From an uncultured virus (IMG/VR IMGVR_UViG_3300025099_000013) (lineage: Duplodnaviria; Heunggongvirae; Uroviricota; Caudoviricetes): a stretch of 64,000 bases of DNA. The notes below the pieces were generated by a model. It was not told the DNA's origin, ran no database searches, and saw only the letters and a program-made list of their open reading frames with translations. The number at the start of each line of letters is the position of its first letter. Positions within the stretch are counted from its first letter, which is position 1. Position numbers and translations under genes: made by a program. The stretch lies in IMG/VR virus record IMGVR_UViG_3300025099_000013. One strand, 5' to 3'. Positions 1 to 64,000 of this stretch are shown here, in pieces.

Positions 1-2
1 AT

Positions 3-1070
3 GACGGGTCAGATGGTAGCGACGGTTCTGCGGGAGCAGCAGCCGGATTTGGGACACCTACTGTTTCAACAGGCTCGGCAGGTTCAAACGCATCTATATC
101 TTCATCAGGTCCAAATACTGCTAAAATCTTTAATTTCACAATCCCCAGAGGAAATACAGGAGCAACTGGACCCTCAGGTAATGACGGTACTGACGGTTCG
201 GATGGAGCCGCTGCCGGATTCGGAACACCAAGCGTAAGTAGCGGTCCTTTAGCCATATCTAGCAGCGGTCCTAATACTGCAAAGGTTTTCGCATTTACTA
301 TACCACAAGGAGCAACAGGTCCTACTGGTGCTGCCGCCGGATTTGGAACACCCACAGCAAGTACAGGACCAATAGGCGTGACCGCAAGTGGTCCCAATAC
401 AGCAAAAGTATTCGCATTCTCAATACCTCAAGGTGCAACTGGTCCTACTGGACCTACGGGACCAACAGGTCCGACAGGTCCTACGGGACCAATAGGTCCG
501 ACTGGTCCGACTGGTCCTACTGGACCCGATGGTGATGATGGTTCAGATGGAAGCGATGGGTCAGATGGTACGGATGGAGCAGCAGCAGGGTTTGGAACTC
601 CAACAGTGACTACTGGAAATGCCGGAACGAATGCTTCAATCAGTTCAAGTGGTCCCAATACTGCTAAGGTTTTCGCTTTCACAATTCCTAGAGGAAACAC
701 AGGGGCGGCTGGCTCTGATGGTTCTGATGGTAATGATGGCTCTGATGGCGCAGCCGCAGGGTTTGGGACTCCAACTGCTTCGACTGGTCCAATAGGTGTA
801 ACCTCAAGTGGACCTAATACAGCGAAGGTCTTTGCATTCACTATACCGCAAGGTGCGACAGGACCAGCGGGAGCGGCAGCAGGGTTTGGTACGCCTACGG
901 CAAGCACAGGTCCAGTAGGTGTCACAGCAAGCGGACCAGATACAGCGAAAGTTTTTGCCTTTTCCATACCACAGGGAGCAGCAGGTAATGACGGTAATGA
1001 TGGTAATGACGGTGCTACAGGACCCACAGGACCCACAGGACCTACCGGTCCAACAGGACCAAGTGGCGTT
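3..1070 (+). repeat. Coding repeats: six ~33-40-aa non-collagen units interleaved with collagen triplet runs
   Basis: AAAGFGTP units begin near 36, 206, 330, 578, 748 and 873; synonymous codons vary between copies. Confidence 0.85.
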
Positions 1071-2525
1071 GCAGGTGGGTTAGATGACTTAACAGATGCT
1101 AAGGTCACTAGCAACAGTATATGGATAGGTCACCAAACCACAGGAAGTCTAAATAACGCATCAGATAATTTAGGTGTTGGTGTTGGTGCTCTAGATGCAA
1201 TCACAAGTGGGGATTCAAACGTGGCTTTGGGAAGAAATGCTCTTACTGCTTTAACAACTGCTGGTCAAATAACTGCGACAGGATATGGAGCAGGTAATAG
1301 TTTTACAACAGGAACAGGTTCAGTTTTCAATGGTTATAATGCAGGTCAAGGAATTAGCACAGGACATTGGAATGTCGCTATGGGATGGCACGCTTTGGCT
1401 GCTGCTAGTAATGCAGGGTCGGGTAATGTAGCAATAGGTTATTCAGTTCTCCAAGCGGGAACAGGGGCAAGTAATAACGTAGCAATAGGCTACGTAAGTA
1501 TGCACCAAATGACAACCGGAGACTATAACGTGGCTATTGGAGACCAATCACTTAAGCAGACTACGACTGGCTCTAACAACGTAGCGGTTGGAAGGTCAGC
1601 ACTTCAACAGGGTGATGCAGACCTTGCTAACAATACAGCGGTAGGTGCTTATGCAGGGACATATTCTAACGGGCATCATAATACATACATAGGTTATTCA
1701 ACAGGTCCACAGAGCGGAACAGGTAATACAGGAACATATAACGTAGCAATAGGATTTGGAGCAGGTGATGCACAGACCACAGCAGTTGGAAATGTTGTTG
1801 GTGGTAAGAATGCAGGAGGCTCATTAAACACAGGTGGATATAACGTAGGATTTGGGTATGAAACCTTAGACTTAGCGACAACAGCACAAGGAAACGTAGC
1901 GATAGGTTGGGGTGCGGCAGGTGGAGCAACATACACAGGCGGGGAAGCGGTTATGATTGGAAGAATGGCGGGTTATAATTTAACAAGTGCTAATCATTCA
2001 GTCTTTGTTGGTATGTCTGCGGGTAAAAATACATCCTCGGGTTCTAAAAATATCTGCATAGGATGGAACTCTGGAGATAATATTACAACAGGGTCTAACA
2101 ACGTAGTAATAGGTAGCGGTGATGTTCCTAGCGCAACAGGTAGTAAGCAATTACTAATTAATTCCGGTGATGGTTCATCAACTTACATTTCAGGAGATTC
2201 AGATGGTAATGTAACAGTACCTAATGACTTTAGAGCATATTCCGGTGCTTTGGTAAGTCTATCATCATCCACACAATTAACTGCCGCAGACCACGCAGGT
2301 AAATACATTAGAGCATGGGCTAACAATCTAACATTAACACTACCAGCAACCCCGGTCGCAGGTGAACAATATATAATAATAAGTGATACAACAAACACGG
2401 TCACTATTTCCCCGACAGCAAGTGATAATATCAATGGTGCTAACTCGAACATAACAATTACAACTAGGTATCAAGTCAAAACCTTTATAGCGGTTACGTC
2501 TAGTTCTTGGTTATGTATAGGATGA
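3..2525 (+). CDS. Collagen-like virion fibre protein, 5'-truncated by the window edge
   Basis: The frame of ORF 378..2525 is open back to position 3. It has Gly-X-Y runs (GPT, GSD, GND) alternating with repeated AAAGFGTPT..[17 protein letters not shown] units, then many NVAIG-type beta-roll repeats and a C-terminal TLTLP domain. Confidence 0.85.
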
Positions 2526-2531
2526 GTTAAG

Positions 2532-2813
2532 ATGACATTAGTAATAGAATATGAAACGCCTTATGGTATAACCTGCTCGAGCGCAGTATGTGTAATAAAG
2601 GATATTGTTTGCAGAAAAGATGATGATTATAAAGTAATATACACAGGTAAAATATATGCAGATGCTACTGCATATAGTGATGAAAAAGGAGCAATAGGGG
2701 CATTTCATGGGGATTTTACATTAGACATAACAAACGAAGCAGACCAAACTAACTTAGTAAGACAGTGCTATGCTGACCTTAAACTAACTTATCCCGATGG
2801 GATAGATGATTAA
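2532..2813 (+). CDS. Hypothetical fibre-associated protein (possible fibre assembly chaperone)
   Basis: 93-aa ORF directly after the fibre gene; function inferred from position only. Confidence 0.55.
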   Translation: MTLVIEYETPYGITCSSAVCVIKDIVCRKDDDYKVIYTGKIYADATAYSDEKGAIGAFHGDFTLDITNEADQTNLVRQCYADLKLTYPDGIDD

Positions 2814-3402
2814 GATGTATGGTGCGATAATAGCAGTAAGTTCTCAACAAGTTTCGGGGTCCGGTTCTGCACCAACAGGTGTGAGCATAGCCAGTTCTTC
2901 TAGTGGTAACTATGACAATGCTTTATTTACGGGAGATTTAGTATATGATTCCGAAGGTGGTAATTCACCGGATGTTCATATATTTCTTCCTTCAAGTTCA
3001 TTTACTTATAACTCGACTGACAATGTTTATCTAACAAGTACAACAGTTGATGTTGCTGATTTTAGTGGTTTTAATGGTATTGCAGGTGGTTCAGATATTG
3101 TACTAAAGGCATATTGTAGGGCAACAGACGCAACATCATTCCAATGGAATATGGTTTTAGGTGTTGAAACAAGCCTTACAAATGTATCAATGAGTGTTTA
3201 TGCTGCGGGTGGAACATCACAAGATAGCACAGGTAGTAGTGGGGCGGCTGTTATGAGAATGACTTTTGGTGGAGGTAAAGGAGGTTATACATTTCCCGTA
3301 GATGGTGATGAATTGGCATTAGAATTACAATGCACCGCTAGTAATTCAAGCGGTAGCACAGCAGCCACTCCCGTACGGATTAAGTTTAAGTACCAATCTT
3401 GA
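2806..3402 (+). CDS. Ser/Gly/Thr-rich beta-sandwich virion protein
   Basis: Composition and an Ig-like C-terminal strand (LQCTASNSSGST); alternative ATG at 2815. Confidence 0.55.
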   Translation: MIKMYGAIIAVSSQQVSGSGSAPTGVSIASSSSGNYDNALFTGDLVYDSEGGNSPDVHIFLPSSSFTYNSTDNVYLTSTTVDVADFSGFNGIAGGSDIVLKAYCRATDATSFQWNMVLGVETSLTNVSMSVYAAGGTSQDSTGSSGAAVMRMTFGGGKGGYTFPVDGDELALELQCTASNSSGSTAATPVRIKFKYQS

Positions 3403-3442
3403 TTACAAAAGACTTATAACTAATGACTTAGTGGGGAACCTC

Positions 3443-4012
3443 ATGCAACAATTCCCCGACTGGTTGATATGGGAGGCTTCCTTAGATGATGAGATGTGTG
3501 ATAAGATTTTAGAAGCCTGTGAGAAATTACCTAGTAAAAATGCAACAACATTTAGGGCAGGTGAAGACCCGCTATACGAAGACCCTAATAGAAAGACACA
3601 AATTAGATGGGTTCCTCGGGATGAAGAGCATGATTGGATAAATCAAATATTCGAGACATATTCAAGGGAGGCTAATAAACATTTTGGTATGGAATTATCC
3701 TACCTTCCCGAATTACAATTTACAGAATACAAAGATATAGGCTACAAATATGGGTGGCATCACGACATTGATTGGGGAAATCAGACAGGAACACATAGAA
3801 AAATATCCATAGTGCTACAACTATCAGACCCCGAAGATTATGAAGGTGGGGATTTTAAGTTTAGGCATATACAAAACCCTGATGGTGAATCACTAAAGAA
3901 AAGAGGAACTGTGATAGCATTCCTTTCTTATCAAGAACATTGTGTTGAAGAAATTACTGATGGTTCGAGAACAAGCCTTGTTGGTTGGTATCGTGGACCC
4001 CGATATAAGTAA
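3443..4012 (+). CDS. 2OG-Fe(II) oxygenase (prolyl-hydroxylase-like)
   Basis: WHHD (HxD), RKISIVLQL, YEGGDF, distal H and RTSLVGW (RxS). The ATG at 3443 lies 29 nt after the start of TTATAA at 3414. Confidence 0.9.
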   Translation: MQQFPDWLIWEASLDDEMCDKILEACEKLPSKNATTFRAGEDPLYEDPNRKTQIRWVPRDEEHDWINQIFETYSREANKHFGMELSYLPELQFTEYKDIGYKYGWHHDIDWGNQTGTHRKISIVLQLSDPEDYEGGDFKFRHIQNPDGESLKKRGTVIAFLSYQEHCVEEITDGSRTSLVGWYRGPRYK

Positions 4013-4045
4013 GGTTCATACAAGTATGGGACAATCCCTTTACTA

Positions 4046-4288
4046 ATGCCTAGCAACTCAGGTCCAGCCGTTCAAGATTTAAGATTAGAGAACCTAGAAA
4101 AAAGGGTTGAAAAACATGATGAGTTAATTGAAAAGATGGGTGATGGCTTAACATCACTTCATGTTCAACAAGCCGCACTTTATGAAACACAAGCGGTCAC
4201 TAATCAGATACTTACAGAAGGATTTAAGTTTATGAAAATAGGTCTAGCCGCTATTGCTTCTATATATGGTATAGACGGGATGATGTAA
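4046..4288 (+). CDS. Coiled-coil protein with C-terminal hydrophobic segment (XhlA/holin-like architecture)
   Basis: RLENLEKRVEKHD heptads followed by a hydrophobic C-terminus. Confidence 0.55.
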   Translation: MPSNSGPAVQDLRLENLEKRVEKHDELIEKMGDGLTSLHVQQAALYETQAVTNQILTEGFKFMKIGLAAIASIYGIDGMM

Positions 4289-4632
4289 TGGATGAAGGTC
4301 CTGAGACTGGGTTATTTTTTATATTAGTAGTCGCTTTTTTATTAGTAATTGCCCCACAATCAAGCATAGAGTATTATCAAGAAAACGGTAGTATTACTTG
4401 TCATAATGTGACCGGTAAGGTTATAGAAAAAGAAGCACCTTTTACTTTAATAGTCGAAGTGCATGATGAAGTTTCTAATGAAATTAAAATATATGATATG
4501 TATGTTTCACCGGAAGCGTATTCTAATTATTCCATTGGCAGTACACACATAGAGCCTATATGTACTATAACAGATTATGACTATTACAAAGAAATAATAG
4601 ACCGTCTATTAGAAAGCGGAATACTAGGATAA
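4288..4632 (+). CDS. Membrane-anchored hypothetical protein
   Basis: N-terminal TM segment LFFILVVAFLLVIA; TAATG translational coupling to the previous gene. Confidence 0.6.
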   Translation: MDEGPETGLFFILVVAFLLVIAPQSSIEYYQENGSITCHNVTGKVIEKEAPFTLIVEVHDEVSNEIKIYDMYVSPEAYSNYSIGSTHIEPICTITDYDYYKEIIDRLLESGILG

Positions 4633-4714
4633 CATTAATATCAACAGTAATTAGGGGCTACCTTCATATAGAGATTGGACCTATTCACTATACAGTATAG
4701 TATGAGGAAGAGAC

Positions 4715-5104
4715 ATGAGTACAAAGTTTAATGATAAGTTTATCTTAATAATCGGAGCACCAATAGTCCTAGCATGGGTATTATTTGCTTGTTATATTAT
4801 ATGGGCGGGAATGCACAACCAATCAGTTCTTGATAATCTTGACGGTTATACTACACTAATAGCAATCATAGGCGGTCCTGCTTTATTGATTATTAAAGAT
4901 GCTCTAGATATGTGGAAGCAACAACAGACAGCAGAGATTCAATTAATCCCTTCTATCAATGCACATAATATGGAATTAGTTTCACAAAAGAAATCGCACG
5001 AATTACAGATGGATAGATTTACGGTCACAGGAACAGAGACTATATCCCCTTTGATGCCTTCATCAATTGTTGGTAAAGACAAAGAAAAAGGTGCTAAGAA
5101 ATGA
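4715..5104 (+). CDS. Two-TM membrane protein (holin-like topology)
   Basis: Two hydrophobic segments and a basic C-terminus (KDKEKGAKK). Confidence 0.6.
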   Translation: MSTKFNDKFILIIGAPIVLAWVLFACYIIWAGMHNQSVLDNLDGYTTLIAIIGGPALLIIKDALDMWKQQQTAEIQLIPSINAHNMELVSQKKSHELQMDRFTVTGTETISPLMPSSIVGKDKEKGAKK

Positions 5105-5268
5105 GTGCTAATTTTGGGAAGATAATATATCATCCACCAGAGAAATGTTATGTTAATGTTTTTATTGAAGAAACAGCACATGGCTATAAGATATTCAAAG
5201 ATAAGGGGGATAATAGACCTCTATCTTTTATACCGTTTAGTGCGGTAAAACACATAGAATATAGGTGA
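5101..5268 (+). CDS. 55-aa hypothetical protein (below the ORF-track cutoff)
   Basis: MSANFGKIIYHPPEKCY...IPFSAVKHIEYR; ATGA overlap with the upstream stop; fills the gap exactly. Confidence 0.6.
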   Translation: MSANFGKIIYHPPEKCYVNVFIEETAHGYKIFKDKGDNRPLSFIPFSAVKHIEYR

Positions 5269-5273
5269 ATAAA

Positions 5274-5657
5274 ATGAGTAATAACACAACAGCAGAAACG
5301 TGCTTGAATGCACTTAACGAAACAATAGATTGCGTACCAATGGAGTCATCATCATTGATTGGTGATATAGAAATAATACTTCTAGCGGTAGTTGCCTTAG
5401 CAGGTATAGGGTCATTACTGTATAAGAAATATCTAGCCGTAAGTGCAGATGGTAAAATAACTCTTGATGAGTTATTAGATTCGGTTGGTGATGTAAAAGA
5501 AGCAGTTAAAGATGCAGAGGCAGAAATACAAAAGATTGAAACGACCCTTGAATCCCATAGTGTTGTTGAGTTGAAGGAAAAACTAAAGGCGGCTGGTCTT
5601 TCAGTACAAGGAAAGAAAGCAGACCTAATTCAAAGATTAAAGGATGCGCAAGAGTGA
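5274..5657 (+). CDS. Membrane-anchored protein with C-terminal SAP (HeH) domain
   Basis: TM segment IILLAVVALAGIGSLLY, a coiled coil, and SVVELKEKLKAAGLSVQGKKADLIQRL matching the SAP consensus. GGTGA RBS precedes ATG 5274. Confidence 0.8.
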   Translation: MSNNTTAETCLNALNETIDCVPMESSSLIGDIEIILLAVVALAGIGSLLYKKYLAVSADGKITLDELLDSVGDVKEAVKDAEAEIQKIETTLESHSVVELKEKLKAAGLSVQGKKADLIQRLKDAQE

Positions 5658-5662
5658 GATAA

Positions 5663-6190
5663 ATGTATTGTTCTGTTGCTGATGTTGGGTTAAGGCTAGG
5701 ACTTAATAGTGCTCAGCGGGTGCAAGCGAATACTAAGATTCTTAGTCATATAAGAAGAGCATCAATAGAAATAGACCAAGAGTTCAAGTATTACGGTAGG
5801 GCAACACCTTCACAAGAAATAGGTGAAACCACACTTAGCGGAGCACATACACCCGAAAGCACGACAGTTGATTTAACGAGCGGCTCATCTTTTTCATCTA
5901 GTGGTAAAGGAAATATTGACGGTGATTCTTTTTCGTGGACTGGTAAATCCTCTAACCAATTAACAGGAGTGACAGGTATTACACTTGACCACGCATCGGG
6001 TGTTACGGTACAAGAAGGTGAAATGGCTCACGTACTAAGAGAAATATGTGCTGATTTTGCAGCATCAATTTATCTTGAAGATGAATCAACATTTCAAAGA
6101 ACCGATGGTGAAGGTATGAGGGCTTCCGTTCTTCGTGAAAGAACAGAATCAACGCTAACTAGACTTGCACATATCGGTGGTGTTCAGTAA
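5663..6190 (+). CDS. Head-tail adaptor protein
   Basis: N-terminal YCSVADV motif typical of gp6/gp15-like adaptors; position ahead of the tail genes. Confidence 0.7.
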   Translation: MYCSVADVGLRLGLNSAQRVQANTKILSHIRRASIEIDQEFKYYGRATPSQEIGETTLSGAHTPESTTVDLTSGSSFSSSGKGNIDGDSFSWTGKSSNQLTGVTGITLDHASGVTVQEGEMAHVLREICADFAASIYLEDESTFQRTDGEGMRASVLRERTESTLTRLAHIGGVQ

Positions 6191-6891
6191 TGAGCAAATA
6201 TACTAAAAATGTTGGTAAGGACAAAGGCGGTCTGCATTTCAAATTAGTTACTGATACAACAGAGACTAAAAAGTACGCTAAGGATGTAGGTAAAAACGCA
6301 CCTACTGTTATGAATAATTTTCTTTTAGAACAAATGACAGTGGCTATGGAAGAGACAAGAGCATACCTAAAAGGAGTTAGATACACAAAAAACGCAACGG
6401 GACCTACAAGATGGGAGGTTAAGGGTGGCAGTAAAGGATTGGGTATGGCAGAATCCACAGAAAGAGCAACTAAAAAAATAGCAGACTCTTTAGTAGTAAG
6501 AAAAACTAGAGACGCTAATGTTGATAAAAGCACAGCATCAGTTTCTATGTGGAGCCAAGACCCAGAAAATCCTAATAATTTTACAGGTGCAGGTGTTAGA
6601 GGTTCTAGGGCAAGAAGTGGAAAGAAATACGCAGGTAAAATAGCACAGTATTACGAAGGAGGTAAAAGTGGGTTTGCTTACGGTGTTAATAGTAGTAGAC
6701 AGCACGATGGTTTCAGAAAACTAGCATATATGGCTAGGGCTCAAAAGAAAGTAGATATAAAATGGAGAACTAATATAGAGGCTTACTTAGAAAATAATTT
6801 AGGACCCGGAGGAGAGGTTATAGAACAGAGCACTTCTTCTTACAAACACGTTACAAGTAGAGATATTACAAAGATGATGAAATTAGTCTGA
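6190..6891 (+). CDS. Putative neck/tail-completion protein
   Basis: Basic 233-aa protein at the HK97-gp10-like position. Confidence 0.45.
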   Translation: MSKYTKNVGKDKGGLHFKLVTDTTETKKYAKDVGKNAPTVMNNFLLEQMTVAMEETRAYLKGVRYTKNATGPTRWEVKGGSKGLGMAESTERATKKIADSLVVRKTRDANVDKSTASVSMWSQDPENPNNFTGAGVRGSRARSGKKYAGKIAQYYEGGKSGFAYGVNSSRQHDGFRKLAYMARAQKKVDIKWRTNIEAYLENNLGPGGEVIEQSTSSYKHVTSRDITKMMKLV

Positions 6892-6900
6892 GGGATTAGA

Positions 6901-7965
6901 ATGAGTATAGCAACAACAAATCAATATTGGACTAGCCGTAATCACGGTGATGACCCTACCGCAAGTGATGGTGAAGTATGGTCTGCAACAGGCTCAGGTT
7001 CAGCAGATGGTGATTATTGGAAGATAACATCAAGTGGTTATTATTCGGTCACCCCTTCAACATCAGATGACTTAACAATACTAGCCACAGTATTCTATCC
7101 TAATGCGGCAGACATTCCCGCAGACGGAACGACTCTTATGCTACTAAGAAGCGACAGCCACGCCGTTGAAGTCCAATCCACAGGATTAGCCACAAGCGTA
7201 AAAATAGTGGGAGCAACAACCTCTACTTTTTCAGACTTAGACTTAACTATGGTAGATATAGAACCTTACATAACAACACTTAGGCTTACTTTAGATGCTT
7301 CGGGTAATGCTAAACTATATGTTCATGAGATTATGGAAGATGATTTCGGTACTGATAGGTCTTTATCCGTTACAGGCTCTAGTGACACAACAGGAAGATT
7401 AATAAAATGGGGTAGTAGTGATGGTGAAACTAAATGGGGTTCAGTATATGCAACCCATCATGGGGCATTCAATCCCGATGAGTTATCACAATCAGCATTT
7501 TATCAAGCAACACTAAACAGGTTAGGTCTATCACTTAGAAATACACTAAGGAATAGTAAAAGAGGTACTATAAAAGAAATCCCCGATTCAAGCATAGTTT
7601 ATGGTTATGACCTTTCTTCTGCTATGATAATGAGATTAACCCCACCAACCATACATATACTTACTAGCGGCAGTGGCTCTGATAGTTTCGATACACTAGG
7701 GGGAACAAGTATCTATCAAAACAATGATGCTCGTATAATGATTACAACAAAAGGAACGGACTATAAAGAATCCTACCGCTTCGGATTAAGAATACTAGGT
7801 GATGTATTTGATGAATTATACACCAATACAGGACTAAACGGTAGCATAGATTCACTAACAAGTTATGAAGTATCACTAGATACTAAGGTCGATAATGATG
7901 AAATGATATGTATTCACCAATTAAGTTTAACTTATATGCGAAGAGAACGTATGGTTCATCGCTAA
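6901..7965 (+). CDS. Putative tail terminator with an N-terminal beta-sandwich extension
   Basis: Lies immediately before the tail tube; the C-terminal ~150 aa has a terminator-like pattern. Confidence 0.5.
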   Translation: MSIATTNQYWTSRNHGDDPTASDGEVWSATGSGSADGDYWKITSSGYYSVTPSTSDDLTILATVFYPNAADIPADGTTLMLLRSDSHAVEVQSTGLATSVKIVGATTSTFSDLDLTMVDIEPYITTLRLTLDASGNAKLYVHEIMEDDFGTDRSLSVTGSSDTTGRLIKWGSSDGETKWGSVYATHHGAFNPDELSQSAFYQATLNRLGLSLRNTLRNSKRGTIKEIPDSSIVYGYDLSSAMIMRLTPPTIHILTSGSGSDSFDTLGGTSIYQNNDARIMITTKGTDYKESYRFGLRILGDVFDELYTNTGLNGSIDSLTSYEVSLDTKVDNDEMICIHQLSLTYMRRERMVHR

Positions 7966-8017
7966 GACTAAATAGGTATTGGCTCGATGCGTAGGCTACC
8001 AGCCGAGGTAATTAATT

Positions 8018-9106
8018 ATGGCTAATATGCAAAGCAGATACTTATACATCAATGTCGAAGGGGCAACAACATACGGACAATCAGCAACAACCGCTAAGAA
8101 ATACGGAGAAGTGGATGATGAATCATTCACACCTAACTTTGATATAATGACAAGGGAAGATATTTCACGATATGGTCCACGTAAAACAGTAATAGGTATG
8201 GAGACTGCTACTGGTGATATTAATTTCGCTATGCTTGGTGATACGTTTTGTAATACAGTAATCGCTAACATATACAATGCGGCAGCAACAACAGGTCCTG
8301 TTAGCAGTTGTTACACAACCTTACTGACAGAAGACCCTACAAAGTCTGACTCAGCAGCATCAACAGCATCAACCGGAGTATATACAGGAAATAATTCCTT
8401 TACTATTGGAGTTGGTCGTGAAGGTCGTGAACATAGATACTTAGGTCAAGTATTGAATAGTTTAACTATTAGTGCTAATGTTGGTGAATATGTTATGTGC
8501 TCTGCATCTTTCTTAGGATGTGGTGAGGATAACTCAGCAGAACACGCTTTAGCGATTCCGGCAGATACAGTATTTCACGGTAATGATGCTTTCCACTTTG
8601 AAGGAGCACACGTTGCTTTTGAAGGTGTTGCATCAACAAGTAATGAAAGAAGCAAGTTAGTAAAATCAGTCGAATTAAACTTCAACATGAATAGAGATGC
8701 TGATTCCGCTACTGCATTAGGTAGTAATTCTTATTCCCGTATGCCTGTACCCGGAGTTAGAGAAATCACAGGAACAATCGAGTTCAACAGAGTTATTCAC
8801 GACAATTTAAGTGATACATCACTAAACGACGTAATGAAAGAACCATTTTACAAAGAATTAGCAGCAGGTTTAACAGTTGTTGGAACAGCAGCAGACCCCG
8901 CATTAAGCGTTATGTATAACGGAGCAGCAAATGAAAGTCTTTTGATTGATATTTATTCCCTTCAATACGATGCACCCGATTCAACAATAAGCGGAAGAGA
9001 CAGACAAACACTAAAAGTTTCCTTTACAGCACTATACAATGAAGCAACACATAGTATGTCAAAAGCAACACTTAAGAGCACACTATCCGCTTATCCAAAT
9101 GCGTGA
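8018..9106 (+). CDS. Major tail tube protein
   Basis: Phage-tube-like motifs (E..TYG, G.REITGTIEF, VSFTALY); position upstream of the chaperone and tape measure. Confidence 0.8.
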   Translation: MANMQSRYLYINVEGATTYGQSATTAKKYGEVDDESFTPNFDIMTREDISRYGPRKTVIGMETATGDINFAMLGDTFCNTVIANIYNAAATTGPVSSCYTTLLTEDPTKSDSAASTASTGVYTGNNSFTIGVGREGREHRYLGQVLNSLTISANVGEYVMCSASFLGCGEDNSAEHALAIPADTVFHGNDAFHFEGAHVAFEGVASTSNERSKLVKSVELNFNMNRDADSATALGSNSYSRMPVPGVREITGTIEFNRVIHDNLSDTSLNDVMKEPFYKELAAGLTVVGTAADPALSVMYNGAANESLLIDIYSLQYDAPDSTISGRDRQTLKVSFTALYNEATHSMSKATLKSTLSAYPNA

Positions 9107-9117
9107 GGTGATTAAGT

Positions 9118-9381
9118 ATGGCAAAAGACGGTAAGCACAATAAACACAACCCTTCTATTAGAGGCGGTTCAAGAAAGTTTGAAATGGATGAGAAGAAAAG
9201 ACTATACAAATTATCCGGTGGCAGACCAGCACGATACAATAAACTAATGGCTGATATTGAAGCAGCACAGTTAGCAGAATTAGAAGACCTAAAGAAAGAG
9301 GTCGAAGAGAAGGCAAAGGCAGAAGCCAAGCCAAAGAAAAAGAAAAGTAAGAGTGTGAAGAAGGATGCCGATAAGAAGTAA
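9118..9381 (+). CDS. Small Lys-rich hypothetical protein
   Basis: GAGGTGA RBS; very basic C-terminus. Confidence 0.55.
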   Translation: MAKDGKHNKHNPSIRGGSRKFEMDEKKRLYKLSGGRPARYNKLMADIEAAQLAELEDLKKEVEEKAKAEAKPKKKKSKSVKKDADKK

Positions 9382-9727
9382 GCAATTTGAATTAAACGAT
9401 GGAAGAAAAGTTTGGGTTCGCCAAGCATCGGGTATAGAAAAATTACCATTAGAAACAGCACACGCTAAGGCTCTGCGTAAGTGCAGACATTTCGGGATGA
9501 ACCCAACAGAATGGACCGAAGAACAACAAGATACTTTTTTTGATATGGTCGAAGATTACGGGGCAGGTTTGGCTAATCAAATCGCTTTGTTAATTCCCCT
9601 ATGCGTAGGAAAATATGAGGATGGTACTGAATGTGATACTAATGAATTACTTTCAGAAGAAATAGTACCCTTACTTGCTTTTATTAGAGGCGAGGAGGAC
9701 GAGGGTGCTGTCCCTTTGGTCAAATGA
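9365..9727 (+). CDS. Tail assembly chaperone (gpG-like)
   Basis: Lies between tube and tape measure and ends in a slippery heptamer. Confidence 0.75.
   Translation: MPIRSKQFELNDGRKVWVRQASGIEKLPLETAHAKALRKCRHFGMNPTEWTEEQQDTFFDMVEDYGAGLANQIALLIPLCVGKYEDGTECDTNELLSEEIVPLLAFIRGEEDEGAVPLVK
9712..9718 (+). other. -1 programmed ribosomal frameshift site C CCT TTG
   Basis: X XXY YYZ heptamer in the 0-frame of the chaperone; the -1 frame reads CCC TTT GGT CAA ATG into ORF 9724..9984. Confidence 0.75.
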
Positions 9728-9984
9728 GTTTTCTATTACCCGCAGTTTGCTCTACATTTAAGGGTGTATCACCATCATATTTTGCGGAAAGATGGCTTGA
9801 CCCAGTAGTAGGTAGAGCACGTATGGAATTAGACGCCTCTATTGCATCAGAAATTAACGAACAGTTAAACGAGAACTATAATAAAGGTAATTCTAAAAAG
9901 GATTTATCCAAAGAGGCTAAAGGAGCAGTGGCTCGTAGGAATCAACGTAGAGCGGAACGTAGGAAAAGAGGGGGTGATAAGTAA
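9724..9984 (+). CDS. Tail assembly chaperone frameshift extension (gpT-like)
   Basis: In the -1 frame relative to the upstream ORF; abuts the tape measure start. Confidence 0.7.
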   Translation: MSFLLPAVCSTFKGVSPSYFAERWLDPVVGRARMELDASIASEINEQLNENYNKGNSKKDLSKEAKGAVARRNQRRAERRKRGGDK

Positions 9985-12842
9985 TGGCAAAAATGGGTGG
10001 TGCAAGGACCTTTTTTACGGTCTATGCGTCTATTAAATCAGAACAAATCCTAGATGATGCTAACGCTCTAGGTGCTGTACTAACTGCTGTATTTACCGAT
10101 GCGGTAGAAGGTATGATGATTGCTTTCGAGGAAGTATTCATGGGTATTCAACAATGGAATGATGCTCTAATGGACTTAGCAGAGCCTATTGAAATGGCTA
10201 CTATACATTTTGAAAAGTTTTTCGATGAAGTATCACCCGAAGTAAAGCAATTAGAACAAGATATAATGAGCATAGGTGCAGCCTATAATCAATCAGCAGC
10301 AGAATCTCTAGAAGCAGCAGCAACAATGGCACAGTTAGGTAATGTTATAGGCGGTCAACCTGCACAGGGGGCTGCAAGAGAAGGTGCTATGCTGTTAGGT
10401 GCGGTCGGTATGATGGAAACAGAGGCCGCTATGTCTGCACTAACACAACTTCAACTTCAAACCAACTATATGTATAACGGTCTTACTAGGGCTCAGAGAG
10501 AATTACTTACAGAAGAAGAGGAAAGAGCATTTGTTTTAAGTAATACAATAGGACTTGTTGATAAATTAAATGAAGTGGAAAATAAAAGCGGTGCAACAAT
10601 ACAGAACCTCATAGGTGCTATGAATCAGTATGCTTCGGCAGCGACAATAGTAAATACATCATTAGACGAGCAGATTGCTTTAGGTGCAACACTTATCGAA
10701 CAAGGTGAACAATCCTCTAAGGCTGGTCGTGGTATCAAACAGATGCTTGCTAGATTAGCGTCTGATAGGTCACAGAACAATGCTTTGTTAGCAGAGTATG
10801 GTGTTGCTGTTAAAGATAGTAACGGTAATATGTTCACTTTAATGGATGTTATGGACCAACTAAAACCAAAATGGGATGAAATGAACTCTTCCCAACAGAC
10901 TAATATTGCTATCGGTGTTGCAGGTGCTCACCACTATGTTAGATTCATTAAGTTAATGGAAGGTTATGATAGGGCAGTTGAGATAATGGCTGATTCCCAA
11001 AACTCAATGAATAGTGCTCTTTTAGAATACGAAGTGTTTCAAGAAAATGCTATGTATCAAACACAACAATACGAAAAAGAAATAGACTTACTAAACTATG
11101 CTATTGCAGAAAAACTAATCCCCTCGACATTAAGAGCAACCCAAGTTAATTATATGTTTGCACAGGCTAGATTATTAATATCAGAAGGTCCTCTGTTTGA
11201 AGAAGCGAATACATGGGCTATGATAGCATCAGCAACATTCGAGGCTATGAAAGGTGTTATGGCATTCAGCCTAGCAGTAGTTACTGTTGGTGTTGCACAG
11301 AAAACACTATTAGCACAAGCGGTAAAACGAACAAGACTTCAACAAATTGCTGCTAGTTATAGTCAGGTGGAGGCAGACTCATATAAAGGTAAAGCACAGG
11401 CAGAAGCATTACTTATTAGATTAAGAAATGATGGGTTATTGCAGCATCTTAATGAAAATCAATTACAAAAACTAAGAATATCCGCTTACGGGGAAGAAAC
11501 CTTAGCAAATGCTCATAAAACAAATACTTTAATTTACCACAACCAACTAAGAGCAAGTGAATTAGCGATATTAGAACAGGGTGTTATGGCAACTCAACAC
11601 AAGAATCTAGAGCATAGGGCTTCAACTATATTAGGTCAACAAACAATAACACAACAATTCAAAATCCTTGAGATGGATGGAATGAGTCTAATACAAAGTG
11701 AAGCAAAATTAGCATTGTTAAGAGAACAAGAAAGGAGTATTCTCCATATGATAGCGGAAAAAGAGACAGAGTTATTAGTAGATAAGACTTTGACAGATTC
11801 ACAAAGGGCTGCATTACAAGTTAGATTACAAACTCTACAAGTAGAAAAAACTCTTAATGCGGAGAGTATAAGACTAGCACAGGCTAGGATTTTGTTAATG
11901 GATAACGAGTTAGTTAAAACATATGCAGTAGGGAGAAGTAAAGCAGAGTATATTAAAATAACAACCGTTAAACAAAGGCAAGAGATTTCAGAAGCAATAG
12001 GTAACTATGCACTCGCAGCATCACAAGAAGGAGCAAATCTTGCTTTACTAAAAGGTATTGATATTAAAATACTAGACGCTGCTCTAAGACAAGCAGTAAT
12101 AAAAGGTGCTATGACAGAAGCACAAGCACAGGTCTTACTAGCAGGTGCAATAAATAAGGTGAATAACATGAAAATGATTTCAATGCAAGTTGCTATGGGG
12201 TGGACTAATGCTTTTATGCTCGCTTCTATGGGTGTTATGTTTTTCGCAGAAGGAGCAGATGCAGCAGAAGCATCGGCCATGTTAATGACCTTCGCATTCA
12301 TACCTATGATTGCTATGACAGTCTCTGCTACTGGTGCTATGACAGCACTAGGTACTAAAATGGCTTTTGCTACTTTGGGGTTGTCCGTATTTTTAGGAGC
12401 CGCTGCCTTAGCAATTGCTAAAGAAAAGGACTTATTCGGTAGTGTTGGTACAGACATGGAAGCACAGATGGATAGAGTTGAAAAAGATTCTGCCGAAGTA
12501 CAAAGAATGCTTGAAGAACATGAGGCACAAACAGAAGCATGGATGACGACAGGAATGTTAGGAGCAGATGGTATGGCAGAATCAATAGATAATGCTACTG
12601 CTTCAATAGCAAAGTTTGATGATAAAAGACTAGAAGTATTCTTCGGTGGAAGAAGGTCTGCTATGGATGCTGCTATGTTCCAAGAATTAAAACAAAACGG
12701 TGTCGAGAACTTATACTTTGCCCCCGAAGTAAGCGTGGTTAATAACTTTCACGGTCTTACTATGGATGAAGCAACAGACCAGATAGGAGAAAGGATAGCA
12801 GATTCACTTAAGACAAGTGGTGTGTATCAGAGATTAGCATAG
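9984..12842 (+). CDS. Tail tape measure protein
   Basis: 952 aa, Ala-rich and helical, with a TP901-type core (G..SSKAGRGIKQMLARL, GVAVKDSNGNM) and C-terminal hydrophobic segments. Confidence 0.9.
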   Translation: MAKMGGARTFFTVYASIKSEQILDDANALGAVLTAVFTDAVEGMMIAFEEVFMGIQQWNDALMDLAEPIEMATIHFEKFFDEVSPEVKQLEQDIMSIGAAYNQSAAESLEAAATMAQLGNVIGGQPAQGAAREGAMLLGAVGMMETEAAMSALTQLQLQTNYMYNGLTRAQRELLTEEEERAFVLSNTIGLVDKLNEVENKSGATIQNLIGAMNQYASAATIVNTSLDEQIALGATLIEQGEQSSKAGRGIKQMLARLASDRSQNNALLAEYGVAVKDSNGNMFTLMDVMDQLKPKWDEMNSSQQTNIAIGVAGAHHYVRFIKLMEGYDRAVEIMADSQNSMNSALLEYEVFQENAMYQTQQYEKEIDLLNYAIAEKLIPSTLRATQVNYMFAQARLLISEGPLFEEANTWAMIASATFEAMKGVMAFSLAVVTVGVAQKTLLAQAVKRTRLQQIAASYSQVEADSYKGKAQAEALLIRLRNDGLLQHLNENQLQKLRISAYGEETLANAHKTNTLIYHNQLRASELAILEQGVMATQHKNLEHRASTILGQQTITQQFKILEMDGMSLIQSEAKLALLREQERSILHMIAEKETELLVDKTLTDSQRAALQVRLQTLQVEKTLNAESIRLAQARILLMDNELVKTYAVGRSKAEYIKITTVKQRQEISEAIGNYALAASQEGANLALLKGIDIKILDAALRQAVIKGAMTEAQAQVLLAGAINKVNNMKMISMQVAMGWTNAFMLASMGVMFFAEGADAAEASAMLMTFAFIPMIAMTVSATGAMTALGTKMAFATLGLSVFLGAAALAIAKEKDLFGSVGTDMEAQMDRVEKDSAEVQRMLEEHEAQTEAWMTTGMLGADGMAESIDNATASIAKFDDKRLEVFFGGRRSAMDAAMFQELKQNGVENLYFAPEVSVVNNFHGLTMDEATDQIGERIADSLKTSGVYQRLA

Positions 12843-12852
12843 TGGTGAATAG

Positions 12853-15800
12853 ATGACAAGATTTTTAATGCAGTATGATTCGCAAACTCCTTTAGTGAGT
12901 GATAATACTAATCCATTCCCCTCGGATTATGAATTATGGCTTACAGGATATTGGGAAGATTTTACATCATCATTTTGTGAGCCGGAAGCGAGTTCAAATA
13001 AAATGGAACATGAAAAAACACATTTTGGAAATCCAATGAACTCAGAATCAAGACTAAATCCTTATTACAGATTTTCATACATAGATAGGGTAGCGACTTA
13101 TTGGACTAAGAATTACACACTATCAGATTCAAGCGTATTCACTGCTAACAGGTCTAGTGGTATGGTTACTAATGATATGAACCTACTACATAACGAAGGA
13201 ATACACGAGTTTCTTACCATAGACTTAACAAGACTTGGTAAAGGAAGAGCGTATTCTTCTATAATAAATAATGAATACTTAGATAGTCATGCTCATAGTA
13301 ATAGGTATAAATACGCAGGTGATGGTACAACTGAAAGTTATATCAAAGCAAATGCAAGCCACAATGGTACAGGGTCTTATTGGATTGGTAGTGGTCAAAC
13401 AGATGCAAGTTTTGGAAGAGCAGATAAGAAACAATATGTATTTCACAAAGATGCTGGAGTTCCTTCATTATCAATAACAGTAAGTAATGATAAAGTAAGT
13501 GCAATAGCATATAAATTAGACAGTAGCAACGAAACATCAGTATCGGATGTGGATAAAAACCATATTCAATTTACTTCGTCAGTAGTGACTTGTGGAGTAT
13601 TTAGTACGGAAAATGGACTAAGCACTTTACTATCAGCGAGCACATGGGATGCCGAAGATACTAACGCTAATGTTTTAGGTGCTGAAATAAAATCCCCATC
13701 CCGAACACCATTCCTCGCTATTAGGCACACTAAACCCGCATCATTAATTCTTCAAGGTGCTACTACTGCTAACGGAAGTAGCGTATCGGATGACCAAGGA
13801 GACGGTGTATGGTTCTATGGTGGTCATACTAGAGGACTACACCCAGCAACCGTAGGAAATCAAAGCAAACATCTTAGGGTCGGTGATATAGTGCAAGTTG
13901 GAGCCGATAAGCATTGTGTGATACAAGAAATAGACCATAAAAAGAATGCGATAACAAAATTATTTAGCATAACAAATAATGCTTTAGTTGATATAGATAA
14001 ATACAAGCCAACCCATGCTTCTTATATAGGCTCACCTGCTGCACCTACAGCAGTTCCTCTTCGTAAATGGTTTGAGCCTGTTATTGGTTATGATGGAGAC
14101 TTAAATTGCTTTGGAGATGGTGATACATTTCATCTTCGACTCTGCCCGTTAAGTATGGATAATAAAGGATTGCCGGACACAACAAGGGCAAGCCACTACG
14201 CTATACGAGTAGGGTACGACAGAAGCAGAATTGACTGGACTTCAAGGGGCAATAGGTATAACCATATAGGTTCTGACTATAATCCTTCACAATCTATATC
14301 AGCAATAGAGTTTGAATTACAACTAGGCACTATTAATGATGCAGCAGATACATTAGAGCATGGTATGAATGTTGTAAGGTCACAAACATTCCCTAATGCA
14401 ATAAAGGATAATCACAAAGAAGCATTTATCGACTATGACGCAACAAGTACGGTCAGTACCCCAAACTATTCTAATGAGTGGGAACATTGGGCTGATATTG
14501 ATGTGGTATTAGACTTCACTAACCAAAGATATAAGGTCTATCTTGATGGTTACGAAGGAGGTACATTTAGTTTCGAGACTAAACCTTCGGGCGGTGCTTG
14601 GGTGGCATCAGATTTTTACGGTTGGCATATTGACCATGGAGTAACACAGACAACCTTTTCTTCTTCACAAACAAACTCATTTCAAGGTGGTAAATATTGG
14701 GGATTTGAGTCAGAAAAAACAAGAACATACTACCATCTTATAGACAGGGTTGGTTTAATACATGAAATAACACATCCGGTAGGGGATAGTCCTAATGGTA
14801 TATCTTCACTAAGCGACCTAAGTATAGATAAATTAAATATGAGTTTAGAAATAGATGCTTCTAGTTTATTAAGAGTAAATATTATTGACGATGATAATGA
14901 AAGAAAGGTACAGGACATATTAACATCAACACCTTCTGAATGGTCAGTTGCTTTGTTTAGAAATGATATTGACTCAGTATCTTGGTACGGCTATCTTGAT
15001 TCTGTAAGAATTAAACAAGACGCAAGAAGCAGAACCAAAGAAATTGAATTAACGGCTTACGATGCACTAAGTAAAATAGAGTCTTTAATCCCCCATTGGG
15101 AAGTAGGACAGAATGAAGATTTTGGACCTTCGACAGATTATGTGTATAGAAGGCAAGAAGCAGAAATGGTAACTGAGAATTTATTTTTAGGTGCTAGAAG
15201 ATTAATGCGTGGTGCATCAAGTATAGGTATGGACCACCAAACAAGGTCGCTTCACCCATTCGATAGTGATGATGAGATAGGAGCAGTACAAGGAAGGTAC
15301 GGCGCAAGATACGACCAAAGAACAAGATTATTTTCTTCTAACCCAATACAAATGTATTTAGGAGAAGATAAGTTTATGCCTTCTGCCTCTAAAGATTTCT
15401 TCAATAAAGCACAAACAGCAAAAACTTCTAGTAATGCTATTTGGAAACAGTGGAATACGAGCAAAATAATAGGATTCAGTGATGGTTCTTATCACGACCC
15501 ATCATACATAATAGCACACTGTATAGAGCATAATTTAGAAGTGGATGATACGTTTAAGATATACAACGAAGGCTCACTAAATAAAGATGATTCTTCATCC
15601 ACAGGACTAAACCCATTCACTAGAAAAACAACAAGTGAAGATGGTATGACCATTATTGTTAAGAAAATTATAGATGATAACCATTTTGCCTTTACATATA
15701 GCGAAGGTAATATATTCGGATTCGGTAGCACAAACACTGATGGGTGGATTGAAAGCGGCTCAGACACATACCCTGTTAGAGCAGAACCTCCTTCGTGGTG

Positions 15801-18800
15801 GTCTATAATAAGAAGGCCAAGAAATGTAGGTGGTTTAGGAGAAGGAGATAAACAATACTATACTTCAGCAGAAAGTAATAGCGGGGCTTGGGGTTGTCCT
15901 ATGTTTAGCGAGATAAAACATGATGGTGTGAACGTAAGTATTGCTAATGATTATCTTACAGCAATAAAACTAGATGACGCAGATGGGTTAAGAAAGTTTG
16001 ACCCTACATTAAGTGTTAGTTGGTCAGGGTATTTTTCAGAATCAATGTCTACTGCTGGATTGAGCACAACTGACAATATACACGCCTGTGCAGTTGATTA
16101 CATGACCGCTATGTCTTTCGTTAATGAGCAAACTATCAATGACAACTTTGCAGACATAAAAATAGGATTAGCAGATGCGGGAGGTTATACCCAGACTTGG
16201 AAACCTGCTGGTCTAGTACCACTAGAAGCAAAAACTATGAAACAGATACATGACCCACATGGTTTAATAACGGTAGGACCTAGAAGTTGCTTTACCGAAT
16301 CACAAGGGGCAAGTGATACACCACTAGAGTACTTAAACTATAATACATCAAAAGAAAGAGGGCAGACACTTACAGTTATAGATGCTTATACTCGGTATTT
16401 TAGAACACATAATACTTCGGGTGGAGCGACACACGGCGGAGAAGTTATGACATTTCAAGGTACAGAAGATTCGTTCTTAACAATGATGATAAGGGGTAAT
16501 GATATAGACCAAATAGAACCTAATAACTTACCAACAATAGCAAGTTCTGATAATAAAACAAGTTCGGGTTATGGTAAAGAGTTTTCACAAGCAGGTGTTT
16601 TTACGGTCACAAATAAAACCACAGATTCAAGCGGAGATATATTTTCAGGTACTAATACAGCAGTAGCAAGCACACAACATAATCACATGAAGCACGTTAC
16701 GACTGCTGCATCTGTTACTTCCGGCAACGTGGTCACATGGACTATTGGGGCAGCAGCATTAAAATCATTCCCCAACACAGGATGGATTAGAGCATATAAT
16801 ACTGTTAGTGGTAATAGATGGTCTATGTATAAGATAACAGGAAGAGGAACAGACACCCTAATAACAAAGGCCGCAACTTCTTTAGGTATAGGTTATATGC
16901 GAGGACAACACGGAACTTCTAACATCTTAGGAACGCCTACAACTGCCGGAGGACAATACTTAGAACCTTGTGTGTACCCTGTAATATCCACAGCCCAAGC
17001 AATATTTACCCCACCATTAGCAAGACAAGCAAGAAGGAAATATAGAGCAGCACACGCTTCCTATATGCACGATATTGCATCTTCAATGTGGTTTAGAATG
17101 GTCTTTGGTATAATAGAACAACGTGCTTGGGGTACAGATGGACCACCACACTTTTCAACTGCTAGATTCCCTAATAGAAAAGCAGTAATAACTTCAAGCG
17201 GTAATGTAAGTATGTACGGTGATGTAGGACTTACCCCGAATGGCGGCTTAGTAGGAGGACATGATAGGAGGGACCACCAAGCAGCAGCACCGGAAATAGC
17301 AGAGCATCAATATTCGGATTACTTTGTTCTTACAGCAGATTTTGACCCTTCAACAGACAGTGCCATGACATTCAAACCTTATTGTTCAGTACCTATGCTA
17401 GATGAAAACTTTGAGGATGAAAGAAATAAAGATATAACTTTACAAGACCAACTAAATTATGATTACGGTACAGACCCTACTATGTCAATACCTTCAAGGG
17501 CTTGGGTTACTACTGGTAATAAAGGTACTCTAAACAATGGTGGGCTAATATTTGAATTAGATAATATAGATGGTACTTTAGATGTTGGGGCAGCAAGGTC
17601 AGCAAGAATGACAAGTTTTGCCGCAAATAGAGCAGGAAGCCCTATAAGTAATCCTACTTGGAATCACTATGAAATAACAAAAGTAGTTCAAGGGGAAATA
17701 CTAAACACAGGTGGACCTAATTCAGATAATTTACCTTACCCAAATGTAGGTAAGTATGCTAATCTAACTGGTGGATTATGGTTAAAACAATCAAATCACC
17801 CTGCTTGGTTACAGGCGGGTAATGTTAGAAATGGAGAAATATACCAAAAGGCTACTAATGAAAGGTCTAATAGAGATAATATACACAGTGGCAATCCTAG
17901 AGCGTGTGGCTATACTGCTTCGGGGGATTCATATACTACTGGCGGTCAAACAAGAAGCGGACCTTGGTTTGATAATGAAAAGTGGGCTGGATTACAAGCA
18001 GGTGATGTTATATTTGTTGGGAATACACAAGGGGCGGTACAGCAGCCACCAAGCGGTACAACGATGCAGTTTAATAACACTAGCAAAAAGATAGTTATTG
18101 ATAATGAATCGTATGTTAAAGAAAATACAGATAAGTTTAATATGAGAGATTTATATTCTTATAGATGGTACAAAGTATTAGTTGTTACAGGCTACTGGAT
18201 TCTTGTTTATCCCGCAGAAGTAGCAGAACAACAGATAAGGTTAGGCTTTAAGGCCGATGATATTGATAGAGATACAGACAAACTAAAGACTGATAACCCA
18301 TTAGCAGTAACTTATAGTGGAACACCCACTTCTGGTAGTATCAGAAGAGGTTTGACTAACCTAATATATCCCCATGCTCACCCTGTTGGTAAGATGACAG
18401 TAGAAGAAGATATACACCATAAATGGAGGCATAGTGGCTCTAGGTGGTATCACTATAATGTAGGCGTAACTGCTACTGGTGATATTCCGGGTAGTGTTAG
18501 GGGAAGTAGGGGTGTAACTAGCACTGCTACTAGTGGTTGGCATAACCAATTACAAAGAGCAAATGTTGCTGTTGCAGGTGAAAACCAATTCAAGAATAAT
18601 ATATTAAACTATGATGGTCATACTAATTCTAGCCTCGCTTACAACCAATACCCACTAGATACGCAAGGTGGGAATATATGCAAAGTATATGCAGGTGATA
18701 TTACAATAAGTGGAGTAAAGCATTTAACTAAACCCCATACAGCAGGTACGGTAGGGAGATTTAGAAGAATTAAGAATGATTTCAAACACATTTGGTTAAA

Positions 18801-21800
18801 TTGGGCTGACATGAGAAATGATGGCTCAGCAGACGCAGATGGAGGTTATAGACAAGATTCTTGGGGATTACTGTACCCAACAGAGGATAATTACGATGTT
18901 ACTATACTATCATCTGATTCACAAGAAGAATTAATATCACTAAAAATAGGAGCAGACATTGATTTATGGGAATTAGGTAAAACAGACCCATTCACAAGTG
19001 CAGTTTGGTCGGATAACTACACAAATACCATTACAGGTGATATAGTATCTCACCTACATAATTGGGAGTCTAAAGCAGGAGCACCTATTGCGGTTGATTC
19101 AAGTAAGTTTTTCAATCTTAACACCTATGCTAACAACGGGAAAATAGGAGATACCTCTGGTGGCTTAAAAGATATTGGGGAAACTATGTTAGAATCAGCA
19201 GGTGAGCCAGCACTTATGGATAGTTATTGGTGGGAAGCCCCACCGCACCCTTACAATGCTAAATATAGAATACAGTACGAACCAAATTGGAGATTCTTCA
19301 TAAATTATCAGACTAAAATGACATTACCTACTATTACAGATAAGCCCGTACTAATATTAGATTCTTCAAACTATTACAAAGGTAATACATTCCCCGACTA
19401 TTCTAATTATGGTGTTATAGAGCATAAAGAAACTGATGGGGATGATGTTTCTTACTATACTTACAAAACAGGAGGGTCGTTTGTTACAGACTATGATGAA
19501 ATATCCGCATCAGACGCTTCAAGACTATATACTCATTTTGGTTCAAGAAAAGTTGATATTGTTAATGATGAAACATTTGGAGTTTCGTTTGAAAATACTA
19601 TTATAGGCAATAACTCAATCCCTGAGTTAAATAAAGATAACGAACATTCAGTATATAGTAATTGGTCATCACTATATGGTTTATTTGCCCTAATGACAGT
19701 AGATGGATTTGTCGAAACAGCAGGTAATAATACTAAATGGGAACATGATAAAATGAGACTTCTTTGGCAAATGAGCAGAACAAAAACTTGGTTGAAAGGA
19801 AATAATATGCCTTTTAATTACGATATTAATAACGTACCTATAACTTATAGAATGGATAGTACACAATTAGGTGGTACTACCCTTGATAATTACGGTGATG
19901 CTTTAGACGCAAGGGGTAAAACATCCTTAAATATTATCCAAGCAGCAAGTAAGCAATCCGGACCCGGCTCGGCAGGTAATACAACAACATTCTTCTATAT
20001 GGTAGGTAAAGATAATAGGTTTGAGTTTAGACCGTCATACAAACAATCAACTGCACTAACAAGAAGTAATTTTATAAAGTCAAATGTAACTGTAGAAGGT
20101 ACAGGACAGATAACTAACGTAAGGGTTGTGTATAATGGTGGTGCATCGTTTGTGGATTATCCTAAACCAATTTCAGGAGCAGACAATAACTTAAGATGGA
20201 AAACTTTACAAGCATGGAGTATTTCATCCCCTAATCAAGCATTAGTCATGGCTAAATCAGAATACAACAAAAATAAAGAGAAAAACTATACTGTTGATGC
20301 GACTATAATAGGAACAACAGGTTCACATAACCCTATGACTTCCGGCGGTAGGTTTGGTTACATATCCACACCACTAATACAATCAATGCCCGATGGATTA
20401 CATACTTACTCGACATTATTCCCACATAGTAATTTAGGTGGTGCGATTATAGGTGGGAGACAAAATGCTATGGATGGTAATCTCGATGGTATAATATATT
20501 CCGGCAGAACACAATCACAAGGAGCAAGTAACCAAACAAATACACATGGAGATGCTTGGGATGAAATATACATAGGAAGTAAAAGGGATTGGGAATATTT
20601 AGAAGAAGGTGTTGGTTATCATGGCTCTGGTTCTTGTAATGTCTATGATATGCACGACACAAATCACACAGGACAATATGCTCCATACGGTGTAAATTGT
20701 ATAGAAAAGGCACTTCAAATAGTCCACATCCCTAAGAATGCTCCTAAAGTGAGTACAAGCACAGGTAATGAATTAAGAGTATTTATAACACACGCTTCAA
20801 ATACTGCTAACGAAACACATTATAGAATATGGTTAATAGATGCACCATTTGATGCACAGAGAACTATCAATACTACCTTAGCACCTAGTAATATTGTATA
20901 TCTTGATGTAAAAGGTAATGGGTTTTACGAAATAGCATTCCCACAATCATACGGGGGCGATTCAACAAGCAGAATCATAGTATCATTTAACGCAGAATAT
21001 TGTGATGACTTACTAAAATATAGAAGTAATAATAGTATATCGAGTAAATCTAACAAAGGTAATAGAATATCAGCAATACCCGATGTGGCAACATCAGTAT
21101 TAGACCTTTCGCATGGCAATCCTGTTAATGAAGGTTCAGCCTTCCCGCTAGGATTATCCCTATATTACAGACCACTAGGTAGTGAAGATTCACAAGGCCG
21201 TCAAGGACCACTATGGCATCTTAGACCAAGAGCTCTATACTATGCTTCTAGGATTGAAATAGTTGATGACTTTGTGTATAGACCTGCAAGAACAATAACA
21301 TATACAGATGCTAACCTAAACATAAGTAGTGATAATCTAATGATAAATAGGGTAGTATGGAATGAAAGACCATATAACAAGTGCGAGGTAAAATTAGTAT
21401 TACAGAAAAATGAATCGCAATCATTACTAAACCCACTATTACCTGCACCTAAACCTATACAAGATATAGGCGGTCAAGATGGGAATGAAGTTGGTGATGA
21501 AGGAGGTCATGGTTCTGATGTTGATGATGACAGAAAAGAAGGTTATGGGGATTATGACGCATCTATAATTACAAACAGGGGTATTGGTAAAAACCATAAT
21601 GTTGTTAGTGGGTACTCGTCAAGACATATAAAACAAAGTAACATAGAAGGTATGCCTGACCAATTCACAGACAGTATAGGTTCTCTAAAGACTAAATCAA
21701 AAATAAGTATAAACAGACTAAGCAGAGGTTCTCTAAATAGTATTAGAGGTAAGACAGATTTAGATTTGAAACTTGGTGGTAAAACAGGCTTATTAGGATT

Positions 21801-22554
21801 TGACAAGAAGGGTGATACTAACTCAAAAAGAGTTAAGGGTATTGAAGGAATAGGTAATTCTAATAAGATAGAAAGCGGTAGTGCTATGATAACTTCCGAA
21901 GGCTTTACACTACCCGGAGTGAGCCACATAGCAGAAACAGGGGTTGTTGATAAATCAGATTATCACGAAGGCTCTGTTACTGTAACAGTACCTATTGATA
22001 GTATAGACGATAGAATAATGGTACAGTTATATGTATTAGCACCCAAAACAGGTGGTGGTGAAACGTACTCTATAAATTGTCTTGTTGAGTGTATAGATAG
22101 TGGTCACGTAAGCGAAAAGATTCTTAATATTAAATCTTCTGATGAAACACAAAGACTTATGGTATTCAACGGTGATAAATTATTAGGGGCTAATATTGCA
22201 GGTAATAAAATTAAAATTACTGTTGGAAGAGTTCCCGGAGGTTCATTACTTACTGTAAAGGATGGGAAAGATAGTTCTCCATTTGGTTCATTATTAATAA
22301 AAGGTGTTAATGTAATATTTAATACTAGAGAAAGAGCATCAATAGGTAATTTATCTTCTAAGAGCAAATTAACAACAGGGGATAATACAAAAGGATTCTT
22401 AAGTGGAACAAAAGATTCTATTAATACAAAAACTTCTAGCGGCACATACGATTCTAGCGGTAATATTATTTACAAATCAGACGGTAGGGCATCAAGTGAT
22501 AAATTAAGAAAAACTTCGGGTGATGCTGATAGTTATTCTGAGGATGGAGCGTGA
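12853..22554 (+). CDS. Giant (3233-aa) tail-tip/baseplate-hub and receptor-binding protein
   Basis: The only gene after the tape measure. Has hub-like segments (WYGYLDSV...IELTAYDAL; QITNVRVVY) and a LamG-like segment (WADIDVVLDF...YKVYLDG). Confidence 0.7.
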   Translation: MTRFLMQYDSQTPLVSDNTNPFPSDYELWLTGYWEDFTSSFCEPEASSNKMEHEKTHFGNPMNSESRLNPYYRFSYIDRVATYWTKNYTLSDSSVFTANRSSGMVTNDMNLLHNEGIHEFLTIDLTRLGKGRAYSSIINNEYLDSHAHSNRYKYAGDGTTESYIKANASHNGTGSYWIGSGQTDASFGRADKKQYVFHKDAGVPSLSITVSNDKVSAIAYKLDSSNETSVSDVDKNHIQFTSSVVTCGVFSTENGLSTLLSASTWDAEDTNANVLGAEIKSPSRTPFLAIRHTKPASLILQGATTANGSSVSDDQGDGVWFYGGHTRGLHPATVGNQSKHLRVGDIVQVGADKHCVIQEIDHKKNAITKLFSITNNALVDIDKYKPTHASYIGSPAAPTAVPLRKWFEPVIGYDGDLNCFGDGDTFHLRLCPLSMDNKGLPDTTRASHYAIRVGYDRSRIDWTSRGNRYNHIGSDYNPSQSISAIEFELQLGTINDAADTLEHGMNVVRSQTFPNAIKDNHKEAFIDYDATSTVSTPNYSNEWEHWADIDVVLDFTNQRYKVYLDGYEGGTFSFETKPSGGAWVASDFYGWHIDHGVTQTTFSSSQTNSFQGGKYWGFESEKTRTYYHLIDRVGLIHEITHPVGDSPNGISSLSDLSIDKLNMSLEIDASSLLRVNIIDDDNERKVQDILTSTPSEWSVALFRNDIDSVSWYGYLDSVRIKQDARSRTKEIELTAYDALSKIESLIPHWEVGQNEDFGPSTDYVYRRQEAEMVTENLFLGARRLMRGASSIGMDHQTRSLHPFDSDDEIGAVQGRYGARYDQRTRLFSSNPIQMYLGEDKFMPSASKDFFNKAQTAKTSSNAIWKQWNTSKIIGFSDGSYHDPSYIIAHCIEHNLEVDDTFKIYNEGSLNKDDSSSTGLNPFTRKTTSEDGMTIIVKKIIDDNHFAFTYSEGNIFGFGSTNTDGWIESGSDTYPVRAEPPSWWSIIRRPRNVGGLGEGDKQYYTSAESNSGAWGCPMFSEIKHDGVNVSIANDYLTAIKLDDADGLRKFDPTLSVSWSGYFSESMSTAGLSTTDNIHACAVDYMTAMSFVNEQTINDNFADIKIGLADAGGYTQTWKPAGLVPLEAKTMKQIHDPHGLITVGPRSCFTESQGASDTPLEYLNYNTSKERGQTLTVIDAYTRYFRTHNTSGGATHGGEVMTFQGTEDSFLTMMIRGNDIDQIEPNNLPTIASSDNKTSSGYGKEFSQAGVFTVTNKTTDSSGDIFSGTNTAVASTQHNHMKHVTTAASVTSGNVVTWTIGAAALKSFPNTGWIRAYNTVSGNRWSMYKITGRGTDTLITKAATSLGIGYMRGQHGTSNILGTPTTAGGQYLEPCVYPVISTAQAIFTPPLARQARRKYRAAHASYMHDIASSMWFRMVFGIIEQRAWGTDGPPHFSTARFPNRKAVITSSGNVSMYGDVGLTPNGGLVGGHDRRDHQAAAPEIAEHQYSDYFVLTADFDPSTDSAMTFKPYCSVPMLDENFEDERNKDITLQDQLNYDYGTDPTMSIPSRAWVTTGNKGTLNNGGLIFELDNIDGTLDVGAARSARMTSFAANRAGSPISNPTWNHYEITKVVQGEILNTGGPNSDNLPYPNVGKYANLTGGLWLKQSNHPAWLQAGNVRNGEIYQKATNERSNRDNIHSGNPRACGYTASGDSYTTGGQTRSGPWFDNEKWAGLQAGDVIFVGNTQGAVQQPPSGTTMQFNNTSKKIVIDNESYVKENTDKFNMRDLYSYRWYKVLVVTGYWILVYPAEVAEQQIRLGFKADDIDRDTDKLKTDNPLAVTYSGTPTSGSIRRGLTNLIYPHAHPVGKMTVEEDIHHKWRHSGSRWYHYNVGVTATGDIPGSVRGSRGVTSTATSGWHNQLQRANVAVAGENQFKNNILNYDGHTNSSLAYNQYPLDTQGGNICKVYAGDITISGVKHLTKPHTAGTVGRFRRIKNDFKHIWLNWADMRNDGSADADGGYRQDSWGLLYPTEDNYDVTILSSDSQEELISLKIGADIDLWELGKTDPFTSAVWSDNYTNTITGDIVSHLHNWESKAGAPIAVDSSKFFNLNTYANNGKIGDTSGGLKDIGETMLESAGEPALMDSYWWEAPPHPYNAKYRIQYEPNWRFFINYQTKMTLPTITDKPVLILDSSNYYKGNTFPDYSNYGVIEHKETDGDDVSYYTYKTGGSFVTDYDEISASDASRLYTHFGSRKVDIVNDETFGVSFENTIIGNNSIPELNKDNEHSVYSNWSSLYGLFALMTVDGFVETAGNNTKWEHDKMRLLWQMSRTKTWLKGNNMPFNYDINNVPITYRMDSTQLGGTTLDNYGDALDARGKTSLNIIQAASKQSGPGSAGNTTTFFYMVGKDNRFEFRPSYKQSTALTRSNFIKSNVTVEGTGQITNVRVVYNGGASFVDYPKPISGADNNLRWKTLQAWSISSPNQALVMAKSEYNKNKEKNYTVDATIIGTTGSHNPMTSGGRFGYISTPLIQSMPDGLHTYSTLFPHSNLGGAIIGGRQNAMDGNLDGIIYSGRTQSQGASNQTNTHGDAWDEIYIGSKRDWEYLEEGVGYHGSGSCNVYDMHDTNHTGQYAPYGVNCIEKALQIVHIPKNAPKVSTSTGNELRVFITHASNTANETHYRIWLIDAPFDAQRTINTTLAPSNIVYLDVKGNGFYEIAFPQSYGGDSTSRIIVSFNAEYCDDLLKYRSNNSISSKSNKGNRISAIPDVATSVLDLSHGNPVNEGSAFPLGLSLYYRPLGSEDSQGRQGPLWHLRPRALYYASRIEIVDDFVYRPARTITYTDANLNISSDNLMINRVVWNERPYNKCEVKLVLQKNESQSLLNPLLPAPKPIQDIGGQDGNEVGDEGGHGSDVDDDRKEGYGDYDASIITNRGIGKNHNVVSGYSSRHIKQSNIEGMPDQFTDSIGSLKTKSKISINRLSRGSLNSIRGKTDLDLKLGGKTGLLGFDKKGDTNSKRVKGIEGIGNSNKIESGSAMITSEGFTLPGVSHIAETGVVDKSDYHEGSVTVTVPIDSIDDRIMVQLYVLAPKTGGGETYSINCLVECIDSGHVSEKILNIKSSDETQRLMVFNGDKLLGANIAGNKIKITVGRVPGGSLLTVKDGKDSSPFGSLLIKGVNVIFNTRERASIGNLSSKSKLTTGDNTKGFLSGTKDSINTKTSSGTYDSSGNIIYKSDGRASSDKLRKTSGDADSYSEDGA

Positions 22555-23066
22555 TTCAAAACGACTTTTTGAGTATATGCTTCAATAATCCATGCAACAT
22601 AATCTTCTAGCGTTTCAACTTCAAAAAAATGTGTAGCGGGAAATCGAAAAAGAAAGGTCTTTTTGAATGCCGCTATCCTACTCTTCATTCTCGCTTTTTG
22701 TATCACAGCGTTTTGTTTTCCTCCTTTTTTTCCTTTGGCAAAGAATGGTTTGAGGTCTTTAGTCTCCCCATATACTACCAGATATGGTGTCATTGTATTA
22801 TCAGCAGCATACTCATTCATATCCCTTAACTGAGCCGCTATGGTTCTAGACCGCCCCTGCCCTATTATTGATGCAGATAAGTCTTTGATTTCTTTAGCCT
22901 CTATAATCCAATCATCTATGATATAATCCCCTGTCTTAAGACGAGTAACATATACTTTACCATTTGGGTCTGTTTTAGCATCACCTAGAGACATAAATAA
23001 TTTATGGATTACTTTATCATTTTCTCTATCATCCACTATGAGATACCCACGAGGTAGTTCACGCAT
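22533..23066 (-). CDS. ERCC4/XPF-family nuclease (probable resolvase)
   Basis: IVDDRE, LKTGDY, IEAK..KDL..SI motifs. Confidence 0.85.
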   Translation of the reverse strand: MRELPRGYLIVDDRENDKVIHKLFMSLGDAKTDPNGKVYVTRLKTGDYIIDDWIIEAKEIKDLSASIIGQGRSRTIAAQLRDMNEYAADNTMTPYLVVYGETKDLKPFFAKGKKGGKQNAVIQKARMKSRIAAFKKTFLFRFPATHFFEVETLEDYVAWIIEAYTQKVVLNHAPSSE

Positions 23067-23100
23067 GACCAATCGACTTAGTCATTACTTATAAGCATTC

Positions 23101-23295
23101 TTAATTCAAGTATGTAGGATGACCTTCTGAGCACGAATCAACACTAAGAAAACATGAAATACATTTTCTTGACCCATGCACAGGCATAACCATATTAACC
23201 GACATACATCGAACACAAGGTTCTTTGTGCATAATACTTATAGGAGAACTGGACCTATAAAAACCTTTTTCAGTATTCACGCCTAGTTCCATCAT
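23101..23295 (-). CDS. Small Zn-ribbon protein (start uncertain)
   Basis: CVRC...CISC motifs; fills the primase-ERCC4 gap. Confidence 0.5.
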   Translation of the reverse strand: MMELGVNTEKGFYRSSSPISIMHKEPCVRCMSVNMVMPVHGSRKCISCFLSVDSCSEGHPTYLN

Positions 23296-24301
23296 CTCGC
23301 CAACACGGAGCCGCACAAAGGCCACGCTTGCAGAACCACGCACAAGACGTAGACCTTCCGTAAGACACAAGAGTATTTAGTGCTTTCCTTGTGACCTGTT
23401 CATTGTAGTCTTGCCACTCTAGTTTCTGAATAAATAAGACCGCTAAATCTATCATTTCCTGTTTCTGCTCATATGTTAAAGCAGTTGGTTCTGCGAAGTT
23501 TCTTAAGTGCTCAAATAAATGTTGTGCTAATGCGACCCGTATATGGTGTGGGGGATTTGATACTTCTATTTCTCGTTGCAGACATGGAATCATAGGAATA
23601 GCCTCTTGTGTTCCTTCTATGACCGTTACTTGTTGTTTATTCCAATCGCCCATCAACTCGACAGGGTTACTCGCAGCCCATTGTCTTATATCAAAACCAC
23701 CATCCTTTCTTTTTTCTCCCCAATACGGATGAAGATGTGCAACGGGTGATTCTTTCGGCCTATTTGCTATAAGAGTCGTCTGTGGAGTCGTCTTGAAAGT
23801 ATTTACATCCACCATTACCGCAAAACGCCCCCTTTTAGCGTTATATGTATGTGGGATTCTGCATAGTTTTCGAGGATAACCAACACCGTCTAGTGTTAAA
23901 AGACCATTAGCCATGAATCTTTGGTATCTATCAATAGTATGTCTCCATCTTCGTGAATCTACCGATATATCAAATAACTGATGAACATGAAATCCTCTTC
24001 CTGTCGCAACTAATCTTACATCACCCTCTAATCTGCATAGAAGCATAGCAACATCATCTTTGACTTGCTCTATTGTATAGTCATCGTTAGAATCAAAATC
24101 CCACCACGCTCTATCCATGATGGCTGTATTATCTTTATCATCCATGTTACCAAATGAGTATAGACTCGTGTATAAATCTGCCTTACCATTGAGTTTCCTC
24201 ACATACTCTTTGAAATTATATTCGCTAGTACATATCTTTCTTTTCAAACCTATTTCACGAGGAAATGTCAGTAGGTCCATCATATCCTTCAACTGCACCA
24301 C
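23270..24301 (-). CDS. Archaeo-eukaryotic primase, PriS catalytic domain fused to a PriL-like Fe-S domain
   Basis: FPRE, WDFD, TGRGFH, R(I)P motifs; C-terminal PC...HHIR...SC..C...C...C. True start may be ATG 24283. Confidence 0.85.
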   Translation of the reverse strand: MVQLKDMMDLLTFPREIGLKRKICTSEYNFKEYVRKLNGKADLYTSLYSFGNMDDKDNTAIMDRAWWDFDSNDDYTIEQVKDDVAMLLCRLEGDVRLVATGRGFHVHQLFDISVDSRRWRHTIDRYQRFMANGLLTLDGVGYPRKLCRIPHTYNAKRGRFAVMVDVNTFKTTPQTTLIANRPKESPVAHLHPYWGEKRKDGGFDIRQWAASNPVELMGDWNKQQVTVIEGTQEAIPMIPCLQREIEVSNPPHHIRVALAQHLFEHLRNFAEPTALTYEQKQEMIDLAVLFIQKLEWQDYNEQVTRKALNTLVSYGRSTSCAWFCKRGLCAAPCWRDDGTRREY

Positions 24302-24452
24302 ACCCTTGACAAGTCCTAATTCTATTCTTTGATAAACCTTTGCCTTCTTGCATGGCTACTGCGAATGTATGTGTTATATTCCACATTTTTAGTTTGCCGC
24401 ATTCTTCACACATTTCTATTGTCGTTAAGTTTTGTAAATCTTTTGTATTCAT
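24255..24452 (-). CDS. Small Zn-ribbon protein
   Basis: CEEC...CQGC; ATGA coupling to the upstream gene. Confidence 0.6.
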   Translation of the reverse strand: MNTKDLQNLTTIEMCEECGKLKMWNITHTFAVAMQEGKGLSKNRIRTCQGCGAVEGYDGPTDISS

Positions 24453-25333
24453 ACTATCACCGTTGGGTCTTGACCAGCACCATGTAACTCTTCATCACAT
24501 GATAAATAGAAATCACAATAGTTTGCACAGAAGTATTCGCTCCACTTAGGAGTCCAATCTTTCATCTTAAGAGTATTAACAATCCTAGCATAGTCTTTTT
24601 CAAAAGCAGTGTGGCTACGCTTACCTAGTTTCTCTATTACAGTTATCCCCTTAACATCTCCAACATAGACTTCTTTGTTTTTACTTTTTAGTAAAGTCTC
24701 TGCTGTTTTAGGGTTGGTGCAATCAGAGGATATTAGCATCATGTGAGTCACAGGACCATATTTTTCTTCATAGCCTAGTAGTCTAATCATTCTAGTATAG
24801 AAACATAATTCTCTTCGCACCCTGCTTAACTTAGCGGTACTAAGGTCACCTGTTTTCAATTCCATAATACAAAGACCACCATCGGGGTGTAGCATAAGAC
24901 CATCCCACATACCCGAAAGAACAACATCATATTCAGGGTCATACACCTCCTTCTTTACTTCTGCCTCAATCGGCAAGAAGAACTCGTTGCCCCATACTTC
25001 CAAGCGTTGTGTCTCCATAACTGCGATTTCGTCAAAGGTGTCATCATACTCTGTCGCTACGGGTAACTGGGCTCTTATAGTCTCTAGCCCCGTATGTTGT
25101 TCTTTAGTAGTATATAGATTCTCGACACCTTCATGCACTATTGTTCCTTTAATCATAAACTCGGTGGCGGGTATTCTTACATCGGGTAATGCTACCTTAT
25201 TCCACCAATACTTACGAGGACACTGCCTTGCCGACATAAAGGATGATTTGCTTATACGGAGTTTAACATCACCTATTACTTCATAGGGATTATATGATGA
25301 CTCCATATATTCACTCTTCTTCATTATTAGCAA
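24449..25333 (-). CDS. Cas4-like PD-(D/E)XK exonuclease (CRISPR-independent)
   Basis: CPRKYW, G..VH, G..D, ELKTG and C-terminal C...CDF...C, giving four Cys for an Fe-S cluster. Confidence 0.8.
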   Translation of the reverse strand: MLIMKKSEYMESSYNPYEVIGDVKLRISKSSFMSARQCPRKYWWNKVALPDVRIPATEFMIKGTIVHEGVENLYTTKEQHTGLETIRAQLPVATEYDDTFDEIAVMETQRLEVWGNEFFLPIEAEVKKEVYDPEYDVVLSGMWDGLMLHPDGGLCIMELKTGDLSTAKLSRVRRELCFYTRMIRLLGYEEKYGPVTHMMLISSDCTNPKTAETLLKSKNKEVYVGDVKGITVIEKLGKRSHTAFEKDYARIVNTLKMKDWTPKWSEYFCANYCDFYLSCDEELHGAGQDPTVIV

Positions 25334-25682
25334 AGGGATTTTCTATGTGGTTAAAACCATCCATACACTCTTTAACTTCTTCACCATTGTTGTTAATCCT
25401 GTTAGGGCAGACCGGCATAGCCTGTATTTCTTCAAACGCATGAGGATAAATGATATTCATACCACACCCACTACATTCTTCCTTAACTGCTAGACCTGCG
25501 TCTAATAGATGAAGATGTAAAAGTGTTGTCATATTCTCAGCGTGTTTGCTAAAGTCAATAAAAACACTCACTAATTGATTATGTTTTTCTTCAATCAAAT
25601 CCACTTTTTCTTTCATTTCTCTTAAGTCTTGTTGCATGACCTGTTTTACTGTCATTTTCTTCGGCGTTCTTTGTCCTTTCAT
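25311..25682 (-). CDS. Coiled-coil/Zn-finger hypothetical protein
   Basis: The ATG overlaps the PolB stop (TAATG); CSGC...CPN...C. Confidence 0.6.
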   Translation of the reverse strand: MKGQRTPKKMTVKQVMQQDLREMKEKVDLIEEKHNQLVSVFIDFSKHAENMTTLLHLHLLDAGLAVKEECSGCGMNIIYPHAFEEIQAMPVCPNRINNNGEEVKECMDGFNHIENPFANNEEE

Positions 25683-27883
25683 TATAACCACTCTACTGTT
25701 TTCCTTCCCTTCTTCGCATCGTATAGTGGAGACATATCCCAAGATGCTATTTCATAGAAAGGTTTAACTTTCTCTAAAATATATCTATCAGACATTATCT
25801 CGTACCCTATCCCGATGGTTGCTGGTAGTTCTTCCACCCTGTCAAAAGATATAAACCTTCCGTTATTATCTATCAGATTCCAAAAATATGAACCTTTTCT
25901 ATATTGTTTTCCTAAGTGTGTATTCGCCCATAATGCTCCTGCTGCCGAGCCACCTATTGTCTTATAGTCTTTTAGGTCTTTCTTTAATTTACCTTTCTGT
26001 TTTAGGTCATCAAGGGATATGCTACCATCTATCATATCATGTATAATATTACATACTTTCTCTGTAACACTTTCTTCACTTTTACCATCAAGCATAGAGT
26101 TTATAGTTGTATTCATAGCATCCTTCATTATCTGAGGCATCCTTGCTTGCTTAGATTCAATCCCCTTGATATAATAGTCGGGTTCGTGGTATTTACCATC
26201 AGTCCATACTACCTTACCTGCGTATCTATTCTTAGCCTTAAGAAGCATACGCTCACAATGCTTTTCATATTCAGTTTCTATCGGAGCCATTTCTTTGTTA
26301 ATCCACTCAACCATCTCCACACCCGCTTCGGGGGATTCAACACATACGAAAACAGAATCAGTATGACCATAAATTACATCACAACCCCATTCAATACATT
26401 TATCCCTAAGCGTAAAAAGAGTGTTTCTTGATTCCCTAGTAATGGCCGCCGCTACCGCAGGGTGATACATACCGAATCGGCTATCGCCACACACTCCATA
26501 CAGCGAAGCCACTAGGGACTTTGTTGCGAATTGAGCCGAATCCCATTTAGTCTTTTCGTCTTTGGTTGTCGAAGCCTTCATATTAGCCTTGTACTCATTT
26601 CTTAAATCTGTAAGTAGGTTCATAGCACGACCTAATGCACCTGTTGGTGCGTCTGTATCGAACACAGCATTCTTCTCATCAAGTAAAGTTTCCCAAGATA
26701 TATTATACTTAACGACATTACTATGGTACATGGCTCTAATATCCATGATGGCAACATTTTCATATAGCCCTGCTACCGGTTCTTGTATATCTGCACCTTG
26801 ATAATCTTCATAACCAAACTGAGCCCTTGAAGGCATCTTCCAGTCAATTTCTTTATCACGCATAAATAATACTGTTGCTAATCTAGTGACCCAAGGAGTT
26901 GTTGTAAAATCACACTGAACAATATGCTGTAAGTTGATATAGTGGTCGATACAATTCAACATCTTATCTAATTTAGGAAGTAATGCTACGTCTTGTATGT
27001 TATAGTCAATGTATAGACCGATGTCAGTATAGTATGTATCATGCCCGTCTGCTAGGTCCATCTTTTCTTCATCTTCAAGAACAAACTGCGATACATCTTT
27101 TAGGCTTTGACCAGGTAGTTGCCCGTTCTTTATTCGCCATAACTTACAGAATACAGTCATTAGGTCAATAGTAATTCTGCCTTTGATACATTGTGACCAA
27201 TCATCAAACTGATAACGAACAGAACCATGTGGACTCATTCTTTTACCTGCATTCCAACCATGCCTCTTACAAGCATCAAACAGGACTCGCATATCAGCAC
27301 CCATAAAGAACCAACCTGTCAATACATCTGGGTCTTTCTTCATCATCACATGGAAGAAATCATCGAGTAATTCCTTTTCGGTCTTGAATGCTTTAAGTGG
27401 GGGATTGAATGTTTTATCTCCTAACTTACTTACTAATGGTGGGTGAGTTTGACCGGGCGGTGATACAAACCACGTTAGATATTTCCCCATGTAATTATCA
27501 TAGACAGTCGCAACCGTTACTTCTTCCCTTTCATTCCACTCAAGGTCGACATACCATACACGATGCTTATAGAATGGGTACTCTTTACCATTATCCATAA
27601 GTACTCTATTAGTGAAGGGGATATTACATTCCCAAGTCTGTGAAAACTTATCCTTTAGTTGTGATACTTCATAAGGGTCGCTAAGTGTTATCTTAGTAAG
27701 TGATTCACCATAAAGACCACTAAAACCCTCTTCCTTTCTTATTGCTGAAACTAAATCTGCTTCTTCATCTCTAATAAAACCATAAGGGTAAATGTGGCTT
27801 ATTATATCTTGCTTTCGGTCAAGCGTTACTGGGTCACGATACCTAACTGCAACCCTTTTCCCGCCTAACTTATCCACTATCAT
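25682..27883 (-). CDS. polB: Family B DNA polymerase
   Basis: Exo I (VDLE), Exo III (YNIQD), motif A DIRAMYHS, motif B KSLVASLYG, motif C YGHTDS, KNRYAG. Confidence 0.95.
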   Translation of the reverse strand: MIVDKLGGKRVAVRYRDPVTLDRKQDIISHIYPYGFIRDEEADLVSAIRKEEGFSGLYGESLTKITLSDPYEVSQLKDKFSQTWECNIPFTNRVLMDNGKEYPFYKHRVWYVDLEWNEREEVTVATVYDNYMGKYLTWFVSPPGQTHPPLVSKLGDKTFNPPLKAFKTEKELLDDFFHVMMKKDPDVLTGWFFMGADMRVLFDACKRHGWNAGKRMSPHGSVRYQFDDWSQCIKGRITIDLMTVFCKLWRIKNGQLPGQSLKDVSQFVLEDEEKMDLADGHDTYYTDIGLYIDYNIQDVALLPKLDKMLNCIDHYINLQHIVQCDFTTTPWVTRLATVLFMRDKEIDWKMPSRAQFGYEDYQGADIQEPVAGLYENVAIMDIRAMYHSNVVKYNISWETLLDEKNAVFDTDAPTGALGRAMNLLTDLRNEYKANMKASTTKDEKTKWDSAQFATKSLVASLYGVCGDSRFGMYHPAVAAAITRESRNTLFTLRDKCIEWGCDVIYGHTDSVFVCVESPEAGVEMVEWINKEMAPIETEYEKHCERMLLKAKNRYAGKVVWTDGKYHEPDYYIKGIESKQARMPQIMKDAMNTTINSMLDGKSEESVTEKVCNIIHDMIDGSISLDDLKQKGKLKKDLKDYKTIGGSAAGALWANTHLGKQYRKGSYFWNLIDNNGRFISFDRVEELPATIGIGYEIMSDRYILEKVKPFYEIASWDMSPLYDAKKGRKTVEWL

Positions 27884-27905
27884 AGTGTTCCGTTATATCG
27901 CTTAG

Positions 27906-28397
27906 TTATAATACTTGCCATCCATCACGGCTTATAGTTAGTGGGTTATGTGGTTTGAAACAATTAAACCATTCCGCTATATCATCCATAACTTCTGCAC
28001 TAAATGGTCTAACAAACTCCCAATCATTATGTGCTATGACCCAAGGATTATCCTCTAAGTCTAAACAGAGTTCTTGGTCCTCCGCAAACCATATAACCTT
28101 CTTGCCGGTCATGTGTGCATACATAATCTCCATACAAGTACCTATGCTTAATTCTTTAGGAACATAATTGACTATAATAATATCACTTCGGTCTATCATT
28201 AATTTATCTCTAGGGACTATTAATTCTTTGAATGTCTCATCATAATGAACATCACCTGCTTTAGCACTAACCATAGGATTGAATACTGTAAATCCTTTTT
28301 CGGTCAATATATTATATGCTACTTCACGCCACCCTATTGAACGCCAACGCTCATCACCTTCGAGAATTGGTCCGCACAAATAGAATGATACACTCAT
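27906..28397 (-). CDS. Nucleoside 2-deoxyribosyltransferase / nucleotide N-hydrolase-like protein
   Basis: FYLCGPI, GFTVFNP, RD..IDRSD, SIGT.MEI.YA...GK.V; ATG 28397 is coupled to the upstream stop. Confidence 0.8.
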   Translation of the reverse strand: MSVSFYLCGPILEGDERWRSIGWREVAYNILTEKGFTVFNPMVSAKAGDVHYDETFKELIVPRDKLMIDRSDIIIVNYVPKELSIGTCMEIMYAHMTGKKVIWFAEDQELCLDLEDNPWVIAHNDWEFVRPFSAEVMDDIAEWFNCFKPHNPLTISRDGWQVL

Positions 28398-28693
28398 TCT
28401 TGTCTCCTTCCTCTTGGTCTGCTTTCGATACCATGCTTTACAATCCACTGGTTTATGGTCATAGGACTTACACCACATCTATTCCCAATCTGTTGAAGGG
28501 TTTGTCCTTTGTTGATATATTCTTCTCTTAACCATGATTCTTGTCTATATGGTTTAGAGGTATCTGCTGTACCTGTGCTTAGGAGATACCATACTCCATC
28601 TTTAACGAATCTTACATTCGCTTTACAGGGTATTATTTCTTGTATTCCATCTTGTTCTTCATCTATTACTATTGCATATTCTGTTTCTGTCAT
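28394..28693 (-). CDS. HTH DNA-binding protein
   Basis: YRQESWLREEY...TLQQIG..CGVS..TINQW..KHGIE.R, an HTH pattern common in archaeal tailed viruses. Confidence 0.75.
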   Translation of the reverse strand: MTETEYAIVIDEEQDGIQEIIPCKANVRFVKDGVWYLLSTGTADTSKPYRQESWLREEYINKGQTLQQIGNRCGVSPMTINQWIVKHGIESRPRGRRQE

Positions 28694-28761
28694 TTATTTT
28701 GGCTTCCCGCCTATGGGCTTTCTACTATTACGGAAGAGGCATGGGGTTATAAATCTTTGGA

Positions 28762-29697
28762 TTACAACCACTCTGTATAGTTTCTTTTTTCAAAGTAAGA
28801 GGCCTTCAATTCTTTCGTTATCTTTATACTAGGTACGGTTTTGTATATCTTATTTACGATAGCCGGTCTTAGTTTCTGCTTTGCTATCTTACTAGAAGCA
28901 CCTCTAACTGCTGCACCTCTATTTACATAAGCACTATCCAACCCTAATTTCTCTTCCCATGCCTTTGAAGCATAGTGGAGGAGAACAGGTGTCATATTCT
29001 TTATTAACTTATTATCGTAGTCTTTACAGGCCGTATCATATATTAGACCGTTGTCAGTCCTATGTGAAAGATGATACCCTATACATCTATCCCCTTCCAT
29101 AATGGTCAGAAGAAGTGCATCTTCTAATTGTGAATAAGCATTGAACGAGTCAATAAAGAAGTTAGGCTTCCATGCTTTTTTATCCCTTTGTCCTAACCAT
29201 CTGCCGGTCAAAGCATTACATGATTCAAGCGTTTTGTATGGTACGTTGCCCCAATGAACCTGTATATCTATTGTATCTGAGTCGTTAAGCGACTCAGCCT
29301 TGTTACATGGCCTTCTTAATTGGTTCTTGTTCACCCCGTATCTATCGCTGAATGCACTAAGTTTGTATATGTATTCTTCATTATCAAGCACACATTCTTG
29401 CATACCGGACTCATTTACTAGGCTAGGAATACCTGCATCGTTTAATTTATTCACCATATCATCACTTGATGGTAGGATAGCATACAATACTTGAGTACCC
29501 ATAATTTGTCTGTCTTTCAGAACGACTAATTCATCATCAATATATCCTAACTTGAATACATGAGGTTGGTGCATCAATCTAAGGGGAGATTCATAGTACC
29601 TAATTAACCTACCACAAGACATAGAAGAAAGTGCTTCACGAAACTCGGTATAGTTTTCTAATGTTAGTGGCTTAAACTCGCTTAAGTCTAAAGCCAT
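28762..29697 (-). CDS. Stand-alone DUF2156 / LPG-synthase-C-like (GNAT-fold, aminoacyl-tRNA transferase-like) protein
   Basis: FKPLTLE start; EYIY...G..K...R...NK; C......W; YVNR.......K.AK..L.P. These parallel the DYIY/KRN/YINREED..GLR.AK.SY.P pattern. No TM domain. Confidence 0.65.
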   Translation of the reverse strand: MALDLSEFKPLTLENYTEFREALSSMSCGRLIRYYESPLRLMHQPHVFKLGYIDDELVVLKDRQIMGTQVLYAILPSSDDMVNKLNDAGIPSLVNESGMQECVLDNEEYIYKLSAFSDRYGVNKNQLRRPCNKAESLNDSDTIDIQVHWGNVPYKTLESCNALTGRWLGQRDKKAWKPNFFIDSFNAYSQLEDALLLTIMEGDRCIGYHLSHRTDNGLIYDTACKDYDNKLIKNMTPVLLHYASKAWEEKLGLDSAYVNRGAAVRGASSKIAKQKLRPAIVNKIYKTVPSIKITKELKASYFEKRNYTEWL

Positions 29698-30866
29698 TCA
29701 ACATCCTCAGTCTTATCTTCAACATCTAAGTAATGAAACTCATCCTGTATAGTCTTTGGGTCACCCTTGAAGAAGATTAAAACATTCTGATGAGTTTTAC
29801 CTAACTTTCTATTGTTAGCAAACTGCTTATGGACTCTTATAGGAAGGCTACCTGCAACTGTAATTAAAATACATTCATTGTATAAGGTAGCACCTGCTGA
29901 TTGAAATGCGTCAATAGTGTCGCTAACGAAGTTACGATAGAATCCTTTTTCATTTCTAAAGTCTCCAACAACGAACACAGCAAATCTATTAGGCTTGAGC
30001 ATATCAACAGAACGCTGAATAATATTTCTATACGAATCTAAAAACTCGTGGTGTTCCATAGTGGATAAATCCCTATCATCTTCTGAATAGACTTCAAGGT
30101 CACCATAGGGCGGGCATGAAAATACCATATCCCATTGACCACCTATCTTATCCTGTATGTCTAGTGCGTCTCCAACAACCCAATTAGGCATAGGTAAATC
30201 TGTATTACCTAGAATCTCTAATCCTTGAATCCTATTTGCTTGTACTTGGTCGGAACGTAATTCCATACCCGCATACTGATGATTACCATGTGCTGCAACA
30301 ATTCCTCTTACAGAACCACCACAGAAAGGGTCAAGAATGCTACCACCTTCGGGGCAGAACCAATTATACATTAACTCTGTTAGCACTGGGTCGAATATAG
30401 AAGTACCTGTTGCTCTATTTTGGAAAGCATCACCTTCTTTTAGGGCGGCACTTGTTGTACCATCCTCATTCTTATGAAGCCATGCACTATTTTTACCTGT
30501 GCCTCCTCCCGGAATTGCTCTAGTATCTTTCTTAGTTTCATTCCACGTTGCTTTGTCTCCAATAGCGAATGTCTTAGCATTACCTTTTGAATCTCCACCG
30601 ACCGATACTTCTTCATCTGTTAGAAGAAAGCCTTCTTTTTGTAATTGGTCGAAATCATATTCCTTTTTACCAAACATATACTTCATGTTCGACTTTGACA
30701 TAGCGATAAGTGCTTCACCCCTACCTAATTCTGAACGAATACCTTTACGAGTCCACCAACGCTTTCTGTCTTGCCAATAACCTTGACGAGCATCTAGTAT
30801 GCTGAAAGGCGGTGCGCCATATCTCTTTTTTAGTGGTGTTCTTATTATATGTCTTTCTAAACTCAT
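29688..30866 (-). CDS. Amino (N6-A/N4-C) DNA methyltransferase-like protein
   Basis: SAM-binding LDPFCGGSVRG and catalytic SCPPY; TSIFDPVL motif. Confidence 0.85.
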   Translation of the reverse strand: MSLERHIIRTPLKKRYGAPPFSILDARQGYWQDRKRWWTRKGIRSELGRGEALIAMSKSNMKYMFGKKEYDFDQLQKEGFLLTDEEVSVGGDSKGNAKTFAIGDKATWNETKKDTRAIPGGGTGKNSAWLHKNEDGTTSAALKEGDAFQNRATGTSIFDPVLTELMYNWFCPEGGSILDPFCGGSVRGIVAAHGNHQYAGMELRSDQVQANRIQGLEILGNTDLPMPNWVVGDALDIQDKIGGQWDMVFSCPPYGDLEVYSEDDRDLSTMEHHEFLDSYRNIIQRSVDMLKPNRFAVFVVGDFRNEKGFYRNFVSDTIDAFQSAGATLYNECILITVAGSLPIRVHKQFANNRKLGKTHQNVLIFFKGDPKTIQDEFHYLDVEDKTEDVEWL

Positions 30867-31060
30867 TCTTCTTCATCTCCATCATTATATTTTTTCCAAG
30901 CCTCGAATAGAGGCAATATATCTCCTGATTCAAATATAGTACCAGAGGCCATGTGGATTAAGAAAGGTTCATTATCGTAGGGTTCTGTTATTGATGATAT
31001 ATCTCTTATATCCATCCAAGTTATACCTGTTGAAGTCGATACGGATATTATTGTTTTCAT
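30863..31060 (-). CDS. Hypothetical protein
   Basis: GGAGGT RBS before ATG 31060; coupled to the methyltransferase. Confidence 0.55.
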   Translation of the reverse strand: MKTIISVSTSTGITWMDIRDISSITEPYDNEPFLIHMASGTIFESGDILPLFEAWKKYNDGDEEE

Positions 31061-31061
31061 C

Positions 31062-31562
31062 CTAAAAACCTCCTTCGTCACAGCAGTTGCCCGCACAATC
31101 GTCGCACTGCGGTTCATAACAGTGTTCACAATCCCAAGTATTATCTGCTCTAGTTTCTGAACCACAATTACAAATCATCCATGAAGAATCTAGTTCTCCG
31201 TTAAGAATTACTTTACCTTCGTGGTGGTCTACTGATATCGTAGGTTTTGACTTATGTAATATACCCATACCGGTAGGGTTTTCATGGCAACACTCGATAG
31301 GAACGATAGCCAATAAACCTGCATCAACTCCCATTTCACCACCACTAAAATACCAACAGCCATCTCCTCCCGGAGAAGGATAGACTTCTATTTTGTATGT
31401 CTCCTCTGAAAGAGTTCCTTCATTCATAGTCCAATCTAATTCTGCTTCGTAATCTTCGTTTTGCTCAGCCCAAAGTAATTCACAAAACTCATTCCATCTA
31501 TTATCTTCTATAACATAACAGGGGTCGCCTGTATAGTATTTGACTTCGTGTAATTCCATCAT
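31062..31562 (-). CDS. Conserved-type viral hypothetical protein
   Basis: GDPCY, GGDG and GVDAGLL motifs plus a C-terminal Cys cluster. Confidence 0.6.
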   Translation of the reverse strand: MMELHEVKYYTGDPCYVIEDNRWNEFCELLWAEQNEDYEAELDWTMNEGTLSEETYKIEVYPSPGGDGCWYFSGGEMGVDAGLLAIVPIECCHENPTGMGILHKSKPTISVDHHEGKVILNGELDSSWMICNCGSETRADNTWDCEHCYEPQCDDCAGNCCDEGGF

Positions 31563-31568
31563 TGGGAA

Positions 31569-32390
31569 TCACCTCTTAATAACTGCTGCTTGGAATACCC
31601 AATCACCATTGTCGAATACAAGTAATAGTCTGATACCCTGTCCTTCTGGTCGGAAGTCTATGAAGTATAGATTGACCATACCATCATAGTTAGATAGCAT
31701 TTGCTCTAATCCACCTTCAAAGGTTGTTGTAAAATCCTCTTGGAAAGGTGTATCATCATTAAGTATTGTCTCAGTCTGCCCTTTCAAATCGCTACCGGTT
31801 AGAACGAATAATGTGTCTTTGCCGTCGTGCTGAAAGGTATATTGGTTAAGTTTTTGACCGTTCATGTTATCACATCTTAAAGCCTCGTGAAGAAGGTTAG
31901 ATGAAGTCTCAACCATGTGCATAGCATTTCTTTTTGAGCCATCACGCATAATATAGCATCCCGCAGCAGGGTCAATCTGATTAGACATACTTACAGACTT
32001 CTCTTCCCACTGTGCAATTGTTTCTTGACTGTGTGGGAACGCTAGACTACCCGGCTCTGCAACTAATGTCGTTTGCTTACCGCTGCTCTTAATCTTTAAT
32101 GAACCACCTAATTGTGTTAGGGTTACATCTCCGCTATGTGCTGAAAGAACTCCTAGTGTTCTATCAATGTCGGGGATGACTATTGCATCTTCATTTTCTG
32201 ACCATGAACAGGGGATTGAAAACTTACCAAGACTCGTCTTGCCATCTCTAACTAGACTTGTGGTGTTCGCACTATCCCCGTTGGGTCTAATGACACAGCC
32301 TATAACCTGCTGTTGAGGTTTTGCATTCACAAATTGTTTTCTTGCTGTTACTTCTAATAATCTCTTGAGGTTTCCCGTCTTGACTAACAT
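31569..32390 (-). CDS. Divergent DNA sliding clamp (PCNA-like)
   Basis: ~273 aa with a two-lobed alpha/beta pattern (LKRLL...; I.D....GVL...VTL....LKIK); lies in a replisome cluster with PolB and RFC. Confidence 0.6.
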   Translation of the reverse strand: MLVKTGNLKRLLEVTARKQFVNAKPQQQVIGCVIRPNGDSANTTSLVRDGKTSLGKFSIPCSWSENEDAIVIPDIDRTLGVLSAHSGDVTLTQLGGSLKIKSSGKQTTLVAEPGSLAFPHSQETIAQWEEKSVSMSNQIDPAAGCYIMRDGSKRNAMHMVETSSNLLHEALRCDNMNGQKLNQYTFQHDGKDTLFVLTGSDLKGQTETILNDDTPFQEDFTTTFEGGLEQMLSNYDGMVNLYFIDFRPEGQGIRLLLVFDNGDWVFQAAVIKR

Positions 32391-32422
32391 ATTTGAATCC
32401 ACCTAGTTACCACTTATAAAGA

Positions 32423-32581
32423 TTATGTCCATTTTGACAGAGGTTCGTCACTTTCCTTAGCCAATCTTTCTGCTATGATTGATATTGAACTTCTTAGTTG
32501 ATACATCTCATCTTGTAGTTGTCTTATCTCTAAAAACATTCTGTCTATGTCACTAGCGACTTGATTCATTTTATCGGACAT
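32423..32581 (-). CDS. Small coiled-coil protein
   Basis: MSDKMNQVASD...; start overlaps the upstream stop. Confidence 0.5.
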   Translation of the reverse strand: MSDKMNQVASDIDRMFLEIRQLQDEMYQLRSSISIIAERLAKESDEPLSKWT

Positions 32582-33531
32582 TATATCAACCCCATGTCCG
32601 GTAGACCGTTCCATGTTACTTTGTTATCTTTAATTTTCAATACGTCATGTGAAGTACCAACAAACTCGCTGCCTGTCCCTTTCATTTCCTCTATGACAGC
32701 ACGGACAACAAACTCACCTGCTTTAAGAGTTTTATCTGCTTTGACACCTGCGGCCTCATCACCTTTTTGTGTGTATCTCGCTAAGAATATCTGCTGGCTC
32801 ATGTTTCGTTGTGTACCATCTACCCAATCCGGTTTTTCACCAACTTTCATGAGAACTTTTTTGCCTCCACCATCACCTAGATATTGTCTATGGTCTTTCA
32901 GATGGAAGGTAAAGAATACTCTATCGACCGGAAGTGCTTGAATACGGTATAGTGTATCTCGATATGTTTGATTACGCTCACGCCATTCTTTTTGGTTGAA
33001 TGAATCTCCTTCATCATCAATTACTCCTTTAGCAAGTAATGATTCACGCATACTAAACTCGCACCACTTAAGATATGTTGAGCCACCATCACAAATAACT
33101 GCGGCGACTTCACCATCTTCGCATAAGTCTCCAGCGATTGTAACGAATGCTTTGACCTTTTTTACTAAACCATGCCACGATACTGTTACTCCATCTTCTT
33201 CAAATATAGAGTCATCTGTCTCATCAAATAGTTTAAGAACAATTACGTTAGGGTCATCAGGACAAACGAATCTGACCGTTGCTTCGGCTGAATTATCGAA
33301 GTCAAATATAATGACCTTTTTACCATCCTTAATTTCCTTTGGTGTTCTCGCTAGTGATAATGCAAGACCAGTCTTAGCGGTGTTTTCTTTACCGACCAAA
33401 GCCATGCGTATAGGCGTGGATAATAACTTACGCTCAGCATTCTTGTTGAATAATTCCCTATAATGGTCAACAGTATAGGAAGGAGCGGCGGAGGCTTTCA
33501 CCCCCTTTGCCGCAGGTTGAGCCCAAGCCAT
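32581..33531 (-). CDS. RecA-fold P-loop ATPase (Sak4/AAA_24-like recombinase)
   Basis: Walker A GKENTAKT, IFDFD, Walker B VICDG; adjacent to the SSB-like gene. Confidence 0.7.
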   Translation of the reverse strand: MAWAQPAAKGVKASAAPSYTVDHYRELFNKNAERKLLSTPIRMALVGKENTAKTGLALSLARTPKEIKDGKKVIIFDFDNSAEATVRFVCPDDPNVIVLKLFDETDDSIFEEDGVTVSWHGLVKKVKAFVTIAGDLCEDGEVAAVICDGGSTYLKWCEFSMRESLLAKGVIDDEGDSFNQKEWRERNQTYRDTLYRIQALPVDRVFFTFHLKDHRQYLGDGGGKKVLMKVGEKPDWVDGTQRNMSQQIFLARYTQKGDEAAGVKADKTLKAGEFVVRAVIEEMKGTGSEFVGTSHDVLKIKDNKVTWNGLPDMGLI

Positions 33532-33533
33532 GC

Positions 33534-34790
33534 TTAATCCTCCCATGATTCAGCATCGACTGATACTGCTTCGATAGAATCGACGCACCACCAACCATGT
33601 GTTGTAAATCTCATTTCGTCATCTCTAGATTTGTATGTCTGCCCGACCACTAGAACCTGCGAACCAATCCCGAAGGTTAGTAAGTGCTCATGTGCCTTTG
33701 GTATGACTAAATCAATTCCCGGAGCAGTTGATGTAATATCTAAGTCTCCTAGTGTTACAATATATCCACCACGTTCTCTTGGGTCTATATGAACAACTTC
33801 ACCAACGCAACCGACCCATTGGTCCCACCAATCTTTATCGTCTTTGTGGTCTGTATGATATTGTTCTAGTGTTGCGAAAGAAGGTAGTAATCCGCCGTTA
33901 GGGTATAGACCGTTTAGCATATCCGGCACGATACCTGCTGGACCAGATTCTGTCATAGTCATAGGTGGTGCTGAGAATATTCCCGCCACTTCTTCATTAG
34001 GTACAAGGTCGCTTAATTCTTTAGCATAAGCAACTTTACCATCCCTACCTGGTCTCAATCCTATCGAACCGGGTAGAAAACTAGCGTACTGAGTATCAGC
34101 CATTTTACCGCTTGACCGTACACTAATAAGTGAAGGTTCATCGTTAGTACCAACCTTTCGACCTAAGAAGGATGATGTTCTTTCTTTCTCAGACATAGGG
34201 CGTGGTGCTCCATACTTGAAGTTAGCATCACCGCTTGGGAAAGTCGGTGTTGTGTTATTCCAAATTAGATAGAAAGCATCTCCGTTTGGTAATTCTTTGT
34301 GGATTCTAGGTAACTCTGTTACATCTGATTCATCTATTTCATTAGTCATAGTACCTCTAGATATAATACCACTATTAGCATAGCGAGTGTAACCCGCACC
34401 ACTAGCCTCGTAATATACTAAAGCACCATTTCTAATTTGAGCCTGTGTTAAAGCATCTTCAACATTTCCTCTTGAAGTTAATTCACGTTCTGTTTTATTG
34501 TAAGCAATTTGAGCCCAATCTTTGTAAGGTGGCACACGGATAAACATTCCCTCGAATTGTTCTAATCCACTCTTTTTTAGGCGTTCACTAATCATCTTTA
34601 ATTGACGACCAGCAACTCTAGCAGATAAGACAGTTTGTGTTGTCTCATCTTTGCCGCTAGAAGACCATGATGCTGTATTCTCAGCATGGACTTCCGCCAT
34701 TTTCAATCGCAACCTTTCTTCTCCAACCCCCAAGTTAGACGCAAGGTCTCTTATTATTTCATCTGTATTTATCGTTTTGTTATCGGACAC
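33534..34790 (-). CDS. Putative ssDNA-binding protein (RPA-like, OB folds)
   Basis: C-terminal OB pattern (GEVVHI...VTLGD...GSQVLVVG), acidic tail and replisome context. Confidence 0.55.
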   Translation of the reverse strand: MSDNKTINTDEIIRDLASNLGVGEERLRLKMAEVHAENTASWSSSGKDETTQTVLSARVAGRQLKMISERLKKSGLEQFEGMFIRVPPYKDWAQIAYNKTERELTSRGNVEDALTQAQIRNGALVYYEASGAGYTRYANSGIISRGTMTNEIDESDVTELPRIHKELPNGDAFYLIWNNTTPTFPSGDANFKYGAPRPMSEKERTSSFLGRKVGTNDEPSLISVRSSGKMADTQYASFLPGSIGLRPGRDGKVAYAKELSDLVPNEEVAGIFSAPPMTMTESGPAGIVPDMLNGLYPNGGLLPSFATLEQYHTDHKDDKDWWDQWVGCVGEVVHIDPRERGGYIVTLGDLDITSTAPGIDLVIPKAHEHLLTFGIGSQVLVVGQTYKSRDDEMRFTTHGWWCVDSIEAVSVDAESWED

Positions 34791-34849
34791 TTTTAATCAC
34801 CGTTTGTTACTACTTCACGCACCCCGTTACCCCTTATAATACTTTTGTT

Positions 34850-35752
34850 TTATTGGCTTATAAACCTGCAAAACTCCCAAATTACATATTCTTCGGGAAC
34901 ACCATTTATTAGGTCTCTTCGTGCTTGAATGGCTGCCTCAACAACTAACATCTTACTTTTGTAATCGCTCATATTAGCGTCTATTGCTTTTAGGAATACT
35001 TGATGAATAGCCTCACGTGCAGGGGCTTCACTTAATATCTTGACCGCTTCGGGAACATTACCCATCTTAAGACACATGGTCAAAACTGAACCCGCATTAA
35101 TCTCAGGCGTACTGATAGATGCTATGAATCCTTTTCGGTCTATGGGGGATAAGTAAGAGGCCGCTTGAAGCGCACCGATAGCATTTCTCATATCACCACC
35201 ATGCTTATTGATAATTACTGTTAAATCTTCCTCAGTCATTTCTACCGCTTCCATAACACAGATATGTTTCAAACGCTCCATAACTAAATCATCGGGTATT
35301 GGATTGAATGTTCTGACTTGACACCTTGACTTGAGCCAAGGAGATACTTTGTTCAAATCATTACAAGTAAGTATGAAAAATCCTTGAGCGTTTTCTATAA
35401 CTCCTTTTAGTGCGTCTTGTGCTGTCGGTGTTATTCTATCTGCCTCGTCAAGAAGGAATATAGTTTCATACTGCCCGATACGAGACATAGGTCCTATATC
35501 ATCTTCAACGAAATCTATTCCCCTTTGTTTCTTAGTCGAAGCATTGAACTCATGAAGTTGGAAAAGTAATTCATCAGCCATAACCCTCGCCATAGTTGTT
35601 TTACCACTACCCGGCTCAGGACTATGGAATAAGAAGTGTTGCATCGGTGCATCACCATTGACAATCGCTCGCATTTCAGATACTACCGAATCTTGTGATA
35701 ATACTTCATCCAACTTCTGTGGTCTATATTTTTCAGCCCAAATTACTTTCAT
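34850..35752 (-). CDS. rfcS: Clamp loader, RFC small-subunit-like
   Basis: WAEKYRP, PGSGKTT, EFNAS, LLDEAD, SRC, GDMR motifs. Confidence 0.92.
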   Translation of the reverse strand: MKVIWAEKYRPQKLDEVLSQDSVVSEMRAIVNGDAPMQHFLFHSPEPGSGKTTMARVMADELLFQLHEFNASTKKQRGIDFVEDDIGPMSRIGQYETIFLLDEADRITPTAQDALKGVIENAQGFFILTCNDLNKVSPWLKSRCQVRTFNPIPDDLVMERLKHICVMEAVEMTEEDLTVIINKHGGDMRNAIGALQAASYLSPIDRKGFIASISTPEINAGSVLTMCLKMGNVPEAVKILSEAPAREAIHQVFLKAIDANMSDYKSKMLVVEAAIQARRDLINGVPEEYVIWEFCRFISQ

Positions 35753-36315
35753 TGTTCCACCTCTTTAATTCCATCGTTAGGAAAATATTTCCATGTCTGC
35801 CACCATCTAGGTTCTGGTCGCCCACGTTCCCACTTAGCGAATGATTTACTGTGATAGTAGCGTCTGTATGCTGTGACTGCATCATCATCCCTGTATTCAT
35901 CGGGCATGGCTTGAGCGTATGGTGTAAAGCCAATGTTAGGTATCTCAGCCCAAGCATAGTCTGAGGTATCTCCATCGTCTATTAGTAATTGTGCTAGGTC
36001 ATAGATACCTTGTTCGCAAAAGTGAGTTTTACCAAAGCGAAGTGTATATTCACAGCATAATGCCTCTGCGTGTTTGTGAAGCCACCACCAATTAGATGAT
36101 GAATCGCCTGACCAGATAGTACATGGGTGATTAGGATAACCGCCTTTGAGTGGCGTTCCTTTTTTGGTCAATGGCATAGATTCTGGGTCTGCACCATGAC
36201 GTAGTAATGCACTACCTAGCATCTGATATGACTCAACAATCATTTTAGGGATATGCTTGTCGCACATCATTCTAGCGGCTTTTCTTGGGTTTTCGTCTAG
36301 GACAAAGATGTTCAT
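35749..36315 (-). CDS. Pyrimidine-dimer DNA glycosylase (DenV)-like protein
   Basis: MNIFVLD, CDKH..KM..E..QML, NHPCTIW, EY..RFGK.H, AYRRYY motifs. Confidence 0.8.
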   Translation of the reverse strand: MNIFVLDENPRKAARMMCDKHIPKMIVESYQMLGSALLRHGADPESMPLTKKGTPLKGGYPNHPCTIWSGDSSSNWWWLHKHAEALCCEYTLRFGKTHFCEQGIYDLAQLLIDDGDTSDYAWAEIPNIGFTPYAQAMPDEYRDDDAVTAYRRYYHSKSFAKWERGRPEPRWWQTWKYFPNDGIKEVEQ

Positions 36316-36343
36316 AGCACACCCTAAGCGTGTTTCTTTATAA

Positions 36344-36850
36344 TCATTTAGGACAACGGGTACATTCTAAGCAATAATCCATAGTTTCTGTGAAATATCT
36401 TTTCCTACCGCATTTGGTACATTGTTTAGCGTGTTCTGCTTCTTCTTTACTCAAAGCATTGAAGGGTAAGGTGAAAACAATATCATCATAATCCCTAATC
36501 AATTCAAAATTAACTTCATACTGTGGTACACGCCTTCTCCTACCATCACCTGTTGTTATAATTACAGACTTTTCTGAATTAACTTGAGGGTTTCGGGATA
36601 ATATAGTACCTAAAGAGATAGGGCTAGGTGTGCTTAGTAAATTAAGTCTGTTCATAAGATGTGTTGTTAATTCTTGTTTGGTCAATGCTTCATCCACTTC
36701 CCATAATATATTTATAAGTTCTCTTCTTATTCTTGCATTGTACGCCGCCATTCTTACACCTTTCGTTCTTCTTCCCATATAATATCCGGTCAATTGCCCT
36801 TTTTCTCCTTTAGAACCCCATGACTTTCTCTTCCGCCCATTATATGACAC
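36344..36850 (-). CDS. Winged-helix plus Zn-ribbon protein (candidate transcription regulator)
   Basis: LINILWE...LTKQEL helix pattern; CTKC...CLEC. Confidence 0.55.
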   Translation of the reverse strand: MSYNGRKRKSWGSKGEKGQLTGYYMGRRTKGVRMAAYNARIRRELINILWEVDEALTKQELTTHLMNRLNLLSTPSPISLGTILSRNPQVNSEKSVIITTGDGRRRRVPQYEVNFELIRDYDDIVFTLPFNALSKEEAEHAKQCTKCGRKRYFTETMDYCLECTRCPK

Positions 36851-36883
36851 TACCGTGTGGGGTGAGGTAATAGTTGATAAACT

Positions 36884-37066
36884 TTACTGTTCCAACCACA
36901 TAGCGTAGTCCATTAAATCTTCTGAGGACTCTTCATTGACGTATAGTTCGCCAGAGATTTTTGTAGGTAAAATATTAGTAAAGAGGTTTATAAATCTAAG
37001 TAATAGTATTATCAAAAAAGACCAAATAGGTGTAAGAAGTGCTAACACAATTATTTCTAAAGCCAT
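36884..37066 (-). CDS. Small membrane protein
   Basis: Long N-terminal hydrophobic segment. Confidence 0.55.
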   Translation of the reverse strand: MALEIIVLALLTPIWSFLIILLLRFINLFTNILPTKISGELYVNEESSEDLMDYAMWLEQ

Positions 37067-37722
37067 TCTATCAAGGACTCCTTAGTTTTCTTAATAGTAG
37101 ATGGTGCTTGGTCAATCGTTCTTAGTTTGTTTCTTACTTCGGGGGCATTAGCAACGATTATATCTGCATAAGCATCGGTAGACCGGAATCCGAAGGGGAT
37201 TATAGAATCATCCTTTATCTTCTTCTTAGGCCATGAGACATGACTGTGAATCGGTTCTGTTCCAAAAACTAATGCTGCTTTAGCATATGCCTCATCCATC
37301 TGATACCTTGCCTTACTAACTATACGTTGTTCTTCAATTCCCTGCGGTCTATTGACCCTATGGAATGCTTCTGCTAGTGCTAGAGGAACAGGGTTCATAG
37401 ATTTCCATGCCCTGTTTCTATCAGACCACTTCATCATAGCATTAATTGGTGAATTATAGTTATTTTTACCCTTCTTAGCGGATTTATGAATAATAATATT
37501 ATCCCCTTCACGAACACCTTTAATTCCCTTTCTAGGTATCACTACAAGCCTATATGTTACTAGATTAGCCCATTCTTTCGCCATAGATAGGGGGAATGAT
37601 TCACAATGTAAAATATAAGTAGTGTCCGGTGCAGTAGGGGGTGATGTGAGTTCACCATACATCAAAATATAGTCTCCATTCCTAAAAGAAGCATCGTCAC
37701 CTGCATAAATTATTACACCCAT
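37057..37722 (-). CDS. Hypothetical protein with PIP-like C-terminus (possible second clamp-loader subunit)
   Basis: Ends KKTKESLIEWL; lies near rfcS. Confidence 0.5.
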   Translation of the reverse strand: MGVIIYAGDDASFRNGDYILMYGELTSPPTAPDTTYILHCESFPLSMAKEWANLVTYRLVVIPRKGIKGVREGDNIIIHKSAKKGKNNYNSPINAMMKWSDRNRAWKSMNPVPLALAEAFHRVNRPQGIEEQRIVSKARYQMDEAYAKAALVFGTEPIHSHVSWPKKKIKDDSIIPFGFRSTDAYADIIVANAPEVRNKLRTIDQAPSTIKKTKESLIEWL

Positions 37723-37997
37723 TATTTCACTCTCCCTACCGGTTGTTGCGGTATTACCCTATGGCCTCCGCACTCGCCGCATGATTCTTTTCCTTCTTTA
37801 TGAGTTATAATACCACCACCATTACATACAGGGCATATTATTAAAAGTCTTGTAATACATATTCTGCATCTTAATTCTCCTGATTCGAGATGCTGAATTG
37901 TGTGCCTAGAATGCCTCCACTTACAGCATTCAATACAATAACCTTTCCAAGAAAACTCATTCTTCTTCCTGTCCTTCGTCATATACGCCATCTCCAT
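37722..37997 (-). CDS. Multi-Zn-finger protein
   Basis: CIEC, CRIC, CPVCNGGG, CGECGG. Confidence 0.6.
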   Translation of the reverse strand: MEMAYMTKDRKKNEFSWKGYCIECCKWRHSRHTIQHLESGELRCRICITRLLIICPVCNGGGIITHKEGKESCGECGGHRVIPQQPVGRVK

Positions 37998-38490
37998 AAC
38001 CTATTGATTCAAAGACATAATCGGGATATATAGTATGCTCACGGTAATTTGCTTTGTGTTCTAGAGGCATTTTATTCCACTCGTTATCAACAACGTCTGA
38101 CCACCATCTAATACCATAAGCAAGACGGGGTACTGCAACTCTAGTAATATCTAAATCGTGAAATGCGAAGAATAAATCAAACCTACCTCCTGATTCTGGT
38201 AGTGGGTGGTCTCTATCTTCCAAATCGGGCAAAGTTTCTGATGTACCAATAATAAGAGGTATATGCTTACCTCCGCAGTTATTAACTAATTCTTCTAGGA
38301 AATATTCTTTACCTTCTTCAAGAATTGCTCCGGGCATCACAGCAACCACACTATAAGCATCCCTATCTCTATTTTTCCAAGCCCTTTTATTCCATTTGAC
38401 AGGTATGCAATCTAATTCTCCGTATTTATCCATATATTCTTCCTCCAAACTATCTAGCATATATTTAGTCCATGCCTCATGTTCGTACAT
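37957..38490 (-). CDS. Hypothetical protein
   Basis: 177-aa ORF within the - strand operon. Confidence 0.6.
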   Translation of the reverse strand: MYEHEAWTKYMLDSLEEEYMDKYGELDCIPVKWNKRAWKNRDRDAYSVVAVMPGAILEEGKEYFLEELVNNCGGKHIPLIIGTSETLPDLEDRDHPLPESGGRFDLFFAFHDLDITRVAVPRLAYGIRWWSDVVDNEWNKMPLEHKANYREHTIYPDYVFESIGYGDGVYDEGQEEE

Positions 38491-38496
38491 AATAAG

Positions 38497-38838
38497 TCAG
38501 ACAGGCCAGCCCTTATAAACATAGCGTTGGAAACGTCTCCACTGATGTTCCGTCAAACCCCATACTTCACGAATAGCGGTAGTTGTGACCTTGTATTCAC
38601 CATGATACCATTGATAACCCTCATCATTAAAAACAAACCTAATACTATCCTCAATCATAAGATTCACAAGCGTTGGGAATACCTCAGTTGGTATAGGTTT
38701 CGTTGCTAAGTGTTTATTTCTCTTACGCCACTTTTCCCTACCAACCTTCGGTAACATATCAGCGATAACATCAATATCAGAATCTAGTGACTCAATATCT
38801 GCATCAAGAAACTTATACTTTGTCATTTGTAACCTCAA
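38497..38838 (-). CDS. Hypothetical protein
   Basis: In the operon; probable start is ATG 38826. Confidence 0.55.
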   Translation of the reverse strand: MRLQMTKYKFLDADIESLDSDIDVIADMLPKVGREKWRKRNKHLATKPIPTEVFPTLVNLMIEDSIRFVFNDEGYQWYHGEYKVTTTAIREVWGLTEHQWRRFQRYVYKGWPV

Positions 38839-39433
38839 TAATAGGTGCTTTCATTGTTGATACTCTTAATTCCACTTGGTCTAGTAACTTAGGGTGTTCT
38901 TTCAGTGTATCTACTAATACATACATTACTTCATCTAATTGACGTTGTGCTAATAGTAATTGATTATCTACACCAATTTCCTTTTTCAATTGCCCTGCTA
39001 ATTTGAGGTAACCACCTAATTGAGCAGTAAGTCTAGTTGCATCAGCAATAAAGTCGCTATCAATAAACTCTTCAGACCGTTGCGCTTCTAATTCATCAAT
39101 CCACGTTGTTAGTCTCTGAGCCATATTTTCTGCTAGATTAACAGTATTTATTGTATCTTGTCTCATGGCTTCTATAAGCCCTGCCTTTAGTGGGTCATAA
39201 TCTTCATGGTCTGCTAAGTGAACATTTACTGAGCCGGGTAGCCAACCATATTTCTGTTCTAAGAAAGAAGCGGTAGTTTCACCTCTATACACTTTCATTT
39301 CTAACTCAACTCTATTAGGTGCTTCGCACATAGGACAGTCGGGTGGTGTAAGAACCCATCTAAGAGCGTCAGCCCAATCTCCTTTAGGACCTAATCTCAT
39401 TAATTTTTCTTCTACTAATTTTCTTGTTTTCAT
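38813..39433 (-). CDS. Zn-finger/HTH plus coiled-coil protein
   Basis: CPMC....R..LE...KY......V..H...H; coupled to MCM. Confidence 0.6.
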   Translation of the reverse strand: MKTRKLVEEKLMRLGPKGDWADALRWVLTPPDCPMCEAPNRVELEMKVYRGETTASFLEQKYGWLPGSVNVHLADHEDYDPLKAGLIEAMRQDTINTVNLAENMAQRLTTWIDELEAQRSEEFIDSDFIADATRLTAQLGGYLKLAGQLKKEIGVDNQLLLAQRQLDEVMYVLVDTLKEHPKLLDQVELRVSTMKAPIIEVTNDKV

Positions 39434-40755
39434 TGTTCAGCACCTGACCATTCTCCCCATTGTAATTCCGGCTTTTTTCTTGCAGGTGGGGTATCGTACC
39501 CTATTCGGCACATAACACCCTTTCTGCCCCTACCTTCTTTAACTGTTTTGAACTCTTTATACCATGAATTACCTTCTAATGACTCTTCAATCCACCTCTT
39601 TGCTGTCTGATAGTCTCCGTTAGTTACCATTTTGGCAACTTCCTTTACGAGGGTGGACTTAGGCATATCCCGATTCCAAAAGGTTGATTTTATTAACTCC
39701 ATATCTGCATCCATTACTGTTCTTCTCATCCTAAGTGCATCATCAAGATATTTTCTTAATTCATCATTTATTGTTATTTCAAAGACCGGCATTGGGGTAT
39801 ATGTTTCTTGCATCATCCAATACCCTAGCATTAATCTCCTAAATAAATCCGCTTCCCATGACCTAACATCTTTATTTTCTAACCAATCTTGAACATCTTG
39901 TCCGAAGCGTACCTGTACGGGGGGATTTAATATAGCCTCCATTTGACGTTCTAGCAAAAATCTTCTTATAACTTCTCTAAGTGCATTTATCTTTAATCGC
40001 TGTTCGTGAGACATATTAGCCTGTTTTTGATTAGCCCTCTTGAATGCTAATTCTTTCTGAGGGTTCATGTCAATATCTATAATAAAGAACCTTCTGTCAA
40101 GACCGGATTCTAATTCAAATCGACCGGGTTGTGTTCCACCCCATACAGTATATCGGGTTGTGTATCTCACCCACCCACTTCGCATTGACTTATTCACACG
40201 ACCATTATCTGTTGAGGTAAGCATTTGATTCATCATATCTGTGCTGTGGTCTTTATTCCCCGCATCTACCAAACTGCTAAACTCTTCAAACCCTAAGAAT
40301 CCACCACACATCTCACGTGCAAGTGGTCTGCCTACAACTATACCATCTTCATTTACCGAGCCGAACATACCTGCTTCGGTCACGCTATTAGGTCCTATCA
40401 TGGTTCGGAAACCTTCTCCCTTAAATCCTTTTGCATTCCAAAGCAGACCTGTACCTTGTGCTAAGAATGTGTCGATTAAGATTGACTTACCCGAACCTTT
40501 CATACCTCTCATTAATATATGTAGGCGTGTGTCGGCTGCTCTCGCTCCGGGTGTATAGAATGGGGCATTAGGGTGTCTCATAGGACAGGGTTCGATTACA
40601 AACTCTTCCCCTTCTGTAAAATCACAGGTAGCACATTTGTTCATACTGTTAAATATATGCGACCCAACTGATGCTAGAAATATAGGTATCTTATCTTCTA
40701 GGTCTATCAGATAATTCAAATCGCAGTAGTTTTGTGTTGCCTTAAATATATTCAT
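39430..40755 (-). CDS. mcm: MCM-family replicative helicase (short form)
   Basis: HILMRG..GSGKS, SVTEAGMFGSV, GG.LGFEEF, LDRRF; GGTGA RBS before ATG 40755. Confidence 0.8.
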   Translation of the reverse strand: MNIFKATQNYCDLNYLIDLEDKIPIFLASVGSHIFNSMNKCATCDFTEGEEFVIEPCPMRHPNAPFYTPGARAADTRLHILMRGMKGSGKSILIDTFLAQGTGLLWNAKGFKGEGFRTMIGPNSVTEAGMFGSVNEDGIVVGRPLAREMCGGFLGFEEFSSLVDAGNKDHSTDMMNQMLTSTDNGRVNKSMRSGWVRYTTRYTVWGGTQPGRFELESGLDRRFFIIDIDMNPQKELAFKRANQKQANMSHEQRLKINALREVIRRFLLERQMEAILNPPVQVRFGQDVQDWLENKDVRSWEADLFRRLMLGYWMMQETYTPMPVFEITINDELRKYLDDALRMRRTVMDADMELIKSTFWNRDMPKSTLVKEVAKMVTNGDYQTAKRWIEESLEGNSWYKEFKTVKEGRGRKGVMCRIGYDTPPARKKPELQWGEWSGAEQ

Positions 40756-40859
40756 TCGCTCACCCTTAGCAAGCCACTTTCCTTTTTTCAATCTCCTTAA
40801 TTATCTCTTGTTTTCGCCTTTGCGTATGTGTCTTGTGGCTAACGCACCTAGTATTCCCT

Positions 40860-41100
40860 TAAGAAGTTTGTGTAAGAATTAATTCTTTTTATTATTTCTG
40901 TAGCCTACAAAAAGAAATAAACGCTATACTACGCCCCTGTTTGATTAATTCTTTTTTTACGCTATGTAGTTATTTACTTACTACACACCGTGTAGGAGTA
41001 GATATATACCCTACACGAAATAAAATATAAAGAAAAAACGATGCACTGCGCCCCTGTTAATCTTTCAGTAGCAAATAAAAAGAATAAAAAGAATTGAACT
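40860..41100. other. AT-rich non-coding region with direct and inverted repeats (candidate replication origin)
   Basis: ATTAATTCTTTTT twice, CGCCCCTGTT twice, and several inverted repeats; lies directly upstream of mcm. Confidence 0.55.
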
Positions 41101-41526
41101 CTATAAGTGTTTATTCTTCAATCTATCCCTTTTACCACACTCGGAAAAGGGTGTTCTGCTTATTCTACCGTCATTAAAGTCCCAATCACCTTTAGGGTCA
41201 TGCCTAATACAATAACCTTCATTTTTCTCTAAGTCTAATTGATAAGTTGCTAATGCTTTACATGGTTGACCCTTCTTAGTTGTACCTTTGCATTTTGGGC
41301 GTATAGCAGGGTCTTTAGAACACACACCACAAAGACCTAACGGTACTTTTACTCTAGAACTCGGTTTTCTATTGGGCTTAATAACACACCCACAACCTCT
41401 ACAGTAGTCTTGGTGTATTCTATGAGTAACTTTCATAGGTTTTATTTTATTTTCTCTTATGTGTTCATTCAATATCTTTCTGCTTCTCATACTATTCCCT
41501 CCAACAGGCTTGCATTTCATAACCAT
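41101..41526 (-). CDS. Basic Zn-finger protein
   Basis: CRGC, CGVC, CKGTTKKGQPC...YC..H; probable start is ATG 41490. Confidence 0.6.
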   Translation of the reverse strand: MVMKCKPVGGNSMRSRKILNEHIRENKIKPMKVTHRIHQDYCRGCGCVIKPNRKPSSRVKVPLGLCGVCSKDPAIRPKCKGTTKKGQPCKALATYQLDLEKNEGYCIRHDPKGDWDFNDGRISRTPFSECGKRDRLKNKHL

Positions 41527-41929
41527 TAAACCACAACTCGGGGGTTACAGGATGACTACCACCTTCTATTAATATAACATCTAAATCACCACTATTCTTA
41601 AGAGCGATTTTTAACTTCGCTATGAACCAATCTATACCCAATTCAAACCCTTCTTTAACAAAGTCATGCGGCATAGCGACTCCATGCGTTGAAACGCCTA
41701 AAAACATACCTATCTTAGTATATCCCCTAAGCATTATGTTTCTATCTAATTCTTTAGACCACAAAACAAGACAAGCCTCATTGACCGTTTCGTATTCAGC
41801 ACCTAAAGAATAACCAAAGTATAATTGTTTCGCCTCTAGTTTGTTAGGTTTTACACATCCACTCCATTTGAAATTAAAGGGAATTGACGTACTAAGTGGT
41901 CTGGGGCTAAAATCCCCCCGTCTAAGCAT
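41492..41929 (-). CDS. Hypothetical protein
   Basis: 145-aa ORF with a TATA-like element ~30 nt upstream. Confidence 0.55.
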   Translation of the reverse strand: MLRRGDFSPRPLSTSIPFNFKWSGCVKPNKLEAKQLYFGYSLGAEYETVNEACLVLWSKELDRNIMLRGYTKIGMFLGVSTHGVAMPHDFVKEGFELGIDWFIAKLKIALKNSGDLDVILIEGGSHPVTPELWFNGYEMQACWRE

Positions 41930-42289
41930 ATACTGGATGCTAAACGTATTTACTTATAGTCTTATTCATGTTCCTTAGGTCGCCATCCGGTGTTTTCGCA
42001 ATCGTCTACGAAGTGCAAACCTCCCTTTTTTAGACAATCGGGACAAAAATCTGGATGCCACTCTGTTAATAGATAATATTGCTCTAAACAATGAACACAT
42101 TCCCATAGAGTAACAGGTATTTCTTCCTCTATTTCATCAAAGCCAAACCTACTCGTGAGAAAGCCCCAAGAACTCCTTTTTAGCCTTTTTCCCTATAAGA
42201 GTTTGGTCGTCTTGCTACCACGACATCTCGCTATAAAACTGGCTCAAGAACTCTACCGAAAAACACCTACAATAGAGAGAAGAAATATT

Positions 42290-42598
42290 TCATTCCTCTT
42301 CATCAAGATAACTCATAAAGTCATCCACTGTCTCTTTAAGCCAATCTCCTTCATCCTTATAGACCTTTTCCTCTTCTTCTTCCTCTACCGGAAATATTTC
42401 GTCAGCCCAATACTCGAGGACACCCCAATTAATACCGTTCTCGGCATCGTGATTTCGCTCTGCCCGTCTCAAAACTTCCATACATTGGTCTGGGGTTAAA
42501 TCCGGTCTTATCGACTGTACGTCGTCTGTATGCCAGAGCACCACTATGCTGTTCTTGTCGTTCCATATTATTTGGTCATATAATTCATTAATTCTCAT
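42290..42598 (-). CDS. Hypothetical protein
   Basis: Coupled ORF; W..DDV...RPDLT..QC.EVL...HDA..GINW pattern. Confidence 0.6.
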   Translation of the reverse strand: MRINELYDQIIWNDKNSIVVLWHTDDVQSIRPDLTPDQCMEVLRRAERNHDAENGINWGVLEYWADEIFPVEEEEEEKVYKDEGDWLKETVDDFMSYLDEEE

Positions 42599-42914
42599 TT
42601 AGTTCACTCCATTCTTTTTCTGTGAATACGACAACATTACCTAGAGGATGTTTCTTACCTCCAAGATAACTCGGGTGTTGGAAGCAAAGAGGATTTATAG
42701 GCAGACCTTTTAGTATTGCTTCCTCATTTACTAAGGCGTTTTCTCCTGTGCTGAGTATCATGTGAGTCACCCATCCACCGACTGCTGTTTGGAAATCTCT
42801 CATACACAAGAACTCCATCTTGCCTAAGTCTTGCTCTACGCCAGTCCATCTCAATAATTTAACCACTCGAATCAATCCTCCTTCCACTTCCACAAACTGA
42901 GCATTTGTACTCAT
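42588..42914 (-). CDS. DUF3846-like protein
   Basis: Q.AVGGW, VNEE....LP.N, GNVVV motifs. Confidence 0.6.
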   Translation of the reverse strand: MSTNAQFVEVEGGLIRVVKLLRWTGVEQDLGKMEFLCMRDFQTAVGGWVTHMILSTGENALVNEEAILKGLPINPLCFQHPSYLGGKKHPLGNVVVFTEKEWSELNEN

Positions 42915-43500
42915 TATAACAATTCCCGAGTTTAGTATGTATATCTAACTCGCATTGACCGGTATTAGTATTAGAGTAACCCCCTTTACAGCCAAACGAG
43001 TATAGTTGGCACTCAGAAGGTGTATCTCCAGCAATCAATACAACTCCACCATTTGCTCCGTACCACCTGCATTGTGCTCTTTTAGAGGTCTTATGCGTAT
43101 AATCTCCCCACTCTTTATCCCACCAGAGATATAGTCTAGCATTCTCTTTTTCACCCATCCAGAGTTTCCAAAGTCTTTTCTCTTCAAGGCTAGTTTTCTC
43201 AGCGAGAACCACACGCTTACTATCGAGTTGACCGAAATTGGCGAGATTATATATTTGACAATCTCTATACAATTCCCAGTCGAAATCTTCACCTAAACTC
43301 ATAATTCGCTCTGCGGTTTTTATACTTCTCGACATTCGCTCAACCGGATTCCAAATTGGCTCACCATCTGATTTAGCCTTTTCTCTTTCATATAGTGTCT
43401 CAACCATTTCATGTAATGACCTATTATTAGGTGGTCCAGCAAAAAGGTCTACCGGCCACATATCAAAGTATCTCTCATTCCAAATATGCTCTATTCCCAT
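42859..43500 (-). CDS. Hypothetical protein with C-terminal Zn ribbon
   Basis: 213-aa ORF ending CSVCG...DSSG. Confidence 0.6.
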   Translation of the reverse strand: MGIEHIWNERYFDMWPVDLFAGPPNNRSLHEMVETLYEREKAKSDGEPIWNPVERMSRSIKTAERIMSLGEDFDWELYRDCQIYNLANFGQLDSKRVVLAEKTSLEEKRLWKLWMGEKENARLYLWWDKEWGDYTHKTSKRAQCRWYGANGGVVLIAGDTPSECQLYSFGCKGGYSNTNTGQCELDIHTKLGNCYNEYKCSVCGSGRRIDSSG

Positions 43501-43838
43501 AAAGTATCTCTCCTAGTGTACGCTCTAAATCTATCTAACTCTTGCTTAAGATACTCTATTTCCACTTTCATACCTCTAATAGTGTCGATTACTTCCTCGT
43601 CACTAAGAAACTCTTTTTCATTAATATTAAATACCTGTCGAATTATGGGTCCCATAATCTCATCTGTTCTCAAGAAGCCAACAATTTCCTCGTGGACCAA
43701 TTGCTTAAACTCAGCCCAATCTAAAACTCCTGCTGTAATGTGGTCTTGTAACTCTTTCTCAGTCATAACACCTTTCCTCTTTTGCTCCCATCTAATATAC
43801 TCTTGCTGTTTATTTATTTTCTCAAACTCATTTGTCAT
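43491..43838 (-). CDS. Hypothetical protein
   Basis: ATGA-coupled ORF. Confidence 0.6.
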   Translation of the reverse strand: MTNEFEKINKQQEYIRWEQKRKGVMTEKELQDHITAGVLDWAEFKQLVHEEIVGFLRTDEIMGPIIRQVFNINEKEFLSDEEVIDTIRGMKVEIEYLKQELDRFRAYTRRDTLWE

Positions 43839-44071
43839 TCTTCTTCCTCCTCACAATGTTCTCTTAAACTATCCCAATCAATAGTCGTGAAATCTATTAG
43901 GTCTGTGTAAAAGTGGGCTGTTGAGCCATATTGCTTCTCCATCATATCAAGGAACTCATCTTCTATCGTTTCCTCTAGATAATTCACATCACTCACAGTT
44001 CTAGGCTCATACCACAAATTGACGAGCCATGTTGCCCTGTTCCTCCAACCATTTACTTCTCTATTACACAT
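43835..44071 (-). CDS. Hypothetical protein
   Basis: NGW.N.ATWLVNLW motif; GGAG RBS; first gene after the boxed promoter at 44181-44205. Confidence 0.6.
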   Translation of the reverse strand: MCNREVNGWRNRATWLVNLWYEPRTVSDVNYLEETIEDEFLDMMEKQYGSTAHFYTDLIDFTTIDWDSLREHCEEEEE

Positions 44072-44230
44072 ATTGAATCTCCATAAGTGCAAGAGGGCTA
44101 AGGCAGGAGAATACCGGAAAGAATGTCTCTATGAAATGAATGCGCCTCAGCCCCCTTACACTACTTCTAAAAGTTTATACTATATAAACAGTTTTATCTC
44201 TTGAGTTCCCGCAGAAACTCTACCGTATAT

Positions 44231-44389
44231 CTATAATAATTCATTTACTGTCGTCTCGAACAATTCATGAGCAGCACATGATACACACTCGGGATGGTCG
44301 CACACTCTGAATAAGATAGGTTGGTAGACACCATCCTCAAAAACAACAGGTCTAGTATTACAATAGTCGCATACTTCCTCAGAAATCAT
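44231..44389 (-). CDS. 52-aa Zn-finger microprotein
   Basis: MISEEVCDYC...VCDHPECVSC; begins immediately after the upstream stop. Confidence 0.5.
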   Translation of the reverse strand: MISEEVCDYCNTRPVVFEDGVYQPILFRVCDHPECVSCAAHELFETTVNELL

Positions 44390-44390
44390 G

Positions 44391-44624
44391 TTAGTCCCTC
44401 TTTAGAGTATGGCCTCTTGCGTTTATGATGTCGATTAAATTATCTCCTTTACATTCATAACAGGTCCAATACTTAGGTCTGGTATGTGTTCGGTCTATCA
44501 AATCTATATGACCTGCGCAGGTCATAGCACCACACGCCTCACACATGGCTCCTTCTTCGTAAAAATTCTCTGCTTTACAGCCGACACAGTAAAAATAACT
44601 CACATCATTATCAAATCTGGTCAT
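44391..44624 (-). CDS. Zn-finger protein
   Basis: CVGC, CEAC, CAGH, CYEC. Confidence 0.6.
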   Translation of the reverse strand: MTRFDNDVSYFYCVGCKAENFYEEGAMCEACGAMTCAGHIDLIDRTHTRPKYWTCYECKGDNLIDIINARGHTLKRD

Positions 44625-44890
44625 TCCTCTTCCTCCTTTTTCTTCAAGTATTGAGGGTAATCCTCTCTAAACATCTCATAGAGCAACTTTTCTGCCTTAG
44701 CCTCATCGTAGTGGTACTGAGCGTATAGGTTGAGTATCGTATAGAAGTTTTCTCCATCGTTCCAACTACCATCCTTACCACAATGTTCGGGTCTTGGCTC
44801 TTCATCAATAGCATACATCTGTCCGAGGTCAATCTGCCTCTCTATATCTGTGCGACAATTGTGTAAGAACTCTTCATCCGTATCAGTCAT
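44621..44890 (-). CDS. Hypothetical protein
   Basis: ATGA-coupled to ardC. Confidence 0.55.
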   Translation of the reverse strand: MTDTDEEFLHNCRTDIERQIDLGQMYAIDEEPRPEHCGKDGSWNDGENFYTILNLYAQYHYDEAKAEKLLYEMFREDYPQYLKKKEEEE

Positions 44891-46092
44891 TCCTCTTCCT
44901 CCATTAATTCTGTTGCTCTTAATGCGCCTAACTCATCAACCATAATGGTCTTATCACCAACTCTTCTTATTGCCTCTTCTATACTAATCTCAATGTTTTC
45001 GACATTTTGTTGCCAAGGCTCTAGAATATAGTTGACCGCTTTCTGTGCTTTCTGAGCCGCTGTTGTCAAAAATCTTGGCTCTTTAGAAAGAACAGTCGCC
45101 CAATTGTTGATATACTCAACATTACGAAGTTCTCCTTGAATGTTAAAATTACCTAAGAGGAAGGCTGTGCCGAACTCGGCAATCAACTCCTCCTTAGCAT
45201 AATCTTCGCTCCCGAATCTATTACCAAGAGCACGATTAAGTCGAAGGGGATGACCGGTACTATGCACTATCTCATGACCCTTAACTGATAGATAACTCGC
45301 ATTATCGTCAAACTGCTCATGAAGAGGAAGTGCTATCCTATCACGACCACTTGTATAAAACGCTCTATCACCGCCATGTTTTAACTCAATTCTGCCTTTT
45401 CTCATAACCCACTGTGCCTCTGTTGCTTTTTGACCGTCAGGCATTATATCTCCGATGGCTTTAGCAACTCTATTAGGATTATCGACATAGTAATTAAGAC
45501 AATTCTCAAGATTTAACTCATTTTCTGCAAACTCATCTGCTGTCAATTCTATCTCTTCTTTAGGAATACGAGGAAGTCCTGTTTGGTCACGGTTGAATAC
45601 CTCAAAACAACGCATCAATAAACTCTGATACATATACTCTTCGCTTTCTCCCGTTTCCCTATTCTTTCTCTCACCAACTCTAACACCCGATGGTTTGTAG
45701 AGAACAATAGTCGTACCCACTTCTCCTTTTTGAACACCATACCACTCGGTTGTGTGCTTGTAGGGCTCGCCTTTTCTGCTTATTTTAGTCTCAAACTTAC
45801 CCTCTTTGATTGCGTGTTTTCTCGATTCCTCTTTCCAACCATGATAGGTCGCCCAAGTATTAGACTCATATTCCATACCGCTCAGCCAAAGTATGACCGT
45901 ATTAATTCCACTATATGGTCTACCTTTGTGATTATGGGGCATAGTGTCTCCACCGAGCATCTTCCACCCCTTACTCCAACCATTTACTTCGCCTTCTCTA
46001 ATTTTTCTAATGAAGTCGTCTGCAAGTTTTTGCTCAAACTCCTTTTTCTTATCGCCCCTCAGGGAACGCCCAAACTCTTTGCTTTTTGCCAT
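44887..46092 (-). CDS. ardC: ArdC-family anti-restriction ssDNA-binding protein with a zincin domain
   Basis: YSGIN...LW, WATY..W, F.VFN..Q; HEIVHSTGH..RLNR, YA.EELIAE.G.AFL, YI..W. Confidence 0.9.
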   Translation of the reverse strand: MAKSKEFGRSLRGDKKKEFEQKLADDFIRKIREGEVNGWSKGWKMLGGDTMPHNHKGRPYSGINTVILWLSGMEYESNTWATYHGWKEESRKHAIKEGKFETKISRKGEPYKHTTEWYGVQKGEVGTTIVLYKPSGVRVGERKNRETGESEEYMYQSLLMRCFEVFNRDQTGLPRIPKEEIELTADEFAENELNLENCLNYYVDNPNRVAKAIGDIMPDGQKATEAQWVMRKGRIELKHGGDRAFYTSGRDRIALPLHEQFDDNASYLSVKGHEIVHSTGHPLRLNRALGNRFGSEDYAKEELIAEFGTAFLLGNFNIQGELRNVEYINNWATVLSKEPRFLTTAAQKAQKAVNYILEPWQQNVENIEISIEEAIRRVGDKTIMVDELGALRATELMEEEE

Positions 46093-46321
46093 GCTACAAC
46101 ATTAGTTAGACAGTATATAATGGTTTGTATCTCTTGAGATATACCGCTATGACTCTACCGAAACCTAATTAATATTCTTGGAGTACGACTCTAGAGTATA
46201 TACGTCTTTTACTGTTCTGCTCGACCTTGCTCCGCAATTTTTACATTTTAATTGCTCTATAACGAGCCATTCTTTAGGGAAATACTCAAAGCCTTCTAAC
46301 TCTAAATCGCATTTGTGAATC

Positions 46322-47935
46322 TCACTTTCTCTTTCCAATCATATCTCCCCATAAATTAATTGACCTTCTGCCTGTTTTGGTGAGTCTAGGCTGACAATGG
46401 TGAAGTGCTCCTTCTTGTCTCAATAACTTATGACACTTGTCGCATATATGTTTTGGTTTCTCAACTTTTGGTTTTCTCTTGGGTAACTCAGGCTTTTCTT
46501 CTTGGCCGACCTTGCGTAAGCCTGAACTCGGATGATACTTCCACCACTCGATAGTACCATCGGGGAGTTTGCCACCGTATTTGAGATTCACTATACCCTT
46601 TTGGTCGGTTGTATTGGGTACAAAGAGAAGATACACAACAGCCTCGGTTTTATCACCACGTCTCAAGCAACGACCAAGTGTTTGAACTCTAGCACGAGCC
46701 GAATTAGTACCGCTCACCATGATACCTAAGTCGCACGAGGGTACATCTATACCTTCTCTAAGAGCCTTACATGATAGTAATAATTGAGAATCACCGTTAG
46801 CAAATCGGTCTAATGCCTTGTCGTTTTCACCTTTAGGTCGCTTGCCATGATATATCTCGGGATTCATACCAATCCACTCGGAACAATCCGGTGGACTCAT
46901 AGCCACTTGCTCCCATGTGTGCTCACAATTTGGTAATGTCTCGGGTGCAATCCCCTCATATTTAGTATTCATCCACTCTAACTGCTTAATACGCTCGTGG
47001 AATATCATGGTCTTACTATTTTCATGCAGTCTCAATATATCATCAATTACCTCGAATCTGAAATGTGCCTCATTGACAAGTCTCTTGCGTGTCATACATA
47101 GGTCTTTGAAGGTCACTAATGCCATATCGGGGTCACTAGGGTCAACTCTCAGCGTGAACCAATTAGTCGAACCATATTTTCTGCGGAGAACGAATGACAC
47201 TCTTCTTATTTGATTGGTCAAGTCATCATATTCTGATTGCTCTGCACGACTAAGTGGTACTGAAATTGCTCTAACAGTAAATGGGATTATGACCCCATCA
47301 CTCAATGCTTCGTCGAACTTGTAATTATACACAATTGGTCCACAGAGATGTGATACAACGGTCAAACCACTATCTTCTCTTGCTGGAGTTGCACTAAGAC
47401 CCAATACCGCAGTATGAGCATTATTACGAATAGCATATTGTCGAAACTCTGAACCTATATTATGGCACTCATCAACAACAATGAGGTGTGGACCATCCAC
47501 TTCGGGCAGACCTTTTGCTGCCGTGTTCATAGTCGCAATAGAGATTTGTTGGAAATCTGCACGACCACCACCTAACATACCAATTCTCATATTAGGAAAC
47601 GCTCTAACCATATCTCCACGCCACTGTCTCTGTAATCCCCTAGTCGGAACAAGGATAGTTACTCTACCGGTTGGGTTATCTTGTAACCAGACCCAAATAC
47701 ACTCTATTGCTGTAACGGTCTTACCTGCTCCGGTTACTGCTGAGATTATACCATAGAATTCTCTATCGTTGGGTAAACTCTCGCCTGTGCGGGGGTCTTT
47801 TACTATACCAACTCCAGCCCAAGCCTGTACTGCTCCTTCTTGCCAGAGATATAGGCTCAAATCTTTGTGTTGGTCATCATGCAACTCTTTTAGTCTATTA
47901 GAGACATTAGTCGGTAAGTTTTCTCTTTCTATCAT
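46322..47935 (-). CDS. SF2 helicase, XPB/Rad25-like
   Basis: WQ..AV, TGAGKT, DECH, LSATP, EGIDVP, QTLGRCLR. Confidence 0.9.
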   Translation of the reverse strand: MIERENLPTNVSNRLKELHDDQHKDLSLYLWQEGAVQAWAGVGIVKDPRTGESLPNDREFYGIISAVTGAGKTVTAIECIWVWLQDNPTGRVTILVPTRGLQRQWRGDMVRAFPNMRIGMLGGGRADFQQISIATMNTAAKGLPEVDGPHLIVVDECHNIGSEFRQYAIRNNAHTAVLGLSATPAREDSGLTVVSHLCGPIVYNYKFDEALSDGVIIPFTVRAISVPLSRAEQSEYDDLTNQIRRVSFVLRRKYGSTNWFTLRVDPSDPDMALVTFKDLCMTRKRLVNEAHFRFEVIDDILRLHENSKTMIFHERIKQLEWMNTKYEGIAPETLPNCEHTWEQVAMSPPDCSEWIGMNPEIYHGKRPKGENDKALDRFANGDSQLLLSCKALREGIDVPSCDLGIMVSGTNSARARVQTLGRCLRRGDKTEAVVYLLFVPNTTDQKGIVNLKYGGKLPDGTIEWWKYHPSSGLRKVGQEEKPELPKRKPKVEKPKHICDKCHKLLRQEGALHHCQPRLTKTGRRSINLWGDMIGKRK

Positions 47936-48561
47936 TCTTCTTCGCTCCGTAATTCATCATAGAACTCTGCTAACTCCCTTCGCTCTTCATCTATACTCAG
48001 AAGGATAAGGGCAACTCTTTCAATATCAGAGGGCTTAAGATATGTAACTCCATTATCACAATTCTCTGGCAATACTTTAGAGCAAGCCAAAGTCATGAGT
48101 TTCATAGCATCATAGGCCTCCATTCGGGCTTTCTCATGCTTAGACCACATAGCATATGGGTACATGGCTCCACCTTTCCTGTCTTGAGTAACCTCAGAAC
48201 GTGTTTTGAATGATTTCCACTCGCCTGTCTCTGGTATAGCGACCACATATCTATGATGAGCGGGTACTGTATCAAATATCTCGGACTTACGGAAACCTTG
48301 CTCGTTAGTTGCTGAACCCCACTCTTCTTTTTGCTCTTGACTCCATGCTTTATCTGATGGGTCATAGAGTTTATAGAAATAGTATTTAGTTTGAGTTATC
48401 ACATTTTCTTGTTGTCGTATGAGATAATCCATCGGTTGTGATGGACCATAATCTCCTAAATCATCTTCTGCTGTCTCTTTATTCATCCGGCTAACCTCTT
48501 TCACTACCTTCTGTGCATAATCACATATAAACATTTCTTGGTCTTGAGTTAGTGTTACCAC
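47932..48561 (-). CDS. Hypothetical protein
   Basis: 209-aa coupled ORF. Confidence 0.6.
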   Translation of the reverse strand: MVTLTQDQEMFICDYAQKVVKEVSRMNKETAEDDLGDYGPSQPMDYLIRQQENVITQTKYYFYKLYDPSDKAWSQEQKEEWGSATNEQGFRKSEIFDTVPAHHRYVVAIPETGEWKSFKTRSEVTQDRKGGAMYPYAMWSKHEKARMEAYDAMKLMTLACSKVLPENCDNGVTYLKPSDIERVALILLSIDEERRELAEFYDELRSEEE

Positions 48562-49040
48562 TCAACAGTTGCTTCGTCGTCGTCATCACTTTGAGCCCAA
48601 ACATGATAATGTTGATGTCGTGCTATAAAGCCTCCGAGTTTGGAAATAACTCCAATAGCATAAGCCTCACAATGAATACATCTCACCATAGCAATAGGCT
48701 CATTATATGTCGTAACACCATCCTCTATTGTAATAATCTCTGATTTACCTACGTCGTTGAGGTGATAGACTTTTTGTTGTCGCATCTCGCTATCAACAAT
48801 AACCACGTCGGGTTCTAGGAAATCTCTTTCTGATTCGGTCAAGATACGCATTTCGTCGGTTGTGATAATAGGTCTGGTGTAGGTCTTATTTTCCTTCGCC
48901 ACCTCTATACCACACGGAGCACAATAGAAATTGTCGTGTGCATATAACTCAATATCATCATCACAATCCTCCTTATTACATCCCAATCTCATTTTATCGC
49001 CTCTTTTCTGTATAGCCTCACGCTTATCATATACTACCAT
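48555..49040 (-). CDS. Zn-finger hypothetical protein
   Basis: C....C, CAPC, CIHC...H..H; probable start is ATG 48992 after a GAGGCGA RBS. Confidence 0.6.
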   Translation of the reverse strand: MVVYDKREAIQKRGDKMRLGCNKEDCDDDIELYAHDNFYCAPCGIEVAKENKTYTRPIITTDEMRILTESERDFLEPDVVIVDSEMRQQKVYHLNDVGKSEIITIEDGVTTYNEPIAMVRCIHCEAYAIGVISKLGGFIARHQHYHVWAQSDDDDEATVEW

Positions 49041-49270
49041 TGTATTACCTAGTTATTAATGGTTTTCATCTCTTGAGATATCTAGCGGGAGAACTACCTA
49101 CCGTACCTTTTTCCGAATATCCAGAGACATGAGTATCTTTACGCCTACTCTTAAAAGAGTAGAATGAAAATCGGTAGGAACTCAAGAGTCAGCATTGTTT
49201 ATATAGTATAATCTTTTAATGGTAGTATGTTGAAACGGGAGGAAACGAAACCCCGAGGAGGTGATAAGTT

Positions 49271-49750
49271 ATGAGTAAGAAAACAGAATCAAAAGAGACT
49301 GAGAGTAAAGTTACAGATGAGACCGAAGCAGTACCTCTTCCATCATGGAATAAAGGAGATACCGCAACACATGGTCATTCTGAGTATGACTTATTCGGAG
49401 TAAACGGCCTTTGGCGAGAAAAAGGGTGCAACGAGATTGGTGGTATGAAGGTGAGAATCTATCTAACAGCAAGAGCCGACGCACCTATCTGTAATCGACC
49501 TGACAAGCATACAGTCGTTATCACCGGAGTTCACGAAAGTGGTAAAACAGACCTAAATGTGAGCAAACTTCAGAAGCATGGAGCAGCCAACCGTAAGGAG
49601 GCACTCAAATTAGCGAGGCACCCTGCAACTTGGAGCAAGAAAGCACAAGTCATAGTCGATAAAATTGCTGAGGCCAAAGCGAAAGCCGAGGAAGAAGCAA
49701 ATGCAGAGACAGAGCCAAAAGATTCTACCAAAGAAACGGTAGAGGCTTAG
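49271..49750 (+). CDS. Early hypothetical protein
   Basis: Boxed promoter at 49181 and a strong GGAGGTGA RBS. Confidence 0.75.
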   Translation: MSKKTESKETESKVTDETEAVPLPSWNKGDTATHGHSEYDLFGVNGLWREKGCNEIGGMKVRIYLTARADAPICNRPDKHTVVITGVHESGKTDLNVSKLQKHGAANRKEALKLARHPATWSKKAQVIVDKIAEAKAKAEEEANAETEPKDSTKETVEA

Positions 49751-49754
49751 GCAA

Positions 49755-50165
49755 GACCTCTATTGGACTAGACCCTAACACAAAAACTCAAAGATACTTT
49801 GAGTATCCCCTAGTCCATAAGGGTCATCCCTGTGTGGTGTGGCTCCGCCCGCCACAAGAGCAGGAGACAGGCTGACTAAAGCCGAGGAAGTTAGGGCTGA
49901 CCTTTTCGTGTTGGCAGAGCCCTAACATGGCGGAGCAACATTAAGGAGGCGAGTCTACATAAACAGGTGGTAGACCAAACCGTAACCGAGCCGCACACTA
50001 ACCTCTTCTTGAGTAAAAGAGCCACCCGTTCATTGAAAGAGACAGAAATGTAACGAGGAAGTGAGACTAAAACAGGCGGTAACAAGTCGGATAAGCCTCC
50101 ACCTAATACTCCTTTTGGGAGGTCAAGGAGAAATGCTGGGTAGGCAAACTGCAACCGACCTTCCA
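49755..50165 (+). ncRNA. Putative ~410-nt structured non-coding RNA with two pseudoknots
   Basis: Dense nested helices with G-U pairs on the + strand and two loop-distal complementarities; no credible ORF. Confidence 0.7.
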
Positions 50166-50273
50166 CCCTTCTTCTCTCATGGGGCGGGAGGCAGAGTACT
50201 CACCCCTTTTACTTATAGGAGAGAATGACGATATCTCTACCGCCAAACTTTTACGTTTGGTACTCAATGGTAC

Positions 50274-51464
50274 TCAATAATGACCCGGTTCGCCATAGCA
50301 ACTCCAACATTCTCTATCGCTACCCTTCATCCCGCTACCACCATACTGTGCTGTCGTATAGCAGGAGCATTGTCTGCATACCTCTTCTGTGCTCATACCT
50401 GCAAATAATGGTTGACCTATTAAATCAACTCCACCAACAGGGAAATCTCCATGCTCTGTACCTTTACGCTCCTCTCCACATCTCATACAAGTATAATACT
50501 CGTATGTAGGATGAACAGGGGCTCCGGGCATCTCTTGCCAGCCTCTTTCGTAATATGTTCTCACGGCTAATCTATTCTGACCATCTTGATTACAGTCGAA
50601 ACAAGTCGCATACTTATTGCCACTCTTACCTCTACCGTAAATAGCATCCACTATCTGCTCATCCTCTATCATCTTCCACTCTTTAGGTTTCTCTAACTTA
50701 TGTGTTTTGAGACAATAGTGTTTGAGTTCATGGGTTTTCCAATCGTCGTTTTGCGCTGGTCTTATATCGTTTCTCTCCGACTTAATCATAACATTTCTCA
50801 AGAAATATACGACTTTATCAAAGGCCTCTATCTTAGTATCTCGAACATACCTATACCTGCTCCAATTTTCGTAATAGTCCTCTTCAGCATCGAATCGCTC
50901 AGTGTTAGCAAGTGCTCTGCTAACTGCTCTGCTAAGACCAAACTTAATCTCTTTTTCTGCTTTCCTCTCAATCCTTCTTAGTACCTCCGACGAATATGTA
51001 GTCGCCATATAATCCTCTAAATCCACCTCTTTTCGATATTCTTCTCTGAATACTAGAGTTCCATATGGACCACCAAGCGGTGTATGACCACGACTTGGCA
51101 TATCTTTTACTCTTGCTAAAAATGACTCGTATCTTACGACCCAAGCCTTTTCATCCTCACACTCATGCTTATCTGAGATGAAATTATTATCTCCATCATT
51201 GTTCTCGCATATTTCGTATAGTTCTCTTAATATAGACCAACCTTCGTTAAATAAGTCGAATACATGAGCCCACTTTTCTTTGAACTCTTCATTGAATGCG
51301 ACCACCATAGTGTGTTCTCTATCCCAAATCTCTTGTTTTATGAGTGCTAGGAACTCTTCCACATTATCATGACCAACTTGAAGCAACTCATCCGACACAT
51401 CTTTTATAGCGAGTGCCATAGCCTCTTTATCTGAGTAAGGTATTAATCCTCTTTCATTTGACAT
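50274..51464 (-). CDS. Hypothetical protein with C-terminal Zn fingers
   Basis: 396 aa; GGGGGTGA RBS; CFDC, CMRC, CRQC, CWSC. Confidence 0.7.
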   Translation of the reverse strand: MSNERGLIPYSDKEAMALAIKDVSDELLQVGHDNVEEFLALIKQEIWDREHTMVVAFNEEFKEKWAHVFDLFNEGWSILRELYEICENNDGDNNFISDKHECEDEKAWVVRYESFLARVKDMPSRGHTPLGGPYGTLVFREEYRKEVDLEDYMATTYSSEVLRRIERKAEKEIKFGLSRAVSRALANTERFDAEEDYYENWSRYRYVRDTKIEAFDKVVYFLRNVMIKSERNDIRPAQNDDWKTHELKHYCLKTHKLEKPKEWKMIEDEQIVDAIYGRGKSGNKYATCFDCNQDGQNRLAVRTYYERGWQEMPGAPVHPTYEYYTCMRCGEERKGTEHGDFPVGGVDLIGQPLFAGMSTEEVCRQCSCYTTAQYGGSGMKGSDRECWSCYGEPGHY

Positions 51465-51588
51465 TCTCTATCACCCCCTCGAAGTTTCTGGTCTGTCATT
51501 CCAATCACCGGTCTCCTACTGAGAGGGTGTTACCCCTGCGAGTGTACCCGCAGAGGCTTTTGGTAAATCCGCTCAACGCTCTGGACAA

Positions 51589-52266
51589 TCAATCTCTAAG
51601 GAATGATGTGTCGCAGATACGGTGAGATACAACGCTAAGGTCAGTCTTACAGTCAAGACCATAATCGTTCTCGTCTGTGCAGGTCATACTTCTTACTGTA
51701 CTCATAACTATGTCGTGGTAGCCTTTGATTGCCCCATCGACTTCTGGTCCGCCCAAGTCTGAACCTGAGTCACCTGTGACCGATATTACTGCAACTCCTA
51801 ATCTGAAGTCGATTGAATCTAACTTGACTCTATCATCAACCCAGTCGGGTGTCTCATCCCATCCGAAGTGCTCGTATAGATTAAGTGGCTCTATTGTTGC
51901 TGATTCTTCTTTAGTCGTATCAACTATCTCCACATCACTTTGGTCAATTAACAGTGGTAGTAAGGCCTCTTTGAACCATTCTAACTCACTTGATAAGAAG
52001 GTCGTCACTGTATCTTCTCCGATACGAAGTCCTTTGGTGCTCACAAGTTTTGTCTCTGTTTCACCAACGTCTCCATCGTGACGGTCAATCCAACCGTTTC
52101 TCTGCATCTGAAATCCGAAAGTCGCATTAATACTCTTAAGGAAGAACTCAGCAGCAGGTACTTTCTCTTCTTTGGTGTCTCCACCAAAAGGAGTAAAGTT
52201 AATTGTAACTCTGCGTCTAGCATCTCGTTGTGTTTCTTGCTCTATTGTTTTTATATTTTCACTCAT
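51589..52266 (-). CDS. Acidic hypothetical protein
   Basis: Boxed promoter at 52336 and GAGGAG RBS. Confidence 0.7.
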   Translation of the reverse strand: MSENIKTIEQETQRDARRRVTINFTPFGGDTKEEKVPAAEFFLKSINATFGFQMQRNGWIDRHDGDVGETETKLVSTKGLRIGEDTVTTFLSSELEWFKEALLPLLIDQSDVEIVDTTKEESATIEPLNLYEHFGWDETPDWVDDRVKLDSIDFRLGVAVISVTGDSGSDLGGPEVDGAIKGYHDIVMSTVRSMTCTDENDYGLDCKTDLSVVSHRICDTSFLRD

Positions 52267-52407
52267 ATTCTATGACATCTCCTCGGCTTCCGCCTACACT
52301 ACTATTAAAAGTTTCTAGTATATAAATAGTTCTAACTCTTGAGTTATTAAAATAGGTATCACTCAAGAGTTCAAAACCTTTATATGTAATGACGATGATA
52401 GTAGATT

Positions 52408-52789
52408 ATGGCAGGTGTCAGAGGATTAATGCGATTAAGAGTACGTATTATGACTGAGACATACTGCTATGAGGAGTGGGATTACCTATGACCGATATAC
52501 ATAAAGAGATACTTGCGTGGAGAGCGCATATGAAAAAAGAGAGGCTTGCTAATGACTGAGTTCACACTATTAGACCATTATTATCTGAGAAGATATGGTT
52601 TGACCAAGGAGGAATATGAAGATGCTAACGACTGAAATAAGAGAAGAAGTCTATAAAGAGTTAGCCAAAGATGAGGGCGTTAGAGTCTTTAACTGTGGTC
52701 CAAAGTTTCTCGCATATTGCAGAGCAAAACATATAGATGTAGTCGAACTTTTTGAGGCAGCAGGTGTTCTCGGTGACGAAGAAGAGTAA
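52408..52789 (+). CDS. Chain of four overlapping micro-ORFs (27, 23, 27, 55 aa)
   Basis: 52408-52491, 52488-52559, 52552-52635 and 52622-52789, downstream of the boxed promoter at 52362. Confidence 0.5.
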
Positions 52790-53123
52790 GAATCGTAAAT
52801 GCTCAATCTGTAGGAAAGAGATGAGAGGACCTAAGCACCCTATTACTGAGCAACTATTATTCAAAGAGGGCGAGTATATGGGTAATAACCCCTACCCCCT
52901 CTGTAATGAGAAAGACTATAAATCGAGATGTTGCGATATGTGCGACAGCATATATGTTCTCCCTTCGAGAATGGGTTATGATGTATTCTCAGACGATTGG
53001 GAGACACGCACCGAGGCATTTAAGTTTGGTATGAGTATGTGGAATATGCGACTTGAAGGGAGAAAGTTAATTCATGAGCAAGGACACACTCTATACAATC
53101 CCCTGTCTCAAGAGCAAGAATAG
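52773..53123 (+). CDS. Zn-finger hypothetical protein
   Basis: CSIC, GNNPYP, RCCD.CD...V.P.R; GTG start inferred. Confidence 0.6.
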   Translation: MTKKSKNRKCSICRKEMRGPKHPITEQLLFKEGEYMGNNPYPLCNEKDYKSRCCDMCDSIYVLPSRMGYDVFSDDWETRTEAFKFGMSMWNMRLEGRKLIHEQGHTLYNPLSQEQE

Positions 53124-53250
53124 AAACTTCACGGTAGAGTGGGGCGGGAGAAGTAACTCTACCGCCTTTTTCATATTAGCCGAGAAGTAGGGAGATTTAG
53201 TCGTGTCATGGTACTGAGAGTTTTTACGCTCTTTAAGTATTCTCAATGTC

Positions 53251-53502
53251 TTAATCTCTGACTCCAACTTCGTACTCAGATACTTCCTCTTCTAAGCACT
53301 CTTGACAGAAGAGAATCCAATGTCTCTCATTTGGATATGCTTTTCTCCATGAGTCTGATAGTATAAAGAGCCTTAGATATACGGGCTCTTGATAGTGCTC
53401 CGAATCTAAATCGTGCTCTGGTGGAAAACGAGAACCTATTTGGCTTACTCCACAACCTTGACATTTCTCTTGTTCTGACCTAGGAATGTATTCTTCGCTC
53501 AT
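53251..53502 (-). CDS. Zn-finger protein
   Basis: CQGC...CQEC. Confidence 0.6.
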   Translation of the reverse strand: MSEEYIPRSEQEKCQGCGVSQIGSRFPPEHDLDSEHYQEPVYLRLFILSDSWRKAYPNERHWILFCQECLEEEVSEYEVGVRD

Positions 53503-53505
53503 TTC

Positions 53506-53625
53506 TTAATCACTTCTCCATATACTATGGCACATCTCGCATAGTCTCAATATTCTGTCAGTCTCTATCTCGTCAATCCAATGACTCCACGTTCCACACG
53601 AGCAACCATCACAAATCTCCTTCAC
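53506..53625 (-). CDS. Zn-finger microprotein
   Basis: CDGC...CEMC; start must lie downstream of the promoter at 53654-53678. Confidence 0.5.
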   Translation of the reverse strand: MKEICDGCSCGTWSHWIDEIETDRILRLCEMCHSIWRSD

Positions 53626-53746
53626 TTCCCATGTTACCTCATCAGCGTCATACGATATAAAGATTTCTAACTCCCGAGATATTCTCAAGAGTCAGATAAG
53701 TTTATATCCGATAACATGGATGAGGTAGTGCCGGAAGGCGGAGGAT

Positions 53747-54088
53747 ATGATTAATATGAGAAATGAAAAACAACGAGAAAATTACAACAGAACGAGTTGC
53801 CGTCAATGCGGAGTACTTGGTTCAGAGAACGGACATACAGGAGCAGTTGAGTATATCACATTAGAGGATGCTCCCGGATGGGAGTTAGCCCATGTGAGAT
53901 GCTTTAAGTGTGGAGACTATTTTGTTGGGAACGAGCCTTGTGAAGAGTGCATGGGTTGGAAAGAGCCAAAAGCATCGAGACACCTTATCGAAGAGCCATC
54001 TGATGAAGAGATGGAAGAACTAAAAAGAGAAGGACTAATCGGAGCAGATGCGGTTGACCTATTTTGCCATTGTGAGGAAGAAGAATGA
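53747..54088 (+). CDS. Zn-finger protein
   Basis: CRQC, CFKC, CEEC, CHC; boxed promoter at 53684. Confidence 0.65.
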   Translation: MINMRNEKQRENYNRTSCRQCGVLGSENGHTGAVEYITLEDAPGWELAHVRCFKCGDYFVGNEPCEECMGWKEPKASRHLIEEPSDEEMEELKREGLIGADAVDLFCHCEEEE

Positions 54089-54322
54089 GTAAAGGTCAAC
54101 GATGTATGGAGTGTGTTGGTGAGGGTAAATGGTGCTACTGGTCACGAATGCTGAGTTGTGATAGAGACGGGGCTGACCAGCCTTAAGCAACTCCTTTTAT
54201 GTCATAACCGAGCGATAGTGTTTCACTCTACCGTTCAATCCCCATTTATTACTCAACTCAAGAGTTGGAAACCTTTATATCCGATGACGATGATGAGGTA
54301 GTGCCGGAAAGGAGGCAGTAAA

Positions 54323-54997
54323 ATGACAATGAGTAAGATAGACGCAGAGCAAGAAACAAGAGATATACAAGAGACCCTTGTAAATCGTGAGTGGCTTCCG
54401 CTAGGAGCCATGAATGGAGTTAGAGTGATAACAGAATACCGAGAAGGTGTTGCTGCTGGCTCTAATTACATCAATCTCACATATAATGATTGGGAGTCAA
54501 GAGAAGTGGCAGCATACCTCAGGGAGAAATGCCATGTATCTGACCCAGATTTGGAGCAGAAGATTGAGTGCAAGAAACAGACACTCAATGATTCGACCCA
54601 TATGGGAGATATGAGATTTTTAGCACGAGATACAGGGTGTAAGAGTGGGTGGTTCAATAGAGCCAGTGACAGAGCCTATTTAGTGAGATACACTTCAAGC
54701 CGAGTGTATCTTGGACCACACGAGGGTGGTACTTGGGGAACTCATAGGATGCCTAGAGCAGTTATGGTTTTCCGAGATTACCACACAGCCGAGCGGGTTA
54801 AGAAATACCTCAAAGAGATAAACAAAACACACTTCGAGCCAGATTGGAAGGCTCTAGGACATGACGAGACAGTTAATACGACCTATCCCGAGGGCTTTAT
54901 CCCGAGTATGTGGGTTGGCTCTAAAGAGACACAGTATTTTGTTGAGCCTGTTATTGGGATGAACTCGATTGATTCGAGTAACTGGCATTACGAGTGA
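54323..54997 (+). CDS. Hypothetical protein
   Basis: Boxed promoter at 54257; GGAGG RBS; Y.GP.EGG.W motif. Confidence 0.7.
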   Translation: MTMSKIDAEQETRDIQETLVNREWLPLGAMNGVRVITEYREGVAAGSNYINLTYNDWESREVAAYLREKCHVSDPDLEQKIECKKQTLNDSTHMGDMRFLARDTGCKSGWFNRASDRAYLVRYTSSRVYLGPHEGGTWGTHRMPRAVMVFRDYHTAERVKKYLKEINKTHFEPDWKALGHDETVNTTYPEGFIPSMWVGSKETQYFVEPVIGMNSIDSSNWHYE

Positions 54998-55413
54998 TTA
55001 TTATGGGAGCGTATGAGCGTAATAAAGACTCGCATTTTTCAAGGATGTGGCGGTCATCTCTTTTTAGAGACACTAAGGAACACGTCTCTAAGGATGAGAT
55101 AGACAGGATATACTCTATTGAGTATGATACACTTTTTAAGAGCCCATTGATAGACCAAGAAATTGCGAGAAAGTTTGGATGGAAACTCGAAGAAATTGAG
55201 TATTGGTTAGGAGAAGATATTAACTTAGGTCGCCACGATACATTTCTCAATATGGTTAAGAGCAATACGACTAATAAAGTATATGACCTATATTGGCCGA
55301 GATTTCAAGAAGAGCACCAAGAACCCGAGCCGTATGACGAGGATGCAGATGTGCAGAGACTAGAGAAGCAAGCCGAGGAAGCATTTGAATCTCGCTTATA
55401 TGGTCAAGTATAA
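54994..55413 (+). CDS. Hypothetical protein
   Basis: GTGA-coupled ORF. Confidence 0.6.
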   Translation: MIIMGAYERNKDSHFSRMWRSSLFRDTKEHVSKDEIDRIYSIEYDTLFKSPLIDQEIARKFGWKLEEIEYWLGEDINLGRHDTFLNMVKSNTTNKVYDLYWPRFQEEHQEPEPYDEDADVQRLEKQAEEAFESRLYGQV

Positions 55414-55563
55414 GTGAGAGACGGGGCGGAGAAATAAAGGTTATATCTCTTTCACGATAGGCGAGAACTTATGGTATTTCTCCCCTCTCTCTAGCGTGTT
55501 CTCGGGAGTCCAAAGGTTTTATATAGTTAAACCCCAATGAGGAAGTAGGCGGAAGTCTAGGAG

Positions 55564-55818
55564 ATGTCAAATAAAATGAGTGAAGATAAAATACGAGAAG
55601 AGAATGAAATGACCGAAGAGGATTGGGAGAGTTTGGTCAACCACTATTGGGATGTAACTCAGAGCATAATAGATTACATGGTCGAAGTGACCACAGATAT
55701 GAATGCTCTTAATGCAGTTCTCGATATCATAAACGAGAAAGAAGAAGTGGAGAAACTGACAGCAGGTGCTCGAAAGTATATCGAGGATAGAAGCAACTCG
55801 GAATTGGGTGGTCATTAG
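55564..55818 (+). CDS. Small acidic helical protein
   Basis: Boxed promoter at 55501; probable start is ATG 55576. Confidence 0.6.
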   Translation: MSNKMSEDKIREENEMTEEDWESLVNHYWDVTQSIIDYMVEVTTDMNALNAVLDIINEKEEVEKLTAGARKYIEDRSNSELGGH

Positions 55819-55934
55819 ATAGGGGTCGCCAACCCCGCCCTCTTTCTTGCTCTCTAGGATAAATCAGGAGTGCTCAAGAGTTCAAAGGTTTTATATAGTT
55901 AAACGATTATGTGGTAGTATCGGGAGGTTAAAAA

Positions 55935-56300
55935 ATGGAAAAAAGAGATGCGGTAATTGCTCGTGACGAGGGGGATATATGTCTCTGGATTGGAAAGGTC
56001 GACGACCATCCTATTGTGGTCTATGAAAATGTGACTCATGTAGAATGCTCATGCGGCAAACTGGTCCCAGAGGTATGGTCTTATGGTCACATGGACTCGT
56101 GTGTATTTTGTTTTGAGAAGATAGAGTCACACTTGGCTGTTCTCAGCAACGACTTCGCAGGTGGCTCTGAATTGCAGGGTCAATGCGTTGAGGTATGGGA
56201 ACTAGTCGGAAACAAGTGGTCGCAAGTATTTACTCTGGATGCTGAAGAGTATCGAGGAGAAAATACTGGTCAATGGTACGCTAGTCGTTCAGGAATGTGA
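55935..56300 (+). CDS. Hypothetical Zn-binding protein
   Basis: Boxed promoter at 55873; GGAGGT RBS; CSCG, CVFC. Confidence 0.65.
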   Translation: MEKRDAVIARDEGDICLWIGKVDDHPIVVYENVTHVECSCGKLVPEVWSYGHMDSCVFCFEKIESHLAVLSNDFAGGSELQGQCVEVWELVGNKWSQVFTLDAEEYRGENTGQWYASRSGM

Positions 56301-56505
56301 GCACAGGCGGGAGAACTAGAGTCTCCTCCTTTTTGATTATCCCCGAGTATGGGGCGGGAGAAGCACAGCCCTCTCCTTTTTAAGACCCCCGAGAACACCC
56401 CCTACTCCTCTAGAGACGCAGAGTTCTCCGGAGTCCGAACACTTTATATACTAAAACCGCAATGAGGGAGTAGGCGGAAAGGCCGAGGAAAGGTGAAAAA
56501 GAGAA

Positions 56506-56643
56506 ATGAAATTGAGAAGTAATGGAAACGAGATAAGTAAAGAGTTCGCTCAGCGAGTTCTTAAGGGGCGAGTTGTTCTGAAAAGACCAACCAAGTCCGA
56601 GAAAAAGGTTCAGAGCCCCGAGTTGGATGGGTGGTGGATGTGA
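56506..56643 (+). CDS. 45-aa basic microprotein
   Basis: First ORF after the boxed promoter at 56426, with an AGGTGA RBS. Confidence 0.5.
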   Translation: MKLRSNGNEISKEFAQRVLKGRVVLKRPTKSEKKVQSPELDGWWM

Positions 56644-57509
56644 GCGAAGAGCAAGCAGCCATTCTCATGCACCACAACGAGTCTAGGTACAACGAGTGCC
56701 TAGAGACTTTGAGGAACGGGGAGGCTTGGACCTTCCAAGAGCCACGAGTTCTGATAGACAGCGACTATGATGGCTATGAGTATGACAGAGAAGTGTTAAT
56801 CCCCGAGTTGATGCACTTGAGACGTAAAATAATTGAGCAAATAAGAGACAACCCTAGAGCAATAATGTTTGGAGACAACCAAGAGTGGCTCTTATTTCAG
56901 GAGATACCTGAGATGGAAGGAGCGTATGATGTGCTCAGTGCAGCACTCTGTGAGACAACATGGGAGTATTTGGGGCATGGTCAAGAACGCATGGTCAAGC
57001 ACAAGAGTAATGAGAAAGTTAGAGAACAGGCTTTCGAGTTACAACAATGGCTCGATGGCATTCAAGAGAATGCTAGGGCTGCTCACAAGGCAAGGCGAGA
57101 TTTGATTAATGGTCTAACCAAATACGAGTTCGCAGTACGTGAGATTGACGGAGAACGTGTGTCAGAGCACAAGATGACGAAGAGATATGAGGATGCACGA
57201 GCGAAGGCATCCGATGCTCGGCTAGATTATGAGGATGAGAACCCAGAGTGTACCCGCAAGGAGAAGACCGATGCGTATTGGGAGACATACCACAAAGAGA
57301 CAGCAAATCTGACCAATTACACAATGACCAGAAGGGTGTGCTCTAAGTGTGGCGGAGCATCAGAGATGGGATGGACTGAGTCCGAGGCAGACGGCTGTGC
57401 TCAAGATTGGGCGGTGACCAGTTGGTCGTGGCGTAACTGTCTCGAAGGTTGTGGTCGCAGCGATAAGAGACATCACATCCACTCGTCAGGCGGGAGTTTT
57501 AACTCGTGA
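56631..57509 (+). CDS. Hypothetical protein with C-terminal Zn ribbon
   Basis: 292 aa; CSKC...CLEGC. Confidence 0.65.
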   Translation: MVDVSEEQAAILMHHNESRYNECLETLRNGEAWTFQEPRVLIDSDYDGYEYDREVLIPELMHLRRKIIEQIRDNPRAIMFGDNQEWLLFQEIPEMEGAYDVLSAALCETTWEYLGHGQERMVKHKSNEKVREQAFELQQWLDGIQENARAAHKARRDLINGLTKYEFAVREIDGERVSEHKMTKRYEDARAKASDARLDYEDENPECTRKEKTDAYWETYHKETANLTNYTMTRRVCSKCGGASEMGWTESEADGCAQDWAVTSWSWRNCLEGCGRSDKRHHIHSSGGSFNS

Positions 57510-57518
57510 GCACATAGG

Positions 57519-57715
57519 CACAAGAGTTCTGAGGGGCTCAGGATGCGTTGGGTCACACCGACGTAGAGGGGCTCAGCAGAGTTGTGGTCCCGCATAATAA
57601 CAGGGCGGTCGCTCGATGAGACGACTGTCGGGGAAATAGTTCTCTCCATTGGCGACGTGGCTCACGGTCGGCTCTTCTTTTGACTATCCACGACCCTGCT
57701 CGCCAGTAAGCCCAC
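57519..57715 (+). ncRNA. Putative ~200-nt structured RNA
   Basis: Consecutive G-U-containing helices directly after the 57509 stop codon. Confidence 0.55.
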
Positions 57716-57983
57716 CACCGAGAAGGAGTACTCCGCCTAACCCTATGCCGAGCCTTCTCTCATGGGGGCGGGAGTCGAGTACTCAGACCTTTGTGTTTCT
57801 AGGTCGAGCCAAGAAAGCGAGCGCTCTGCAAGCGCTCTCTCACGGGGCGGGTCTCTGACCGTCTGACCTTTGTGCAAAACGCTCGAGCACCACCCCTGAG
57901 AGAGATAGGCCAGCGGTCAGGCGAGAGGGGAACAAGGCGCTCAAACGCCCCTTGCTCCTTTACGTCATTCTCCAATCAAGTTC

Positions 57984-58319
57984 TCAAAGTGCTGCCACTC
58001 TTGCTGCACAATACTCGCACCAATCAGCACTCTTCTTGCACAACTCGATAGCAACCTTTCGAGTACTTGCTCCGGCGGTTCTGCCATGCTCGCAGATACT
58101 CACATGGACTGCGAGTTTCTTTCCAGTCTCGTCAGATATTTTCATCTCGTGAAAATCTGATTTCTCTAGAAGTGCTGCTCCAACGAATATTTTTGCTCCT
58201 CCTCGTTGTTTCAAAGTCCATGCTCCGGGTACTCCAATCACCTTCTCAGTTTTTGCATTCGCTGCTCCAGTAATCTTCTTTGCTCCTTTCCAATAATTCT
58301 CCATTTCTGTCATTCTCAA
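57984..58319 (-). CDS. Early protein with C.H...WCxxC motif
   Basis: Boxed promoter at 58398; probable start is ATG 58313; downstream hairpin at ~57925-57961. Confidence 0.65.
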   Translation of the reverse strand: MRMTEMENYWKGAKKITGAANAKTEKVIGVPGAWTLKQRGGAKIFVGAALLEKSDFHEMKISDETGKKLAVHVSICEHGRTAGASTRKVAIELCKKSADWCEYCAARVAAL

Positions 58320-58610
58320 TCACACTGTTTTCTCCAGTTCACTCCCGGCCTTCCTGCCTACCTCCTCCTAGCGTTAATAGTATATAAAGGTATGTGACTC
58401 CCGACCTCTCCTCGAGAAGGCTCGCCTCCCTACCGGGGTCGAAGCCACCTCCTCTCTCATATTCGCTACTCTGGGGCGGAGCAGGGAGAGAGAGGCCTTT
58501 TAGGGCCTCCCCCGAGCCACCTCCCCATTGGAGTTTGACCGGAGAGCTCCGACGAGAAGGAGTACTCCTGAGTCCACTATGTTTATATAGTATGACTATG
58601 ATGAGGTAGT

Positions 58611-58724
58611 ATGGAAAAATGCGATGGATGCGACCATGAAGAACGACTGCCAATTAAGACCATATACGAGTTAGAGACCAATCGAACCTTGGTCCTATGC
58701 GACATGTGTCGTTCAATGATGTAA
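58611..58724 (+). CDS. 37-aa Zn-finger microprotein
   Basis: MEKCDGCDHEERLPIKTIYELETNRTLVLCDMCRSMM; the ATG is 29 nt after the TATA at 58582. Confidence 0.6.
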   Translation: MEKCDGCDHEERLPIKTIYELETNRTLVLCDMCRSMM

Positions 58725-58852
58725 ATTGGACCACAGGGGCGGGACCTATGTGTCCTGACCTTTGTCGCTTTGGGGTGAGCATTTTCCTCGACACAGGGGC
58801 GGGAGTTAGACCGTGAGACCTTTGTCGCCGAGTGAAGAGCATTGAGAGCCAT

Positions 58853-58897
58853 AAAAAAAGAGAGGAGAGTATGCACCACCGGTAGACTTGCTACCGG
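58853..58897 (-). terminator. Hairpin plus U-tract terminator-like element
   Basis: CCGGTAG/CTACCGG stem (58879-58897), followed on the - strand by a T7 tract. Confidence 0.45.
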
Positions 58898-58911
58898 CGG
58901 GCTTACAATAT

Positions 58912-59094
58912 TCAGACTTTACATCTAAATCCCCAATTCTTAAACCATGTTTCATAATCATATGGTATATGCTTAGTACATTCAACACACCATGTTTCAG
59001 TCAAAAAAGCACAACAATTACTTGTTGATTCTTTATCTTTTCTTGCACAGTATTCTTGGTACTTCTTCCATAATTCTATACTTGTTCGCATCAC
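58912..59094 (-). CDS. Small Cys-rich protein
   Basis: TATA at 59181-59188 and GGGGGTGA RBS. Confidence 0.6.
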   Translation of the reverse strand: MMRTSIELWKKYQEYCARKDKESTSNCCAFLTETWCVECTKHIPYDYETWFKNWGFRCKV

Positions 59095-59334
59095 TTATCA
59101 CCCCCCTTCATTATGCTTTCATTCTACATCTTTCAGTGGTTGAGCTCGTCGGCCAACCAATACGAAGTAGGGGCTGCCGATATATAAAACCAACACTATG
59201 CTCACGGGGGCGAGAGAAACGCCATTTTTTCTTTAAGAACCTACAGTTGTAGCATTCACTATAATAAAAAAAACCAAAGGCGCACCCGCACATCTAGCAC
59301 GGGCGGCTTTTGGTAATTCCGCTAAATGATAGGA

Positions 59335-59559
59335 TTATTCTATGATTTCAATACTAGATAATTCATTTCTGATAATTTCAATTTCTTCTTTCAATTCTTC
59401 AATTTCAAGTTTAATCAATTTCAACAATTTCCTTTTTCGATAATTACCTAAAGGGGTAAAAGTACAGAAAAAAGATAAAGCCGTTTTTTCAATAAATCTA
59501 TATCTTTCAATCGTCATTTGCATCCTATCATTCAAGTCATTTAATTCATTCATTTGCAT
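59335..59559 (-). CDS. Small coiled-coil protein
   Basis: 74-aa ORF with heptad repeats. Confidence 0.5.
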   Translation of the reverse strand: MQMNELNDLNDRMQMTIERYRFIEKTALSFFCTFTPLGNYRKRKLLKLIKLEIEELKEEIEIIRNELSSIEIIE

Positions 59560-59896
59560 GATTTCCCCAACCTATCCATTCTTATCAAATAGAAGCGATT
59601 TAAGGCCATGTAATGAAAAAATTAAGGAATGGATAACCCGCCCCTTGAAACAGTCTTACAAGTGTAACCAATGGTTCAATATTGGGTGTTTTGGGAAACT
59701 TACACAATTGCGGTTCTTCAAGGGGTTGGTATAGTTTTGATTTATGCCAATTTGGTTGAATTAATTCGTTCATTGATTGACGTTCATTTTTACTATTTAC
59801 TATCACTTACATTTGATTGGGCTGTACGTTGCGATAACCTGCTATTGTACGGGTGCTATGCACCCTTCACCCTATCCTAATCTAAGTCAATACACT

Positions 59897-60328
59897 TCAA
59901 AGTGATGCTTCGTAAGCACTAACACAACCCTTGCACCATCCATTGGATAGATTCTTAGGCAAAGCCCTAGATTCTAACTTCTGTTTTGGTGTTCTAGCAT
60001 CAAAAGCACTTGTTTTACGAAGTCCAAATGTTGCTTGATGGCGGGTTGTCACTAATACAGCAGTATTATGTGTGTGACAAATCGCACCAAAGTTTGCTTC
60101 ACGGCCACCGATTGATATGTTATTAATCCCTAGACAGTCAAAGACGGCTTTCGCCTTATCCTTACCTGCTTTGGGTAACTTATCCAATTTCACAAGTGAA
60201 ATCACGGAACCGCTAACGTCACGCATTCTAGGTTGGAACATCAGGCCGGAAGCCTTCTGTTTTGACGCCCATAGTGCGCTTGCTTCAGCAGCATTCATTG
60301 AAGTGTATGACTTAGCAGCCGAAGCCAC
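59897..60328 (-). CDS. Basic early protein with C..H...WCxxC motif
   Basis: 143 aa; upstream TATA at 60594-60601. Confidence 0.65.
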   Translation of the reverse strand: MASAAKSYTSMNAAEASALWASKQKASGLMFQPRMRDVSGSVISLVKLDKLPKAGKDKAKAVFDCLGINNISIGGREANFGAICHTHNTAVLVTTRHQATFGLRKTSAFDARTPKQKLESRALPKNLSNGWCKGCVSAYEASL

Positions 60329-60819
60329 TTAATCAGTCCTTAAATGATGATTATTTACCCGATTTGTTTATGTCCGTCTTGATAACTTTCATAGGTATTC
60401 GGAAGGCTAATTCTAGCCCTTGATTGACGCCTAGATGATAGATACACACCTAAGAACCGTTCATAGCCACTAACTTCTGACTAATATTCGATACCCTTTT
60501 CTGAATCGGACTATTTCACCGATTCACCCGAACAGCCGATTATTTGACTGAACACCCCTAACACTTAGCAGCAAACAGTCCTAGCCATATCCATATATAA
60601 AGAACCGCCAAAAACAGCCAAAAAACGCACTTCCGAGCAGCCTAGTGCGACCGAGAATTCTCTCTTATTTTTTTCGGAGTGACATTATAAACATAGTTTT
60701 ATTTAGATAGTGGCGAAAAGAAAGAGCGTGATTGATGACAAAAATTGGACTTGGGTTGATGACCTTATATGGCTTGCCCTATGGTTCGACGGTATGTATC
60801 TAATGATATGGTGGATTCT

Positions 60820-62325
60820 TTAGAATATCCGATAACGCCCACTTGACGGTCTGCTTCCGTATCTTGATTTCTTTTCCTTACCGTCATTCTGCAACCAAGT
60901 GCTGCCTTCAATCTTTGCGGTAGCGATAGGCATAGATGAATCCCATGTGTAAAATTGGTCAACAGCATGAGCAAGAGCCATGACACAATCGTTGTGCCGA
61001 CCAACATCTGCAATATCCCCCTGCTTCCAAACATGGTGGTCTAATTCTTCTAAGATAATATTCACGGTCCTTCTAGTTTTATCATCACCATAGGGGAAAT
61101 GAACCCGTTGTTGCTCGAACCAAACACGCAATCTATTCAAAAGAGCCTGTTTTAGTATCTTGTTACTGACCTTAGAGCCCCTAAAGTCCACCATAGCACC
61201 CCTCTCAAGCAGTAGTTGTTCGTAGAGGCGTTGAAAACCTGCCTCTTCACACGCAAAGGCCGGTCCATCGTATTTTTTGCACATAGACAGTATCTCATCG
61301 ACCTGCTTCGCAGGGGGAAAGTCATTACGTCTCCACATATCAACAAAATGAAGGTCACCTTGCTTGTCTTGCCTAACAACAACCATTACTGAAAAATCTC
61401 TTCCCAATCCGTGTGCTGGGTCGAACCCAATTGCATATTTACCCTCTAATTCCTTTCCTTTCATCAGTATATCGGTTGATTCTAAATGAGCCCTTGTATC
61501 ATACCTAGAATATACCTGTGCATCCACATCTACCACCTTACATAAGTATTCCTGTACGAATGCTAAATCCCCCATAGCATCTTTTTGTTCCATCAAGAAG
61601 TCTAGTGACCGATGTTCCGGCCATAAGCATTGTAAATCAACATTATCGGGGTCAGCCTTCCATTCATCCCAATTAGGAAATGCCGAGCCGTACCATGTTT
61701 TCCAAGCCTTATTCTCAAGCATTTCACTATGATAAAGGTCAGTCATCCCCATAGGTGTACCGACGCAATACATCCAAGTTCCGGGAGAAAGCATAGGTGT
61801 AATCTTTTTTCTAAACCAATGCCTAGTGGATTCGGGGGTAATGTCTCCTGTATCATCGAGTACGTCATCCATAGCAATACAAGCCGGATGCTCACCACGA
61901 ATAGCAGAACCTATACCGGTAGCCTTAATCCATGCCCCATTTGTGAATCTTAAATTAAGTTTTCCACCCCTTCGTGTATCAATAAACTTTCTAAGTTCTC
62001 TATGACGCATCATATCACCTCTTATTTCTTCTAGCCTGTTAGCGGCCAATTCTTTAGAGGCAGAGAATAACCATATAGTAAAAGGCTTATCACGCCATGT
62101 ATTGAATAAGCATTGATGGAGCATAACCATTCTTAGTGTTGTTGATTTACTGTGGTCACGTGGAGCAATAATACAAACACGGTGAACCTGCGAATCTCCC
62201 CTATCTCTATAAAGTTTATCCCATTCGCCTATGTGGTCGCCCCAAACATAACCAACCCATTCATAAAAATGCTTAAAGTCTGTTCTTGACCGTTCAATGT
62301 TGAAGCCTCTTAGAATATCACTCAT
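60820..62325 (-). CDS. terL: Terminase large subunit
   Basis: APRDHSKST Walker A, IRG, MDD Walker B, VGTP, GFDPA nuclease motif, HND.VMAL. Confidence 0.92.
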   Translation of the reverse strand: MSDILRGFNIERSRTDFKHFYEWVGYVWGDHIGEWDKLYRDRGDSQVHRVCIIAPRDHSKSTTLRMVMLHQCLFNTWRDKPFTIWLFSASKELAANRLEEIRGDMMRHRELRKFIDTRRGGKLNLRFTNGAWIKATGIGSAIRGEHPACIAMDDVLDDTGDITPESTRHWFRKKITPMLSPGTWMYCVGTPMGMTDLYHSEMLENKAWKTWYGSAFPNWDEWKADPDNVDLQCLWPEHRSLDFLMEQKDAMGDLAFVQEYLCKVVDVDAQVYSRYDTRAHLESTDILMKGKELEGKYAIGFDPAHGLGRDFSVMVVVRQDKQGDLHFVDMWRRNDFPPAKQVDEILSMCKKYDGPAFACEEAGFQRLYEQLLLERGAMVDFRGSKVSNKILKQALLNRLRVWFEQQRVHFPYGDDKTRRTVNIILEELDHHVWKQGDIADVGRHNDCVMALAHAVDQFYTWDSSMPIATAKIEGSTWLQNDGKEKKSRYGSRPSSGRYRIF

Positions 62326-62449
62326 ACTTTATACCGCCTATTGTTCCGCAAACCGGACATAGCCCCAATATATCTAAAAATATGTCATGGTCCATATAAG
62401 GGGCGGAGATAGAGTTCTCTCCACAGTATTCGCAATAAATCACGTTCAT
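62318..62449 (-). CDS. 43-aa Zn-ribbon microprotein
   Basis: MNVIYCEYCG...LCPVCG; overlaps both neighbouring genes. Confidence 0.6.
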   Translation of the reverse strand: MNVIYCEYCGENSISAPYMDHDIFLDILGLCPVCGTIGGIKYE

Positions 62450-63942
62450 TCCTCAAGAACGGGTTTGAACATACTTCCAATCATACCTTCTTCACGGTCA
62501 ATCAAATGAGCAGACATTCCGGCTTGTGAAAGATAACCTTTTCTGAAATGCCAACGGTCATGACCGGATAATGACGGTAATTGAATACAGAATGCACCAC
62601 CATGTTCTTTTAGTGCTTGATGGTGAAGATGACCTGTGAACCAAACACGGTATCTGCATTGACCCCACTTTTCCCATTCTTCACGAGCCATAGTGCTAGG
62701 TAATGCGTTTGCTCTAACACCATCACCATGAGTAAAGCCTAGAAGCGTATTTCCATACACAACATACTGTCTATTCATGTTAGGGTCAAGAATTACTTCA
62801 CAATCTTCACAATCTTTGTATGTTGCCTTAAGATAAAGCCCTAATGCTAAAGTAGAGTGCATATCGTGATTACCTGCCATGAAAACAATCTTAACAGGCG
62901 CAACACTTCTTAACATATCAATATGCTCCCTTGCTAATTCGCAACCATCTAAGAGAATCTGTGCCGGACTTCCGTACCTATCCTGAGCAGTACCTTTTGT
63001 TGTTGTACCTAAATCATTATCCACATGAAACCAATCAGACCCTGCTGCAACGATTATTTTCTCAGGAGCTCCGGGTAGGCGTGATGTTAAGGCACTAGTC
63101 GCTTCGTGAAGTCTTTTTCGTGCTTCATCAAAGTCATATCTTTCACCGACTTCATCTTCCCAACCATATTTACCATAGTGAAGGTCTGTTGGGGATATAA
63201 CAAGTGCATAAGGCTTAGTTTTTCCAATACTTAACTTTTTGATTGCTCTATTTTTAGGGTGGTGTATTTTTAGGTGTTCTATGAACGAATCTTCAAAGTT
63301 CCTCCATTTATTCGCATCTTTTTGAATCTCATCCCATTTTTTCTTTTCATAACTTAAATGTAGTGACCTTCTTCTTCGTAATAACAAATCATCCACTAAA
63401 TCATCAACAGAGTCAGCCATAACTAATTCTTCATCGGTAAAGGGGTCCATGTCGTGAGTCCAACCATAGATACGCCTATACTCATCAAACCACATTCTAG
63501 GAATCTGAAAATCCCTAGATATTTGCCCTACGCTTGATGCTTTTGTTACCATATTACTATATGCTGCTTTCATAGCCCTGTGAACGTCTCCACTTACAGT
63601 AATTGGCTTATTACCTGCTGCTTTGATAAAAGTAACGTACACATCAGTCTCAGAATTGTAATAATAAGGCTCATCAGAAATCCACGTTGCATCTGCGTCA
63701 TCAAGATTTAATTCCCCATCAGTAAAAGGGTCTGTCTGCGGTGCTTGTTCGGGATAAAACTTTCTGAATCGTGAAACTGTGGCCTTCCAAGAATCAACCG
63801 TTCTAGGACCTTCTCCATTTTCAACATAGTGTATATTATGTAAATATCTAGCAAACTGAGCATCAGTACCAGTCCACTTATCTAAATGTGGTACTATTCT
63901 CTTAATTGTGTGTTCTCGAAGTGCCTTACGCCTTTCTGCCAT
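62446..63942 (-). CDS. Calcineurin-like metallophosphoesterase with an N-terminal extension
   Basis: DLH, GSD, GNHD, HGD and GHLH motifs; ATG 63942 is the preferred start. Confidence 0.88.
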   Translation of the reverse strand: MAERRKALREHTIKRIVPHLDKWTGTDAQFARYLHNIHYVENGEGPRTVDSWKATVSRFRKFYPEQAPQTDPFTDGELNLDDADATWISDEPYYYNSETDVYVTFIKAAGNKPITVSGDVHRAMKAAYSNMVTKASSVGQISRDFQIPRMWFDEYRRIYGWTHDMDPFTDEELVMADSVDDLVDDLLLRRRRSLHLSYEKKKWDEIQKDANKWRNFEDSFIEHLKIHHPKNRAIKKLSIGKTKPYALVISPTDLHYGKYGWEDEVGERYDFDEARKRLHEATSALTSRLPGAPEKIIVAAGSDWFHVDNDLGTTTKGTAQDRYGSPAQILLDGCELAREHIDMLRSVAPVKIVFMAGNHDMHSTLALGLYLKATYKDCEDCEVILDPNMNRQYVVYGNTLLGFTHGDGVRANALPSTMAREEWEKWGQCRYRVWFTGHLHHQALKEHGGAFCIQLPSLSGHDRWHFRKGYLSQAGMSAHLIDREEGMIGSMFKPVLEE

Positions 63943-64000
63943 GAGATATCCCACTATATACCCCATACTTAAGTATATCGCCTAACGGAAGGCTTTTAAC

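What the first reader, a model, noticed from the sequence alone, without database searches (positions are those of the whole stretch)
27906..30866. Methyltransferase + stand-alone DUF2156 transferase + deoxyribosyltransferase block beside PolB: candidate new DNA modification pathway
Seen: MTase-like and DUF2156-like genes overlap, followed by an HTH gene, an NDT-like gene and then polB. The DUF2156-like protein has no membrane domain and its YINREED motif is altered to YVNRGAA. Established: this GNAT-fold family (MprF synthase domain) transfers amino acids from aminoacyl-tRNA; phage Mu Mom is a GNAT that modifies adenine N6; NDT-fold enzymes (DNPH1, MilB) hydrolyse modified nucleotides. Inference: amino-acid-type base modification with a salvage or sanitising enzyme. 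Lipid or protein aminoacylation remains an alternative.
Basis: partly seen in the sequence, partly recalled or inferred. Interest (0 to 1): 0.8.

Follow-up and report, generated by a model that had tools for sequence, protein, structure and literature searches.

The report
Clamp-tethered DNA methylase plus tRNA-type aminoacyl transferase
A marine archaeal-type tailed virus carries, beside its DNA polymerase, a methylase-like gene overlapping a gene shaped like enzymes that take amino acids from charged tRNA, and the pair probably puts an undescribed mark on freshly copied viral DNA.

Summary

Three further results tie it to DNA:
- **Partner enzyme.** Its partner is a PF01555 amino-methylase relative with an unusual CPPY catalytic motif. 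In other phages the same DUF2156-like domain is inserted inside that same CPPY enzyme.
- **Shared tail.** Methylase, DUF2156-like protein, PolB and a 221-aa protein all end in EWL (chance about 3e-9). A sliding clamp and a clamp loader are encoded nearby.
- **Variable slot.** In 43 related viral loci the region between clamp and PolB holds varied DNA-modifying genes, and the enzymes there (not the stand-alone PLP enzyme) carry this tail.

Best reading, about 0.5: replication-coupled DNA hypermodification by aminoacyl transfer from charged tRNA. This is Mom-like chemistry done by a different GNAT family. No chemistry has been shown.

The HTH gene belongs with PolB. The deoxyribosyltransferase-like gene co-occurs with the DUF2156-like gene in one clade only and lacks the tail, so its link is weak.

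This scan had already noted the same pair on another genome. The paper searches made here found no publication on it.

The parts
29688..30866 (-). CPPY-type amino-methyltransferase-like enzyme (392 aa). It has an N-terminal APPFSILDAR segment, motif I DPFCGGS at residue 179, motif IV CPPY at residue 251, and a C-terminal DVEWL tail.
   Evidence: PF01555 at 40.9 bits, phrog_498 at 1.3e-80, phrog_12517 at 1.4e-100. The alignment to beta-class amino-methylases 2ZIE and 9C3U shows motif I lying before motif IV, a permuted order. All 119 long homologues carry CPPY..L..Y.
28762..29697 (-). Stand-alone soluble DUF2156-like double-GNAT transferase (311 aa). It has a basic linker helix at residues 124-139, an invariant NRGAAVRG..S..AK.KLRP block at 259-278, and a C-terminal YTEWL tail.
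29688..29697 (-). 10-nt overlap of the methylase end (E-W-L-stop) with the DUF2156-like start (M-A-L).
   Evidence: Read directly. The overlap is conserved in 12 of 12 loci that hold both gene ends. M1, A2 and L3 are invariant in alignment A1.
28394..28693 (-). 99-aa helix-turn-helix protein. It belongs with PolB rather than with the modification genes.
   Evidence: Weak HTH hits in Pfam; phrog_8446 and phrog_7545 match the DNA-binding N-terminus of HNH endonucleases. A homologue lies directly before PolB in 32 of 32 loci that hold PolB, with or without modification genes.
27906..28397 (-). Nucleoside 2-deoxyribosyltransferase-fold protein (about 163 aa from M28; the ORF extends to 28478). It has no W-L tail.
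   Evidence: PF05014 at 38.8 bits and PF15891 at 30.6 bits. A profile of 6 relatives hits L. leichmannii NDT 1F8X at E 1.4e-4, with GTCMEvmYA aligned to GLGMELGYA. The start is inferred.
25682..27883 (-). Family B DNA polymerase (733 aa) ending in TVEWL.
   Evidence: PF00136 at 2.7e-34, phrog_262 at 1e-81. Its nearest relatives among cultured viruses are haloarchaeal tailed viruses, at about 23% identity. The complete PolBs listed all end in W followed by L, I or V.
31569..32402 (-). Virus-encoded sliding clamp (277 aa), the inferred docking partner of the EWL tails.
   Evidence: AF2 pLDDT 81.1, pTM 0.82. Foldseek matches DnaN, archaeal PCNA and 9-1-1 clamps at E about 1e-9, with TM 0.62-0.69 normalised to the target for the PCNA/9-1-1 chains. 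The Atlas lead was gp45.
34850..35752 (-). RFC-like clamp loader ATPase (300 aa).
   Evidence: PF00004, RuvB_N, the lid domain PF21960, and phrog_168 'clamp loader' at 8.4e-44.
37057..37722 (-). 221-aa protein of unknown family ending in LIEWL, the fourth EWL-tailed protein in the window.
   Evidence: No hit in Pfam, PHROGs, NCBIfam or PADLOC. Homologues with the same tail occur in related loci.

Best explanation
The CPPY methylase-like enzyme and the DUF2156-like double-GNAT work as one DNA-modifying unit that rides on the virus's own sliding clamp behind the polymerase.

Proposed mechanism, step by step:
1. The methylase-like enzyme supplies DNA binding, and probably base flipping and positioning of an exocyclic amino group. 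This is inferred from its family.
2. The double-GNAT takes an aminoacyl group from a host aminoacyl-tRNA. This is inferred from its family, in which every member I know to be characterised does so; the sterol paper read here covers MprF and ErdS, the rest is recalled.
3. The aminoacyl group is placed either directly on the base, as Mom does on N6-adenine, or on a group that the CPPY enzyme first installs from SAM.
4. The result would be viral DNA carrying an amino-acid-type hypermodification made right after replication, most likely to blunt host nucleases.

What is shown:
- the fold;
- the gene coupling;
- the fusions;
- the shared tails;
- the clamp fold.

What is inferred:
- the tail binds the clamp;
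- DNA is the acceptor;
- aminoacyl-tRNA is the donor;
- the product.

The NDT-fold enzyme is not tethered. If it takes part at all, it acts on free nucleotides.

For: **2. tRNA-binding feature.** The helix that links the two GNAT halves (residues 124-139) carries K124, R128, R129 and K133. K124 and R128 are invariant in 15 relatives, and R128 is at least 90% conserved in 41. A basic helix at this place is the aa-tRNA-binding feature of DUF2156 (PMC7334510, passages read).

**3. Fusions.** A profile search of 1.84 billion representative proteins found only 110 relatives. Five of them (P0029, P0037, P0039, P0043, P0061) hold the domain inside a protein with the window methylase's own motifs, VPPFSxLDxR upstream and CPPY.DLEVY downstream. 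P0067 joins the domain to an SPPY-type PF01555 part. Some also carry a PLP enzyme or ParB_N. The same holds for L015 and P0149.

**4. Coupling.** The 10-nt overlap is conserved in 12 of 12 loci.

**5. Tails in the window.** 4 of 163 window ORFs end in EWL, against 0.016 expected (P about 3e-9). They are PolB, the methylase, the DUF2156-like protein and orf221. All 15 proteins of A1, the window's own included, end in W followed by L, I or V.

**6. Tails in related loci.** In the 43 loci, 83 of 504 complete plus-strand ORFs end in W[LIVMF]. They are mostly PolBs, methylases of three motif types, the DUF2156-like proteins, an ATPase-GNAT and orf221 homologues; some further W-tailed ORFs were not identified.

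**7. Replisome context.** A clamp and a clamp loader are encoded 0.7 and 4 kb away.

**8. Tails in distant relatives.** 32 of 89 distant stand-alone relatives end in tails like other clamp-binding motifs (QLxL, LDLF, GFGF). Controls gave 4.7-6.1 expected and at most 15 in 500 trials. The patterns were chosen after looking.

**9. Precedent.** Mom transfers glycine from Gly-tRNA to N6-adenine of dsDNA (PMC13219725).
Against:
- The window protein itself is below the PF09924 cut-off (18.4 against 27.5 bits).
- All 14 close loci belong to one viral lineage, so their synteny counts as one observation.
- Only 2 of 120 listed long CPPY-methylase homologues carry the DUF2156-like domain, whereas 63 of 120 carry a PLP enzyme. 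The methylase clearly works without it; five related loci have the CPPY methylase and no DUF2156-like gene.
- Gene context for most of the 110 distant relatives could not be fetched.
- All DUF2156 acceptors that I know to be characterised are lipids or small molecules, not DNA (recalled, and PMC7334510 passages).
- The window holds no tRNA gene.
Confidence: 0.5

Rival explanations
1. The pair makes ordinary methylation. The DUF2156-like protein would be a non-transferring accessory, such as a specificity, loading or regulatory subunit of the methylase, or it would use acyl-CoA to make a simple N-acyl mark.
For: - The methylase keeps motif I and the PPY core.
- Related viruses carry the CPPY methylase alone (L048) or with a PLP enzyme instead.
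- Cultured phages annotate this family simply as DNA methylase.
Against: - Family-wide invariant polar residues point to an active site: Y111, W167, G261 and K273 invariant; R33, E108, R128 and N259 near-invariant across 41 sequences at about 20% identity.
- The basic linker helix is kept.
Confidence: 0.2
2. The double-GNAT aminoacylates something other than DNA at the replication fork or elsewhere. Candidates are a protein (clamp, polymerase, host factor), a lipid or a small molecule. Its link with the methylase would then reflect co-regulation only.
For: - Known DUF2156, FemX and Sbb17 acceptors are lipids, peptidoglycan precursors and natural products (titles; PMC7334510 passages).
- No DNA-binding element is evident in the 311-aa protein itself.
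Against: - Insertion of the domain between motif I and motif IV of a DNA methylase-like enzyme, with ParB_N in P0061 and P0149, is hard to explain without a shared substrate.
- No membrane segment is present, since the whole length is the soluble fold.
- The inferred host is an archaeon (inferred from the archaeal-type replication genes); archaea have no murein (recalled), so a FemX-type role is unlikely.
- Every identified tail-bearing neighbour in the clamp-PolB slot of related viruses is a DNA-modifying enzyme family.
Confidence: 0.15
3. Modification happens at the nucleotide level. The double-GNAT and the NDT-fold enzyme would remodel free (deoxy)nucleotides, making or cleaning up a modified precursor that PolB then incorporates.
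For: - The NDT-like gene is present in 9 of 9 loci that have the DUF2156-like gene and enough flank, and in 0 of 25 PolB-bearing loci without it (phmmer at E 1e-4 could miss divergent copies).
- The residue aligned to the NDT catalytic Glu is kept.
Against: - The presence/absence pattern is a single clade, so it may reflect one or two gene gains.
- The NDT-like protein lacks the tail while the double-GNAT has it.
- The fusions place the double-GNAT inside a DNA-acting enzyme, not with nucleotide-metabolism enzymes.
- No NDT gene lies beside CPPY methylases in five cultured phages examined.
Confidence: 0.1

Closest known systems
Phage Mu Mom (Gly-tRNA-dependent glycylation of N6-adenine, rearranging to N6-carbamoylmethyl-adenine)
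   Same: A viral GNAT-superfamily enzyme that takes an amino acid from charged tRNA and puts it on a base in dsDNA after replication, as protection from nucleases (PMC13219725; abstract and passages read).
   Different: Mom is a single GNAT domain that works alone. Here there is a double-GNAT of the DUF2156/MprF/FemX family, always coupled or fused to a CPPY methylase-like enzyme, with a polymerase-like C-terminal tail. Donor, target base and product are unknown here.
DUF2156 / LPG_synthase_C (PF09924): MprF synthase domain, fungal ErdS, stand-alone BT protein 2HQY
   Same: Double-GNAT fold, a basic helix between the halves, and sequence-profile kinship through relatives.
   Different: There is no membrane domain and no aaRS fusion. 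The window protein scores below the Pfam cut-off. It belongs to a small separate clade, 110 representatives among 1.84 billion proteins, whose members are fused to DNA methylase-like enzymes. Known acceptors are lipids and sterols.
CmoA/CmoX/CmoY 5-carboxymethylcytosine-glycine pathway of Synechococcus phage S-B43
   Same: A methyltransferase-fold enzyme installs a handle on a DNA base, and a second phage enzyme adds an amino acid (PMC12783734; abstract and outline read only).
   Different: CmoX is a C5-cytosine enzyme that uses carboxy-SAM, and CmoY is an ATP-dependent amide ligase. Here the partners are an amino-methylase relative (PF01555, CPPY) and a tRNA-type transferase.
C-terminal clamp-binding tails of replicative polymerases (T4/RB69 gp43-gp45; archaeal PolB PIP box)
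   Same: A short conserved C-terminal peptide is shared by the polymerase and other DNA-acting proteins of a virus that encodes its own clamp and clamp loader. The comparison itself is recalled, not tested.
   Different: The motif here is x-E-W-L at the very C-terminus and does not fit the canonical Qxx[LIM]xx[FY][FY] pattern. Binding was not tested.
Nucleoside 2-deoxyribosyltransferase / DNPH1 superfamily (PF05014)
   Same: Pfam score above cut-off. The segment around the Glu nucleophile aligns to L. leichmannii NDT. That this Glu is the nucleophile is recalled.
   Different: Identity is low. The position aligned to NDT Asp92 is not acidic (the role of Asp92 is recalled). The substrate is unknown, and the link to the modification pair rests on one clade only.

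Membership tests
DUF2156 / LPG_synthase_C (PF09924) | Double (tandem) GNAT fold | tested here: met
DUF2156 / LPG_synthase_C (PF09924) | Score above Pfam's gathering cut-off (27.5 bits) | tested here: inconclusive
   The window protein scores 18.4 bits, below the cut-off. 9 of 15 close relatives match at E up to 0.01, best 1.7e-6. More distant clade members exceed the cut-off: P0031 42.1, P0023 36.4, P0024 35.5, P0029 34.1.
DUF2156 / LPG_synthase_C (PF09924) | Positively charged helix between GNAT I and GNAT II, the aa-tRNA binding element | tested here: met
   Helix 124-139 in the model has the sequence NKNQLRRPCNKAESLN, with K124, R128, R129 and K133. K124 and R128 are invariant in A1, and R128 is at least 90% conserved in A3. 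The feature is defined in PMC7334510. tRNA binding itself was not tested.
DUF2156 / LPG_synthase_C (PF09924) | Aminoacyl-tRNA-dependent transfer activity | not testable with these tools
   This needs biochemistry.
Mom-like GNAT DNA aminoacyl transferases | Single GNAT domain with Mom's insertion and essential R111/S124 | tested here: inconclusive
   No Mom entry appeared among the rows shown from the Foldseek or VIA searches. The architecture here is a double GNAT. I file it as working like Mom, not as a member of that family.
N6/N4 amino-methyltransferases (PF01555) | Pfam score above cut-off and SAM-binding motif I (FxGxG) | tested here: met
   40.9 bits against 26.7. DPFCGGS at residue 179 aligns to DPFAGTG and DPFMGSG of solved methylases.
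N6/N4 amino-methyltransferases (PF01555) | Catalytic motif IV (D/N/S)PP(Y/F/W) | tested here: not met
   The motif is CPPY at residue 251, aligned to SPPY of 2ZIE and DPPY of 9C3U. Cys is fixed in 119 of 119 long homologues and in the related loci listed. I therefore call it methylase-like; methyl transfer is not assumed.
Nucleoside 2-deoxyribosyltransferase (PF05014) | Pfam score above cut-off and conserved Glu nucleophile | tested here: met
   38.8 bits against 28.8. E in GTCME aligns to E in GLGMELGYA of 1F8X and is invariant in 6 relatives. That this Glu is the nucleophile is recalled.
Sliding clamp (PCNA/DnaN/gp45 fold) with tail-docking clients | Clamp fold of the 277-aa protein | tested here: met
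   AF2 pLDDT 81.1. Foldseek matches DnaN, PCNA and 9-1-1 at E about 1e-9.
Sliding clamp (PCNA/DnaN/gp45 fold) with tail-docking clients | Physical binding of the EWL tail to the clamp | not testable with these tools

The most novel reading that the evidence does not exclude
The CPPY enzymes may not be plain methylases. They could be the DNA-docking core of a modular hypermodification platform that rides on the sliding clamp.

- The core would install an amino-acid-like handle from SAM (aminocarboxypropyl, or aminopropyl where a SAM decarboxylase sits next door), or relay an acyl group through its invariant Cys.
- Plug-in modules would then elaborate the handle: a PLP enzyme of the ACC-deaminase type, a class-I methylase, an Asp/Asn hydroxylase, or the DUF2156-like tRNA-dependent transferase.
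- In this virus the outcome would be an aminoacyl or peptidyl mark written on archaeal-virus DNA at the replication fork from host aminoacyl-tRNA.
- That would be a second, independent invention of tRNA-dependent DNA modification.
Probability: 0.2. Interest if true: 0.9.

Novelty: new variant of a known kind. Interest (0 to 1): 0.75.

Why it matters
Only one enzyme, Mom of phage Mu, is known to use charged tRNA to modify DNA, and that was settled only recently.

A second GNAT family with the same logic would show that tRNA-dependent DNA aminoacylation is a recurring viral strategy. This candidate is wired to a methylase-like partner and apparently to the sliding clamp, and it occurs in abundant marine archaeal-type viruses as well as in bacterial phages.

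It would also give a first function to a stand-alone DUF2156 clade and to the widespread CPPY 'ParB-methylase' family of phages. It would name a new class of clamp clients.

The prediction is directly testable with two genes and LC-MS.

Tried and rejected
- Complex prediction (clamp plus tail) was unavailable.
- The window's own assembly is not held.
- PNAS 2015 on the aaPGS structures is not held.

**Searches with no useful hit**
- PDB by sequence: nothing for the DUF2156-like protein alone; its profile gave only a chance-level hit; the clamp profile gave chance-level hits only.
- NCBIfam, PHROGs and PADLOC gave nothing for the DUF2156-like protein.
- tblastn found no DUF2156-like gene in 50,697 cultured-phage records.
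- No tRNA gene in the window.

**Neighbourhood survey of distant relatives, mostly failed**
- Alignments too diverse for pattern search.
- No relatives found in JGI metagenomes, in GTDB genomes or in IMG/VR.
- only re-found L016's contig.
- A PF09924 search of the nearest virus record gave no loci of canonical MprF, so the 'YINREED' comparison and residue-level mapping of catalytic residues were not done.
- G002 holds no PolA, so tail sharing with a polymerase could not be checked there.

**Literature**
- Searches found nothing on DUF2156 or CPPY enzymes in DNA modification.
- PMC11780129 was read in passages and is irrelevant.

**Sequencing runs**
- All 24 runs are kept as contigs, so no modification signal can be read.
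- Short contigs from 4 RNA libraries (2 studies) cover parts of the methylase, one part of the DUF2156-like gene and the HTH gene. DNA carry-over cannot be excluded, so this is not counted as expression.

**Other**
- orf221 got no lead from the Atlas; best score 0.81.
Full report
**What is there**

The region lies in the minus-strand replication module of a tailed virus. Structural genes are present: a tail tube (PF18906), a tape-measure-like protein and a terminase. The replication genes are of archaeal type:
- a family B polymerase whose nearest cultured relatives are haloarchaeal tailed viruses, at about 23% identity;
- an RFC-like clamp loader, an ERCC4 nuclease and a PD-(D/E)XK nuclease.

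It resembles the marine 'magrovirus' kind of virus (PMC5434244, one passage read; PMC10768690, whole text read), but I did not place it in that group.

The gene order is: methylase 30866-29688, DUF2156-like 29697-28762, HTH 28693-28394, NDT-like 28478/28397-27906, PolB 27883-25682. The first two genes overlap by 10 nt. The start codon of the second gene sits inside the E-W codons of the first.

**The 311-aa protein**

- Pfam gives only a sub-threshold PF09924 hit (18.4 bits).
- Fourteen homologues at 40-92% identity gave a confident AF2 model, pLDDT 85.4 and pTM 0.84.
- Foldseek ranks MprF, the stand-alone DUF2156 protein 2HQY, L-PGS, A-PGS, FemX and the tRNA-dependent peptide synthase Sbb17 first. 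CoA-using tandem GNATs rank lower.
- The helix joining the two halves is basic and conserved. This is the aa-tRNA-binding feature of the family (PMC7334510, passages read).

The fold question is settled, and the protein is soluble. What the family conserves at that place is N-x-G-[AS] followed by G-L-x3-K-x2-L-x-P.

**A small, separate clade fused to methylase-like enzymes**

A profile search of 1.84 billion representative proteins found only 110 relatives. Most are stand-alone proteins of 300-350 aa.

Five long relatives (P0029, P0037, P0039, P0043, P0061) carry the domain inside a protein with the window methylase's own signature. VPPFSxLDxR lies before the domain and CPPY.DLEVY after it, so the double-GNAT is inserted into that enzyme. 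Some also carry a PLP enzyme (PF00291), a class-I methylase or ParB_N. P0067 joins the domain to an SPPY-type PF01555 part instead. L015 and P0149 show the insertion too.

In an unrelated phage contig (L016), the DUF2156-like gene overlaps a class-I methylase gene. A PLP enzyme gene follows, and an SPPF PF01555 methylase lies two genes upstream.

**The partner**

The methylase is a permuted relative of beta-class amino-methylases, with motif I before motif IV. Its motif IV is CPPY, not D/N/SPPY.
- Cys is fixed in 119 of 119 long homologues.
- Of the 120 long homologues listed, 63 carry a PLP enzyme annotated by one source as ACC-deaminase-like, 10 carry DNA polymerase A, and 4 carry an Asp/Asn hydroxylase.
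- The family occurs in cultured phages: Pam4, R6L, Mae-JY30, phiFL3A, B054, HCTV-2 and P2559S. In P2559S the next gene is annotated as a SAM decarboxylase.
- I found no functional study of this family.

**The tails**

Four of 163 window ORFs end in EWL, with 0.016 expected (P about 3e-9). They are PolB, the methylase, the DUF2156-like protein and a 221-aa unknown. I found this before consulting earlier notes.

The 277-aa protein at 31569-32402 folds as a sliding clamp.

**The variable slot in 43 related loci**

Using the clamp as a probe, 43 IMG/VR loci were fetched, with clamp identity from 100% down to 30%. The complete PolBs listed all end in W followed by L, I or V. The slot between clamp and PolB varies:
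- CPPY methylase + DUF2156-like + NDT-like (the window clade);
- stand-alone PLP enzyme + short CPPY methylase (4 loci);
- CPPY methylase alone (1 locus);
- DPPY or SPPY methylases, in one case with a C5-methylase-like gene;
- a P-loop ATPase fused to a GNAT (1 locus).

The modification enzymes in the slot carry the tail; the stand-alone PLP enzyme, the HTH protein and the NDT-like protein do not. The HTH gene directly precedes PolB in 32 of 32 loci, so it belongs with PolB.

Among 89 distant stand-alone relatives, 32 end in tails resembling other clamp-binding motifs, against about 5-6 expected. The patterns were chosen after looking, so this is soft evidence.

**The NDT-fold gene**

- It passes Pfam and keeps the Glu aligned with the NDT nucleophile.
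- It is present in 9 of 9 loci that have the DUF2156-like gene and enough flank.
- It is present in 0 of 25 PolB-bearing loci without that gene.
- This pattern comes from one clade.
- The protein has no tail.
- It is not found beside CPPY methylases in five cultured phages.
- Its link to the pair is therefore weak.

**Reading**

The best-supported explanation is a clamp-tethered, two-enzyme DNA hypermodification unit. The methylase-like core holds the DNA and the base. The double-GNAT delivers an aminoacyl group from charged tRNA. This is analogous to Mom (PMC13219725) but uses another GNAT family.

Fold, coupling, fusions, tails and clamp fold are shown. Clamp binding, DNA as acceptor, tRNA as donor and the product are inferred. 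I put this reading at about 0.5.

Rivals:
- plain methylation with an accessory or CoA-using GNAT, 0.2;
- a non-DNA acceptor, 0.15;
- nucleotide-level chemistry together with the NDT-like enzyme, 0.1.

**Novelty**

Two earlier notes of this scan (e1-6067111, e1-6067124) reached a similar reading on another genome. Their shared-tail and fold claims I reproduced independently. Their GAG/CTC target claim I did not test. In print I found nothing on this pairing. Supplements of the papers were not opened.

Noticed in passing
window, whole; e.g. 25311-25742, 30863-31165, 37957-38490, 43835-44092, 44621-44890, 44887-46092, 47932-48561, 53747-54088: Nine of 163 ORFs end in EEE. This is the commonest C-terminal tripeptide in the window and may be a second shared tail, perhaps docking to another replisome or SSB-type partner.
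   Followed up: no
window 37057-37722 (-): A 221-aa protein with no family hit in any library also ends in LIEWL. Its homologues in related viruses keep the tail. It is an unidentified likely clamp client.
   Followed up: partly
L046:6796-7947: In a sister virus the clamp-PolB slot holds a 383-aa P-loop ATPase fused to a GNAT acetyltransferase (PF00583/PF13508) ending in GVEWL. The layout recalls the RNA cytidine acetyltransferase TmcA (recalled). It could be a DNA N-acetylating enzyme.
   Followed up: partly
L042:6831-7721 with L042:7792-8736 (also L043, L049, L051): Sister viruses pair a stand-alone PLP enzyme (PF00291) with a short CPPY methylase. This is the split form of the PLP-methylase fusions that make up 63 of 120 listed long homologues.
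   Followed up: partly
L020 (Croceibacter phage P2559S) 2356-3714 and 3677-3997: A CPPY methylase gene overlaps a gene annotated as S-adenosylmethionine decarboxylase. This hints that some CPPY enzymes may use decarboxylated SAM (motif).
   Followed up: no
L016 / G002 44982-50180: In an unrelated phage, the PF01555 methylase, the DUF2156-like protein and the class-I methylase end in SEGFGL, ESGLLY and KEGLIL respectively. This may be a different shared tail on the same set of enzymes.
   Followed up: partly
window 29688-29697: The invariant N-terminus M-A-L of the DUF2156-like protein is encoded by the same bases as the E-W-L-stop of the methylase. The two features constrain each other.
   Followed up: yes
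window 44887-46092 (-): An ArdC-like protein (ArdcN plus a zincin peptidase; phrog 'anti-restriction protein') lies in the same early module. It is a further hint of an anti-restriction strategy.
   Followed up: no
window 12853-22554 (+) and 3-2525 (+): There is a 3233-aa ORF with no Pfam hit after the tape-measure-like gene. A collagen-repeat protein runs off the window start, where GC rises to 0.49.
   Followed up: no
window 3431-4012 (+): A 2OG-Fe(II) oxygenase gene sits among the structural genes.
   Followed up: no
window 56001-58000: A local GC peak of 0.51, against 0.36-0.43 elsewhere, lies over an unassigned 292-aa ORF at 56631-57509.
   Followed up: no

Follow-up and report, generated by a model that had tools for sequence, protein, structure and literature searches.

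Introduction

Some of the structured RNAs described so far can be set beside the element reported here. The phi29-type pRNA is a single-copy viral RNA organized around a three-way junction (3WJ) with a closing 5'/3' helix, and its fold is kept while its sequence diverges. GOLLD, ROOL, HEARO and IMES-1 to -4 come from comparative discovery in uncultured viral or marine DNA; they combine multi-helix folds with pseudoknots, had no known function at discovery, and their G+C content is above that of their surroundings. In purine-class 3WJ aptamers, P1 closes a junction whose letters are invariant, the distal stems vary, and junction subtypes differ jointly. To our knowledge, catalogues contain few structured RNAs from viruses that infect uncultured marine microbes, and very few from viruses of archaea. 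An additional source of candidates is a screen of IMG/VR intergenic regions (29-151 nt, at least three unique regions), which yielded 8,495 unnamed candidates from DNA viruses (PMC10690425; Fremin, Bhatt, Kyrpides 2023).

Here, we analysed a stretch of 64,000 nucleotides of an uncultured virus (IMG/VR record IMGVR_UViG_3300025099_000013, hereafter 'the window'), in which an earlier note, made from the sequence alone, had proposed a single highly structured non-coding RNA of ~410 nt with two pseudoknots. The ~460-nt stretch from 49751 to ~50210 (+ strand) is instead a composite of a variable hairpin, a pseudoknot (PK1), a 3WJ core, a second pseudoknot (PK2) and a hairpin that leads into a U-run, its central ~155 nt being a separate three-way-junction motif. 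We are highly confident that this stretch is a real, conserved and uncatalogued structured RNA.

Genomic setting of the RNA

The window derives from a tailed virus, with genes found for a large terminase (TerL), a tape measure and a tail tube. Its other genes include a family-B DNA polymerase (PolB), an SNF2-type helicase, ArdC, an RFC-like ATPase, AAA_24, and ERCC4 and PD-(D/E)XK nucleases. The top tblastn matches of PolB are haloarchaeal tailed viruses (21-24% identity), the top matches of TerL are Bacteroides phages (23.7% identity), and the sequencing runs containing the RNA stretch are marine. As given in PMC5434244, the magrovirus-like profile associates tailed-virus structural genes with PolB, RFC, clamp, AEP primase, MCM and RadA-like genes and with an affinity to haloviruses; on comparison with that profile, a magrovirus-like archaeal virus is a plausible carrier of the RNA. 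MCM, AEP primase and sliding clamp genes were not seen in the window, where the helicase present is SNF2-like.

The RNA stretch sits in the replication gene module; it and the adjoining 159-aa gene, both on the + strand, are surrounded by replication genes on the - strand. Its G+C content is 51% versus 40% for the window, and its + strand is purine-rich. The gene-free interval (49751-50273) extends from the stop of the 159-aa ORF (49271-49750, + strand) to a convergent gene on the - strand (50274-51464), which encodes a Cys-rich protein of 396 aa with no match in Pfam or PHROG; this gene bounds the RNA, lies outside it, and is also the neighbour at three related loci (L001, L004 and L005). The ORF ends at 49750, in line with the earlier note, which placed the start of the element 5 nt past the stop codon. 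The non-coding nature of the stretch was likewise borne out, as each of the six frames holds at least one stop in all six homologues.

The 159-aa gene itself, delineated from its ORF and translation, has no function assigned by profile searches: its product gave no match in Pfam, PHROG, NCBIfam, PDB profiles or the ESM Atlas, and AlphaFold gave a poor model of it (pLDDT 40). Features of the protein are a charged tail rich in Lys, Glu and Ala and conserved motifs (THGHS, REKGC, RHP..WS). Its family is tiny, with six proteins at E up to 0.001 among 5.8e9 clusters and two clusters among 1.84e9 representatives; two distant relatives (P0011 and P0008), used as queries against viral contigs, retrieved none. 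Six distinct sequences were available downstream of the gene (window, L004, L001, L005, L009 and L007), L005 being identical to L010 and L007 to L008, and L006 being left out as it ends too soon past the gene. The RNA adjoins the gene in all six distinct loci with enough downstream sequence.

A new family of three-way junctions

The 3WJ core occupies positions 49945-50100 on the + strand. It is closed by P1 (49945-50/50095-100) and contains P2 (49954-58/49970-74), P3 (49986-89/50087-90) and P4 (49990-94/50076-80), whose interior (49995-50075) is variable; the unpaired letters are J1/2 (GAG, 49951-53), J2/3 (CCAAACCGUAA, 49975-85), a bulge (AACAAG, 50081-86) and J3/1 (AUAA, 50091-94). A degenerate DNA pattern taken from the best-conserved block retrieved ten viral loci, seven of them new and six of these distinct (L015 and L024 are identical). 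The core loci share P1, GAG, the P2 hairpin, CCAAACC with 3-5 further letters, P3, a P4 whose length varies widely, 6 nt bulged out on the 3' side and A-rich letters, the shortest core (~76 nt) being the first copy in L021. As the window displays all the defining elements (P1-P4, GAG, CCAAACC, the 6-nt bulge and an A-rich J3/1), it belongs to this new family of 3WJ cores.

The family is further defined by R1, a covariance model built from five other viral loci, the window being left out of its seed. R1 matches the window at 49943-50104 over positions 1-104 of its 104 (40.3 bits, E 2e-9). Overall, it matches 12 of 12 instances from the ten viral loci end to end; no further match turned up in the 109,347 bases searched, which include the remainder of the window. 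In these 12 instances, 94.4% of 234 cells are paired and nine of the 20 pairs changed on both sides, in an alignment fitted to the model, which favours such figures; a MAFFT alignment of the same cores (A4), misaligned in its 3' half, was left out. The score was matched by 0 of 500 shuffles, and only 24-54% of the cells remained paired once the partners were slid. This covariation, like that of the pseudoknots described below, rests on few (5-12) and related sequences.

P1 alone appears as GGAGGC/GCCTCC, CTAGGC/GCCTAG, GTTGGC/GCCAAC, GGTGGC/GCCACC and CGAGGC/GCCTCG. A Shine-Dalgarno/anti-Shine-Dalgarno reading of GGAGG (49945-49) and CCUCC (50096-100) was accordingly ruled out, these being the two strands of a covarying helix. 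For the same reason, the long stem drawn by the earlier note had to be shortened: its outermost pairing (GCCT/AGGC) is wrong, because it clashes with P1, which covaries across the 12 instances; its inner parts, CTCCTT (50109-14) with AAGGAG (50125-30) and ACCTA (50101-05) with TGGGT (50137-41), stand. The pairing of GTCTAC (49953-58) with GTAGAC (49970-75) was found where it had been proposed.

Cores fall into two types, which differ jointly in the P2 loop, J2/3 and the bulge. Type 1 has the P2 loop ACAUUYGGG and the bulge GAGCCG (GAGCAG in L005), and type 2, represented by the window, L004, L001 and the second copy in L021, has the P2 loop AUAAACAGGUG and the bulge AACAAG. A loop-loop complementarity (UUUGG/CCAAA) is seen only in type 1 and is lost in type 2.

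Several resemblances were considered and dropped. The likeness of GUAACAAG..GGAU..CCUCC to the 3' end of 16S rRNA involves letters that are lost in L005 and L009. K-turns, bulge-helix-bulge motifs, group II domain V (suggested by the word GAGCCGU) and tRNA-like structures have helix layouts unlike that of the core.

Two pseudoknots and lineage-specific hairpins

The modules flanking the core were assessed on a MAFFT alignment (A3) of the five long ones among the distinct homologues, in which 51 pairs were named. Among 250 cells, 97.2% are paired, and nine of the 51 pairs changed on both sides. The covariation score was reached by none of 500 shuffles; with partners slid by 1-3 columns, the paired fraction falls to 37-50% and two-sided pairs to 0-1. 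The case for the RNA hinges on such comparisons among homologues. In addition, G-U cells number 15 in the 12-instance core alignment and 20 in A3. Read on the opposite strand, these cells would turn into A-C mismatches, which fixes the folding strand as the gene-sense (+) strand. The view of a conserved structured RNA on the + strand is supported.

PK1 (49829-49936, + strand) is an H-type pseudoknot with an outer stem (49829-32/49861-64), an inner stem (49833-39/49850-56, read by the earlier note as TGTGGTG with CGCCACA) and a loop (49842-49) that pairs with 49929-36. The inner stem is 100% paired in A3, with three of its seven pairs changed on both sides, and the loop helix is also 100% paired. 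The loop and its partner read GCTCCGCC/GGCGGAGC in the window, as the earlier note had seen, and GCTCCGTC/GACGGAGC in L001 and L009. The same design recurs in L007 with wholly different letters, namely the stem GCGTGTG/CACACGC and a loop TGGACCGGC that is complementary to GCCGGTCCA over 9 bp.

PK2 (50101-50165, + strand) is arranged in a similar manner, with a lower stem (50101-05/50137-41), an upper stem (50109-14/50125-30) and a loop (50116-24) pairing with 50157-65. In A3, the upper stem is 100% paired, and the loop helix is 93.3% paired with two pairs changed on both sides. The complementarity of TGGGAGGTC to GACCTTCCA noticed at the outset was retrieved (GGGAGGTC/GACCTTCC in the window), the corresponding letters being GGTGGGTC/GACCCACC in L001 and GGTAGGTC/GACCTACC in L005 and L009. 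Both modules thus belong to the H-type class, as their stems and loop helices are 93-100% paired with 1-3 two-sided pairs per helix. Since loop and partner differ in their letters among relatives and yet pair, both pseudoknots are real, retained by compensatory change in 5-6 related metagenomic viruses.

The remaining hairpins are present in the window as the earlier note described them: TGGACTAG (49764-71) with CTAGTCCA (49810-17) around ACTCAAAG/CTTTGAGT, GTTAGGGCT (49890-98) with AGCCCTAAC (49918-26), and CGTTCATT with AATGTAACG. All three are lineage-specific, the relatives having other hairpins or none at these places. Thus, the 5' hairpin P0 (49764-49817, + strand) is replaced by differing hairpins in L004, L001, L005, L009 and L007, so that a hairpin is present in every relative while its sequence and size are unrelated. 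The long loop of PK1 likewise carries lineage-specific hairpins (GGCT/AGCC at 49870-83, and 49890-49926).

The 3' tail (50166-50210, + strand) comprises the conserved words CCACC, UUCUCUC and GGGGCGG and a terminator-like hairpin (GGGG, 50181-84, with CCCC, 50203-06) followed by TTTT (50207-10). Two further arrangements were spotted by eye, a switch to an alternative hairpin in this tail and the pairing of GGGGCGG with the distant PK1 loop; both are absent in L007, and we claim neither.

L007 has the gene and PK1 and gave no match to R1. The modules are therefore separable, a point against treating the stretch as one functional RNA.

Folding energy was less telling than covariation. The whole RNA has a z of -1.66 on the + strand, 5 of 100 shuffles folding as well in an energy model that leaves pseudoknots out, and a z of -0.97 on the - strand; single modules range from -0.6 to -1.8. 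By the refutation rule set in the earlier note (folding no better than shuffles), this outcome is borderline. As pseudoknots are absent from the energy model, the weak z values neither support nor refute the RNA.

Distribution of the core

Of the ten viral records searched, nine gave an R1 match, reported once per record, and three of the matching records are rated 100% complete. The nearest record (G001; 31 kb, 43% complete) showed no match to the RNA region or to R1, and L021 (record G008) bears two cores of unlike type in tandem. The 159-aa gene is absent near the core in all six distinct new loci. Moreover, its family is missing from G005 and G008, two of the three complete core-bearing records, in a search for which G002 served as positive control and was found. 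As the core is present in viruses devoid of the 159-aa gene, the upstream protein cannot be its obligate partner. The partnership considered in the earlier note is credible only for PK1, the sole RNA module that accompanies the gene in six of six distinct loci, L007 included.

The genes that surround the core change from locus to locus, and share its strand in all of them. In the other loci, DUF932, AAA_24-like or unknown genes stand upstream, and downstream come an RFC-like clamp loader, a C5 methylase, a pyrimidine-dimer glycosylase or more gene-free sequence, which extends over 400-500 nt past the core in L017 and L023. A gene starts ~25-60 nt past the core in three to four of the six other contexts (L015, L021 and L022 among them), and P1 starts ~7-17 nt past the upstream stop codon in four of the six non-window loci.

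Outside viral metagenomes, no true copy was retrieved. Among prokaryotes (one genome each for 185,579 species), a first pattern gave 0 matches; a second gave one, located in a coding region of a G+C-rich MAG, without an R1 match and judged a chance hit. In isolated phages (INPHARED, 50,697 records), neither the window RNA nor a type-1 core had a match at the DNA level.

Searches in RNA catalogues

The RNA also appears to be absent from current catalogues. A covariance-model search of the whole window against Rfam 15 (4,227 models, among them those of RNase P, SRP, tmRNA, 6S, introns, ribozymes, riboswitches, GOLLD, ROOL, HEARO, IMES and pRNA) gave 0 matches at the gathering threshold, in agreement with the earlier note, which had not recognized RNase P, SRP, tmRNA or an intron in it. 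At E up to 10, the region 48900-50500 yielded four sub-threshold matches (15.9-20.4 bits versus thresholds of 32-81), and the six related loci yielded a single snoRNA match, taken as chance. ARAGORN predicted no tRNA or tmRNA gene in the window or in 11 related loci. In the literature searched as full text, magroviruses included, we found no account of the 3WJ motif. No 3WJ-like motif is described in the available part of PMC10690425, and three IMG/VR sample numbers and the motif words are absent from one of its large supplementary files. The core, which stems from the same data source and is of comparable size, may be one of its 8,495 unnamed candidates, and a prior listing is possible.

Transcription

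A promoter-like A/T box (49198-49212, + strand) formed by TTTATATA (49198-205) and TATAAT (49207-12) may drive transcription from upstream of the 159-aa gene. A similar box occupies the equivalent place in L001; the window's box was not listed by a sigma-70 scan. Four RNA libraries, belonging to three studies, yielded contigs that fall on 49227-49979; such contigs leave strand, ends and level invisible, and the libraries may contain DNA. These contigs start at 49227-49249, positions that cannot show a transcript start. The stop codon is spanned by two contig records, drawn from two studies, that extend more than 31 nt to either side of it, in agreement with a putative co-transcription of gene and RNA from the A/T box at 49198-49212. 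RNA-library contigs stop near 49950-49980, and none lies on 48268-49205 or 50010-50947, from which no inference was drawn. The stop near the core is uninformative, as a core common to co-occurring viruses would break assemblies. A 378-nt RNA-library contig of a related variant crosses the 5' edge of the core. At the other end, a terminator scan listed a terminator-like hairpin with a U-run on the + strand at the RNA end in L005 and L001. The candidate terminator of the window, which the scan did not list, is weak, consisting of an interrupted 4+3-bp hairpin and TTTT read by eye.

Possible functions

The reading that we put forward, at roughly even odds (about 0.48), is that of an autonomous 3WJ module, recognized in trans via its invariant junction and carried in the 3' region of a composite transcript. 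The 159-aa gene and the ~460 nt after it would form one transcription unit on the + strand, as the bridging contigs suggest. Its untranslated part would fold into independent modules, and the hairpin with its U-run would end the transcript ~65 nt before the convergent gene. The functional heart would be the 3WJ core, a self-contained RNA domain closed by P1, in which the unpaired GAG, CCAAACC, 6-nt bulge and AUAA most likely form a tertiary pocket or surface at the junction. A candidate partner acting in trans, either a host or a viral factor, may recognize this pocket, and the core would act alike regardless of the adjoining gene. In the window lineage, an mRNA would carry the core in its 3' part, and PK1, PK2 and the terminal hairpin would probably serve as lineage-specific clamps for folding and stability. 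One match per viral record together with changing neighbours points to a function for the virus itself rather than for one gene.

Other readings would tie the core to its immediate neighbours. In a cis-regulatory leader or riboswitch, a 3WJ aptamer for a small ligand or a protein would, by the closing of P1, control how the next gene is translated or, for the window lineage, choose between termination and a read-through RNA that would be antisense to the convergent 396-aa gene. The architecture is indeed aptamer-like (closing P1, invariant junction letters, freely variable P4), the two types differ jointly as riboswitch specificity variants do, L021 holds a tandem pair of unlike types, genes start within ~25-60 nt past the core in L015, L021 and L022, and in the window lineage the core comes directly before a putative terminator. 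However, the downstream products (RFC-like, C5 methylase, glycosylase) are unrelated, the window lineage has no downstream gene on the + strand, in L017 and L023 no gene lies in the 400-500 nt past the core, no conserved alternative pairing of the P1 3' strand could be shown, and no riboswitch model of Rfam matched; we consider this reading unlikely. Distinctly less probable still is a self-cleaving ribozyme or processing signal, by which the core would cut, or direct the cutting of, a polycistronic transcript between its cistrons. No Rfam ribozyme matched even at E up to 10, the topology (P1-GAG-P2-10 nt-P3/P4-AUAA-P1) is not known from hammerhead, HDV-like or twister cores, two sequence types would be unusual for a catalytic core, and in a related variant the 378-nt contig runs across the 5' edge of the core. 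This must be set against the small size of the junction motif, in which ~25 unpaired letters are nearly invariant and the peripheral stems tolerate change, its sense orientation between operon genes with P1 ~7-17 nt past a stop codon in four of the six non-window loci, and its tandem copies at one locus. Known self-cleaving classes also show a similar kind of distribution in viral metagenomes.

The RNA may alternatively be the partner of the 159-aa protein, in a ribonucleoprotein or as an autoregulatory operator, an idea that is credible for PK1 only and that we judge very unlikely. Gene and RNA are adjacent in six of six distinct loci, PK1 follows the stop codon in all six, even in L007 where no core was detected, and the Lys/Glu/Ala tail of the protein is charged; yet six distinct loci bear the core without the gene, two 100%-complete core-bearing records have no member of the family, and the protein offers neither a recognizable RNA-binding domain nor a usable structure model. 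Finally, one match per viral record, a location in the replication module and very conserved blocks could also be expected of a DNA-level element mistaken for RNA structure, for instance an origin, a site of packaging or recombination, or a host RNA gene copied at an attachment site. Such an element is hardly credible here, given frequent, one-stranded G-U pairs (15 and 20 cells), helices that covary while sequences differ, the lack of a true copy in the genomes of 185,579 prokaryote species and the fact that no integrase was noticed nearby. The preferred reading remains that of a trans-recognized module. A bolder proposal, to which we would give poor odds, is that the ~76-nt core is a new catalytic or ligand-sensing class of marine, probably archaeal, tailed viruses, and that the 460-nt form of the window is an elaboration in which the two pseudoknot modules link the core both to the formation of the transcript 3' end and to an antisense control exerted on the convergent gene.

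Significance and comparison with known systems

The 3WJ motif is compact, strongly covarying and clearly bounded. With two natural types and a 76-nt minimal form, it is small enough to be synthesised and tested, and the window RNA supplies a larger natural version with two validated pseudoknots. Should the core turn out to be a ribozyme or a sensor, a new class would be added from a region of the virosphere whose RNA biology is almost untouched by experiment; as a stability or processing module, it would still be a marker of transcript architecture in these genomes.

Set against the systems introduced above, the window RNA shares with GOLLD, ROOL, HEARO and IMES-1 to -4 their comparative discovery, their multi-helix folds with pseudoknots, the lack of a known function at discovery and the raised G+C content. 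It is, however, much smaller than GOLLD and ROOL and does not adjoin tRNAs, and its best score against IMES-1 is 16.6 bits versus a threshold of 81 bits. Like the phage pRNA, it is a single-copy viral RNA based on a 3WJ with a closing helix and keeps its fold across divergent sequence. In contrast to it, the window RNA gave no cmscan match to Phage_pRNA, lies in the replication module rather than by packaging genes or a genome end, and belongs to a family in which the loop-loop complementarity (UUUGG with CCAAA) is restricted to type 1. With purine-class 3WJ aptamers, the core has in common the P1-closed junction, the invariant junction letters, the variable distal stems and the joint junction subtypes. 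It departs from 3WJ riboswitch aptamers in that no Rfam riboswitch matches it, no coherent set of regulated genes accompanies it, and the window copy is located in a 3' untranslated region, with a putative terminator and a convergent gene beyond it. The closest systems in layout are thus the P1-closed 3WJ aptamers and the phi29 pRNA, and the closest in kind are the orphan RNAs of phages and marine environments.

Variants of the core in other viruses

In L021, one of the viral loci that carry the three-way-junction core (window 49945-50100, +; helices P1-P4) without the 159-aa gene nearby, a tandem pair of dissimilar core copies lies on the stored - strand at approximately 1237-1560. The first copy is minimal and of type 1; the second belongs to type 2 and has a large insert in P4. 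Each is flanked by near-identical repeats, which correspond to the upstream gene's end on one side and to the downstream C5-methylase gene's start region on the other. Such an arrangement looks like a heteroallelic duplication or a recombination scar.

A hairpin sub-module, GGGUCG-GAGAGAGAUUAGA...-CGCCC, is common to L021 (1237-1407, -) and to L020 (1493-1700, +), another such locus. It is located 3' of P1 in L020, but the second of the two L021 copies has it within P4. Thus, peripheral modules appear to move between positions.

In the RNA library of run X14, a 378-nt contig (record 7) matches the window at 49948-49979, i.e. only in the P1/P2 part of the core. Beyond P1/P2, it departs from the window into a type-2 variant resembling the second L021 copy; therefore, this library contains another virus with the core.

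Genes and further non-coding sequence

The 159-aa gene upstream of the core is preceded by a 230-nt leader (window 49041-49270, +) sharing conserved blocks with L001, a related locus that has both gene and RNA: AACTCAAGAGT, and CGGGAGGA..CGAAACCCCGAGGAGGTGA preceding the start codon. This leader may hold a regulatory structure of its own. A second, weak match to the 159-aa family profile was found in the viral record G002 (34282-34674, -; E 1.5e-6), approximately 6.5 kb away from the main family gene; this 152-aa open frame may be a distant paralogue. No such second copy was detected within the window by tblastn.

Immediately 3' of the tape-measure gene, a 3233-aa ORF (window 12853-22554, +), for which no Pfam match was obtained, presumably encodes a giant tail or host-recognition protein.

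Finally, 400-500 nt without genes lie 3' of the core in two further loci, L017 (1590-2020, +) and L023 (stored - strand, approx. 1000-1415). This stretch, which had no Rfam match in the search of related loci, may be an additional RNA. Blocks conserved across both loci include words resembling the archaeal C-box and D-box (AUGAUGA ... CUGA), together with a closing hairpin.
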